From positions 64,418,001 through 64,482,000 of the forward strand of contig OZ260665.1 of NCBI GenBank assembly GCA_965285935.1: a stretch of 64,000 nt of DNA. The letters are read 5' to 3'. Below, one piece after another: positions 1 through 64,000 of this stretch; positions within the stretch are counted from its first letter, which is position 1, and each line of letters opens with the position of its first letter. The position numbers were made by a program, and so were the translations under genes. The stretch is from Ophelia neglecta. Lineage: Eukaryota. A model generated the notes under the pieces. That model had not been told where the DNA came from. It saw nothing but the letters and a program-made list of their open reading frames with translations, and searched no databases.

Positions 1-1043
1 AAGAAAAAAAGTAGCAATAGTAGGCCTATGAGCTTGCATTATTAGACTACCTGTTAAATGTGTCGGGCTGTAGATTCTGTGGCACGCTTTGGGTATATGA
101 CTGTAGCCCGGGTTAGGGTAAGTTTAAAGATGCCTATCCTGAGTACGCAGCGCAGTGTCTTAGCGCCTGAAGCTCATCACCTTTTACGGGCAGCCCATTA
201 TCATAGTCTAACAGGAGGTAGTACTCCTGTTTCGCGACCTTGTATGGGGCTCGAAAAACACATGTCGGCAATTGAATTTTTTCATGTTTTTCTTCGTGAT
301 ATTGTAGTTTTAGCGGAGCTTAGCCCATCAAACACGTTAAAGTGCTATAACTCGTTCTGATCTTCTAGTTGGCCTAATGGCCTCTCATGGTGGCAAGTTT
401 GTGTGGTAGCACAAAACACTCGCATGTAATGTTTACATATGTGGATAATTATTTGGACATGTCGAGACTAGGTACTTAACTGTTTCTTGGGACATTTTAT
501 GGCCAGTTTGATACCTTAAGATGCTATCCAAGCCGCATTTTGTTACGACAGAGCTCAGGTTAATCCATATTATCGCAACAGTTTAATATGATTGAATGCG
601 CACTCGATCAAGACGAAATCCACACAGGATCCAGTAAGAGGTTACACAAGGGTAGGAATAATGCCGTTCCCCGTTCTCCCAAGAACATGAATTCACTTGA
701 CTTGTCCAGATAACATTGCAAAATGAGAAAAGAGCTATAATCAAACATTCTTTTAACTAATTATTAGGGACGGAATAAAAAACACAAAAACACATTTAAC
801 TGAAAATTAACATGTCTTTGTAAACAGAGAAAGCTATAGATAATATAAATGACACCAATTTTCTGTCTTTGGATGTTTATCTAACATTTGGGTTTATATC
901 CATCATGCGAATATATAGTCAAATTCGGCCTTACAAGTTTATCGAACGTATACGTACATGTAAATATTGAAGACTGCAAAATATACCTACTTTCAACTAT
1001 TGTGAGATATTGTCTATGGATCAATAATTTGCATTGAATACAG

Positions 1044-4000
1044 GACTTATTGCGACGTCCGATATTCCCGAACGACTTTGTTCGGTGCAACAAGAAACCG
1101 TCTTGTATGTCATTCAGTGCTGAGGTGAATGGGGTCAAGCCTAGAACGGACATCAACAAGTCTAAGTCGTCACATTGTACCAACTAGACTTAATGCTAGT
1201 TCTATTGGAAATTCTCCAAAGATCGACCTGTATGTATTAATTAAGTAGAGTCAGTTGAGATTTATTTTACCAATCGATTACCCTGTTTAATCTAGGACCC
1301 CCGCTCAGGAGACTTGGAGTACGAGGGACCATTGAGGTTTTATCTGGATGATGAGGAGGGCGAGAACCGAATGAAGGCATTCAGACTGACCGGAAGCACC
1401 TCAGTGCTCAGTCTGCTTCCAGAGTTTCAAGACAAATTTTCGCTCCAACTGTGTATTGCTTGCAGCATTAAAGTTTATATCAGCGACAACAGAGGTATAT
1501 ATTAAACAAATTATTCCCTAATATATATTTTGCTACTTTTCATTTATACACAATAATAATGAGATAGCACTACTGTCTATGCGTCTCTTGGGGCGGCCTT
1601 TTGGTACCATTAAATAAATAGGCTACACTTTAATATATATAATTTAATTTTTGTACACTGTGATTTCGCGGTTTTATACTCCTGACCTTATCGCTCCACA
1701 CACGATGTGTGTTGTTCAACCATTAGTTACTGGGTGCATGTTACTTTATTTTCGCGAAAGTTTATTTCTTCTGAGAAATGCACGATTATAAAAGTGCATA
1801 AACATTACCTGTATAAGGCAGGGTCTAGACAGTCTGCAATTTGGGTGCATGCGAACATCAGACGGAGCCAGAGTTTTGTGAAGAACTAAGTACATAAACC
1901 TTGTCATCTCAATGTCACCTTTAAAATGATACTTGACAAAAAAATGCAAGCTACCAAAGCCATGAAAACCCCGCGAAGAAATACATGGTTCAAAAACAAC
2001 TTTAATGTGTGTATTACATGCACGCGTCCATGTCAACAGGCGAGATCGCCGCATGGTAATACCGTATACACCATTGATATTCCTTTGGCCGCACGAAAAT
2101 ACCGAATGCCGCAATGACCTTCGCGTGTTTTACCAATAAGAAAGCGATCAGCCGATTTCGCGCATCTTTTTGAAAGATGTCGGGCGTTGGTATACTACAG
2201 ATGTATAGAAGTATATACACAAATGAGATCGTGTACTTCAAGATAAACAGTGATTGACGAGTGTTATTGTGACTGAGGATAATTATCATAAAGGAGGCAT
2301 TTATAAAGGTGATTAGGCCTATTACGCAATTTTGCTAAACATTACGCAGTTTGCGCCTACTCCATGATGATTGGGGGGAAATATCGCGTACGAGGGACAA
2401 GCCGATTTTAACAAGCCTTGTTTAGTATATTTAATATACTAAGTTATAGGCCCGGCTTAGATCTATAACCGGTATTATACTATAAGCTCCAATAAGACTA
2501 AATGTCTTAGGCCTATAATTTATCAAATAAATGTGAATAAATGCTACATTCTTATTTTTCTGCGAAATCATTCAAACTTCATGAACGGTTCATGCAAATT
2601 CCAAGAGCAGTTTTGTAAGATTAAAGTTTAATAGCAGAGGACAGAAGTGTCAGAAGGGCTCATGAACAAAGGCCTCATTTGTCAAGCAAACAAAAATCAG
2701 CTGATAGATTTGATTTATTGTATTCATTAAAAATTGTTGACAGTCTGATCAATTTTGGACGTCAGATTTACCAGCACCAACAGGTAGCATCTGTCATAAA
2801 ATGGCCGACCACCCTAGGCTTGTATTGAAGGTCGTTACAAATCATTTTAGTAGCTACACCTATACCACTGTGGAAAACATAGATCAACACTTGTTCTTTT
2901 CTATGTGCAGTTATTTTGTAGTTTAAGATACACAGATAACCTGTTGCCCTGTTCTTATTTATTACTTCATTTCATGCGCCTGTGACAGCCAGGTTGGTCA
3001 GGCGACACTTTCATAGCCACATCACAATAAAAGAATGATGACAGTAAAATATATTATTAATTTGACCCCATCTGGTTTTATCCTATGTGTCTTTTTGGTA
3101 AATGTAATGACCTGATCGGGTATTTAGGCCACGGAAAGTGATACTTTATATGTCGCTCAATAGGGAGCAAAGGGGGGTGAAACAACCATTGTGGCTCGAT
3201 TGTTATTTAAACTTTCACACACTGTGATTTCTTTGTGTTTTAACCCTGGTTCAATCTGAAAGTTAATCGTTTGTTATAGAAATAAAATCATATTGTGTGT
3301 TCCTGGATTAAAACTGAAGATTGCCTATTTATCATAATACCAGGTATGTTTATTTGATATACGGCTAGGCGGCGAGTCGAGGCTTGTCAATCGCCTCATC
3401 ACGCTGGAAACCCTGGCCAACCACTGGCCCGTTAATGCCATGACTAGGCAATGTTTAAGCCATCTGTATTGATTTTACAAAATTAAAGTGATATTATAGT
3501 ATACTGATTAATGAGTTTTGTGGTTTTGTAGGCAGGGTACATTAAAAGTGAGTTTGAGGTACAAGTTCATGTATTTACGACCATTAATATTTGACAGAGA
3601 AACGTCCGCATCGGCATTCTGCCTGTATACGTTGTGGCGCCATGGCATATGTCCAAATCAACAGGTTAAATGTTTTATAGACTGGCCTTGTATACTTTAG
3701 CCCGATGAATACATTTAAAACCATTCCATAGTATTCATCGACCTTTAGACTGTATTTATAGTAACTTATAGTAAGCGTTTCCCAGGGTTATTTATGAGTA
3801 CCAGGGCGTGCACCAGATCAAATTGGACGTTATTTGTGACTTGTTGGGGCCGCTTTCTAATAATATATTAAGGTATTTTCATTCAAATCAAACCAAGAAC
3901 CTTTTGAACCATCATCCGCTGATCGCCCGTTCAGATGTTTTCGATTTATATAATAAGATATATAATTCCATCCTTTTGATGGTGCGAGGCGTGGTGGATA

Positions 4001-7000
4001 TACAGTGAAATGAGAGGAGACATATCTTTCTGGCTCCATTTTAGTCCAGTTATAAATTTAGGCCTACTGCATATTCACACTCAACTAACTGAGTATGGTG
4101 ATTTCATCTGCCTTAGGCTTTTTTCACATTGGTGACTGCCCTGGAGAGCGCAGTGCATGGTTATGAGCTGTCTAGTGTCTTTCATTGGCTTTGTTCATAT
4201 AGAGATGCTTTTCATAAAGAGGACAGTGCAGCAGGCTTAAGTGCAATCACATTACTCAGTTACAAGGTTTGATATTATAGAAATTTATTATAACTTTCAA
4301 AGAAACCGAGAGATTGGGCAGCTATATAGGTTTTATTGGTAATTGGGAGAAGATTTTCAGAATGTGTTACTCTACTTATTGAAGTCCTTAGATACTGACT
4401 AAATGTATCCCTTTGACAATGGATTAAGTAAGTCACTTTGTATCAAACAATCAGAACACCAACGAACCCTTTGTATGTGTGTATCATAAAACAACATGTG
4501 ATCTGCATCGTCAATGAAAGAGAACAACGAAAGAATTATATACTTATTGATACACTGCTCCAAACTTTCAGGTTGGTAGCAATTAGCGATATGATGTTAT
4601 ATATTATCGACACGCTGGAAGATATTTATTTTTCAACTTTTCTTCGCCGTAATCCGAATTCAATTTGGAAAAGCTCGCACTTTATTCTTTGTACAAGCTG
4701 TGATACAAAACAGCCTATTTTCTATATACTGCTTCAAGAAGGTACACATTTTATTTTAACAGACCGTCGATTTGGTGTGAACGTCTACTGGCCAAGTGAT
4801 GTACAAATTAAACCATAGAAAGGTTTATACCGTGTAACTATCAGAGCTTTAAATCAGCAAGGCCCATTAGACACTGAATCCGACACTTAAAAATACCTTG
4901 TCTGTCAAACCGTGTAATTAGACATTGTGCTCCTATAAACTCATAATTGATTAGAGAACTGTTTCTGAATACAAAAGTTCTGTACATTCGCTACCATCAA
5001 ACTGATGAGTTTTCACATCCACGGTATGGATAACTTATCCCTGCCACAAACATCGGCGGTTCTGCCAGTGGGCGAATTGTCGCGCAATAGCCACTGCAAC
5101 CTCCCTCGTATATCAGTTAGCAGCTAGGCTCAGCCAACAGAAACAGACGGCCTTCAGATGGAAGGCGGCGAGGAAGGCTAACCGTATTTGCTTCTTGCTT
5201 CTGTTGATTAAGTAAGAGGCGACAGTGGCCTCGGTTTGTGGTATTTCTAGCTAGATAAGCTGACTTTGGCCGGGGTTAACACCTGGGATCATCTACTTCC
5301 CTGGTACATCGGAATAGAGAGCCACCTGCCCTAGTCGCCCGCTATCAAGGTGAGAAACAAACGCTTGGTGCATGGGTGATTGTTGTGTGTCAGTTTTTCA
5401 TCCGCAGGCTAGGTGTTTGTCAGTGGAGCGAGTTCGAATGTTCACATTAAAGTTTATCAAACCACAATAGTCGTATTGAAATGATTCGTAGTGTATTCAT
5501 ATGACTTTTTTAAGACACAATATGTTATGTAGTTGACCTGGCAGCCACGTATAGTTTAATTTGTGACTTTAACGGGAATCTTTTAAGCATACTTCATACC
5601 ATATTTCTTAAAATAAGTAAGTCCTTTACTTGTGCCAGTCTCTTTTTTTTCGGATTAGTGAAAGATCCAATGTATTCGTGGTGCATTGATTCGTGGAACG
5701 AGGAAACGTTTCTCTCACAAATAAAACACTCTACCATAAAACATTATGTATCTTCTTGTACCAGCATATAGACAAGTTCTCAGTGTTTAATTTTGGTTGG
5801 AATATATTTCTTTATATTACCTTGAGACATGAAATCAACCTTATCTTTTAGAAATAAGTTGTCAAGTGTAGGTAATTGACTGCCACCGGCAATGCATTGA
5901 AAGTTGTGTTCATGGAATATACAGCTTTAAGCTTTTTTGCCGTGTACTATAAATACAAAGTACACGAAGGCCTTTCTTTTGAAACAAAGCAGGTCAATTT
6001 ATTTACATTTTTTCCATGTCACTGGCGCTGGTCCTTGCTCATGTACCAATTTGTACTTGCGGAAATGATTATATTTGTAATTAGAAGTGCTTCTGATTCT
6101 GGTCTTTTGAACCGCCTAGTTAGCCTTTTGATGCATGCATTAAATTTTATTCGTCCAGTTTTCAGAGCTGTAATTGGTATCAATTCGAGAGATAAAACTT
6201 TTTTTGTTTCGTTGCTTTGGTCTAGGTATACTGGCGTGGGAGTATTTCTGCTGATATACACTGACAGTTTAAAGCACTTGTAACACTACTATTGGCGAAG
6301 TCAATCGCTTAAACATGTTTAAGTGACTCCCAGTTTGCCCCTGTTGCACGCTTAAAAGCATGCATTCATCTTCTTTTAAGCTAAATCAATCATGCCAATG
6401 GACCACGTTTCTCCCACGCAGCAGTTGTTTTAAGTGAAGAAATCACAGAACCGAATTAACTCCAAAGAAATAAGATAGCTTAAGATACCGCTAGATGGAC
6501 AATTACATTTCTTTGATAATAGACGCTTAAAAACTTATTTCACTTTTAATGGTGATGTGAATGATGTTTTAATATAAACTTAGAATCAATGTGATGAAAA
6601 TATGGCCGTTTATTTAAAATTGGAATGGAAAAAAGTAATTAAAGAGATTTACATAGCTTACTGCCATCAAAAACCATACTGCCCGAGCAGTTATTGTTCC
6701 TAGTTAGATGGAATTCACGCTTCATATATAGTGGTATATATATAATGCAATCATGATGTTTTGACCATGCACCTTTCTTCTACTTGATGATCATTCAGTT
6801 CACACGAGTATATCCTATTTGTTTTGAAGCTACCTTCTGTCTCAGACCCGGACTTACAAACACACATAAAGACAGCAGCTGTAGGGTCAATATTATCATC
6901 AGGCTTGAAACAAGCCATTCTTTTTGTTGACCATTCAAAACTGCCAACCTGATATTTAAAGGTAACCTCCAAACCTGTAATTTTCCGATCCTGTTCCGCT

Positions 7001-10000
7001 CAGGCATCTTTGCCGTGATTGAAACCCACTCATGGGTCAGCAGTTCGAACAGGCCGATACATCTAGTAGGCAATTTCCAAGTTCCTTTTGTTCAAATTCA
7101 TCAGGTTTTGAAATAAGGATGCACGCAATGTAAACATGAAATCGTTTCAAATTATAATTTAGGTGTTTTGATTTTAAATCGCCCCTTCAAAATCTGTCAA
7201 AACCAGGTTTATAATAAAGTAAGGATGATTTAAAGGGGCAACATTGAATTGTCTGCAATTTAGAAACCTGTTTAAAATTTGCTGGGACGTGATTAACCCT
7301 TGAAGTGATTCCCGAAGGACCTGGTAATTTGTTACTTTGTGTGGCAAGACATTCATCTGACCATTGTGATAGAGACACCTCTATTCATACTTATAAACAC
7401 CATTTCATCATTGAAGGAATATAAGAATTGGATGTTTACTTCTTATACAATGTTAACGTATTAGTTTTCATCCAAATCTACAGGTATTGTATGTTCGTTC
7501 ATGTCATATGATATCAGTGAATGACACCCGTGGTCTATAGAAAGTGTATTTGATAACATGTTGATAGGTCTTTTCATAGATAAATCTATAAACGATCACT
7601 TCATAAGTATAGGTTTTTTACATACTTCTATGGTCACATTTTTACTATATACCTTGCGACAAAAATAATAATATGGACATTAAATGGAATGCATAATCCT
7701 TATAGTTATCATGGTCATTATGTTCAATTCAAGTTGGTCTGACATGAATGGAAAGGATTCTTGTTGGAATGAATGAAAAAAATATCATTCTCGCGTTAAT
7801 AATAAACTGGACTTGTGGTATTTCCTCCAGACAGCTTACACTGTATTTGACAGATTGTTGCACCCGTTTCTGATAATACCCCCTGGGTGGCATTGTGTGA
7901 TATACAGACGCTTGGTACATAATGTTTTCAGACTCATTGCTAGGTCAATTTTATATTTGATTCCATACGAAAAATGAATAACTTGTTTCTCTGCCCTCAG
8001 CATTTTTTTTATTTAGTAATTACATTTTATGTGCAGTATTTCTTATCCAGACTAAAATTAATAACAGTGTCACATTGGGACATAAAGGGAGATAATTAAT
8101 AGCTAATATTTACCGTGACATAGCCTACGGTACAATTTACATCAAAAACATTCCAAGCAGTCCTCTCTAGCTGCGATTAATAACATTTGATAGAAGAGTA
8201 TCACTTAAACAGCGCCGTGCTGTGTTTTGGAAATCAATAAAAACCGAATAGAATTAAAACTCCACATGGATTGTAACCAGCTGTAATGCTGGTCAGACAT
8301 TTTAGTACTGTAACAATCTCTTTCAATCATTGACAATTATCACTACCGTTTTGTTCCGAAAATTTACATTTGTAAATAGACATAGGTGTAGACCTGCTAA
8401 GATGATAAGGGCTCATGGTAAACAGATAGTCTGGTGACAAAAATGGCCTCCAACCCCCGTGACGTGGTCGACGTCTGGCCTGGACCAGACGGCTCTGGTA
8501 CATTGTCCAGGAGGTCAAGCCTCCCGCATCACGGTGTACAATACCTGGCCATTTTATATCAATACATTGATTTTCATGTTTATCCAATGGTTCAATTTAA
8601 CGTTCAGCATTGTCAGGCTAGATTTAATCTTTTTTTGGGCTTTTCTTAACTTCGTCATTTCTAAGAGTATGGTGATGTAAATGTCATGAGGGTATTGCTG
8701 ACGGCTATAAGTTGCTTGAATACGACAATAAAAACTCTTAATCTAACCATCTTGAAACTCGAGAGGGGCAAAAACAAGTGGAAAGCTGTCAGGGTAAATA
8801 ATAAAATGGAAAATTGGATGAAATAAAAGTGCAGTATACGTGTAACTTGACAATTATTGGATTGACAATAATGTTCATTTAGAAATTGACTAAAGGGCTT
8901 GACTTTTTCGGTCTCCGCCTTTCATCTCATAGAAACAGTTCAATTTGTAATTGAATATAGGCTGTCAACATGATCTAAGCTAGTATACCCTTTGATCCAA
9001 AATACTCGGGTCATTTGAGGATGTTACTATAACGTAAGGAGCAGAAAATCGTTTAGTCTTATGAAGCGTACACCTTTACTACAATTTTTGATTCTTTGTG
9101 GGACCAAATTCAGATGAACGTATTCATGTACATGTATGTAAATAGAAACTGGCCTGTCACGAGTTTGTCACACACAAATTTCATAAAGAGAACGAGCCTT
9201 TTTAATGAGATAGACGTCAAAGAATTTATGTGTACAAGAGATGTTGGTGTTTTAACAGATCATAGGTCTTTTTACACCAGAGAACTGGGTGTAATTTGTT
9301 TGTGCTATACACCATATTTTAAATGTCCACAAAAATACAAGTTTGTTTGTGTTATGCTTACTTTATCTTCTTAACTAATCAATTCAAGTCAGTTATTGTT
9401 ATGTCTATATATAAAACCTGTATATTCACTATATTGACAAGCAGGCAAAAGACAAAAGTTAATCCACTGGCATAGTTGTTAGGCATTTTGCTTTGCATTT
9501 AGCACTTTTCGCAAGCAAGGACTTGCCCTATTGCCCTACCTAGCCCTACTTTTCATGACAACCCACTGTCTATACTTTCTCAAGGACCAAATCTGTCGAC
9601 AATATATATTGAAATTGGCTTCGCAAAATTTTCCTGCTCTCGAGAATTTGGTGGTTTACAATATAACGAGGACTGAAAAGATGATGTAAAAAATCCTGTG
9701 TAACAGGTGCAAAGGATAACGGAACTTGATTGTGATGAAAAAGAAATTATGAATCATGTGTGGTGGGAGCCGCGTGAAAAGGGTCATGCTGTGAATAAGG
9801 CAAGTTTTAGAGAGTAGACCCTAAATGAAAGATGGGGCAGTTTTGTTTTAAAGTGATTTATGTGTTATGTAATTTTTTAAATATAAAGCTGTCTGATAAG
9901 ATGGCTTTCCTGGGATACTGTAGCTTTTGGGGTGTATATAAACAACTTAGAGGAATGTCATATCTACAGGAAAAAAAACTCTCCGAATTAAATCTAGCGA

Positions 10001-13000
10001 AGGAAATAATAACCTTGGTAAATGTTCATTGAAAAACTTGTCAATAAATGTTTGACGGCTGAAATAATAAGACGGACGTATGGGTAGCATTTTTGTTTCA
10101 ACAAACAATTAACGTGATTTAGATTCCCACGGTAAATACAGTGAACAGTCTGTTAGGTTTTTCCTCTCTGCCATTTACCACTCTTAGTGATGTAGGTGAC
10201 AAAAGCTTTGTCCTAAACCTATATACACTACTTCCTTTACGGATGTACAGAATTACAGTACAATGCAATTGAGGTATCTTTATCATTTATTTACGAGTTT
10301 AACATAACCAGACTTCGTGTGATTTCAGCTTAATTGATCGGAGGGAACTTTCCACTTAAGGCGGCAGATAACTGCTCTTATGTTGTTATAAGAATCATAT
10401 CATGATATTCTTATACGAGCAAGAATCATAAGTCACCATCCTTCGAAAAGAGATAGAAGCTCTAGAAGGAGGTGGATTATTGTGATATTGTCTTATTTAA
10501 TGGGCAGGTCATTTATTCCTATAGAAATTACTGGAAAAACCTGACTTTTAATATGTTGTTTACATCCCAAATAAACATATTTCTACTATTGACATTCCTT
10601 TAGTTTCCAGATATTATTTGACATGTATGCAACTGACGCCAATTCCAAAACAAATCATGTTCCCGGTAGATAAAGACTTAAATTTCTAATTGTCTGGTTT
10701 CCATGGCAACCAGTTGCCCTACAAAAATGTCCGTTAAGGACATGATTCTCATTACAAAGATACAATCTAACCGAACTTGCCAAACTTGCCCTACTTTATG
10801 ATTTTTCAGAGTTTCAATCCCTGTGTTTGCAATTTCATATTTTGATGTGAATTTGCCAAAATTTTATGATGGCAAAGTACCCTACCTCCTGAAATGTCGG
10901 TCAAAAATAGCTCTCAGACGCTGCAGCATGGCAAACATGACATCTATGTCTTCCCATTTATATCAAAACGCGTTGGAGTCCACATCGTTCAATAATAGAG
11001 GGAAGTTATCATAGGTATTTGCACTCTTATGTAAAAAATGACTTAAAATGGCATAGTGAAGAGCCCTGCGGTACTCCTTATATCATGTCTAGGTGGCAAG
11101 AGGGGTTGCTATTTAAATCCAAAATGACTCATCTTTTTTTCGGGGTAGCTGTTAATCCATTCCATGGCAAGTCACCAGACGCCCTCTATCTCAAGTTTCA
11201 TTTTATGATATCATTGGCCACTGACAATGCGTGGACGGCTTTGGAAAAATGAGGCAAATGTCTTATAACAAGACAGTCGCCCTGATTAAGCGTTGAGGAA
11301 ATTCTGTCCACAAGCAAATTAAAAGCCCAGGTAATAGAGTAGACGTTTTGTCCCTGAATACGCTTGATTATAGCTGAGTATGCTATATCAGTTATAAAAG
11401 AAATATTTTGCATCCCGGGAATCGAGACTACCTGCTGGAATGGGAAATAATGATCTGATTATAGAGGTGGTTTGATTAGTCAGGTTAATTATTTTGAAAG
11501 CGTACAGTATGGTCTTCATATGATTGGTATGCATTGACTGGTTTTCTGCATATAGAGGTAGTCTTAAAGGCAGGTTGCTCTGTGGGTCGTTTATTAGTCT
11601 ACATGTCGAAATGCATCGTGGATTGCTGTTATATTATGTAACCAATTTACAGTAGGTTTTGATGTATCTATAGTGCTAATTTGCATTGTGCTAAGTCTTT
11701 GCTGCAAACGTTTGATCACCTGGGTAGACCCAGCTACAAGTCATCTTCTTACATTTTTTCCTATTGATGTGGTCAGAAAGCGCACGTTTCCTTCAAGATT
11801 AAACAGTCTCGAGTTGCATTCCAACACGCATGTCTGCTATTAACTGTTTCTTCTCTATAAGGTAAACGTAGACCCAGTGTTTCGTGACAGATTTCCACCA
11901 ATCATTGGAGTTATCTATTATTAATTGAAAATCAGAGTAGGCAGAAGTGTTGTGATCGATAACAGGCAAACTCAACAGTACATACATCACCCCTAAATTC
12001 AGGATAAGGATTGGAAATCTCTGATTGTCGTCTGACAAAAACGTTCTAAAAATCGTTATTATACTGTACTGAGTACAGTGTACTCATGTGTGGAGTCTCA
12101 ATTAACCAGTGTCTCATCACAGGATTGTTTTATGCAATAATTATAGGTCTGATGATGACGGATAGATAAACGTATGATAATTACAAACACGAAATACCTG
12201 GTAAATCTACTCTATCCAGACCTTAAAATTCGGAGAATGAATTTCACAAAATGTTGGTAGGCAATATTTTCACATTATATATTAACATTATTGCTCGTCC
12301 GTGGCACAGACAAAGCACCCGTAGTATACCAGATTAAACTTCTTATAGTTAAGGCTCTTCGCAGAAACAGATCATTACCAGTGTAGATGACAACTGGCAA
12401 ACTGATATATTATTGGGGATAATATAATAAAACTTACAAGCGTATGCTAACTGTCATCTTTGAATAACTTACCGGATTCGTTGGTCCTTGAAATGTCCAT
12501 CGTATTGTGTTTTCCCGTCAATGACTTGACCTTTAGTGTGCTTTTATCATATTATAATTATCACCCGAAAATATATGATAAAAAATGGTATCACCATTTA
12601 ATATATCAAAATGCTCCCATAAACATTTCTACTTACTGCTGGTTTAACTTTGAAGATACCGCCTCAATTATATAGAGTGGCCCCTTGCAAAATACCTGGC
12701 TAGTTGTGTTTACTATGTGTCAAGTGGTGATACCAACGGTTAATTTCTTTTGTAACAAATTTGAAAGTATTCAATAGAAGTTGCTTTATATCTGTCATAT
12801 GCAATTGTACTCATTCTTCTACTTAAGTGAAAAGAAATGTGGTCGTCTGCTATGAGGCCCATTCAACAATCAGTCAGTTGTTCTATTAGGTCGTCGATTA
12901 TGGGAAAATAATATAAAGAGCAACGCAATCACATAAATGTATGAAACCCGGTCCACTTAAAAGTGACACGACGCAGCAGTGCAACATTAATAAAAGCTAT

Positions 13001-16000
13001 TTCTTTCCTCCTTTATTTTGACAACTTACCCATCGTATGGCTTGTTGTGTAACACTGGTACTTTCATTTACATGCTTATTGACTTAGCACTGCTGGTGCA
13101 GTCATTAAATACGTTATCTTATGGATGGGATTGAGAAAAAAGAATTGATGGTAACTCTCTGAAATAATCTATGATTCAAATCCATCTATACATATATGTA
13201 TATATGCGTTGATAAATATTCTACACGCTTGTGACCTTTCTTCGAAAATCCTTTGGAAGTAAAATATTTCATGGTCGTAAGCACCTAATTAGACTTTCTC
13301 ATCAGTTAGAATTAACTTATTGTTTTTCACTGTCTTCTATTGCCTTTCCAAATCAAGTTTATTTCTATCATCCTACAGCCTGCCATGTTCACGATTCTAT
13401 AGATACATGTGTTAAGGACAAGGCGTTATATCACATGTGTGATAGTTTACAGAATTTTCACTTTCATCGGGATTTCAATTTCAGCTATCAAAGTCACGGG
13501 CCAATATAAGAGCTAACGGAACCGAATAATTAGTTGAATGATACCTTAATGGCTACAACTTCACATTTCACGATACTTAAGTAGGAAAATTTGCCACGAG
13601 ACTTATCACAATTAATTTGGCCTACCAATTGGTAGGCAACAAAACTAGACTTGTAGATTTAACCAGGAAAGATGACCACAACGAAACGCATTAACAATAA
13701 GCTTATGTTGAAACTAGTTTTTTTTCTCGAAAATGTGTGTGCTTTGTGACCATTTTATTGCCAATAGAACCTAGTTAGACTGATCCGCTTCACACCTTCC
13801 ATTGGATTGGATTCCTTAATATGTTTGCCTTTTTTCAATTAATATTCATGCCTTTGTTGCGCAGTAACCTTGGCTTTCCCAATCCCCTCTTTTGTATCCA
13901 CGCATGAGTGAACCCGGAGATTATTACTGATAATGTCCGGCCAAACTCAGGCGAATTTAAAGTTCACTGTATTTTCTTTTTGTAATATAGTCATGAGTTC
14001 ATGTGCATGTTGTCAAGTCTCAAGGTATTTGTATTTTTTGTCCCGCCGCCTACACGAATGTTCTGATGTTTTAAAGGAAAGAGGCGCGATTACAGGCGAC
14101 TTTCGAAGTTATTTTATTTAATGCAATTTCTGAGTTGTTTATTGTGCGCAAAACAGGTTTCCCTGCGAATTAAATTGATTGGCCCAGCCTTGAAGCTACC
14201 CTTCGCAGCAGAGGCCAATGCATAGCTTCTCCGCATGCTACAGGCGAAGAGAACGGAGCTGTGTACTCTGCTACGAAGGAAACCTTGAAGCATGCATTTG
14301 GGGCTACCTGCCTCTTTTGAATTTAGAAACTACAGTAAAACCTGTGAATTAAGACCACCCAAGGGACCGGAAAATACTGGTCTGATTTAGGAGGTGGTCT
14401 GTTAAAAAAGATTATTAAACATTTTAAGTATACTGGGTGGTTCTTATTTTAGTGGTCTGAATTGACAGGTGGTCTGATTATGGAGGTGGTCTTTAAGGCA
14501 GGTTTCACTGTACTTAAATAAACCACAGTCACTTACTTCAATATTAGGACAGGTGAGTTTTGTCTAGATCAAATGCCTGCAGGCAAATAGATATAGCCTA
14601 CAAGTTTATAACGAGGCACCATTCATTTCGTAATCGCGCTGGCCTAATCTGGATTGGGAGAGAGGACATTATTTGAACGATATTGTCTCACCGTCTGACT
14701 GTTACTATACCCCTTGAGTCGTGGAGGGTCTTTTCTGTCTCTGCGATTTCCCGATACAGATAAGGCATGCCCACTGTCTATATGGAGTATATAGACGCGC
14801 AATAAAAAGTATCCTCCCTTCATTATTCAAAACTTTATCCTGTCCTTACATTATAGTATTATTACACGTTTCTCCTGGTGGAAATATGTTAAAGCCGGAG
14901 GCAATACTTTACGTGTCAAATTGTTTGGCTGGTGGCACATTGCCCTGATGAAGACAGGCGATAATTGACGCCCTAGAGATGTTAAAGTTCTCGCGGGTCT
15001 CGGGAAAAGGACGAGGTGAGTCGAATACATGTCGTTTGAAAAGTCGTACGGAACAAAACCTACAATTTAACAAAAGTATATAGGAACTTCGGATCCATTA
15101 TATGTTGGATAATAAATAGTCTTGCGGATGGCTGTTGCATCCGTTTAGGACTGCTTTTGTTGTTGTTGGTGGTAAAAGGTTCGGGCGGTCTCGACCTAAG
15201 GAAGTCACCGTGAATGGATTTCCCTTGAAATAAGCAGAACACAATTCGAACAATGAGATTGTAATCGAGACTACTCTCAAGGAGAATGCAGTGAGGAGAA
15301 TGTATGTGTTTATTAGGCAATTAAAACACTTTACCTACTTGAGGTGATAAATAATTTTGCCGAAATGAAAGGCTCGAGGAATGATGAATAACCCTTATCA
15401 GGTTATTGATGGTTATTACCAGGTTATTGATTATCTCACCGATTACACAACTGAATCAATCATCCTAAAAGCATGGCTATATCCAAATCGGCTTGATTAG
15501 TTTAGGAATATTGAACATTTTGGAATCGTAGTGTTTGAATACTGCAAGTCTGAATAGACTATTGACTATCGTATCAGTGAGAATATATTATGTAAAAAGT
15601 TTAATATAGTCCACACAAGTATGTGAACTTTCCATTTTTATCTCAGGACATGGCCGTCCTACAGCCTTAAAGCCGCCATGGCCGTCAGGACGAACAGTCA
15701 GTAGCAATAACGTACCGTTTAAGTGTCCAACTACGCCAAAAAGTGGACATTATCCTTTCTGTATCATCCTTACCAGTTAAAAGTGTGACATTGAGCTTAA
15801 TATTTGGTTATAATATGATGATGCTATAACTAATAATAATGATGTAAGATTTATTTTGGAGGGCAGCCTCACCTTCGGACTTATAACCTATCTCTAGTCA
15901 GAAGAACGTGACTCACGAAGCCTGTAGGCTTGCAATCATGTGATCTTCACGGCACAGCTTTCTCAAAGTCAACATCATCGTAGTATGCGATGATTTGTCA

Positions 16001-19000
16001 TCGGTTGGACACTTTAAACCAAACATATATACATTTATATTTTGAAAGAAAGAAACCACCAGTATGCCCCTGGGTGCTATGTTGACTATCTTGGCGTGTC
16101 TACTGAAGAACACATCACTTGACTGTAGATCATTAAAAGAAGAAAATAGTACATGCCTACAAATTAGGCTGTCAACATTATCTAATTACATAGTTGTGTT
16201 CACTTTATGTACCTCCATGTTTGCAGTTTTGGAACAGTTAATAAACACCAAACAAAAAGAGGACGAAGGGATAGGTTTTATATATTGTTTTGACAGATCA
16301 TAACCCCGGGGTAACAAGCTTCAACTCACTGGGGGTTAACTTAGACTAGCTTCAAGGCGGGATTTTTTTTTGCGAACTGTCTCTACTGACAATAAAATAC
16401 ATTTACTAGCTTAGGGGTTGACTATATGTAAGCACTATTAATAATATTTGACTTAGGTATGAATTTTAGCGTCTAAAAGTTCGTACCAGCATGAAAAGTT
16501 TGGGAAGAAAGATCACACAGAATACGAAATATGAAATTCTGACCTTCGAACATAGGCCCCTATAAATACAAAACTTTATTGGAAGTGACCCCCGCCTTGG
16601 CGTTATCTGTTCTTGAATCATATATACACTGTTTACAAATTGAACAAGTTTCTATTACCATATTAAATAACCAATCATTGAGCTATAAAATTTGTTGCTA
16701 ATCGTGTCAATGAAAAATTAATAATTTAAAAACATAATTATATATTATTAATTTGTGAGGCAAACCGCCTTTACATTTAAATCTTCCCTGATTGATGTAG
16801 ACCCTAGAGATGTTATCGGAGTGTTATTTATAGGGGAAGACATTCTTACTGTGAGCAGACGTGCTGTGTAATAACGTGTTGTGAGAGCGGTCGTCAAACG
16901 GATGGAAATTTATGGACTCGATAAGAGGATTGTGGTGGAAATCCGAGCAATATCTGGCCAAGCTTGACCATAACCTAACAAACTAAGGCTCTTAGGAGCT
17001 TAACGCCAAACGCGAACCAAAATAATGGAACTTCTTATTAGCTTAACATTTAGAAGCTATGATAACATTTAAACCTGTGATTTTGTACGCAACTATTATA
17101 ACCATGATTTGTTCCACATCCTTATTTACTGTAACTCGACGTGAACGGTTGTATGATGGATACCCGATCCTAAGTATTGAGTGATAATAGGAGGTAAATA
17201 ACATGCGCCAGAAGCCATTCTTACTTTATTCCACTACTTCTAACAATAATTAGATTGCTTTCACTGACGCCATAAAAGAGTAAAGGATGTACATTTCGGT
17301 TTATAGTAGGAAATGCGATTTTATATTAACAGCATTGAAGTACACATTGTGTCAATATCTTACAAAACTTTGTCTCCCTCGCTTATACCATCTACTTATT
17401 ACAATGCTTCATATTTTGGAATTGAGATCATCACAATTTCTGTAGCCTGCCTAGGTAATTCTGTGCGAAGGGCTATGATTTTAATTACGTGTTTCACGTA
17501 TCTACATGTATTCATAAATAAACACATAATCATAGGAGAGAAGGAAAAAAGGAACAGGTAAGGATGGTTTGCGTGACGCTATGGCCAAGATATCGAACGC
17601 ATGCGATTTTTTCTTCTTTAGAAACCAAGATTTACTGCAATTTATCCGTGGTGGGTGGTGAGATTGTTTGTACACATTGATTTAACCTATAGACCTGACT
17701 TTGTTTGGACTATTTTACAGTATAGTATTTTTTTGGGGTATGCTTTTTTATTCGCTATTAACCTGTTATTCACCTTCTTACCTGATGTTTATTATTTCAC
17801 ACTTATGGGGGCTTGACTCATAATAATAAGTAAAATTGGATTTATGCCTAAGTTTATTACAAAAGAACTAACAATCTCAATTCAATGGTGAAAATCTTTC
17901 ACGAAGACGTTTTTATGTAGTCTTTGAAACATTTTATGTTTTATTAGTATAGATCCCAGCCTAACACTTTATGCATATTATTTTTTTGAGCTGCCACCAA
18001 AACCTGTGGTAAAGTTATTCCCGAAATGTCAAGTTTGAACACAGCTTGCGGTTTAATGTCCCTATATACGGGTGAGGATTAATACTGAGAGGGGATTAAA
18101 AGACGATTATATCTACATTTACCTAAGGACCGATTAGTCAAAAGCTAAAAGGCGTGGCATTAACTTCTCAACATATAGAAGTATTTATATTTCACATATT
18201 AAACGGCAGATTTCGGTTTAGCAAGCAGGGACCCGCACACACGTGCAATGGAACTGTTTATTTCTCATTTCACGTTTGAGTTTCAACATATTTGTTATTA
18301 AATACTGGCACCAGGAACCACAGACAATAAGGTAATTTAATCGTGTTGGTGTTATAATACAAAGGAATTCATATTGTCTAAAGCCTAGGGATATGATGGA
18401 AATTGATATTTATTATGACTACAAAAACTCACAGTTGACAGAGCAAATGCCATTGCAATCAAGCAATGATATCATTTCCTCTGTTCAGTAATCTTAATCT
18501 ACAATGTCACCAGAGCTTCCACGTTGCACGATAACAAATTATGATTCTTTGTTGTAAACGAACAAAAGGACCCTGATGATACGGTCACAACCTGTCTGTA
18601 CTATAGCCGTTAGCAAAATTCCAATATTGTAATTTTTTCTCTTCAAACTGTATGTATAGTCAGCAAACAGGTGTTTGAAGTAAATGCTTGTGGTGCCTAA
18701 GATTATTATAGCATTAACTTCACAGCAGTTAAATCGTAATGTATGCAGCTACACTAAACAGGTGATAGTGGTGTCCGTGGCCGAATGTAAGCCCTTGGGC
18801 TTCTTTTTTTGTTCTCACGTAGTGATTATACATAGGAAAAGTCAAAAAAGGAGAACGTAGACAAGAGAAGCGCTGATACTTGAAAATATGGCGTGGGGTT
18901 GTTTTGCAACGTGGGCCTAGTTCCGGCGAGCCTTAAATCGGAATCTGTTTGTGAAGTGAAAAGGACGTCTTGCAATTGACTTCAAGTCTCACAGTCAGTT

Positions 19001-22000
19001 AAAAGTATGACTTTCCTTAAACTCGTCGCTAGTTCGTATCTCAATTTCCAGAATTTGCCAAAATGAAGATGTGCTATGTAATGAAAACCTGTAGCGATTG
19101 AGTGCAGCACTGTGTGTCGATTTTATTAGTAAGAACCTTGGATATATCGTGTAGGCTATGAATCCTGTATAAACCGGATAATGGGACTACACTCTCACTG
19201 CCATAGTAGTTGCCATGAGATAAATCGCTGATCTTCATTATCTGATTACCTGTTTGCAACTTCATCGGATAAATTTCCATAATGATATCAGATTTTGTCT
19301 TTTTTTCAGGAGAGAGATGTCTGGAACAGAATGAGCGCCCTCTCCATTTGGCCCTGACAGCGCGTACCACACCCCATTTCGTCGTTCGGGTTGAGGGGAG
19401 CTGCCGGGACCCCAACCGACGTTCCAGAGAAAACCGCGGAGGGCGCGACCACACACGCCCGGAAGTAGTCCAGAACGACATAAACCGTCGCCGTGAAAGT
19501 AAATCCGTCGATAGAGCTTTCAGCAGAGCATACAGGTTCTCGGACTATGGTCCATCAGGCCCGCGACAGGAGAGGGGTCGAAGCCCCACTAAGAAACCTG
19601 TTATTATCATGCCAAGCCGAGATGATATTTCCGAGAATAGCATTACTTCTAACTTAGGTACTGTAAATGGACGAATAGAAAACAACATGGGTAGTAATGA
19701 TATGGATTTATCAAAACGTGAAAAGAACGTTGTGGTGCGATCGACATCAAAAACCTCATTTCATCGCAAAAAGAAATCTCGGTCACGTGACTCGAGCCTC
19801 GATCGCGATGGCAGTATCACTCCTACCGGAAGTGGGAGGATGGTCAGCAGCTTATTTGGCAAGTCTACCAGTGCCAGGAGGAAGAACGTGCCCGTTACAT
19901 CTCGGACAGAGCTGTCGACCGAGGATAGTGCTCCAGGGGTTCTTAAAATATTCGGCGATTCTATCTCCCCCGGTGCCCAGTACAAGAGCGTTCTGGCGGT
20001 GCCTACTTCTACTGCACAGGAGCTTGTTAAAGAAGCCCTTGAACGGTACTGCATCCCTCGGAAACAGGCCTCCCGATATCTTCTCTGTGATGTCATAGGC
20101 ACGTTTGTTGCTCACAGCATTGACAAAGATGGCACTTCTCCCGAGAAAGGGAAATGGACTGAGGAGTGCATCCGCATCATTGGCGACAATGAGCGACCAC
20201 TAATTTTACAGTCTTATTGGAAACCAGCGGAGGGATACAGTAGAAGGTTTGAACTGCGCCGGCGCAGCGATCTGTTAGCCATGGAGGATATCGACACCAC
20301 TACGTCCGGTGTGAACGCCAATGCACGGCGCATGCTCCTGACCAAGTCGAGGGGCGAGTTGACACCAGACTGTGACTGGGGAACGCTCCAGAAGTCATCT
20401 AGTTGTTACTTTGACGATCCGACCAGCGGCCTCGATCTTATTAAAACTATGAACCAAGCAAATGTGTCGAAATCACAAGATGAGTTGTGCTCGCCCGGGA
20501 AAGGTACAGACAGTAGTGTTATTGATTTATTTGGGGAAGCAACAACGAAAGATAAAAGCATCGACAATGTACGAATTCCCCAGACACATCCATATTTCAT
20601 AATTTTACTGGGTTGTGATAAGAACACTGACAAGTTGGTATATATTCTCCGAGAACCCCTAATCATGATTGGTGGAACCAAGCAGGGCTTGAATCAAAAC
20701 GACATTTATTTGAATTCACCCGACTTATCGAGCCCACATTGTTGGCTCCATATGTCGGATGATCCTGGAAGCGGACAGGGACAAGGCCCTGAAAGTACCA
20801 AGCATGTGAGTGTTGATCCCTTACAAGGCTGCATTGTGGCAGTGAATAATGTTAGAATCGAAGTTCAAACTACCCTGAGGACAGGTGACGTCGTTTCGAT
20901 CGGATCAAATTATGTCTTTCTCTTTAAAAATCCCGAAACGGACAACGCCTTTTCCAAGGAAAACAGTTCTCGTCTTTCCGAAGTGGTCAATTCAAAAGGA
21001 AACTCGCTGAAAATTGACGTTTCCGGTTCCGGGAAAGAATATCCCAGTTCAACAGAACCCCATGATGTAGTTCAGTGGCGTTTGCGTAAGAACAGTGATT
21101 ACGAATCCGACCAGACGAGACTGAAAGTCTCCTTCCAGTTAGGGAAGGAGATTGAACTTGTAGACCTGATAACCCATATCATTGACAAATTCCCAAATGG
21201 TTACAAATTGAGTCCTGCATATCTAATTCTCATGACACTGGAATACTCAGCAGTCAAACACGAACAGACACATACCAGGACCCTGCTGCTGAAAATTGCA
21301 ACGCAGATACAAAATATCGTGTGGGTAAGTATAGTCATCACATACAATGAACAAAGGGCATGCATTTATGATTTGATTTGATTTTGTAAATACATGTACA
21401 TGCACACTTTATTTCTTGGAAAATTGCAACCTTATGTGAATTTCTGGTTCGAAATACTTTATTTCAATCCTGTCTTATTCTATCTTGTTCTGTTCTTAAT
21501 TGAAGGAGAAAACTAAGGATCTGGCAGACAAACAGTCGTTAATGTAAGTGTGAAAAGAAGCATTTTATCTCTTATGACGCACTACCAGGATAACATTAAA
21601 ACATTGTTTTGTCCTTCCAATGACCAATATTTCATAGCGTTTACGGCCAATTATGTTACCTGTAATTTGGAGCAAAATATTGCTAGAGTAATCCTTCTTC
21701 AAGCACATAAGTTTCCCTAGAAAAATATAGCTTTTAAAGCCTCGGTGGGAAACAGATAATAGCAAGGTATTACTGTTACGCGAAAACCTTTTTATGCTGG
21801 GTTTGACGGTACAAAAGAAGACCCATGACTGCAACTTTTTCAGTAAAATGAGTAAATTTCTATTTCTGTGTGCTCCTGTTTTCAGAAATGTATAGAAAAA
21901 ACTATCAGTGTACGTTGTTTGAAATATTAAAAAGGGCTTGGCATGGCATGAAAACTATTTCGCCCAATGATGAAATTTATTGCAAGGACTTGGAAATCTG

Positions 22001-25000
22001 GGAGTCGGGGTTATTTAATTGGTAAACGCCGAGAGCCGGACCTACCGGCTTGGTATTTCAAAAGCACAAAACGATACAGTTGCTATCAAAAATTGATATC
22101 TATAGACTCACTGGCATCTTCTCCCGTCGAGTTGTAAATCACTTGGGTGACATTTGACCTCGCTGGAGATGGGCCAATAGTGACTTTATTGTGTTTTGAT
22201 TTAAGGCGTTTTACCACTTACACTTATATTTATGTAGCGTAATTGAAAAACGAGTTCCTATTTGTTATTCCAATATTATGCTACACGTTTGAAGTACAAA
22301 TATAACCATGGCACATATTTTTGCTTTCGACAGCACATAACGGTATATTGGTATAGATGTACGTAGTTGTTCATAACTTTCAAATGCAGTTGTCGGCCGT
22401 ATATATGTGGTATACATTAATCATATGTGGATAAATTGAACAATCGTACGCGATTCTACATATGCAGCAAACAATGTTTCTTTTTCTTTGACTGCAATTT
22501 GCTACACCTTTTGTCGATCAACTCGCAGTTACTTTACCAAGTTTCATCAACATCAATCCACGTAAAAGTGTGTTCCTCTTCCACTGGGACTTGTGATTTG
22601 CCATATCTTAAAAAAAATATATAGGCTTATAACATAATGCGTCATTTTTTTTCTATAAAATACAGGGCTTCACATACTCAATCAGTGATTTCAGAACTTT
22701 TACCCGCGTTACGACCTGTCGTTTTGTGGATGTCAAACGGCCTGGAACTTCTCTATCATCTTCAGGTAGAATAGGACACAGCATGCTTTTATAACAGATT
22801 GCTTGAGATAGTCGTCTTTTTTTACATTTTGTACGAGAATATATAAAAAAATATATTCTTAAGCTTGACCAGTGAATTTACATTTCTTACAGAATAATCT
22901 GAGTGAATATGTCATGGACCCTCTAGTTTCTCTTCCGCCGGAAGCTCGAGCGTCCATTGCAGAAGCAGACGATGAAATTTTAGCGGTGCTAGAAGAGGTG
23001 GTGATGTACACGTTTCAGCAAACCGTTTATTACCTTACCAAGGTAACTTAACTCCGTCTACTCCAATAAACATATATACCATATGTCATTCAAATAGACA
23101 TGGCAATAGCCTAACTGGTCCCCGCATATGAATTTTGACTGCAAATGATACACATGTACATGTTTAATGCTTTACACGGATATCAAATGAAACCGATACC
23201 TGATAATCTAAGCCTCAATACTCTTCAGACGTTATATGCCACATTGCCGCTGATCCTTGACAGTAACCCTTTCGCACCTGACTCTGACGATATGGACCAC
23301 CAATCGGCAGGCGTCAGGCAGGTAAGTTGATCAGCAGGCGTTTCACTGAGCAACAAAGAACCACCACGTCTACCTGTACAGTCTTGCAGACATCCCAGAC
23401 AATAGAAAACACAGTCCTACGTAGTCTTTCCAATTAAAAAAGCGACCTCTGCTGCTGCGATTTACTAGGACTAATCATGTCAATTATGTCTTTAATACCA
23501 GGTGTTATCAGTGTACCAATCAGCCTTCAACCTGCTGCGCGATTTCCATCTTCACCGATCCGTGCTCTCCCAACTATTTTGCTACCTCTTCTTCTTTACC
23601 AGCACGTCGCTTTTCAACACCCTTATCGGGAAAGGTAAGATAATAAAACTCTTAATGCCCGCAAAATCTCATATCACCAAATGTCTTAATGATCCTTCTC
23701 ACAACTTAACACAAACAAGGAAAAAGGGCATTGTGATTCAATGTGAAATATTGAACTTGTTTATTATTCCCTTGTTTAATTCATTCAATGATTGAAACGA
23801 TATCGGCGTTCGGTTTAAATTAAATTCACGTATTGTCTATCCTCGTCTGTATCATATAAAATCATATTGACATTGAGTCTGACAATTGGTTCAGTACAGG
23901 CGATCAGTGACTGTCTTTGCTGACTGACACGGGGCTCAGTGAGCGCAGTTCAGTCACGACAATGTCAAAAGTAATAGTCTACAAAGTGCACAATGATATG
24001 TAATTGATGCCATGTCACGTGATGCAATGCATCGTAACAGTTTCTTCCTGCTTAACTTACAACTGCTTGTAATATGCTTAGTGGATGTTTTTGGTCTATA
24101 ATTTGCAGGCGTTTTGTAACGCAAATGTTAATTTGCTGTTTATTTCCTGCTTACTTAGAGTATTTGCAGTGAAACCTGCCTGAAAGACCATCTCTAAAAT
24201 CAGACCACCTGCAAATTCAGACCACTAATGTAATGGCCAAAGTATACTCTTTCAGTGTAAGATAACCTGTGTAAACAGACCCCCTTCCTAATCAGACCAG
24301 TAATTCACAGGTTTCACTGTAATTAGCTACCATGTTACTATTGGATATTATTTGCCTATTGTCGTTGACAGAGTATGATTATACAATGTTTGCTCCATCG
24401 TGATATATCTTCATATGTCGATTTTTGCGCTCCTTATTAACTAACTATATTTATATTTGACCATATATTTTGACGTCCAGTGTTGCCTTCATTGTCACAA
24501 TACTTTGTTCTGCTGATTTATTTAAGATATATCTGTTTTATAGTAAATCTGTTCAAAACAATATCAATCACTTTGAATGTCATGTCCATTTCTCCCCTGT
24601 ATATATGTATAAATGTTATAGGGCGTCCAGTCCTCACGGCCTCGGCTATTACTGGCGTCCTGGTGTTACATTTGATTCGTCATCAATTGCTCGTTTGTAC
24701 ATGTTGATATGTTGTCTAAGTAGCACCAATTAAACTAAATTCAATCAATCAATCCATCCATCTAGGGCCCAGCCAGCGAGACTTTAGGTGGAGTAAAGGC
24801 GTACAGATGCGGGGTAATCTGGACGTCTTGGAGCAATGGGCTTCGGACGTCAAACTATACGAGGAGGCGTCAACCTACCTCGTCAAGGTCAACGCCGTGG
24901 CTGACCTTCTGGCAACACCCAAAGTCCAACTTTTACAGGTAATCTAAGCAGCAAACCCGCCTGGTTGCAAATAAAACCTGTAAAGCAAGCATGTACTGTC

Positions 25001-28000
25001 AATGCCTTGTCAAGCAGATTGTAACATCTGCATGGTTGCTATAAAATACCCTATCAGACTTGGTTCTTTTTCAGGCTGACTGGACGAGCTTGCGGCGAGA
25101 CTACCCTTCTTTAAACGCCTCCCAGCTCCACCACATCCTTCAAAACTACCAGTTAGGTCCAGGGAAATCACGCCCTGCAGCTTGGTCTCCAAAAGCCCCG
25201 GAACTTCGAAACTCTGGTAGGCTATTATCCTCTTTATTCTGTTAGCTCCAGATTACAATTTGACGCATAAGTAAAAGGAGAGTGGTTCTGAATGTGGATT
25301 ACTGAAAAAAAAACGCTTTTCGCTTCAGGTGAGATTTTGGAGAGTTTTAACAATCACCCTCCCTTAATTTTGCCGGGAGAGGGCTTTGTTGTTAACCTGA
25401 GCCACGAGGTCGAAGACAAAACATTCTACGATATTCTCCAGGATATACACTCATCTTTCGGAATAGTGGAGGGTAGGTTGATGGATCAAGCGTGTCATTA
25501 TTGAAAGCCTGTGTGTCAAATGTCCTCTCGAAAACATTCCACTCTCATGATACATACAATGTAGCAAGATAGACAAGTTGGCTTCGTTTCATTTTTTCCT
25601 AGTAGTATATAATCTGTAGATGTGCTTAATCTCGTTTTTATCTCTGATTTGCATGACAAATGTTGTTTATCATTTTTAAATCATTTTCTGAATCATTGCA
25701 TGATCCCCTCGCGATGTCTATATAATTTGATACCTTCCGTTTCAAGGCTTTCTCAGCATGCTCTCTCCTGCTTACCTCTATTGAAAACCTCACATTCCAG
25801 ATGACGTAGACAGCGGTTTGAGTCTAAGTCAAAGTCATGATCTGACTCTTTTTAATGGAGGACAGGTACCGAATATGTACTTCAAGGAAGAACATTTGGT
25901 TCCAAACTTACCAATCACAAAAGACAATAAGGAGAGACAGCGAATCTCAAATAAAAAACATACATCTTCTGCCAATGAAAAGTTGCAACATAGAGAGGAG
26001 CCGCCTGTGATTCCCGCCCCTAAACCTCCTAAGAGAAGACAATCTCTGAAGAAGAAGGAAGCCATGGGAACTCCCGTTCCTGTAAGACCAGCCAGGAAGA
26101 AGAGGGACGCCCGACGTCGGTCCCAGCTAGAGCTCGAGAAGAGGCACAGTGGGTACTGCTCTGAGGCGTCCCTCTCGCCGCGCTCCGAGCCGGACCTCAG
26201 AAGAGTAGGCGCAGTAACACCCCCAACTACAGTGCACGCCACAGAGGGCGTTATAGACACCAATGCCAAGTTTGTGGGTGCTCTGCCTAACTCCAGCGAT
26301 GTGAGAGATACTAATCGTCGTCTTGTTTATGACTCAATGGGGATTGAAGGAAGGTCGAGAGACATAGATGGGGATACTGGAACCGTCAGGGTGACAACAA
26401 ATGAAATCCCCGATCTCGAATCAAGACGTGCGAAATACTCCGATTATATATATGATGAAAGCCATGTTTCGAACGTTCGTAGTACCACAAGTATGCAAAC
26501 AGATCAAGGCGGCACAATACGTTCTACAGCCAATGTGCTAAGATCGGAATCCCTGTCTCGAAAACAAAAGTTTGATGTGCGCAGCCATCTTGCTAAACAG
26601 GCGTCCCGCGCATGTTTAAGTCCCCGAGCATCCGGAGAAAGCGAGTTCAATTCTAGGTTAAACCAGTCAGAGGCTGACACGAGTAAAGACGAAGAAAATA
26701 AACACACAGAAAATAAAATGAGTGTTTCATCTGCATGGTCCTCTGATATTCAATTCACTAAACCTAAAACAGTCTCTAGAAGGGATTATAATCAGGAAGT
26801 AAAAGAAACCGAAATGTCACAGAATGCAGAAAAAACGGTAGAGCAGCACGATGAGGCCAAAATTATATCTCACGACTGTCCGTGGAAGAGCCAGCCTAGA
26901 AGCAAAAACTGCCAAGGTACAGATGAAGATGAAATCTTAATAACCGATCCGCCAACTGAAAAACTCTATCTAGCAGCGAGTAAACCTAGTGTTAGCATAA
27001 CTACTCAACCTGACGATACGGCCAGAAGACAGCAGCATCAACCCCAGCATAGTGTTTTTGACGAGGGATGCCAAGAGAATGGTTTCTTTGATTATAACGA
27101 AACCTTAGAGAAAGAAGAGCCAGTTTACATGAATTTTGACCACGACAACGACGAGGCGCCCCGTCGACCTGAAAAATGCTCTTTGGATAAACGCTGGATT
27201 TCCGGTATAATCTACCCAAACGAGCCAAACGGCATACCTCCTCAGCCTAATAAACCTGCGCCTGTTCTATACAAAAGCAGTCCTGACGAATTTGAGTTGG
27301 GTGAAAATGCTTTTAACAATGAAAATAGTACATATTATTGCGCCAATAACCAGAGTGTCCCATATAGTAGTCAGGGCCCCGTTCCTGATAAGCAGAGCCA
27401 CGTGACAAACAGCGAAGGTAAGTGTTAAGCTCATCTCTAACCTCTTTGCCCCGCCAAGTATGCATTTGGTATTGGTGCTTGCTTATTATCTTTGCTTTTA
27501 GTAAACGTTTCCATATTTTAGAAACTGTATGATATGATTGAAAGGATTATCGACATACACAATTTGATTAAAAGCTTCATAAATGAAAATAATGAATAGG
27601 TTTAATCGCTTCTGATTTGCAAAATGAATAAACTGTATCGAATAGTATGAACGTCAAACAAAGAACTTCAATAACCTCAAAGTAGTATTTAGTTACTATT
27701 AATTATCTGTCGTTGTTGGTCCGATCTCCCAGAGCCTGCTGTAGAAGCCCTAACTTGCTAACAGTGCGCTCGCTGTACATAATAATATTACTATTTTAAA
27801 AGGTGGCGGACCAAAACGCCCAAGCAAGACTAGCTTCTCACATCGTAACCACGCGGACATAGTCAAACAAATCAAGTCCTATAATCAACAAGGTGAAATC
27901 TTTGGCTCTTCCTCCCCGGAGCTTATACTACTCGACCTAGCCAAAGGGGAAGAGGGACTTGGTGTTGGGCTGATAGACGGACTGGTGAGTAGTATACAGG

Positions 28001-29349
28001 GCATTGTGATTTGAGTGGTTCACTGGCTTTTCGGAAATTTGTATTACGATTTTATTTGGGCACCATTGGGAGTATTGTAATTGGGTCAGAGATGTTAACA
28101 CCTATTTTCCTGAAACAAGGGGGCCTGGTGTGTGGATTGCCCTTAACTTCGACATCTAGTGAGGAACAACCGGGACTCCTACAGTAAAAATGTGACAAAT
28201 TCCTTCTGATTTTGAGGCGAAAAACGATGCACTTTATTCATTTTTAGTATATAAAATAGACTGAAGTCTAGTAATAGTCTCAGATAGGGATTCCATTATG
28301 ATAGAAGTTATTGGCTAATCGGTGTGAATACTAGAGAAATTTGTCATTGTAGTACTTAGGGACGTACATTTTAGTAGTAGAAGACGATATGGCGGTCTTA
28401 CTGGTGAGTCGTATGACACATGGACTGGTGATGGTAAGGTTTGTAATTGATGGCCTGCGTGGTGAAACATATGGTGATTGTGGTACTCCATAGATACTGT
28501 AAAAGTATAATAACAATTCCGCTTTTGCTTTGCAACATTAATTAATATAGATGATTAATGTACCTGCTTTGTGCTACTGTTAATATAGGGTTAGAGAATG
28601 ATATTCATAATCTATAATTTGATGGATTATTGTTACACTCAGGTTTGAAATATCGCATAGTTCCAACAGTTAAACGCTGATTATTGATCATGATTTGTAT
28701 AATTCCAAGTTTCTTATTAGGGGTGGACCTATGGTGCCGTAGCTGGATTGTTGTTTCATTATTTTTTTTCTGATGAGCTAAATGGCTTATTATTATAAGA
28801 TTACGAGGACTATTGTAGAACTGCCTCGTACTTCAATATCCCAGCCACAGAGAGCTATGAATGTTAATGAAATTTACCTACCCTTCAGTACACGGAGTTG
28901 GGGCGGAGCGGTATATACGTGAGGACCTTGGTCCCCGGGGGAGCGGCGGCCAGGAACGGCACCCTGGCCGTGGGAGATCGGATTCTCTGGGTCAATGGTT
29001 TTAGTCTTCTAGGCTCTACTTACCAAGGGTATTAATATTTTTGTCAGTTGGAGCGCAGTTTTGCAGCGATTCGAAAAATATAGGAAGTAATATCTCAGAG
29101 TATAACCCTCTATTTATACGATACAATTCGATCCGCCAAATATGCATTATTGATATACCCCGAGATATATATTCGTAAATACAGTTCTACCCTGGTTTCG
29201 TTTCTTATGAACCAGACCGTTTTATTCTCTTGGTATTTAACAGGGCAATGGCGTCGATCAAGAATGCAGGGAATCAGCTGAAGCTGATGGTGGCCAAAGC
29301 AACTGCAGAAGACGCCAAGAAAATCGCAGCCTCTCCGTGCGTCTTCTAA
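1044..29349 (+). CDS. RADIL: Ras-associating and dilute domain-containing protein (RADIL/RASIP1 family): RA1-RA2-FHA-DIL-long disordered insert-PDZ, ~1750-1770 aa; 5' end uncertain
   Basis: Phase-consistent GT-AG exons: 1044-1124 (tentative; possible start ATG at 1107), 1296-1494, 19310-21324, 21506-21543, 22666-22765, 22893-23042, 23229-23321, 23502-23634, 24766-24938, 25075-25216, 25329-25472, 25801-27417, 27803-27984, 28889-29028, 29244-29349 (TAA). RADIL-type RA: ELSTEDSAPGVLKIFGDSISPGAQYKSVLA..AQELVKEALERY. FHA-like: IYLNSPDLSSPHC..VAVNNVRI..LRTGDVVSIG. Dilute: VWEKTKDLADKQ, EEVVMYTFQQTVYYLTK, SQLFCYLFFF, WSKGVQMRGNLD, LLATPK. PDZ: GLGVGLIDGL..GIYVRTLVPGGAAARNGTLAVGDRILWVNG. AATAAA at 29586. 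Confidence 0.9.
1296..1494 (+). CDS. RADIL: Upstream exon of the RADIL-like gene encoding the N-terminal part of an afadin-RA1-like domain
   Basis: tctag|GAC acceptor and AGAG|gtatat phase-1 donor. Translation DPRSGDLEYEGPLRFYLDDEEGENRMKAFRLTGSTSVLSLLPEFQDKFSLQLCIACSIKVYISDNR parallels afadin RA1 (DLEFHGVMRFYFQD..TKCIRVSST..IETLAEKF..YSLYEVH). It joins in phase to 19310 (G-ERCLEQNERPLHLAL..PHFVVR, cf. afadin GEERRLDIDEKPL..RFVLK). Confidence 0.75.
10950..11413 (-). mobile_element. Decayed non-LTR retrotransposon (CR1/L2-like) reverse transcriptase fragment
   Basis: The minus strand reads YSITWAFNLLVDRISSTLNQGDCLVI..HFSKA (cf. DFSKAFD), then stops and frameshifts, then an intact GVPQGS at 11060-11077. 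Boundaries are approximate. Confidence 0.7.
11450..11582. mobile_element. Degraded partial third copy of the same MITE family
   Basis: TCTGATTATAGAGGTGGT and TATAGAGGTAGTCTTAAAGGCAGGTTGCTCTG match the right end of the 14333-14510 element. Confidence 0.5.
14333..14510. mobile_element. Tc1/mariner (pogo/Tigger-like) MITE
   Basis: TA|CAGTAAAACCTG ... CAGGTTTCACTG|TA: 12-bp TIR with 1 mismatch and TA TSD; internal (A)GGTGGTCT repeats. Confidence 0.8.
19310..21324 (+). CDS. RADIL: Large RADIL-like exon (end of RA1, RA2, FHA, start of dilute region)
   Basis: Lies within the 699-aa ORF 19282-21381; ttttttcag| acceptor and TGG|gtaagt donor; RA and FHA motifs as listed for the whole gene. Confidence 0.92.
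24167..24319. mobile_element. Second copy of the same MITE family, opposite orientation, in a RADIL intron
   Basis: CAGTGAAACCTG ... CAGGTTTCACTG|TA, perfect 12-bp TIR; internal AGACCAC repeats are the reverse complement of those at 14333-14510. Confidence 0.8.
25801..27417 (+). CDS. RADIL: Large low-complexity exon of the RADIL-like gene between the DIL and PDZ domains
   Basis: cattccag| acceptor (phase 1), open 536-aa frame, GAAG|gtaagt donor (phase 1); phases match both neighbouring exons. Confidence 0.8.
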
Positions 29350-30052
29350 ACATTACAGGACAAAAGCCATGTTTAAAATATACCCTAGACGCTGGTGATG
29401 TATAGCTGTCGACCTAAGCGTGGATTTTAAAAACGTTTAGGCAGAATGATATTAACCAATTCTACTACATCCGGATAATCACTTGTGACAAGGCCTTTCG
29501 AAGGGCGAAATCATTAACGATTAATTTGTGTGAAATGTTTAATCGTACTTTACTGTTCCGTATTCTACAATTTTAATTGTATTGCAATAAACGGCATTTT
29601 TAACGTCATTAACCATTATTATTTGAATTTTATATTTGCGTTTTTATGAAAAGGATAGCGTGAGACAAATTTCTTATTAATACTTGCATGGTCCATAAAT
29701 ATTCACAAATTCGTCATGTTTAGTTCTTTAAAGAAAATGCGTAAGTGACGACTATTTTTTGCGACTAGATCTTTAAGGTTAATTACTCACAACGGTGCCA
29801 ATAACATATATTTAAGGAATGAACGTAGCTACTTTGCCAGGGCAAATGTGCGCTAAATAAGGGGAAATTGGTATTTTTTGCCCATGAAGGTAGGAAAGTC
29901 AATGACTTCCGGTTAGATCAAGAATAGTGTTTTAAGATAAAAACTGGATAGAATTAATATTTACTGTAAATAAGGGATATTATCTTGATTGAAATCAACT
30001 ATAATTGGAATATTTCGATAAGAAATGCCAGAAGCTGTGAAACAGATTCATG

Positions 30053-30060
30053 TGACGTCA
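30053..30060 (+). promoter_or_regulatory. Perfect palindromic cAMP-response element (TGACGTCA) upstream of CATSPER3
   Basis: TGACGTCA ends about 124 nt before the ATG; several further CGTCA/TGACG half-sites lie between 29600 and 30186. Confidence 0.4.
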
Positions 30061-30183
30061 TACAAACGTCATTTCCTGAACGAGAAAATATCAAAATCAA
30101 CGCATTTTGTAGGCTAGTTTAGGGATTATTCTGAGTGTATTTATTTCTGGCTTTTAGCAAATTATATACAGGCCCTTTACGTC

Positions 30184-33100
30184 ATGGCATACGGAGATCC
30201 TCCCGAAAGGGAAAAACGCAAAAGGCCTGATGATGCGTTTCATAAGCGGATAAAGAAAATAACAGAGTCTAATCTGTTCAATGGTGGTATCATTTTTGCT
30301 ATCTTACTCAATGCTATTTTCATGGCTCTGGAGACGGAGGATGCAATCAAAAAGGCTTGGGGAGAGACCTTGTTCAAAGGCCTGGACTATGCCTTCCTGA
30401 TTATTTACATCATTGAGTTCATTTTGAAGATATATGCTGAACCAAAAAACTACTGGAAGAGTACATACAACGTGTTTGATTTTCTGGTTTTGGTCATGTC
30501 ACTTGTCCAAGTAAGTTTTATTCAGAACTAAAAAATAGAATAAATATAGGCATAGTAGCAATAGGCCATATCGGCATATCCGATATGAAATGAAGCCTCT
30601 TGAAATCGACATTTATATGGCAGTCTCAGTCAGTTGCGTAAGCCTGGATATGTTTGGTTTTCGAAGTTCTTATAAGCATGCGCCTACGTCTTAAAACCAT
30701 GTTTCAATGGGGATAGACCTTGGCATTGGGCTCATTTTATAAGGTAATGTGCCGGTCCTCAATCAGCCTCTCGCAGCCCATCACCGGCACAACTTTTCAC
30801 ATGTAGAAAGCGTAGTGCTCGTTTTTGTAATGTCCACTGATAAACCCATATTGCCTAGGCCATCAGTGGGCTTGTTCCAATGTTTAACACTGTTAATTTT
30901 TGTAATTTCTGTTCTACTTGTAAGTTAGTATAATAAACATGAATACAGTGAAGACGAAGGGAGAAGCGAATAAACCGAAACAAATAATGACAGGCCTACA
31001 TGCCACTGTGGCCTAGGCTCTCGGGCCGAATGTTTGAGTTTGACGTAATAATTATGCAAAGATCTTTTCCCGAGCATATTGACGAGAACTTGTATGGTGT
31101 ATGGTATATTTTATCAATTTTGTTGTTATGTATAGGTCATCTTGGAATGGTCGAGTGACAATGCAGGGTCTAAGTTCGGTGCTTTACGCGTGTTGCGGGC
31201 ACTGCGCACGCTCAGAACCCTCCGAACGGTCTCCTTCATCCGGGGTTTGCAGGTTATTATTTCATGATCTTTAATCTTAAAACCATAATTATTACTAATC
31301 GTAGATAAGGTTAATTTTAGTCGCTTGAAAATATGTCCAAAATAGCCACTTTAATATGTTTAATTTTCACATATAAAAACAATGCATTGTTCCAATTATG
31401 GAACCTTACTATATTCGGCCAATTTGTTATGTAGGTTCTGGTAACTGCATTGCTCGATACCATCCGGCAGTGGGTGATCAACATCATACTACTTTTGATG
31501 CTACTCATGTTTCTGTTTGCCATCATGGGCTACTACTTCTTTGGGTATAAAGATGACGGTGACAAGAAGAATTGGGGAACCCTGGGAAGCGCCATGTTGA
31601 CTCTCTTCAGCTACGTCACGGTAAGACCCTCGCATTAATGATCAGCAATTTTTTTAAGGAATGCATTTAAGTAATTAGCCATTCATACAAGTTCCTACGC
31701 ACCTTGGTTACATCTTGTGATGTAAGATCAGCAGATCCATAGATGTTAAATGCGGCTACATTAAAATGTTTAAATGCATGAAAAGGGAGGATACAATGAT
31801 TTGTGCCATTATAAGAATGCTACAATTAATTGTTCTTAATATAGGGACCGAATATAAGAAAACAACTTTTACGCAGATTAAAATACCTTTAAATTAAACC
31901 AGTTTGAAAATAAACAATCGTAAATCATGCATGATATCCTATTCACGTGCTAATAGATGTTAGTAAGGAGGTCTGTCGCCCTTCATTTTTCAGATGTCTT
32001 ATCTTTAGAAACTTCGTATTTATATTAAAAGCGACCCATTCTCTACCTGTCTTGTCTAAAATATACCTAAAAACTAAGCTGGTGAATGTTGCCAGGTGGA
32101 TGGATGGACTGATCTCCAAGACAAGCTGGACCAGACGAACGCCGCTGACCTGAGTAGAGTATACAGTATTCTCTTCATCTTCCTGGGTCATTTCATATTT
32201 ACAAATGTCTTCATCGGAGTAATCATCATGAATATCAGTGATGCCACCGAAAATTATAAGGTAGACCTCAACAAATGCTAACTACTTATAGATCTATTGT
32301 TTTCTTGTTTTTTATTAGAAGGACCATCCGCTATCTGCACTTTTGACTCACGTGGGTAGCCTCTGCTACCGTTGGTCACAACTCTTCAAACCCACACTGT
32401 AGATCTACCGGTTTCCTATACGATAGCATGATCTGTCTATGTTTTAAAATGTTTTTCAATGGGCCTGTCGCACTTCCCTTCCTTAGCTGATGCTCCCATA
32501 TCTTATACCCGAAAACCAATTTTACTCAGTGATAGATCCCGGGTTACCTTTAAGTTGAAACTCAATGTTTTCTATACAGATTTGCCGGAGTTATCTTCCT
32601 ATCTTTTTAAGATTGACATGGTTTCTCTAAGTGCTGGTTAGTCCATGTAGCTTATCACATGTGACTATATAAAGGTTCTTTAGATGCAATTAATATTCCA
32701 TTGCTGTATTTTTCAAATTTCGTATTTTATTGTATACAGAAAGAGCAGATAGCCGAACGAGAGGCAGTCCTGCGACACAAGAAGGATTTCATGATGAGAC
32801 GCCAGCACAACGACGTCAAGCGAATGTTAGAACGGCAAAAGAGAGGGCAATATTCTAACTTCCAGGTAAGATATATGTGCAACAGATTGAAGAATCTTTA
32901 TAAAATCTAAAATCACGTGTTTTAGAGAATTCAAAGTAATCATGGTATGCCCATCTTATAGTTGTAACCAATAGTTACTGATCTTTGTTACTGAAAACTA
33001 TACAAATGACCAGATGACCCCTACGCAGTTGAACAATAGTTGTTAATAGAAGACCACTGGGGATGATTAACTGTATTTGACAAAATGATATTATGAAAGG

Positions 33101-33974
33101 GACACTAATTATTATGGTTTTGTTTTCTAGGAAATGGTTCAGGAGTTTCAGAAAGCACTGAGACATGATGACTCTGTGATGATGTCAGACCTCAGTACAA
33201 ACATCATTTGGCTGGAGACGTTTGATAGAACTCTTGATCATATGGACAACACCGTCTACAAGTTAGTGTCTATACCTTATTAAGAAAGGACGCCTCGACT
33301 TGTTCGGGCATAATTTATCTTACCGGGAAAAGTTCTCGCGCATACAATAACCCCAATAGTCCCAGGGCGCCTCGATCTGCCCGCTGTATTTACGGTCAAG
33401 AGGCATCAGGTAGATCCGATTTAGACCTGAATAGCACTCGCAGATTTAATCTTGCATATGACGCAATGATTTACCTAGGAAATATGTTGTTTTGTAGTAT
33501 TAAAACAGGCCTTTATTTTTATCCCATTATAAAACAAATGATAACTTAAATTTGAATTGGGCCATGAGACGGCTCTGGACTGACCACTTGATTAATACAA
33601 TATAAATATTAAGACTCCCGAGTACTCCACTTTTCAATGCACATTTCGGGGTTCCGTTCACTCGTCAAAGTTTTACGAAATCGATTAAATCACGGTCCAT
33701 ATATATGTGTAACATGAATTTTGTCAGCAGATCTTCTACATTTTAATTTTAGTTCTAAGATCACTCAATACTATAGTCATACTAAGCTGAGAGTAGTACC
33801 CGTATATCATAGTATGATAGACACACCTGCCACTTGACAAGCGCTCTACGTACGATCGTATCCGGCCATATGTTATTTACTCTTTTCAGGATACAACAAT
33901 TGCATTTTGAAACTGCAAACACCCTGTCAGCAGAAATGGAGGGGCGACTTAGACATAAGTATGGCACTCTCTGA
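30184..33974 (+). CDS. CATSPER3: Cation channel sperm-associated protein 3 (CatSper alpha subunit 3), 378 aa
   Basis: 7 exons: 30184-30510, 31136-31252, 31435-31620, 32096-32260, 32740-32865, 33131-33261, 33890-33974 (TGA). Single 6-TM repeat with EFILKIYAEP..YW..YNVFDF, S4 LRVLRALRTLRTLRTV and pore LFSYVT|VDGW. TVDGW is the CatSper3 signature (vs TLDDW, TLDHW, TQDGW in CatSper1, 2, 4). S6 FIFTNVFIGVIIMNI and a C-terminal coiled-coil region with LRHDD follow. Confidence 0.92.
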
Positions 33975-35497
33975 TATCGGGAATTGCATATGAAAAGATA
34001 CACCTTTTAGATTTTATTGAAGAGTAAACATATCTATCAATACGCTCACATGAAAACGAAACCGTTAATCAACTTCAATTCGGTTGCATTGAAATTCTTA
34101 ACACGTTGAATAAAAGGTGGCCATCAATGAAGATCAATGTTTTGATCTATTACTTAATTACCAAATACCGTACCTGACTTAGTTACAGGTTTTCGTGAAG
34201 CTTTATGTGAGGTGTAGCCATAAAGGTACATTCCACATTATATTATAGAATCAATATGTAGCAATTACAAAGACATGTGCTTTGAAAACCGTCGGGATCA
34301 AATACATTTAGTTAAGAAATCATTTATTGCTTTCATATTTTATTTCAAACATCATCAATAATCCTGTACAAACCGATATACTTGATAGGTATAAATATAA
34401 TGAATATGTTATGCATCTTATGAAATTGAACAATTAGGATGATAGGCTGGATTATCATAAGTGTTCCTTTATTTACAACTGGAAACATCTCGCCGTAAGC
34501 TCCGGAAATATCATGTAGATAATACATGTATATCCATTAATATATATTCAATTTCTATGTAGTTCAACAAGCACAGCAGATATAGTAAAGCACCATGGAA
34601 GCCTGTATGTGCTTCACAATAATCTGCTATAATCTATAGAACAATTTAAGATAAACATGATAGATGGGAAGATAATGATCAAGTCCTGCTAAAAATTATT
34701 GCACGATTGCTAATTTTGTCATCGTGCTACAGCTAGTTAGAGTAGTCCCTCGGATGGTTGAGAATGTCTGCCAACTTGTGCCAACAAGTGAACGCAACTC
34801 TCAGAAATCTTTCAAAATGTTCAAGTCAGTCTGGGTGCCAGGCTATCACGTCCAACGGGATAGACTGCTGGCATATTGCACGTAGCCTGCAAAACATGAG
34901 AAAATTTACGAACAGCTGCTACAAACATGTGGATAAATGAAAATTCTGCCATAGCTACAGAACCAAGCTGGGGGCAACATCTTCAATTATAAATGCAAAG
35001 ATTAAACTCAAAACGGCAAAATACAAAATTACAAGAATTCAAGCAGAATGGACGATGAGGACATAATTTTCATCCAAATACTGTCTTTATTATTGCCCTA
35101 CAAATAGGCCTATCAATGAGGAAATAAAATATAATTGCTTATAAATGTGATCTCGATGATATAGTTACCATCTAGTATTCATGAATATAATGATTCTGTG
35201 GTCAAACATGTCGCAAAACAAGTTTGTGGAAGTGCCTACTCAATGAAAATTATTTTGAGGATCCACTAAGCTTTCGAAAGGGTACCGGACTTAATGTTAA
35301 AAAATTATTTACTCGACAGTTTGAGAATATAACAAGGGGCCAGTGGATGAACTGTTTTATTTACGAACCATAGAGACATATATAATTTAGGTTTTAGCTA
35401 CAGTTCATATAGGTCTATTATACACCATGTGGCGAGTCAATTCTATTCTAAAACACTGACCACTCTTATGCTGGTATCGTTCTGATTCAGTTATCCG

Positions 35498-37693
35498 TTA
35501 CATGAGGGAACATCTGTCTTTAAATGGAGACACTCGTTTGTTGTCAGCATATTTTCCGGTCCACAGGCCAAGGTTCTTGGGCTCCTGCAACATTAAATGT
35601 AGAATAAGGACCAACCGAGCTTCTAAATGCTCAACAGTGACTGAGCCTTCGTAACCTATACAATAACTGAACTTCTTAAAGCAAGATAATACCAGAACTT
35701 CAAAAATCTTTTAATAACCGAGCTTCTAAAATCTAAAAATTACAATCAACGTTTCATTAAGAAAAGGTTTAAATGCAGTTCTGCTTTGATAATATCATAC
35801 ATTTTCGTCATTAATTATTATGAAACACAGGCTTGGTCAGCAGCTAGCAATCTGTATAATAACAAATCCCCAAGTATTGCAAAAGGACGCAGTCTTAGTT
35901 ATTAAACCTCGGATGTAAGCCAAGAGATTTAATAATTCATGATAGACGAGTTCAGGCAAAGGCCCGGCCAAAATATATAATATTGTTAGTACACAATAAT
36001 TCACTACAGTGTTCGTAACCGGCATATAAGCTCTACCTGCATGATAAACTCTATAACCGGGACGCCATGGTAAATTTCCACCTCATTGACATTCACCCGC
36101 GTGGATTTGGCGGGGTTGGTATGCTGGTTTACAGCCTCTTCAACGTCCTAAAACATGCAAATGCAATCAGAACAATGTGTATATTTATGGCCCTTAAATT
36201 GAACTTTGTGTATCATATATGTGATGATTTGTCAATAAGGAGTTTATGTATAGCGACGTTTTTTCTCATTAATTTGTCTTGCTAAGCAATCCTTCAAATG
36301 AATTAATGTCAAACACACACACTTTACGTTAAGGACTTCCACATATCAATTGATAAGTTAACAGAAATTCAAGCCTCGCCGTAAAAATGGGCAAATTTGT
36401 TTTGCCTTTCCGTGGCGACACTTATAAGGATGGACGGGATTGTTTGTCAAGTCCTTGTCTTCCTATATTTATAAGTCAATTCGTATCTTTAATCTATTGT
36501 TAGCTGAACTAAAATCAAGGCTAGTAAATTACTTTTTTAATCAGCGTCCATTCTAATGGACCACCAAGGTAATTTGTTGTTACCATGTTCAGGTTCAAGT
36601 CAGGAAGAGCTGAAACCAAGAGTAAAGAGTAAGGGTAAAAAGAAAGATAACGGTAAATTAATAGGCTAAATACAGGGGGCTGTCTGAATAGAAAAATAAA
36701 TATGTTGGTCTTAAATATACGATAATAAAGTAATGTACAGACACTGAGCTAGATTTTATATGATGACATTTGTGTCACCTCATGAGCTAATATCTATAAG
36801 GCAGACATTGAACATAATTTTAGATATCTAAATTGTTTGTAATTTAGTAAACCTTTCCGCAGGTAGTTGTATATTGGCATCACAGAGGTGGGATCCAGTA
36901 GATGAAGTTTGATAAAGAGAATGTTTAAATCCCGATTGTACTCGACGTCACTATATTCTCCTTTCACTACTGGCTGGATGAACTTGTACACCCATTTACT
37001 ATTTCGTACTTTCTCGGACAGTTTGACCGCCCAAGAACGGCTGAAATAATAGAATTAACACGATTAGTTTCACACTCTTCCACCAAGGAAAGTTTTGCCG
37101 AGAATATAAAATAATAATGTATACTTGTACCGGTCGCTGTCCAGAAAAGCACGGAATGGTGTTTTTGTCTGCTCATCCCTGACGAGGTCTTGGAAAAGCA
37201 GCGTGTACAGGGCAAAACCTGATAATAAACGGAAAGTCTTTGTAAGCGAGATTAATTATATGAAAATGAATCATAATAATACCATTTAAAATCTAATTAA
37301 TGTGAATAGACAGAATGACATTCCATTAGTGCAAATATTTATCTTACCGACTTTTTTCCAGTTTGCACTGGAGAAATAAGAATTCATCTCCTCTTCTATC
37401 GTATCCTTTTTGAGGAGAGTATGTATTGCATATTTATCCTCTAGATTGCATATGGCTTGAGACACGTAGTACACTGCGAATTGCTCGAAGTCAAACCAGT
37501 GCCAATCAATCATATCCTCGTATTTATCCTTTACATGCGAAGGAAAGAACACATCTTTTACCGGGCTTTGACTCTTCACATGCGAAAGAAAAAGATGTCT
37601 GCATGCAATGGTGACTAGGTCCTGGTTGTTGAGAATTGGGGTCATAGTGAGCAAGGCGTCCACCGTCAGGGTATTGTCGTTCACAGTAGCCAT
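35498..37693 (-). CDS. Uncharacterised 298-aa protein with C-terminal CaaX motif (CSLM)
   Basis: 6 phase-consistent exons: 37693-37348, 37218-37131, 37040-36853, 36609-36533, 36147-36037, 35584-35498 (TAA). Continuous frame MATVNDNTLTVDALLTMTP...FEQFAVYYVSQAI...ALYTLLFQ...FLDSDRRSWAVKL...YNRDLNILFIKLHLLDP...KRVSPFKDRCSLM*. Probable non-coding 5' exons lie upstream (donor sites near 38057, 38253 and 40103). Confidence 0.8.
35615..35731. repeat. Degenerate minisatellite (~25-bp period) in the last intron of the CaaX gene
   Basis: ACCGAGCTTCTAAA occurs at both ends, with ACTGAGCCTTC, ACTGAACTTCTTAAA and ACCAGAACTTCAAAA between them. Confidence 0.5.
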
Positions 37694-40600
37694 TGTTAAT
37701 TATCTAATGCCAGAAAGTGGGCTATATCCGATGTGTAAAATTTGGTAACAGATATATAGTTATTTGTAGCACGTCGCACATTGTGTGTATTGTTCAAGTG
37801 ATACTACATCCTATCCGATTTGATTCCACTTCCTTATCCTTTCGGAGCACTATTTTGGCAAGATATTAACATGAACATTCGAATATTTGTTTGTTCGATT
37901 CTTTGCATCTGCTTATATGCAGCATTACCGCAATGATAAGTGTGTTTACACTTCTAAATAATTATGCTGGCGGCCGAGGCATGAAGGTAAACATTCAGGC
38001 CACCATGTGTCCTCTAATCTCATCACGATCCCAGTCTTCTCCACACTTCAGAACTTACTTCCAGTATCCTGCATCTGACTACTTTCAACTAGTGTTCGTG
38101 CGCTCCATTTTGTATCCTATCCAAACTTAGGAGCATGTCATATTAACCTCAATTGCCCATCAACTAAATATATCCGAGTTGTACTGAAAAGATGATAAAA
38201 CAGAAAATTATCCTCGAGTGTATCCCTCAGTGTGGAGTATGGGCCCCACTCACCAGTTTAGTGAAAAGCAGACGGTCTGAGGGATGTGAGCTGGACCGGG
38301 CAGAACAGAACCACCCAAAATAATTCGCTTATATTAAATAGCACTATGTCCTCATTTGATGATAATAAGGCATTAGTAGCTTAACTATGATGCGAGTTGT
38401 TTGGATGGAAAACTATGGTAGGTCTGGAACTCACCGCATTTCAATTAAATCATATTATCGTTGAGCATCCGGTGATAGCAAATAAGAATGCCCCTCTATC
38501 ACAACTAGTTGCCAACTTCACAATTCTGCAATACCATCAGACTGTATTACTCAGACGAGCGTGTGCGCGCAATGGGCTAAATTTATCCTAAGACATGTGA
38601 TACTTTGCTCTTTATTTCTTGGCACGTGGATGGCCAGGAAATGATTCTGGCTTTAGCTGCGTTTGATGTCAGTGTTATCGCAATTAAGCCCAAACAAAAG
38701 GATAAGAAAATAGAACCAAATTTTACCTGTCGTAAGATGTTTCAGCAAGGGGCAATTATCAAGTACACTGCATTTTGTCATGAGTGACCTGAAATGCTGG
38801 TCTCTCATGAATATACCATTGATAACTATTTCGTATCGATGAACTGAGATAGCTTCGTACTGTAACTAATCTAATATGTAAGAGGTCCAGACAGAATAAA
38901 TAACCATGTCTATGTTGAGTTAGTGACATGAATATTTCGAGAAATCATAAAATGCGAATATTATCACAGGTAAATAAATCGTTAGTTTAGATGATCTAGA
39001 TTGACCAAGATAGTAAATGCATAATCTCTTTGAACTTTATGCCAGGGAATACAGCAGTAGAATGTGACTAACTTCATACATACTCAATGATTTAAAGTCA
39101 AGAGTGCAATCCAGTTGAGTTAGTTCATATATATGTAAATTAGTCCAGATTATGAATCCTCTTTAAATTATCCGGTTTAAAGTTAAGGTCGTAAAGGCAA
39201 TCGTAGCTTGTTATAATAATGTTTTTGTCCACGTTTTCTAAGACTTGTATGATATTCCTATATATGTATATAAGGCAATGATTGATAACATTGGCTCGGT
39301 CTAATCTGGAACAATAACACCTATGTTTGACTAGCTTTGACTTAGATTTTGCTTTCAGTAGTCGTTAACATAACCTATATCCTAATCCAAATTACTGATA
39401 TACATGTAGTTTGAACAACCCTAGCAGTGGCTCTATTAATATCTTTTATCATGTTCGCCCTGACCAGATTCATATGATTAATAATGCGTTATTGCAACAG
39501 TGATAATATTAGCCTAACAGTATAATTGGTTTATCCTTTACTGTGTTATAGTTTGTAGGTACATGTTATTGTAAACAACATCAAGCGATAGATTCACTTC
39601 CGAACAAGACTACAATGCAAGGCAAACATATATTCAGAAATGCAACAATGCAAGACAATGTATACAGAGATACGTGATTTTTTAAATGCAACTTTTTGTA
39701 GATCACAAATAAATTAAGGAAATTAATATTATTGCAAAATAATTATGTGATCCGCCATTTTCTATTGATATGTGGTGTTGTTTTAGTCCCTTCTTCCCGA
39801 CTTTCTATACAACGAGACCTAACATGACATTATTATATTAGAAAAAACAAGTATCCAATCGTGTAATGAGATAAAATAGATGCCATGCTGTTTGCACCTG
39901 TCCTACTCACTTTCGGTTATGAATATAATCCCCAAAAATACACTTGTTCTCAAGGTGTTTCTAGCTTTTTCCTGGTTGAATCAGAATTATCGTTGGTTTA
40001 ACTAGTTCACAATATATAACAGAGATTCTATGCAGACCTGGTATGCTCTTGTGTGACATAATTACTTGACGGATAATCAGTAAATGGTATAACGTATACT
40101 TACCCGTTACGATTTGTGACCCTTCTACAGGGTGTAAATCCTGCGACGTATTTAGGAATATTCTTAAAAAAGTCGGCTTCTTGGGGGAAAATGTCCACGT
40201 ACTTTTCGATACAGAGCTTTCGATGTGTTGCTAGACTGTGTATCAATCATTGAAGCTATGCGGGTCATAACATGGCAAGAGTGCAGTGTACACACTCATC
40301 ATGGACCTGATGTATGTGTGGTATATGTCCGTCCCACAATGATGACTAGTTACAGTATGTCGGGATTTACCACCGGGTATTACGCTATGAACGTTGTACT
40401 TTGATAATAATTACCAGCCGTGCAGCTCCCATTGTGGTGATTCTGTTATATTATTACCAGGTTTGACATACAGGGTGCTTGTCATCTGTCCCCACACAAC
40501 CAACTCCCATGGTGGTTCACATATATGGGTCTTGGGAGTCCCTATGTCGCACGATGCATTATGTACCTGTTGCTCCTTTGTTTTCTCCACATATGTCGCG

Positions 40601-41791
40601 CTAAGATCGCCGAGCTTATTTCTAGCCAATGTACGTATTTATAGATTCATTTCGCTTCAGGCCAATAGTTAAACCCTTCTTATAAAGGTGCCTTTTGTCA
40701 TTTGATTCTTTTCAAGCCACAATTTTGTTATCAATGTTATACTTAACATTAAATTAGATTGTATCTGAGTTATATAGAATATGGAATTCCATAATGTCAC
40801 GTGCCCCCAGGGGCGCTAAAAGCGCGATAGTTTAAATGATTCTAAGGCATATTTAAAATTATAATTATTAGTGAAAGTCGTGGCGCCAGATAAATTATCT
40901 TATATAAAGACATATATACATTTTCAAACCTTAAAGGATGTATGACAGGGATAATTTTCATATTTTCAATTTTGATAACGGTATCTCATTTAGAATAGAG
41001 TGGAGCCGTGTATCATAGCATAGAACACTATATCATTATTTTGGCATTGCTCTTTCCTGTCGATGATGAGATGTAGCTACGAACTGGGTTATTTTTTTGC
41101 GATTATATTTAGTTAAAATTGATTCTTTCAGACTACCTCTGTCTTTTGTTAACCTAAAAATTGAATTGAATAGTATTCGGGTCATGAACCATGTAACGCA
41201 AAATCATATAATTAAATATATTGCAGTCTGAGAAGATTTTTTGTCGTTGAACAAAATTAATTCTCCTATTCGACTTGGGTAAACATTGGAAATGGATTAT
41301 GAAAGTTGGAATTTCTGTATCTATCAGTGACAAGCAAGGTTTCTAGAGTTAGTAGTGTGTGGTATTTTACTGTTAATATTATTAAAGATAGTCGCAGAAG
41401 CGCAACACCACGTACACCTCATACTAGTAGCATAACATAAATGGCTAAATGAGTAGTCGTATAGGCTACATCTCACAAATATTGTAATGAGAGTAGTCCC
41501 ATAAACTTGCAAATAAATTCCAACATATTTTCATTGGATTTGAACTAGGTCTGTAAATATAATCTTAGTGCGTTAAAATATGGTCTACTATTAAAATGTA
41601 TACCAATAGAGAAATGAAACTTCTATTAAGAAGTCTTTTCTGGCATCACTTTATTTAGAGCAATACAACGAATGATATTGTACTGCGATGTACATCTTTT
41701 ACATACGCCCAGTAGTCTTTAATATCTTGTAATGAACTTTTTAAACCGCGATAGATCACACGTCATTTGTTTATGTTTAAGTGACCGCAAG

Positions 41792-41865
41792 CCCTAGCGA
41801 CGTTCTTGGATACCACAACAAACTTTTACACACCCTTAGCGACATCGTGGATACCACAACAAACT
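41792..41865. repeat. Local direct duplication (2 x ~33 bp)
   Basis: CCCTAGCGACGTTCTTGGATACCACAACAAACT and CCCTTAGCGACATCGTGGATACCACAACAAACT. Confidence 0.7.
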
Positions 41866-43089
41866 CCGACCGCATTACGTCACGGTTTCCAAGGTGATAG
41901 ACTTAACACGTGGTGGAATGACCCACTCTCGGTCAGTCACGTCTGAGGGTATTTAATGTCACATCATATTTGGAACTGGTTTATATTTCGTTCTTATAAT
42001 ATACTATTATGATTGAATTAGCAAGGAATATGTTAAATTTGATTATAGAATATATAATTCTTCATATGTTAGTTTATTACTATAATTATGAGAAGTTATG
42101 AAAAATGAGGTCACAGTTTTACACCTTCACACCCCTTGCAGAAGGCCTCTGTTTGGAATGTTCCATTAAGTCGGTCAATGACTGTCTACAAAAAATTCAT
42201 TCATGAATGTTGGCACGAAGGAGGGGGATGAGTAGTTTTCTTGTACCGCAATTTGAGGCGCCGTGACTCATGAAACAAAGATTTACCGTGAATTGTAACA
42301 TGGAATTCTTATCATATCTTGTGAACGGTAAAGATGCAAACAAGTGTCCTTTGGGATGTTATGCTATGGTCAATATCATAAAATTTACTGTCTAGTGCTT
42401 TTAAGACGATAGATCTATCTATACACTGCCTTAATATTTTTTAGTTTCCTCACTGATATTGCTTAAAACCCTAGGGATTATGCCAGAATAACGTATGGTT
42501 CTGAGGATGAGGGTCTGAGGATAAGACCTGTACTATAGGCTTTGGGCTAGGAGATGGGCGCAAAACGACATTATGTTGCAATTATGCTAGTTATATTAGT
42601 TTTCAATTTTAGTAGAATATTTACCAATCGAAATCACTTTCTGTCTTCATTTATCAACAAATAACTAATTTTGAGTAAAAAAGTTTAAGTAAGACACGAC
42701 GACTGGTTTAATAGAAACAGCGTTAGAACAAGGGAAACAAGTTTTATTGAGCAATACAACAGGTTTGTGTTTTATACACCTAGGGAGAAGCAATCACTTG
42801 TATCTTTATATTGTAAAATTTCCCACAGTTACTTGTATCTTTACATTGTGAAATTTCCCTACACAATACGAGCTTGCCTCTTCCGATCGACCGTGCGAGA
42901 GTGGAAAAGAAAAATGGCACAATATAAAACAATATTATGTCTCCAAAGCACGTTTATGTAAATCTTGTTAGAAGCATACTACTTTTTATTAACATTTCTC
43001 CTTAAATTTGCTCTCATGATACATAATCGAAATATAATTGCATATTTTTGGTGCTAATACTTCCATATCATCAAACTCGATACAAACAT

Positions 43090-46000
43090 CTATATATATA
43101 TCATTCGGCATCCACAACAAAATGACAGCCAGCTGCTGCCATTTTTTCTCTTGTCCAGACCCATTCCAATACTGTTGGTATGATCTGAAATAATGTACTC
43201 AGTACGTATTAAACCCATTCAACTGAGTGACATAAGTTATAGCCTTACATTGTTAGTCCTCCAAATAGATCTATATCTTTGAAAATATGCCGGGCATTGA
43301 GTTGGTCTCGGAATTACCTGAGATTTTTTATATGATGACAGCTGATGGGAGGGGGGGGGGGGGTTGTAGGGGGGGGATGCATGATAATATCCATGGCATA
43401 TCTAGGAGTTTCCAACGGGTTTAAGAAATAATACGGTACTGACAATACTGTTACACTCAATAAATTTCTCAAGATATCAATAAAAGGAACTGGGGCTTCA
43501 AACGCGCGCAAAACGTCACCTACTATATACAAACTTAGGCAAGTTCAAAACCACAATCCTTTAGCAGCCATCGACTGTTTAGCCATAAACTTGCATTTTG
43601 TCAGCATTTTAGTGCATCAGTCTATCGCCAACGGCAAGCTATACTATGACAAACCGACAACAGGGATTTGCATCAAACTTACATCACAGCAATATTGTCA
43701 ATAACGCAATAGTATGTTCCTTGAAATTAGTCACAAATGCCCTTCTTCAACCTTCGCCTATAAATGCTCTGAAAGAGCCCCTATGGCTTAACCGACTTAT
43801 CTCAGACTGGAACCGCCTAATTATTTATTCCAAAGGTAGGGAACAAAATGATTTGCTTGGCTGGATTTATTATGGATACACAAACATATAACTAAGTTGA
43901 AATTGAGTTAAGAACTGGAAGCAAAATAATTGCAAATACCGACAATGTTGATCACAGGGATTTTAACCCCAAAACCCTTTGCAATTAAACAAAACGAACT
44001 TTTATAAATTGATTGCATACCTTTTACTGCTATCTGTTGGTATACCTTATTGTTAACAAAAGGATGTAATCAAATAAAGACGTTATGATATTGTCATAAC
44101 CACTTATATCGTAATATTGGAATGGTTTATTTTCTTCGAGGCTGTCTATCTTAGGTGGACAAAGTATAACATCCGGTTAGCCACACTATATCTACCATCC
44201 TGCTCTTTTTCGCAAATGGGTTCAATTTAAATATACATCATAAATAATGTAGTCAAGTCGTGGAAATATACAATAACAAGGCAACAGATGTCAACCCTCA
44301 GATACAAATACCGAATACAAATACTTGGCAAATCTTGACTTGGATAAATGCCTAGATTTGATTTTGATAAATGTTCTATTTCCATATTTGGCTTGATGAA
44401 TAATTCCAGGCTGTCCAAATGTTCTTTCTACTTTTATCAGTTAAAAGAACTGGTAGGAAACAATCTGGTCGTTTCCACTATATGTCGCATGGGCAAAACA
44501 GAGCAAAGGCGCTTTGGCATGCTCTAAGATTTAAAGACAGGTTTTTGTGGCTGACAAAAGAGATACAAAACTCACTGTTCGCCAGTTTTCCCCATTAGTG
44601 GCTACAAAATACATGCTTTCTTTGTGCCTTTCAACAAAGTAGGCAGGAAGTGTGTTTACTCACCAACAATTTGCCGGCTCTCCTCGCTAGTATCAGCTTT
44701 AATCTCATTTAAATAATCTATAATTGCTATACAGTCCCTGTAAAAGTTAACAAAGTACATTAGGATATATAGTTACTGGTATCGATGGTTGACATTCAAG
44801 CAAAAAATCAAAAATCGTCTGGGTCATGGAACCTGGTGAAGATTAAGGCAAATTGTTCTTATATTTCTTATAAGGGGTTTGTGGCTTTTAACAAAAGACC
44901 ATCCCAAGGCGGAAGCACCCCCCCCCCCCTCCCGGTTACAACCCTACCGTAAATAGCTTGTCAGATGAATCTGAGTGTCTATGACTTCTTCAGGATCACC
45001 TGATATATCGGTGGCGGAGGTTTTGTCCGAGCCATCGTTACCTAGTTTAGTTTGGAAGAAGGGAACATTTTTAAAATATGTTCAAATTAACGCAATCACT
45101 CTCTTCTTATTTAAGACGACAGATCACCCTAAAACTGATACAGATAAAAGGAATTACCAAAGTCCAGTTTAAATTTGACGTGCAGGTTGTGTACTATTTT
45201 CAGTTCTCGCGCGAGTAACCACATACACGCTTTGAGCGTTGCCATGACTTTAGTTTGATCGGCGGAAGGATTGCTGGAACTAAATTGGAAATCCGTGTTT
45301 AACTCAATGACAATTGAGCTACACATTAGCCTATGTCACCCTGAAAGACAAGACTTTACCCCACTGATTATGTATCCAGAAAAAAATAAATGACAATGCC
45401 GACAGTGTATGTCTACCTTGAGAAGTTATTATAATTGTATCTATCTACCCTTTATCCTAGTTCTAACTGTCCTCTTCAAATTTTCCGAGAGCTTTAAGCC
45501 AGAGTTAGGGCCTCAATTCTCCATTAGCTCTTATAAACTAAAAAAATCTAAAAAAGAATATCCAATTTACTCAAAACATAGACGTTATATAATAGCTCTC
45601 AGCTGATTCTGATAGAGATCTCTATGTTTGGTTTCTTTTTCCTGTTTTTAATTGCTGACCTTAGGAGATTGTTAAGGTGATCTTTGGCGTTGGTGAAACA
45701 ATTCTTACAGCGACGTCTGGCGCTGGCTAATCTGTCCGCTAGTTTGTCACTCTCAACAAATGGCGATTTTATCTCCACCGCAAGATTATGTAGTTCAGCA
45801 ACTGCCTGGTTCGTGTCCGATATACTCTGGAACGAAATGTTTGGCACACTGATATTATCATTATCATTAAATTTCTTATGTATTCAAACAAGCATCTTTG
45901 AACAAGTTTCAATGATCTATTAGTGAAATGCTTCTCGAAATGACTTGCAATATTGGAAAACGATGTTGTTACAGACGAAATACAAAAAACTCAATTTCGA

Positions 46001-46751
46001 TGATATGCATTAAGGCTGCCAAGGAAATGGGTTGCGCATGTTATCCATTCTGATCATTACTTGCCATTACATTCCAAACTATGGACGTTTTTTGGAGAGA
46101 CTTGTACACTTATAACATAATAACATCAGATGGCATCCTATCTCCGATAGCACGGCAACATTGAAGTTTTCGTGAAGAAGAACTTAACGATTGAGTTTTG
46201 TTTTCTAGCCCTGTCTCATTCGATCAGTGCAGAGTATTCCATACCTGCCAGGTAATGTTTGTTTTGAATCATTACACATCACGTCTAACGGTGAAGTCGG
46301 TCAATAGATTAAAGGTTTTCCAACCACACGTTGTGCAGTACGATAAATGCAGTCACGGGTAGACTCGAAATCAAGTCATTTCGGGAGAATAAACACAGCA
46401 GCCAATCTTGTCACATATTATACATATATTATTCTAAATCTGACAGATTCACTATTCAATAATTAATTTAAAACCATTAAAGTATGAACAGTTTTAAAAG
46501 TCAGTATGTGATCATGGTATAATTGATGTCAGAGTATCAAGCATGTGTTTGAAGAATATAATGCGAAATAAGACCGATACGTGACACATAGCATACATTA
46601 ATGCACATGCATGAGCAGAAGCAAATAATCCCAATAAGATACAGTGTCAATGATGAGATGTATACACTATTTGAGTTATTCTTCACTGATTTAATTTACA
46701 GCAGGTCCTCACCTCTTTCACGGCATTGGAGATCGGGTGTACCAGCGTCAT
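43090..46751 (-). CDS. R7 family RGS-binding protein (R7BP/RGS7BP or R9AP-like), ~196 aa
   Basis: 6 phase-consistent exons: 46751-46713, 45826-45660, 45279-45158, 45041-44948, 44737-44664, 43184-43090. The helices parallel R7BP: AVKESISDTNQAVAELHNLAVEI ([23 protein letters not shown]), SDKLADRLASARRRC (CPSLRAEMHKTRTKG), KVMATLKACMWLLAREL (RLYIQLQCCLEMYTTEM), YLRDCIAIIDYLNEI (TERDMREMKNLLSKL). The basic plus di-Cys tail KRKNGSSWLSFCCGCRM parallels RRRKRRFFGLCCLVSS. Confidence 0.7.
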
Positions 46752-49363
46752 AGTGGCTGTCCCTCGGGAGGGGGTCCCGCTCCCTACAACAGGAAGTTCT
46801 CTGAAACCATCAGCGCCGTTCAAAAAGTAGCCAGCTAGATGTCCCCGATGTGAGGCTGTCGTCAGGTTACGATCAACTTAAAGTGTAGGGAAGATCATTA
46901 ATCACCAAGGATCACCAACTCCCCGTATTAGGGCGCTCATTGACTGCGGGTGAGAGCGTCAGCAGGTTCGCAGATATTCGATCTGGTGTCAGTGTTTGCC
47001 AAACGGCATAGACAGGAAGTTGAGAAAGGCGACGCCCGTGTTAATATTTACGTTATCGACTGCAGGAGGGCGGCATCAGAGCACCATGAGAGTGGTTACT
47101 CTGTCGACATGTTACTCAAGGTATTGCCACATCTGTTGCTGTGCTTTGTTGAAAAATCTATACACACGACGTGAAAGAACAGATGTCACATCAGCTAGGG
47201 CGACGAGACCAGAGTTTAATGGCCCCAATACAGAAAGCCGGCGACATAAGTAATTTAACCGCCCCAAGTATTACAGACGTCTTAGGTCCACTAGTAAATT
47301 CTGCCGCTAAGGTGCATGGAATTATCAACATTTGAAGTAAAAAGGAATTCGAAATAGACTTAATTTTATTTGTCTACCAAAGAAAGTCACATTTAAAGTA
47401 ATTTATATTTATTACCACAACTTATGTTCATATATTTCCTAATGAAATAGATCCGTGATGAACTCCCTGCACATTTCTTTTGGTGAGAGAAGCCTTCCAG
47501 TCATCAAGCGGATGATTATCCCCTATAGTTACCGATGTGCGAGATCTCACGAACAGCGAAAAGTTATGGATCCGAGACGATCACTAGGTCCGAAAGAACA
47601 CTATGTCAATGTCGCTTGGGTGCATCAATCAGTTTATATAACACAACCAACAATTGAATAGTGGTCATGATCGTCTTTAGGTGCTGCCATGTGAATCGCA
47701 GTCATGTACTTCCGGTAGATGATAGAGTTTGGTTTTAATTGAAATATCTAGTCAAAAAGCACGCATTTCAAATTCAACTTCCTGTTAAGAGGAAAGCGTC
47801 TTTTTCAAGGGGTGTCATTCACGGATTAATGAAACTTTATTTCCATACGCCTCAGAACACGTCTGAACACAAATAATGGAGACTTAGGTCAGGTTCAGTC
47901 ATCAGGAGGTATTAATCGATGTGCACAGCTAATAAACCTCATGGTGCTGTTTTATGGGAAAATCTGACTTGAGTCATGACATTTGAGGCCACACACAAGA
48001 AACATTTAGGCCTACCATCATAGTTTATCCTTCCCTGATTTGTTTAATTTCTGAACATATAATATGAAATTTAAGACTGGTGGTAATCTCTGCAGGACCA
48101 GAAGCTACTTATTTACTTATTTAACCAATTTATTTACTTTATTAATTTAGTTTCTTTAGCCTGGGAATCCCAGCTTACAATGAACACATTTAACGGAATA
48201 TTTTCAAATATATATGTTCAGTATTTACAACATTAACAGGGTTATAAACTTATCAAATGCAAATTGTGTATCCCTAACTGAAATATTTCCAGATGCTTCA
48301 TGCTTCTAAATTAGCAATATTTTCCTATGGAGAAATGCACGCATGTTTTTCACTACCTACTGTCTATAGATCACTGCTTTATATTTATAAAAGGTTGAGT
48401 ACTTAATACTTATTGTAGTGTGATACATGTGTATATGTTTAGGTGGGAGCATACATATAACGTGGCTGTGCTTACTGGTTCCTGATGATTTCGGGCTGAT
48501 TAATCGCACATTTTCTGACTAATGATTTGGCTTTGTCCGCCCGGTATCCACTCTGATGTTTTGAGAAAATGCAAGCGTCTGTGGATATTTCCACCTAGAT
48601 ACTCGATTTTCCTCCACGATATTCGAACGTGCATACACGAAACTCGAAAATTTGGTTCGAAACTCGAGATGTTTATACACAATACCGGCATTTCCTCATT
48701 CGATACTGGAACTTTACTGGTAAAAACTGGAATATATGACTCAAAGTAGATGCTTAGCAACACTCGCACACAAGGTGTGATTATAAGCAGTATAAAACGC
48801 CAATTAAGATTTTATATGTATTATAACCTCATATGTTTAAAAAAAGAGAGTCCGCGAACCAAGCTTAAGAAAGAAATGATTGGTTTATGTATGTCTTTAT
48901 TAATCAAATTCCTCACTATAGGTGAGGCTCTACCTATCATAGTAATATAAAATCAAGAGTTTTGCTAAAGGACGGAACCTCTGGGTCAAAATATAAAATT
49001 ACAACCTTGTATGAAAATACAACCTTATATGAAAAGTTGGAAAATACACATATATTAAGAATAAAATGATTGGTTTTATTTTAAATTGATCATTTCACCA
49101 TGTTCAATCGGTAGACGAGTAGCAAATAAGCGCGAAGTACCTCACTAATTGAGCTTATTTACAATATCATTTACTGAGCGTGCATAACCGACTGATGAAA
49201 ATAATTCATAAAGAACCAGGTAAAAAAGGTTGAAAGAAAACTAGTATAATTTTTAACTGCAGGACATGTTATAAAGAATATGGAAACCTACACATTTATG
49301 CTTAAAAATACAAATAAAAAACCCAGCGATTATTACAATAACGCTTTATAGGGTGTTTTAAAA

Positions 49364-52300
49364 TCATTGGCGACTCTGCTGAGAGAAATGCTGATATTTT
49401 TGTCTTTGTTCGTTGATCGCAATATTTCTGTGAATGTGTGATCTCGTTTTCACATCTCGCGGGAACTCTGTGGCGTTCACAACACATCTACGCTCCTCGT
49501 AGTGTTTAAGAAGGCTGTTCCACATTTTATCACGGCACAAAAGGTTCTTGTTTCCTGTAAGGCATAATGGGAAGAATAAAATTAAATAGAATAACGAAAT
49601 GTACCTGTGATGAGCCCCCCCCCCCCCCCCCCATAACGTTACTTGGCAGGGTGCAAGGAACCTTAACGGCCTGGTTATAAACAATAGCACCGGTGTTTTC
49701 TGCTTTATATCTCGTGTAGACCAAGATGTAGCTCATGCGGGTACTTTTGAAGATGCAATGACCGACAGCGAGGGGTGTGGCTTGAAATTATCATTAATAA
49801 GGGAGAATTTTCTAACAAACTAAATAAATATATAAAGATAGTCTATCACATCACCTTATATTCGTGTCGTTTGGCAAGGCCAACTATCTAGACAATATTT
49901 AACTTACTGGTCGTGTGGGAGTACGGCTTAGCTTAACTTAGGATCGATAAAACACACAATTAGCCCTGAATTAAAACAAATAATGGTAATAGGATGAACA
50001 ACCATCTCACTAATATATCCTCCAGTGTGTTATATCCCTATGTTTACATATTCGTTATGTCAATTAATCATGTTGCTCTTTATGACAGATAATATTTGCC
50101 TCAAATCACTAGGCGATAGTCAGGTTTCTCAAAGCTCTGAGAAAGTTATTAAGTAAATTCCAACCCACCAAGTATTATGAGTCCCCTTCTGGCTCTTGTG
50201 ATGGCAACATTAATCTGATGGTAGTCAATGATAAAACCCATGTTTCGTTTCAACCATCCGACGGATGGTTTCTTCTCGATTTCGTATTGGGGAAGTGACC
50301 GGACGCAGCTCAAAATGACATAGTCCCACTCTTCTCCTGCAAAATAAGGATAGCTTTGCAGTACCTAAAACTTGTCAGAACTGTCCGTCGTGTTAAACAT
50401 GTCAGAACTTATCAATTGCTTATTAAGCGTTTGAAATATATGTTAGCTGGCCAGTTCGAACAAGGCCTAGCATTTAGTATAACATAATGAGGAATTGACA
50501 AATAAAATGCTCACCCTGTGCAGAAACTACTGTGTTAACAGTAGGCTCTATATAGCCACATTCCACGAGTGTCTTGGAGATGTCGGAACACTGGGCTTTA
50601 TACTGGGACAATACAGTAATAAAGCGATATGGGACTTTATGTAAGTTGACCATATCCGAGAATATCCTCACCTGATAATATAAAACCTAATAACTGATTA
50701 TTTTACATATATTTGCGAATGCTAGTTCAAGTCTGTAATATATCTAATTGCATGTTTACACTAAACGGCAGGGATACCAGTAAATAACCCCTTTTTTGAA
50801 AGGCTTCAATTTATATGACTTCAGTGATTTGAGTTTCTATAGACGTTTTTTTGTAAAAAAATCACTTACCGCGTGATCCCTTTCAGCTTCATTGCTCTTT
50901 GACTGCTCGTTTCCGTCTTCAGTGGACACACTTTGTGTCTTCTCGGCTCCCTCCACGTGGCAGAAGACAATTGGACACTCTATGTTCGGCCAGATGTTCA
51001 ATGGTTGACTAGACCACGCACGAGACAACGGCGTCTGAAGTTTTACATTTGCGTAGAACTGCGCTGCAGGAAACTCGACTATCCCAGGATGCTGACAGAT
51101 AACACCACATTTTTAACGAGTGCTATAAATTTTGGAACTTATTCTACGAGTTTTGTGAACTGATTAAGAAAGAACATAAAAACGAGAATTGTGAGCGCAT
51201 TACCATCCTGTATTGCTCTCTGAGAGGTACTGCGTCGTTCTTGTATCGCTCAAAGAGAGACTTTTCCAGTCCAAGTGACTTGGCCACATCATTTTTCACA
51301 ATCGGTCTCAGCTGCTGATGATCGCCAATAAGTACAACTTGCTGGGGTTTGTGTGATACAAGTGGAATGAGAGTTTCCGGTTCCATACACATACCAGCCT
51401 CATCGACGATAATTTGCCGCACTGCAGCATGCTTCACCAGACGAGGGCTGGCACTCGCAGCACATGTACAGAGAATGACCTCATATTTAGCTATCTCCTC
51501 AACCGAAGCATCAGCCACGGTCTTCCTGTAGTCGTCGATCTGTTCATCTGCTACATTTTCTGGGGTTTTTGTGTTTTTTGCAAACAAAATATCATAGTCA
51601 ATGAGTTTCCTGCAGTGACTATTTCCTTCGAGACGAATCAGATGATGCAAGGCGACATCTCTGTGACGCCGCAGAGAGTGCAGGCTGTAGTTTTTGTTCT
51701 GACGAGAGTAAATAGCTGAGTCACGCGGTATAGGAAACTCTTGATTCACCAGTGCATCACTGTACACTCTAAGTATTTTCGGGCACAGCTTCCCAAGGCG
51801 TTCCTTTAAAAAAGCTGGAAGAGAAAATGAAATAAACGTTAAACTGGTGCCCATCTGAGAGCAGGTTAATTACATCCGCACTGATAGAAAAACTGCCACC
51901 TATTAATACAAAAATTGTGACATTGTTGACGTAGGACAATGTTTTACATACTGGTCACGACATCGACAGAGCTGTTAGACGGCCCACAGTAGAGAACCTG
52001 CTGACTCTCTCCTACTCGCTTGGTTATAATTTTATTCAGATGACAATACCAATAGACAAGCTTAATTCCCGTCAATGTCTTTCCGGTTCCTGAAGTAAAA
52101 CAGCGTCAAGACTAATAACTTAACTTTACTTATCTGAAATACTTTTCTTGTTTAACGAAACAAGTTATCGTACCACTGCTAGCTTCTAGATATTAAAGTA
52201 GACGTTATTATCAGGTAATATAAATGAACTCACCGGGTGGGCCTTGAATAAGAGTGAAACGTCTGGAGAGAGCACGTCTTATGGCGCCGGTCTGACTACG

Positions 52301-55300
52301 ATTGTTGCTGGGCAGAGACTTTTTTGAATCCGCCCATGGCACGTCTAAGCTTTCTGGAAGTTTTTGGGCATCCTTGTAATCCACAGAGTCTATATGTATT
52401 GAGAGAATTGGGTTACAAAAAAATCATAGATATATATTCACTAGAAATGGTAGTCACATATACACGCAATTGAATCTAAATAATGCATGGTATTATAAAT
52501 ATAAAAAAGTGCTTAAAACTTTAATACCAGTGGCAGAGATTTTTCTTCCAAGAGCAATGGCTTGGCACAATTCCCTGGCTTCCATTATATTTGATATTGC
52601 CTCTTCCATTCGCCTGTTACGTAATGAAAATGAATAAACTGATATGAAATATAAGAAAGTAACAGAAAATATAATTAGATGCTGTGATCATGAAGCCTGT
52701 ACTCGTTAAATAACTTTTCAGAAACAAAGTTAGAATAATTATCAACAACTTCATCATACAGTCCCGCTCGCGTATTCCGTACGTATTCGGCGTCCGTAGT
52801 ACGGAGACCGTACGCGCAGAATACGCACTCTAAAATCGAACACCGACGGCACCCGTCAGCGTATTAGGGCGTATTATTTGCAGACTTAGAATTTTTCGTA
52901 CGCGTACGGAGCGCGCACCATACGCAGATGTACGTGTGAGTGATCTAGACGCATCACTCCTTATCAAAGTGTATTAACCATCCGCCCATAAACATAGTGC
53001 CCCAAATATATTTCGTTCATTCTGTTGTAGGTTAGCCAGCCATTGAAGGACTTCAGCCGATCATCAGAGGCTGCTATAAAATGAACTAATGAATATATTT
53101 GTTGTTCGTTCTGATAAAGGTTTTCTCTCAAATGCTTAAACATTGTATTTTACATGCCCATTCATTAAGCATACCCATTTTAACATTTTCTTCACCATGG
53201 GCAATCAAACCAGTAACAATATGTTTAATTCTGTGTATTATCAAGTCCGGGAACAAAAACAAGAAGGAAAGACATACCTTTGTGGCAGGGGTTTTGTGAT
53301 AAACTCCACTGAACAGAGGACATTGGTGTTTTGCAGCATGTGAGAGGGCCTTAGGTGTGAAGACTGATGGACCTCAAAGTTAAGGTTGACATCCGTTTCA
53401 TTCTTGAGACTCGCGGAGATAGCAATGGCATGGCCGACCCACGTATCCCTGTCGATATTGGTCAGGCTTCTGTCCGTCTCGCCACGATTCGGGTAACGAC
53501 TCCGGATGCACAGAAAGTCACTCCTCTCATCCTCGTCGTCAGGGTCATCAGTGGACGCCTTTGGGGCCTAGTTAGATGAGATAGAGATCAATTACAGATG
53601 ACATACCTTTTTACAAACTTGTGAAAAGCGCGAGACATTGTAGAACTGCCTGACTTATTAGAAAGCAAGATCTGGGGAATATTAATACTGAATGAATAAA
53701 CTCACGTGAATATGGCGTTCCTTGCAGAATTCTTTATGAAGTGTCAGATTTCCAAAGCAGGTGTCGTTGGTGATGTACATAACGACCGGGACATTGTGTA
53801 CAAGGATGGGATCAGCGGCTGACAATGAGCAAGTGGCTGTTTCCATGGACATGATTGGAAGAAATGTTTCGATGTATTCATTTCCATTTCTGTATTTGAT
53901 TTGAGCAGGCCGCGAAGCTATCTCGGAGAAACAGCGTACTGGATTTCTAGTGTGTTCCAAACAAAAGTGGACCTCTGGAGTTAGCTGCAGTAGTTGTGGC
54001 ATGGGCTGGAGGAGTCCTTCAACCGGTTCCACGGCAATCTGAATCTCCACCACACCGGACCTACTCAATTTCCTGCAAAATTCCACGTGGTGGCGCACTA
54101 TTTTGTCTGGGTATTTCATTTCGGATGTCACTTCCGGGCGGTATCGACTGCTGTCGTGCTGCCTTGCCGAGTCCAGGATATTGGTGATGCGATGCTTGAC
54201 AAGACGTTCTTCATTTGATTCGAGCGTTTCGATGAACTGCCTCCATTCTAATGACGGGACAAGTTTGATACTAGAACCGGGATCCAAATGGACTATTTCG
54301 GTTGCATTTTGTTTTACCCTGGCATGTGGATGAGTAGTCTTGCAGTCATAAATTTTTCTCTGCCACTTAAGGATTACCGTGTCATCGTTTTCAGTAAGTG
54401 GCTTACTGCTCACGCCAAGATGTGGAAATCGCACTGTGCTGTACTGCTTGTTGATCTTAGGAAACCCTGGAAAATGAAGCGTGACTGATCCATCATCGAT
54501 GTCTTTGATGAAACCAACTGTAGAACATGGACGATCAAGAAGGGGTTTTACGGCAACCAGTAATTCAGACTTCTTGTGGAATTTCTTGACATTGGCTTGT
54601 TTGACATTAATTTCAGCACAAATGTCGTCGATCTCAATTTGATTGTATGTGTCAAGGTTGTTGTTGTGGAGTGCCTTTTTGACAAGACGATGCGTGATAA
54701 GGTCGGCATAGCGTCGGATGGGCGATGTGAAATGGACATAGCGAGGTAGTTTGAGCGAGAAGTGACTCGCATCATTTTTATCTGAATGGCAATTGTAATG
54801 TGCTAAACTCTGCGCTGCGTACCATGACACCATTGCCAAAGACTGAGCGGGATGGAGGGTTTCCATCCCCAACATCTGAAGGGCACCCTTGATGTCATCA
54901 TCAGCCAGTCGTAGGCTACATATATCCAAAACCTTGTCAAGAATTGCGATTTTGGGTGGTACTGTCAAGTGTTCCGAATTGATTTCGTTATCTCGGTAAA
55001 ACAAGCTCATTCCGCCAATTGCGCCAAAGCGATCGAGCCAATTCTGCAATTTTGATTCTTGTGGTTTCAACTGGGAGCGTTGTGGGAATCGATCCTGGAA
55101 ATGCTCATGCAAGAATTCGGCCACTTCTCTGTTTGTTCTTAACATGAGCTCCTCGACCATGTAATGCGCTTCTTGTTCCCGAGTATCATCCATTGAGATG
55201 CTAAACATGCTAACCCCTAACCTCTTCGTACGAAGGACGGTAGCCAGTTGTTTCAACAACGTTAACCTCTGAGCAATCTTAGGTTCTACATTGTTGACTA

Positions 55301-58300
55301 GGACCGTTGATCCATCCACTATAGCTTGAACCTTCTTGTAAGTTATGGTGGCATCATTCCTGATCACAGATTCTAGAACATCAGTGGATACAACTTCACC
55401 ATTCTCATCAAACACCATATGAACTGAAAGGGCAAGTCTCTCCTGGTCCTGTAGCAGACTGCAGACACCTTCACCAAGCGACCTTATGAAATAACAAAAA
55501 AGTTTTTTTTCGCCTCTTTCAAACGGATAGTTATTTTTCAAATTAAGGTCAATTAATGTAGAAAACAAATATGTTCTCCCGACCCTTAATTTAGAAGAAC
55601 CGCTCGTTCACCCTGACCTTCGTAGAAGAGAGAGTGTCCAGTAATTACAAACCTTGGTATCATAGGCGCAGCTGCCCCTTTTCCCTTGATGTAATAGGAG
55701 AAGCAACGTTGTCTAGCACTGCTGTCAATGTCGCTCGGCTGATCTATGTAGTGAGAAACATCGGATATATGCACATGTACCTCATACCGGCCATTTGTAA
55801 CCAGCTCTATGGAGATGGCATCGTCTATGTCCTTGCTGTCCTCAGGGTCAATACTGAACGTACATAGGTCACGAAGGTCAATCCGAGTTTTTCTCTCCAG
55901 ATTCATCATTTTCTTGTGGTAAATTTGAACTTTGGGGTCATAGTCTTCGGCATGTTCCTATACAGAGAAATATGATGGCCTTACTGAATTTCACGTTCAC
56001 TCATAAACATTCGACCTTGCGATGAAAAGGCAAGGGACATCAGAAAAACACAACTAACTTAGCACACCTTTGGTAGATGATAGATTCGATTGAGAACATT
56101 CTGGGAGGTGCTGTAGTCGGTTCCCGCCGGTATCACCGCCCTTACAGATCCAAGAGGATACATGCTCTTTGGAGACCACGTCTCGTACTTTACCAGAAAC
56201 AAAACCTGGTCTCGTTGTAAACGGTCCACTCGAACGATCCGTTTAACCTGTTACAAGAAAACAGCAGGTGGCCATGTGGTAAATGCAAGTAGCAAGTGTA
56301 TGGTTTTACAGAAGTGAAAACACAGAGATGTTTATGTCTACTAAATATTAAACTGACATTATTATTGCACAGACTAACCTCGCCCTGCTTGTCATACACC
56401 ACAACAAGTTCATTTTTCTTCTTCGGCCAATTCTTCTGTACTATTCCATCTCGCAGATGAAACTTGGGAGCTGAACCACATAGAGGTCTCATCAGGTTGC
56501 TGCAGTAGTAGCCGACACGACAGACGAATAGCTTGTTGTAACGAGACGACTTCCTGCTCCAAATACCACGGACCCGACCTCGCGTTACTGTACTCTCTTT
56601 GTCAAGTTCTTTAGTCTGGATGGAATGAAAAACATTCATGCTGGTTGAATCTAAGATACGATACTAACATTGCTACTGACACTCATATGCGATCATGGCA
56701 TGTCGGTAGTACATACTAGAATTAAATTTGATAGGTCTGTTGACAATTCACCTACCTGGAGGACTTCAACCACAACTTCGTCACCGTTAAAGCAAGGTCC
56801 GCAATTCATTCTTCCACGTATTTCTATATCTCCCGAGTTATCGAGTGGTCGAGCCACTGCAGAACAAGTTCCCTCCAGGTGGATTACACATACCCGGTAT
56901 GTATCAGGCTCCTTATCTACTCGAAGTGACAGCTCCGAATGTGAAAATAGGTTGTAGTACATGTCTATGTTGCTGTCTTGGGCCTCTAAAATCTCATACT
57001 CATAATCGTTGTCAATGACCTCTTCATCACTTCCGTCAAGACTGTCAAGGTCCGTATCTACCGTAATGTGTCCCGTGTTCGGTAGCCAGTCATTGTTAAA
57101 TGAGCCATCATTTCCGGTAGAAGGGATACTAGTATATCCATTTCTATCAGCGCACTTTTCGAGGAGCTTTGTTTTCCTATTGGGCAAGGCTTTATTTCTT
57201 TCTTGGCTTTGTATTTGCTGTTTGAGCCGTTTAGACTCTTCCACCACGTCATTTTCTGTCACTCCTGTGCCCAAGAGTCCTAGCACCTGTTCCCTGAGGC
57301 GCTCGTCTACGACATCCGTAACGTTGCGTGTAGTCCCCTCTGGACTGCTTATAAAGTGATAGCGTTTATTTTCCCCATCAGATGTTTGGAAAACCATGAC
57401 TTTGTTCTCTTCCCAAGGATGATCCGCCTTGCAGTTGGGCTTATGTTTCTGCTTACGACAAGTTGAAAATGCTTTCCTTTTCAGGCACTCATTGCAGGCA
57501 TATCTAAACTTTCCTCTATATTGTCTTTCAAGTTGTGTCACTAAACTGGTCACTCGGAGGAGAGACCTGCTGAAATCCTGGACAAATTCCGTTAAGTTGA
57601 ATTCCCCGGCCTGGTCTCTTTTCCAAAGAACACGTTCAACGTCGTTGTGAGGAAATGGGCATAAAGTTCTTCGTACACATTTCTCGTGAATTGCAAATTT
57701 TTCGCAGAGCTCATCGCCACCTTTATATTTAGATGGCCTTGGACGGATGGTAAGCAACCGTTTATTCACTTGTGCGGAAATGTCTTTCAGCAATATAACG
57801 TTATGTTGGCAACAATGAGTAGGAAGCGAGCAGTAAACACATCCTATTTTGACTTCATATTGCTGTTGTAGGTCGTTGAGCAAGGCGAGTGATCCTTCTT
57901 TAGCCTTTCGTAGGGAATGCTTTGCTTGTAGTGGAGTTCTTATATTTGTTGCAACTAAAATAAATAGGTTGCATTTATTAACTGTTGATGCAACTTACAG
58001 AAGGCCATAAGTGTTAGCTCTGTTGGTATATTAAAATACTGATAAAAATAGAGTAAAAATGTGAATATGTGAAAATAGGAACTAGAGGTGGAACTCTTCA
58101 TAACAAAGCTTAGATACTTGTGGAATTTACTGATTAAATGTAGGCGTACTTTTTGTACTGGCTAGTGCTGACTTGACTTTTGGTATTTTTTGCTTTGCAG
58201 AAGCACTAGAGGACGCCCCAACCTCATCATCGACCGCTGAGGAAACAGAACTAGATCCTTCTTTAGGTATGTTTTTCACCTTGCATTTTCCCTCTACATA

Positions 58301-60830
58301 ATATTTAATACATATATTATTTATTTCAGATGTTAATTAATCGCGTTTGTGATTGCACATGCGGTAAGAATAGAGTAAAATATTTGAAGGTGTGCTTTAA
58401 TATGAAAATCGCATTCTTTTAAAACCGATTCAATTTTACAAAGGTCGAATTTATATATGCAATTTTCTTACTTGATGTTTTCTTTTTCGTTCTCGATCCG
58501 TGCGACATTCTCTTTCCTCCCTAAAAATTGAAACGATATGACATTTTACTACAAACAAATGCCAAATCTTGAATATTTCTAAATTCCATAGTCTTGAATC
58601 AGAAACACCATTAAACGTATACTACTATGGTTATTAATGATTTGGCCCCTTCTTTGGAAAAACGAGAGAAAGATACTCACCTGTCTCTTCAAATCTGCCA
58701 TTGTTCCTTTAATATAATCATAATCAATGTCATCTTGTGTACAAGTCTTCCGGTCTTCTAAACAATCCAAGGGTGTTTCTTGTGTTTTCAGCACACACTC
58801 GACCTGTTCTTTAAGTTTTTGCAGCTCACTGTCCTATAACCACAGCAAGAAAGAACGTACAAAGAATACCACAATATGCTTTCCATGTAGATTTGATACT
58901 CTTTTCAAACTTTGTGTTTTATCCAAATGAGTCCATTTGATCTCCATAATGAATTATATGAAGCGACTAACCAAGGAACGGAGATGTTGTGCTGCATTGA
59001 GGTGATCCATTGCTTCTCTCATCCAGTTCCTTCCAGTTACAGTTAGGTTCCCATTACAACGCATCTTTGTGAGAACAGCCACTTTGAGAACTTCATAATC
59101 GTCCGTTGCATCCCAATCATTCATTGCTGCAAATTGAGGATACGTTGTGATATTTCTTCTAATCCCCATCTTATTGCTCTCTGTATGACCCTCTTTTTGA
59201 GAGCGCCCCCTATCCAGATAAAATCAAAGGAAGGACTACAAGTTTAGCGATTCTTGGTGTGTTTTGAGAAGGAAGCTATTAATGATAAAAGTCAGTCTCG
59301 AGGCGGCCAAGACTTTATTTCACCATAACTTACCCTTGTCTACTAGCAACAGTGCGTTTCCAATCACAAGTATAGCATCGGGGTTCTATTCGAGTATAAT
59401 ATTGAATTAACTATAAATATCCACTGTGTAAACCAAAGATTAGTAAGACTGCAAAAACAAGAGATATTCATACTAGGAATACACGCGCTCACGCAAGCGC
59501 GCACCGAGCTCGCACGCACACACACACACACCCACCCGACACACACACAAGGAGTTATTGAAATGTCGGAGCCAACAAAATGAAGAGGTGAAGAGGTGTT
59601 AAGTTAAAACCAATGAATTGCCCTAACCTCGGTTATGATGTTATTGGAACACAGCGCGGTTTGTCCGCATGCAGAAGCGATGGCTGAATGTGTCACAAGT
59701 TTGCTACTCATCCTGAACAGAACTTCAGAGAGAAAAATATACTTTTCCCATTGTAGGATGGCAAAATAGTATATTTTCTTCGCCATGAGGAGTTCGGCTA
59801 GTTTCTTACACTCCATGATATAAGCTTCTATCTTCTATTAGACAAATAAAAATATTGGACAATTATAGTGTTTAAATATTTGAAAAAAGGACAGTATCAT
59901 AAATTCGCTGAAGCGTTTATCTACATTACAAATTTACCTCTTTCAGTTTTAATGAATCCATTGGTTTAGGAGATTGTGCTGCATTGAGGAGCAAGGGGCA
60001 GACCACCATAAACTGTTCAGTGTTCTCCGGCAGAAGGCTGAGGTCATAACCACTCAGCTGATTCACTGAAGTAACAAATAAACGAATCTATAAAAGTCAT
60101 TTTAAGGGCTAGAAAACCCATTTAACTATTATATGGGTGTAATCAAGATTCCCAATAGGTTACATTAATCAAATACATACTTATTTCACGATAGTACGAA
60201 TACACGAATATCGCAACGTGTTTGGTACAACCCCAAAAGGCTTTTTGAATATTTTTAAAAGTATTTATAGTAATACGTAGCAACTGACCAGTATCCATTT
60301 CCCGCAGGCTGTCAATTAAATGTCCCTACAACAAATATTTCTATTAATTTCTGGAATATTTCTATTAATAGCACAATCAAGAATGAAAAAGTAGTTTTGA
60401 TTTATTGTGTGATATTATTTCACCTTACCAAGTGAAAGAGCGCCCTAGTGTTAATTAGATGTAGTTGGAGCAGTAAACCGTCTACATCGATGAAATCCGG
60501 TGCGTTAAAAAGCCGCTCCCTCAGATTCCCTAGCACTTCAATGCCTTGTTTGGCGAGGCCCGAGGCATCGGGAAAACGGCCCGAGTTTAATGCGGTGCAA
60601 GCATCTGTTAAACTCGCTTGTGCCTTGTAGAACGCTTCCTCGATCTAAATTTGACAAAGATAAAAAAAAGTGTATATATATATCACATACATATATTGGC
60701 CTGAACTGAACAAAAAATAATACTTTGACCGATTGCTTACTTCAAGTTCTGAAGGAAATTTTCGTCCCTCTGGTCTTTGTTCCAAAAAGCGGACGACATC
60801 GAAGCCAAATCTGCCTAAGACCAGGTCCAT
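49364..60830 (-). CDS. HELZ2: HELZ2-like 3'-5' exoribonuclease (RNB) / UPF1-like SF1 helicase with N-terminal TPR-like and zinc-finger region, ~2315 aa
   Basis: 24 phase-consistent exons: 60830-60741, 60644-60429, 60325-60289, 60065-59938, 59834-59628, 59385-59334, 59126-58972, 58833-58681, 58520-58472, 58293-58150, 57954-56756, 56615-56379, 56247-56068, 55957-55653, 55482-53706, 53567-53278, 52613-52528, 52389-52234, 52089-51952, 51814-51204, 51091-50870, 50671-50515, 50336-50169, 49554-49364. RNB: FSIDPEDSKDIDDAIS, VHISDVS, MVEELML, HFTSPIRRYADL. Helicase: IQGPPGTGKT, CGPSNSSVD, IIVDEAG, LIGDHQQLRP, QYRMHP, SKSN, TVVSAQGEEWD, NVAITRAR. CCCH finger: CEKFAIHEKCVRRTLCPFPH. May be a paralog rather than a strict ortholog. 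Confidence 0.88.
52760..52945. repeat. CpG-rich, quasi-palindromic element (CGTA/TACG motifs) in a HELZ2-like intron; probable MITE remnant
   Basis: Dense CGTACG, CGTATT and AATACG words in both orientations, contrasting with the AT-rich intron; ends are weakly inverted. Confidence 0.5.
59479..59549. repeat. (CA)n/(GCAC)n microsatellite in a HELZ2-like intron
   Basis: ACACGCGCTCACGCAAGCGCGCAC...GCACGCACACACACACACACCCACCCGACACACACAC. Confidence 0.8.
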
Positions 60831-62833
60831 TGTTATGATAAAACCTGGTACCTTGTTTCACTCTTAAAGGTGAAAAACGTGATTACCTTAAAGATATAAA
60901 ACATAGGCTAGTGTAAGTCAATAGATTATTTGTACCAATATATAGGTTATAAGTAAGACTATTAATGAATCTTTTTATTGTGTTTGGTAATCCGCAAAAT
61001 GTTTACATCCATAATATCACGATTTGATTATTAAGGATAAAAACTAAATTAATTAAATGACTATACCTCGGTTATAGTATGCACTAGCTCTGCAGAATTT
61101 ATATTCAATTTTAAAACTTCCCAAGTGCATGGTTGCAAAATGCAAATAAGTAAGCTCTAATTCTTTCACTCCTTTTACTTATTGCAAAATGATAAAATCA
61201 GAAGCCATAGATAATTTGGCAACTAGGGGGGGGGGGGGGTATGATTTCAAATATGAATCAAAATTGAAAACCTATCAAACAAATAGGAAAATTAGACAAA
61301 AACCTTCCTAAAAATTAGATTGCATCTGCGCCGCTGTGACGAGCAGAGTTTAACTGCTGCTCTGGCGGGTCCTGTGAGCGGCCAGCCACGTGACTAGATG
61401 TTTAGGCTATATCGTTATGCTTTGGCAAAGTGCATGCAGAACTGAACATAGATAGCCGACACAAATTTCCGATTAAATATGAACTCACGGCGAGATTATT
61501 TATCACCTAAGCACGAGACCAGTTACTAAACACGTATTAGTTGAAATTGTGGTCTAAGAAAGACCACACGGGTCGATTTCGTATATACTTGTACAAAGTT
61601 TGGTGTGCCTCAAGTACGTATAGAGTCATCATAGTGACGTATCAGTTTTAATATGTAAGCGGTACATTATCAAATAACGTGTGCAAGAATGAGGGGATAA
61701 TGTGATTAGTCAACTCCGCCTACGTTGTCAAGCCCATTACAATTATTTCATACTGCCTTACTATTATTGATTTTAAAAATCAGATGAAGGTTTTATTGAT
61801 TTGTGATATTGGTTTCGGAAGTAAGAAGGGGATTGCCCACTATATTGATTGATTCTAACACTTTCCGTGGCGGACGTAGCTTTAGCTGACATAATTCTCG
61901 CCGCAACATTTTTTTTAAGATGTAAAGAAAATCACACTTTAGTAGAGCATTAGCCTTAATAATTTAGGCTAATAAGATATTGACATAATAATATTGACAT
62001 ATTAAATTGACATAATAAATATCATGACAAATAAAGCAAGGGGGAGTATTTTGTTTATGTGAGTAGGGTGACATTCCCACTGCTTGTGCTTAGCGGCTTA
62101 TGCTACACAAACTTGACCGAGATGCACAGGGTGGCCGAGATGGAAATTTAAAGGGTTCTATTAAATATATCAGACAAACGTAATGAAACAAATAGGGCCT
62201 ATTTGCTTGCTTTACGGAAACAATACGAAGCAATCCTTATTTTAGGCATGTATGTCCAAGTCTGAATGATAAAACTTAACAGCATTGTCATATTTTAACA
62301 TGATTGACAAAACAGTCTCTTATTTGTAAAGTTTTGTAAAGCTTCTTTATACTGTTGCCACAGTGTGCTCTAGATGACGCCCAGCAGCCACTCAACCGTA
62401 TCAATAGGTCTCATCGGCGTCAAGGCTGAACTTATCAGTGTATATCATCAAATCATTCTGACATATGATTGACAGAATGATTATGGAATTGTCGAGTTAA
62501 AGTTTATTATCAATTATTGTAATTACTATGCAAAAGTAATATCATTTCAGACATATAATTCATTCATAATGACTAGGTCTAGGGCCATTAGCCGTTGCTT
62601 CCTGGTATGATTCGAAGTGAATTAATATGCTGTAAACTAGAGAATCAACGAGCATTTAAGGTGCCAGGAATCTAAAGAAACTCTAGATTTAAACACTCAC
62701 CACACGTCCAAAGGACAGCTAAATTCTCTATTCCTAGGAAGTATCCTAGTCGTTGAAATAGTTTGCGTATGCAATGAAAGAACTATAGGCATATATCAGC
62801 AGCTGTCCTGCAAGTACACTGTTGGGCTCCTCG

Positions 62834-63200
62834 CCCGGGGGGGGGTACTCCCATTATCCGGCATACTGGGTATGTGCGGCCGAGAAGGGTCGTTTTTCCT
62901 CAAAAGTTCCCTAAACCAAGGGTACCTTTTTGTTGATTTCTTCCCTAATAAAGGGTATGGTTTCTAGAAAAAAATTCATCCTGTCGGGCATGATTCTGAA
63001 TTGCCTAGGGCAGTGAATAACCTGTATTCCATTCCACGAGGTTACATGTATGTCATAACAAAGTGCCAAGTTTGAAGTCAAAATGTCCCTAAATCAAGGG
63101 TAGGTTTGAAGTCATAATGTCCCTAATTCAAGGGTAGGGTTTGCCAGGTACCAGCCGCACACCCCCACCCAAAATTAATGGGAGTACCCCCCCCCCCGGG
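62834..63200. mobile_element. Intact 367-bp non-autonomous DNA transposon (MITE) with an 8-bp target-site duplication
   Basis: TIRs CCCGGGGGGGGGTACTCCCATTA / TAATGGGAGTACCCCCCCCCCCGGG; identical flanks GCTCCTCG at 62826-62833 and 63201-63208; four internal CCCTAA-N3/4-AGGGTA repeats. Confidence 0.9.
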
Positions 63201-64000
63201 GCTCCTCGTAGTTTCGAGACAGGCCGAGCGATCCTCTTTCTATAAACTGCGTAAATTTATTAAGGGTGCAGTTTGGCCGCGGGTGTTATGTTTACTGCGC
63301 AAATAAGGTAACGGTGATCAACAACCGAGATTTACTCATGTTCAATTTCCCCAGAAACGAAACCAAGAACTGTACTTAATGGATTTCTATCAGTAGTCAC
63401 GAGTGTTGTGATTTGTAAACGGAACCTTAATATTGTTAGTAGTGTTCAATTGTAGTATCAACTTCTGGGAGATCGTGGATCACTTTCCGCAAATATTGAT
63501 TGGTTGCTTTATTTTCGGTATCGCATACATGTAGAGTAAGTACAAATACAGAAAAGTAAATACCAATAGACTTTGTACATAGGTGGTAAAAGTAACACTT
63601 ACAACATACATCATTGCGTGACGTAATAGGAATTCATTAAGAACTGATCTCTTTGCTTCATGTTTCGAAACAGAGATTGGTTCAAAGTGACATTTTTTCT
63701 AGTCTCTTAATCATCTCAAGTTCTTTGTCAATATAACATCATCTTCCTGACCTACTCATATTGAATTATTCTGCTTTTTTAATCTGGGATTTCAGAATGG
63801 GAAAACGATATTCATTTTAATCCCAACCATTCTTTATCCGAGAAAAGAAAGGAAAAGGAAACTACGATGTTAGTGGGTGGGTGGAGGTGGGAGGGGTTCA
63901 CGTAGGAAGCGTTTCACATTATTCAATTCGAACTATTTGTTCAAGTAGATAGAAGTGGGAGACGGCCAGAATCCTTGTTTGCTTTCGGTTCTCTACATAG

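Follow-up and report, generated by a model that had tools for sequence, protein, structure and literature searches.

The window, a stretch of 64,000 nucleotides of Ophelia neglecta DNA, carries on its minus strand a six-exon gene whose product ends in a CaaX box; neighbouring genes, on both strands, are recognised by their domains (Table 1). The nearest of these, a single-repeat cation channel gene, converges on the CaaX gene at a distance of about 2.2 kb. The best PDB sequence matches of its first exon are Nav/Cav channels, and its pore motif T-V-D-G-W spans an intron. This channel is presumably CatSper3-like, and the gene with RA and FHA domains is one that we take to be probably RADIL/RASIP1-like. 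In the HELZ2-like helicase, two ORFs share the RNB domain, with a break at about 55600 due to either an intron or a frameshift. A literature search on the cation channel returned nothing. As no window neighbour was seen beside the homologues of the CaaX gene in 24 short loci (a total of 69 kb, a weak test of synteny), no functional link between these genes is claimed.

Table 1. Coordinates of the CaaX gene, its parts and its neighbours in the window.
Feature	Position	Strand	Basis and remarks
Gene with RA and FHA domains	19273-27428	+	Domain matches
Single-repeat cation channel gene	30118-33283	+	Pfam Ion_trans
Candidate polyadenylation signal AATAAA	35356..35361	-	Consensus match only; 137 bases past the stop
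Exon 6	35498..35584	-	aa 271-298 and stop; 21/28 identical to P0002
CaaX box CSLM (Cys295), predicted prenylation site	35501..35512	-	Sequence and homologues
Exon 5	36037..36147	-	aa 234-270; 26/37 identical to P0002
Exon 4	36533..36609	-	aa 208-233; carries T-T-N-Y-L-G motif; 24/26 identical to P0002
Exon 3	36853..37040	-	aa 145-208; carries N184, K189, H191, D194; 53/63 identical to P0002
Exon 2	37131..37218	-	aa 116-145; 26/29 identical to P0002
Intron 1	37219..37347	-	Phase 1; common to the family
Exon 1	37348..37693	-	aa 1-115 plus one base; ATG at 37693; 76/115 identical to P0002
HELZ2-like helicase	51144-57994	-	OB_HELZ2, RNB and AAA_11 domains

The exons of the CaaX gene join into 897 nt that encode 298 amino acids and a stop, with zero internal stops. 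All five introns are of the GT-AG type, with phases 1, 2, 1, 0, and 0, and the GC content is 0.39-0.52 in the exons versus 0.25-0.34 in the introns. Support for the ATG as the start comes from its favourable context (A at -3 and G at +4) and from a TAA that lies in frame three codons before it. The encoded protein has a mass of 34.8 kDa and a pI of 6.3. Its Kyte-Doolittle maximum over 19 residues is 1.19, so that, as judged by hydropathy, the protein has no transmembrane segment or hydrophobic leader. Searching with exon 1 brought up P0002, a full-length homologue of 307 aa on a 1,389-base contig that is probably a transcript of a related species. The model is 76% identical to P0002 over 296 aa, and the match extends through all six exons. 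When the model is compared with a spliced homologue locus, L120, the differences at codon positions 1, 2, and 3 are 114, 73, and 193 over 294 codons, and position 3 has the most differences in every one of the six exons. By these comparisons the gene is real, intact, and under purifying selection, and the splicing of its six exons in Ophelia neglecta is supported by homology. A preliminary description of this DNA had proposed six canonical, phase-matched exons encoding a 298-aa protein that lacks a signal peptide and a transmembrane segment; the intron boundaries, the match to P0002, and the codon-position pattern bear out the exons, and the hydropathy maximum bears out the rest.

A shorter exon 4 (donor at 36584) also stays in frame and would give 281 aa; it was rejected because P0002 favours the long form, and gene models with other acceptors were dropped since the 298-aa model fits P0002. 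The frame of the last exon is included in the stop-to-stop ORF list (35498-35710). Three contig runs of one sample, which may be the same source as the window, span the gene region without joints. The contig run X1 fits from 37274 onward, inside intron 1, and is preceded by at least 255 unrelated bases, possibly an insertion allele or a repeat. No second copy of the gene was found within the window, and an Rfam search of 33000-44000 gave no match. An acceptor-like AG on the minus strand at 37703, ten bases upstream of the ATG, suggests that the 5' UTR is interrupted by an intron and that a non-coding exon lies upstream. Ahead of the exon 6 acceptor, intron 5 has a 25-base tandem duplication at 35687-35734 and, near 35622, a short copy that resembles it.

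The family around this gene was collected by several searches. A phmmer search of 1.84 billion representatives, with exon 1 as a single query sequence, returned 57 matches, 55 of them family members. P0002 as the query retrieved 12 proteins of comparable length, and of the 25 loci from a metagenome scan, 24 are genuine. The two remaining exon 1 matches (P0057 and P0059) are chance matches in short multiple stretches of PKD-repeat and trypsin/lectin proteins. The remaining metagenome locus, L144, was dropped because its match lies inside an ORF read as isoleucyl-tRNA synthetase, and G078 was dropped from the series of genome profile searches. Names are carried by 6 of the 30 clusters looked up, and three more named proteins appeared in the P0002 search. 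The named homologues come from four annelids, two nemerteans, one brachiopod, one bivalve, and one moray eel, and every one of them is labelled hypothetical or uncharacterised.

The annelid members are Ridgeia piscesae NP493_510g00001, Lamellibrachia satsuma LSAT2_000337, Owenia fusiformis CAH1791943.1, and Helobdella robusta HELRODRAFT_168985. The nemertean members are Lineus longissimus LOC135503614 and Tubulanus polymorphus LOC141908060, and the brachiopod and bivalve members are Lingula anatina LOC106175071, a model without the middle part, and Tegillarca granosa KUTeg_000855. These eight spiralian proteins share 35-50% identity with the window gene over most of its length and have the same motifs, and six of them, as annotated, end in a CaaX box. 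In contrast to these relatives, the window gene lacks an N-terminal extension and is interrupted by two additional introns. The divergent eel protein, Gymnothorax javanicus GJAV_G00170760 (P0058, 250 aa), is homologous over about aa 9-240 and is 29% identical to the window model (hhalign probability 99.9, E 1.6e-32). It lies on a long branch, does not keep K189 and H191, and is without the last ~55 residues and the CaaX box; its gene model may be truncated or incomplete, or it may represent a free core domain. P0054, P0056, and P0066 form a divergent, eel-like subgroup with P0058. In the trees, one of which omitted 19 near-duplicates and short matches including the eel protein, the window gene pairs with P0002 and little else is resolved.

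Profile collections place the family nowhere. Full-length P0002 matched no Pfam family at E<=0.1, a Pfam scan of 16 family members gave no significant match, and the four exon pieces searched at E<=1 gave nothing except one sub-threshold match at E 0.15. NCBIfam, PHROGs, and PADLOC profiles were blank or at chance level for the family, and the ESM Atlas, queried with exon 1 and P0002, returned no usable match and was uninformative. The earlier view of the gene as a member of an unknown family therefore holds: about 55 homologues are known, all relatives are uncharacterised, and neither Pfam nor the PDB, searched by sequence and by Foldseek, contains a characterised family that matches. A literature search with 12 identifiers of the named relatives found no paper, and topic searches found no description of the family at the level of titles and abstracts. 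In the spiralian-specific set of 37 oyster genes of Wu et al. 2020, no family motif was seen in supplement 2 (PMC7441323), in a comparison made by eye, not by alignment, that covered up to 400 residues of each sequence.

The AlphaFold2 model, built from a 53-row alignment headed by P0002, has a pLDDT of 92 and a pTM of 0.88. Fifteen helices and two short strands make up the model, which contains no long coiled coil, loses confidence only at its ends, and agrees with the mostly helical protein that had been anticipated. When the C-terminal 90 residues of a relative were modelled by themselves from a 6-row alignment, the pLDDT was only 49; this poor folding of the isolated tail, with its shallow alignment, is consistent with a single domain in which the tail is packed on the core. 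A Foldseek search against the PDB and viral models at E<=0.001 gave no match. In a comparison with 48,161 chains, VIA-align reached a Z of at most 5.9, which is below the background of the tool for helical proteins, and the best Z in a second look was 4.9; these fold searches scarcely tested residues 229-307. Profile searches of PDB sequences gave spatacsin (E 0.25) and PfCRT (E 0.84), both of which are chance matches. The weak structural neighbours include Apc2 (8a3t_T; Z 5.9, rmsd 3.1, 90 aligned) and Cul3 (4ap2_B; Z 5.7, rmsd 3.3, 89 aligned), and the cullin-repeat neighbours as a group reach Z 4.2-5.9 over 77-97 residues, which is background level. Cullin-repeat bundles correspond to under a third of the chain at 8-14% identity and with no Pfam match, and no kinship is claimed. 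On the predicted model, no known counterpart of the fold was found in the PDB, and a new fold is not proven.

The two invariant aspartates, D25 and D194, are located at helix N-caps in this model, as are Q42 and D68. Many other polar residues are well conserved, namely R32, K40, K113, K114, Y120, D130, R181, N184, K189, H191, T218, T219, Y221, D284, N285, and R287. In the eel protein, K189 and H191 are replaced by M and S.

The window protein ends in CSLM followed by TAA, with the cysteine four residues from the C-terminus, and the last exon is confirmed by homology. The a2 position is the aliphatic L and the X position is M, which is compatible with prenyltransferases by the rules given in PMC11152559. 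A cysteine at -4 occurs in 14 of the 16 homologous proteins that reach the C-terminal block; the boxes are CAIM, CSIM (twice), CTLM (twice), CVIM, CLVM, CALM, CFIM, CQIL, CIIL, CSIS, CSLL, and CHIM. With a background cysteine frequency of 0.02 the binomial probability is 2e-22, a value that is overstated since the rows are related. At the DNA level, all ten loci that reach the end read C-x-x-M/L and then a stop, and in three of them five extra residues precede the cysteine and the CaaX box is still terminal. In all cases seen, the box closes with M, L, or S, preceded by an aliphatic residue. The two exceptions, as annotated, are P0069, which has C-C-L-I at the same place followed by 20 more residues, and P0063, which switches to unrelated sequence just before the cysteine; both are gene models. 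Despite 4-5 inserted residues, the position of the cysteine is fixed relative to the stop and not to the fold, as is characteristic of a prenylation signal. Judged from these sequences, selection clearly maintains the CaaX box as a signal at the terminus, and Cys295 is predicted with high confidence to be prenylated.

That the terminal cysteine is instead structural, as a metal or disulfide ligand, or that the motif stays unmodified and the protein soluble, is highly improbable. The eel relative without a CaaX box and the two annotated models without a terminal one would fit such a soluble protein. Against this, the cysteine follows the stop and not the fold when residues are inserted before it; the restriction of the last two positions to an aliphatic residue and to M, L, or S also speaks against it, as does the fall of model confidence at the last residues.

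The nature of the lipid is less certain than its presence. As X is M, L, or S across the family, it is a prenyl anchor in general that is kept and not a farnesyl group in particular. According to the parts of PMC11152559 consulted, human FTase farnesylates CSIM, CAIM, and CVIM completely, modification of CIIL with geranylgeranyl by GGTase-I is likewise complete, and CaaM boxes can receive either lipid; each of these four boxes occurs in some relative, and CSLM itself is not among the four-residue boxes found in those parts. The CIIL, CSLL, CQIL, CVIL, CAIL, and CDIL endings of relatives point to geranylgeranyl. The farnesylation put forward in the preliminary description is thus a likely prediction for CSLM, but it probably does not extend to those relatives in which X is L. 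The basic residues noted near the box are present, with five among the 15 residues before the cysteine and a net charge of +3, although the basic stretch is modest and the charge ranges from -2 to +3 in the family, being negative in 2 of 14 relatives. No second cysteine is nearby in the window protein. Some relatives have N-terminal extensions that start with M-C, contain an early cysteine, or start with M-G (P0004/P0071, P0061, P0010, P0074, P0016, and P0048; P0003, P0006, P0037/P0080, and P0078). A second anchor by palmitoylation or myristoylation is possible in these proteins, and the window protein is without such an extension.

In its predicted CaaX targeting, the window protein is similar to the Ras family, lamins, G-protein gamma, and Pex19. 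The boxes of lamin B (CAIM) and KRas4B (CVIM) recur unchanged in relatives, as does CSIM (PMC11152559, in the parts consulted). In contrast, the window protein lacks a GTPase, coiled-coil, or other known domain, and its body is unrelated to these proteins by Pfam and fold search.

The best reading of the gene, with a probability of about one half, is a putative prenylated, non-enzymatic membrane adaptor that binds a conserved partner. The proposed mechanism starts from the intact six-exon gene, whose purifying selection is evident by homology, and from its product, which is predicted to be a single compact domain with the last 90 residues packed on the core. The CaaX box, which comparison of the relatives indicates to be under selection as a terminal signal, would direct prenylation, aaX trimming, and methylation if established CaaX biochemistry applies. 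The modified protein would then be located at the cytoplasmic face of a membrane, helped by its weakly basic tail, and might act there as an adaptor rather than an enzyme. The positions of D25, D194, Q42, and D68 at helix N-caps suggest a structural role and count for the adaptor, and so does the loss of K189 and H191 in the eel protein. The weak structural neighbours, which are helical interaction bundles (cullin repeats and Apc2) at background-level scores, were counted on the same side. On the other hand, the many conserved polar residues are as expected of an active or ligand site and count against an adaptor.

These polar residues are the basis of the main rival, in which the protein, prenylated and tethered to a membrane, would be an enzyme or ligand sensor with an undescribed fold and would act on a lipid or membrane protein, a reading that is tentative and somewhat unlikely. 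Its candidate site comprises the helix with R181, N184, K189, and H191, the T-T-N-Y loop, and D284-N285-R287. These residues are near-invariant across annelids, nemerteans, the brachiopod, and the bivalve at 35-76% overall identity, and a single domain of 300 residues is of typical enzyme size. Nevertheless, no enzyme was matched by family, motif, or fold, the invariant acidic residues fall at helix caps, and K189 and H191 become M and S in the eel.

It is very unlikely that the protein forms homo-oligomers that assemble by themselves into a prenylated coat or scaffold on membranes, for instance in cilia or sperm. The lipid anchor and the possible second, N-terminal anchors of some relatives agree with a coat, and so does the convergent cation channel if it is, as we presume, CatSper-like. 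Against a coat stand the lack of a long coiled coil in the model and the absence of the window neighbours from the surroundings of the homologues, weak as the test of the short loci is. In addition, the family was not recognised, on inspection by eye, in the list of 37 genes from the spiralian ciliary-band screen (PMC7441323, supplement 2).

The kind of lipid anchor is ordinary and already known. What appears new is an unnamed, old, mainly spiralian family with a domain whose predicted fold is unmatched. A domain of 300 residues that is conserved over four spiralian phyla, confidently modelled, and without a Pfam or PDB match is a defined structural target in a clade with a little-studied cell-biological toolkit. 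If the protein were catalytic, or if it had microbial relatives, it would represent a new enzyme fold or an old transfer. At present, the evidence describes an unnamed family awaiting a function and not a new mechanism.

The origin of the family was approached through its introns and through searches of microbial sequences. The intron 1 donor is seen in three homologue loci and its acceptor in eight. Similarity is lost right after the Gly of the W-K-K-x-G motif in 47 of the 68 proteins that have this motif (near-duplicates included), and since this is exactly where intron 1 starts, the unnamed majority of the family resembles animal genes. The intron 2 acceptor has the same phase in 22/22 genomic homologue loci, and the intron 3 donor is the same in 23/23. 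As introns 1-3 share place and phase with divergent relatives, they are old. Introns 4 and 5 are absent from relatives, with no break at aa 233 in 10/10 loci and none at aa 270 in 9/9; they are probably later gains, and by this comparison only these two look lineage-specific.

It had been suggested that the domain resembles bacterial and fungal proteins and was acquired horizontally, with introns and a lipid anchor gained afterwards. Such a transfer is compatible with any function. The patchy spread over many spiralians and one eel, with no named match in other groups among the 57 representatives, is in its favour, as are the core domain without a CaaX tail in the eel and longer, unnamed microbial proteins that we presume to have a similar helical start. 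The searches do not support it. A profile search of 1,991 GTDB genome slots, among which some genomes are repeated and one is unscored, and which had no positive control, gave a single match (E 1.2e-4 per genome) inside a 385-aa ORF that presumably encodes a HipA-like kinase, and this match was judged to be due to chance. None of the 124 GTDB candidates and none of the 68 viral candidates from pattern scans was confirmed. No match was found in plasmids, phages, PHROGs, NCBIfam, and PADLOC, nor in a profile search among proteins of 626-2000 aa, and fungi were covered by the protein-collection searches only, which is a weak test. With no credible microbial match in any search, the one exhaustive search having been run with exon 1 as a single sequence, the resemblance was not reproduced, and a history in which the introns were added after a transfer has against it the three old introns shared by divergent relatives and the intron 1 breaks in the three unnamed fragments closest to the eel protein. 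An origin from bacteria or fungi is therefore quite unlikely.

The homology of the eel protein over about aa 9-240 and the intron 1 break in the eel-like fragments suggest instead an old animal gene, or core, that was patchily retained and in which introns 1-3 were already present. A more far-reaching scenario, which is doubtful, would have an old core, still free-standing in a fish and possibly microbial, gain a wrap-around tail and a prenyl anchor in a trochozoan ancestor. The resulting membrane-tethered enzyme or signalling effector of undescribed fold would have been kept in annelids, nemerteans, brachiopods, and molluscs, and would mark a membrane pathway that is absent from the usual model animals. 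As a minor observation on the junctions themselves, the spliced relative at L120:297-1199 has five additional residues precisely at the junction of intron 3, which probably reflect an alternative splice site.
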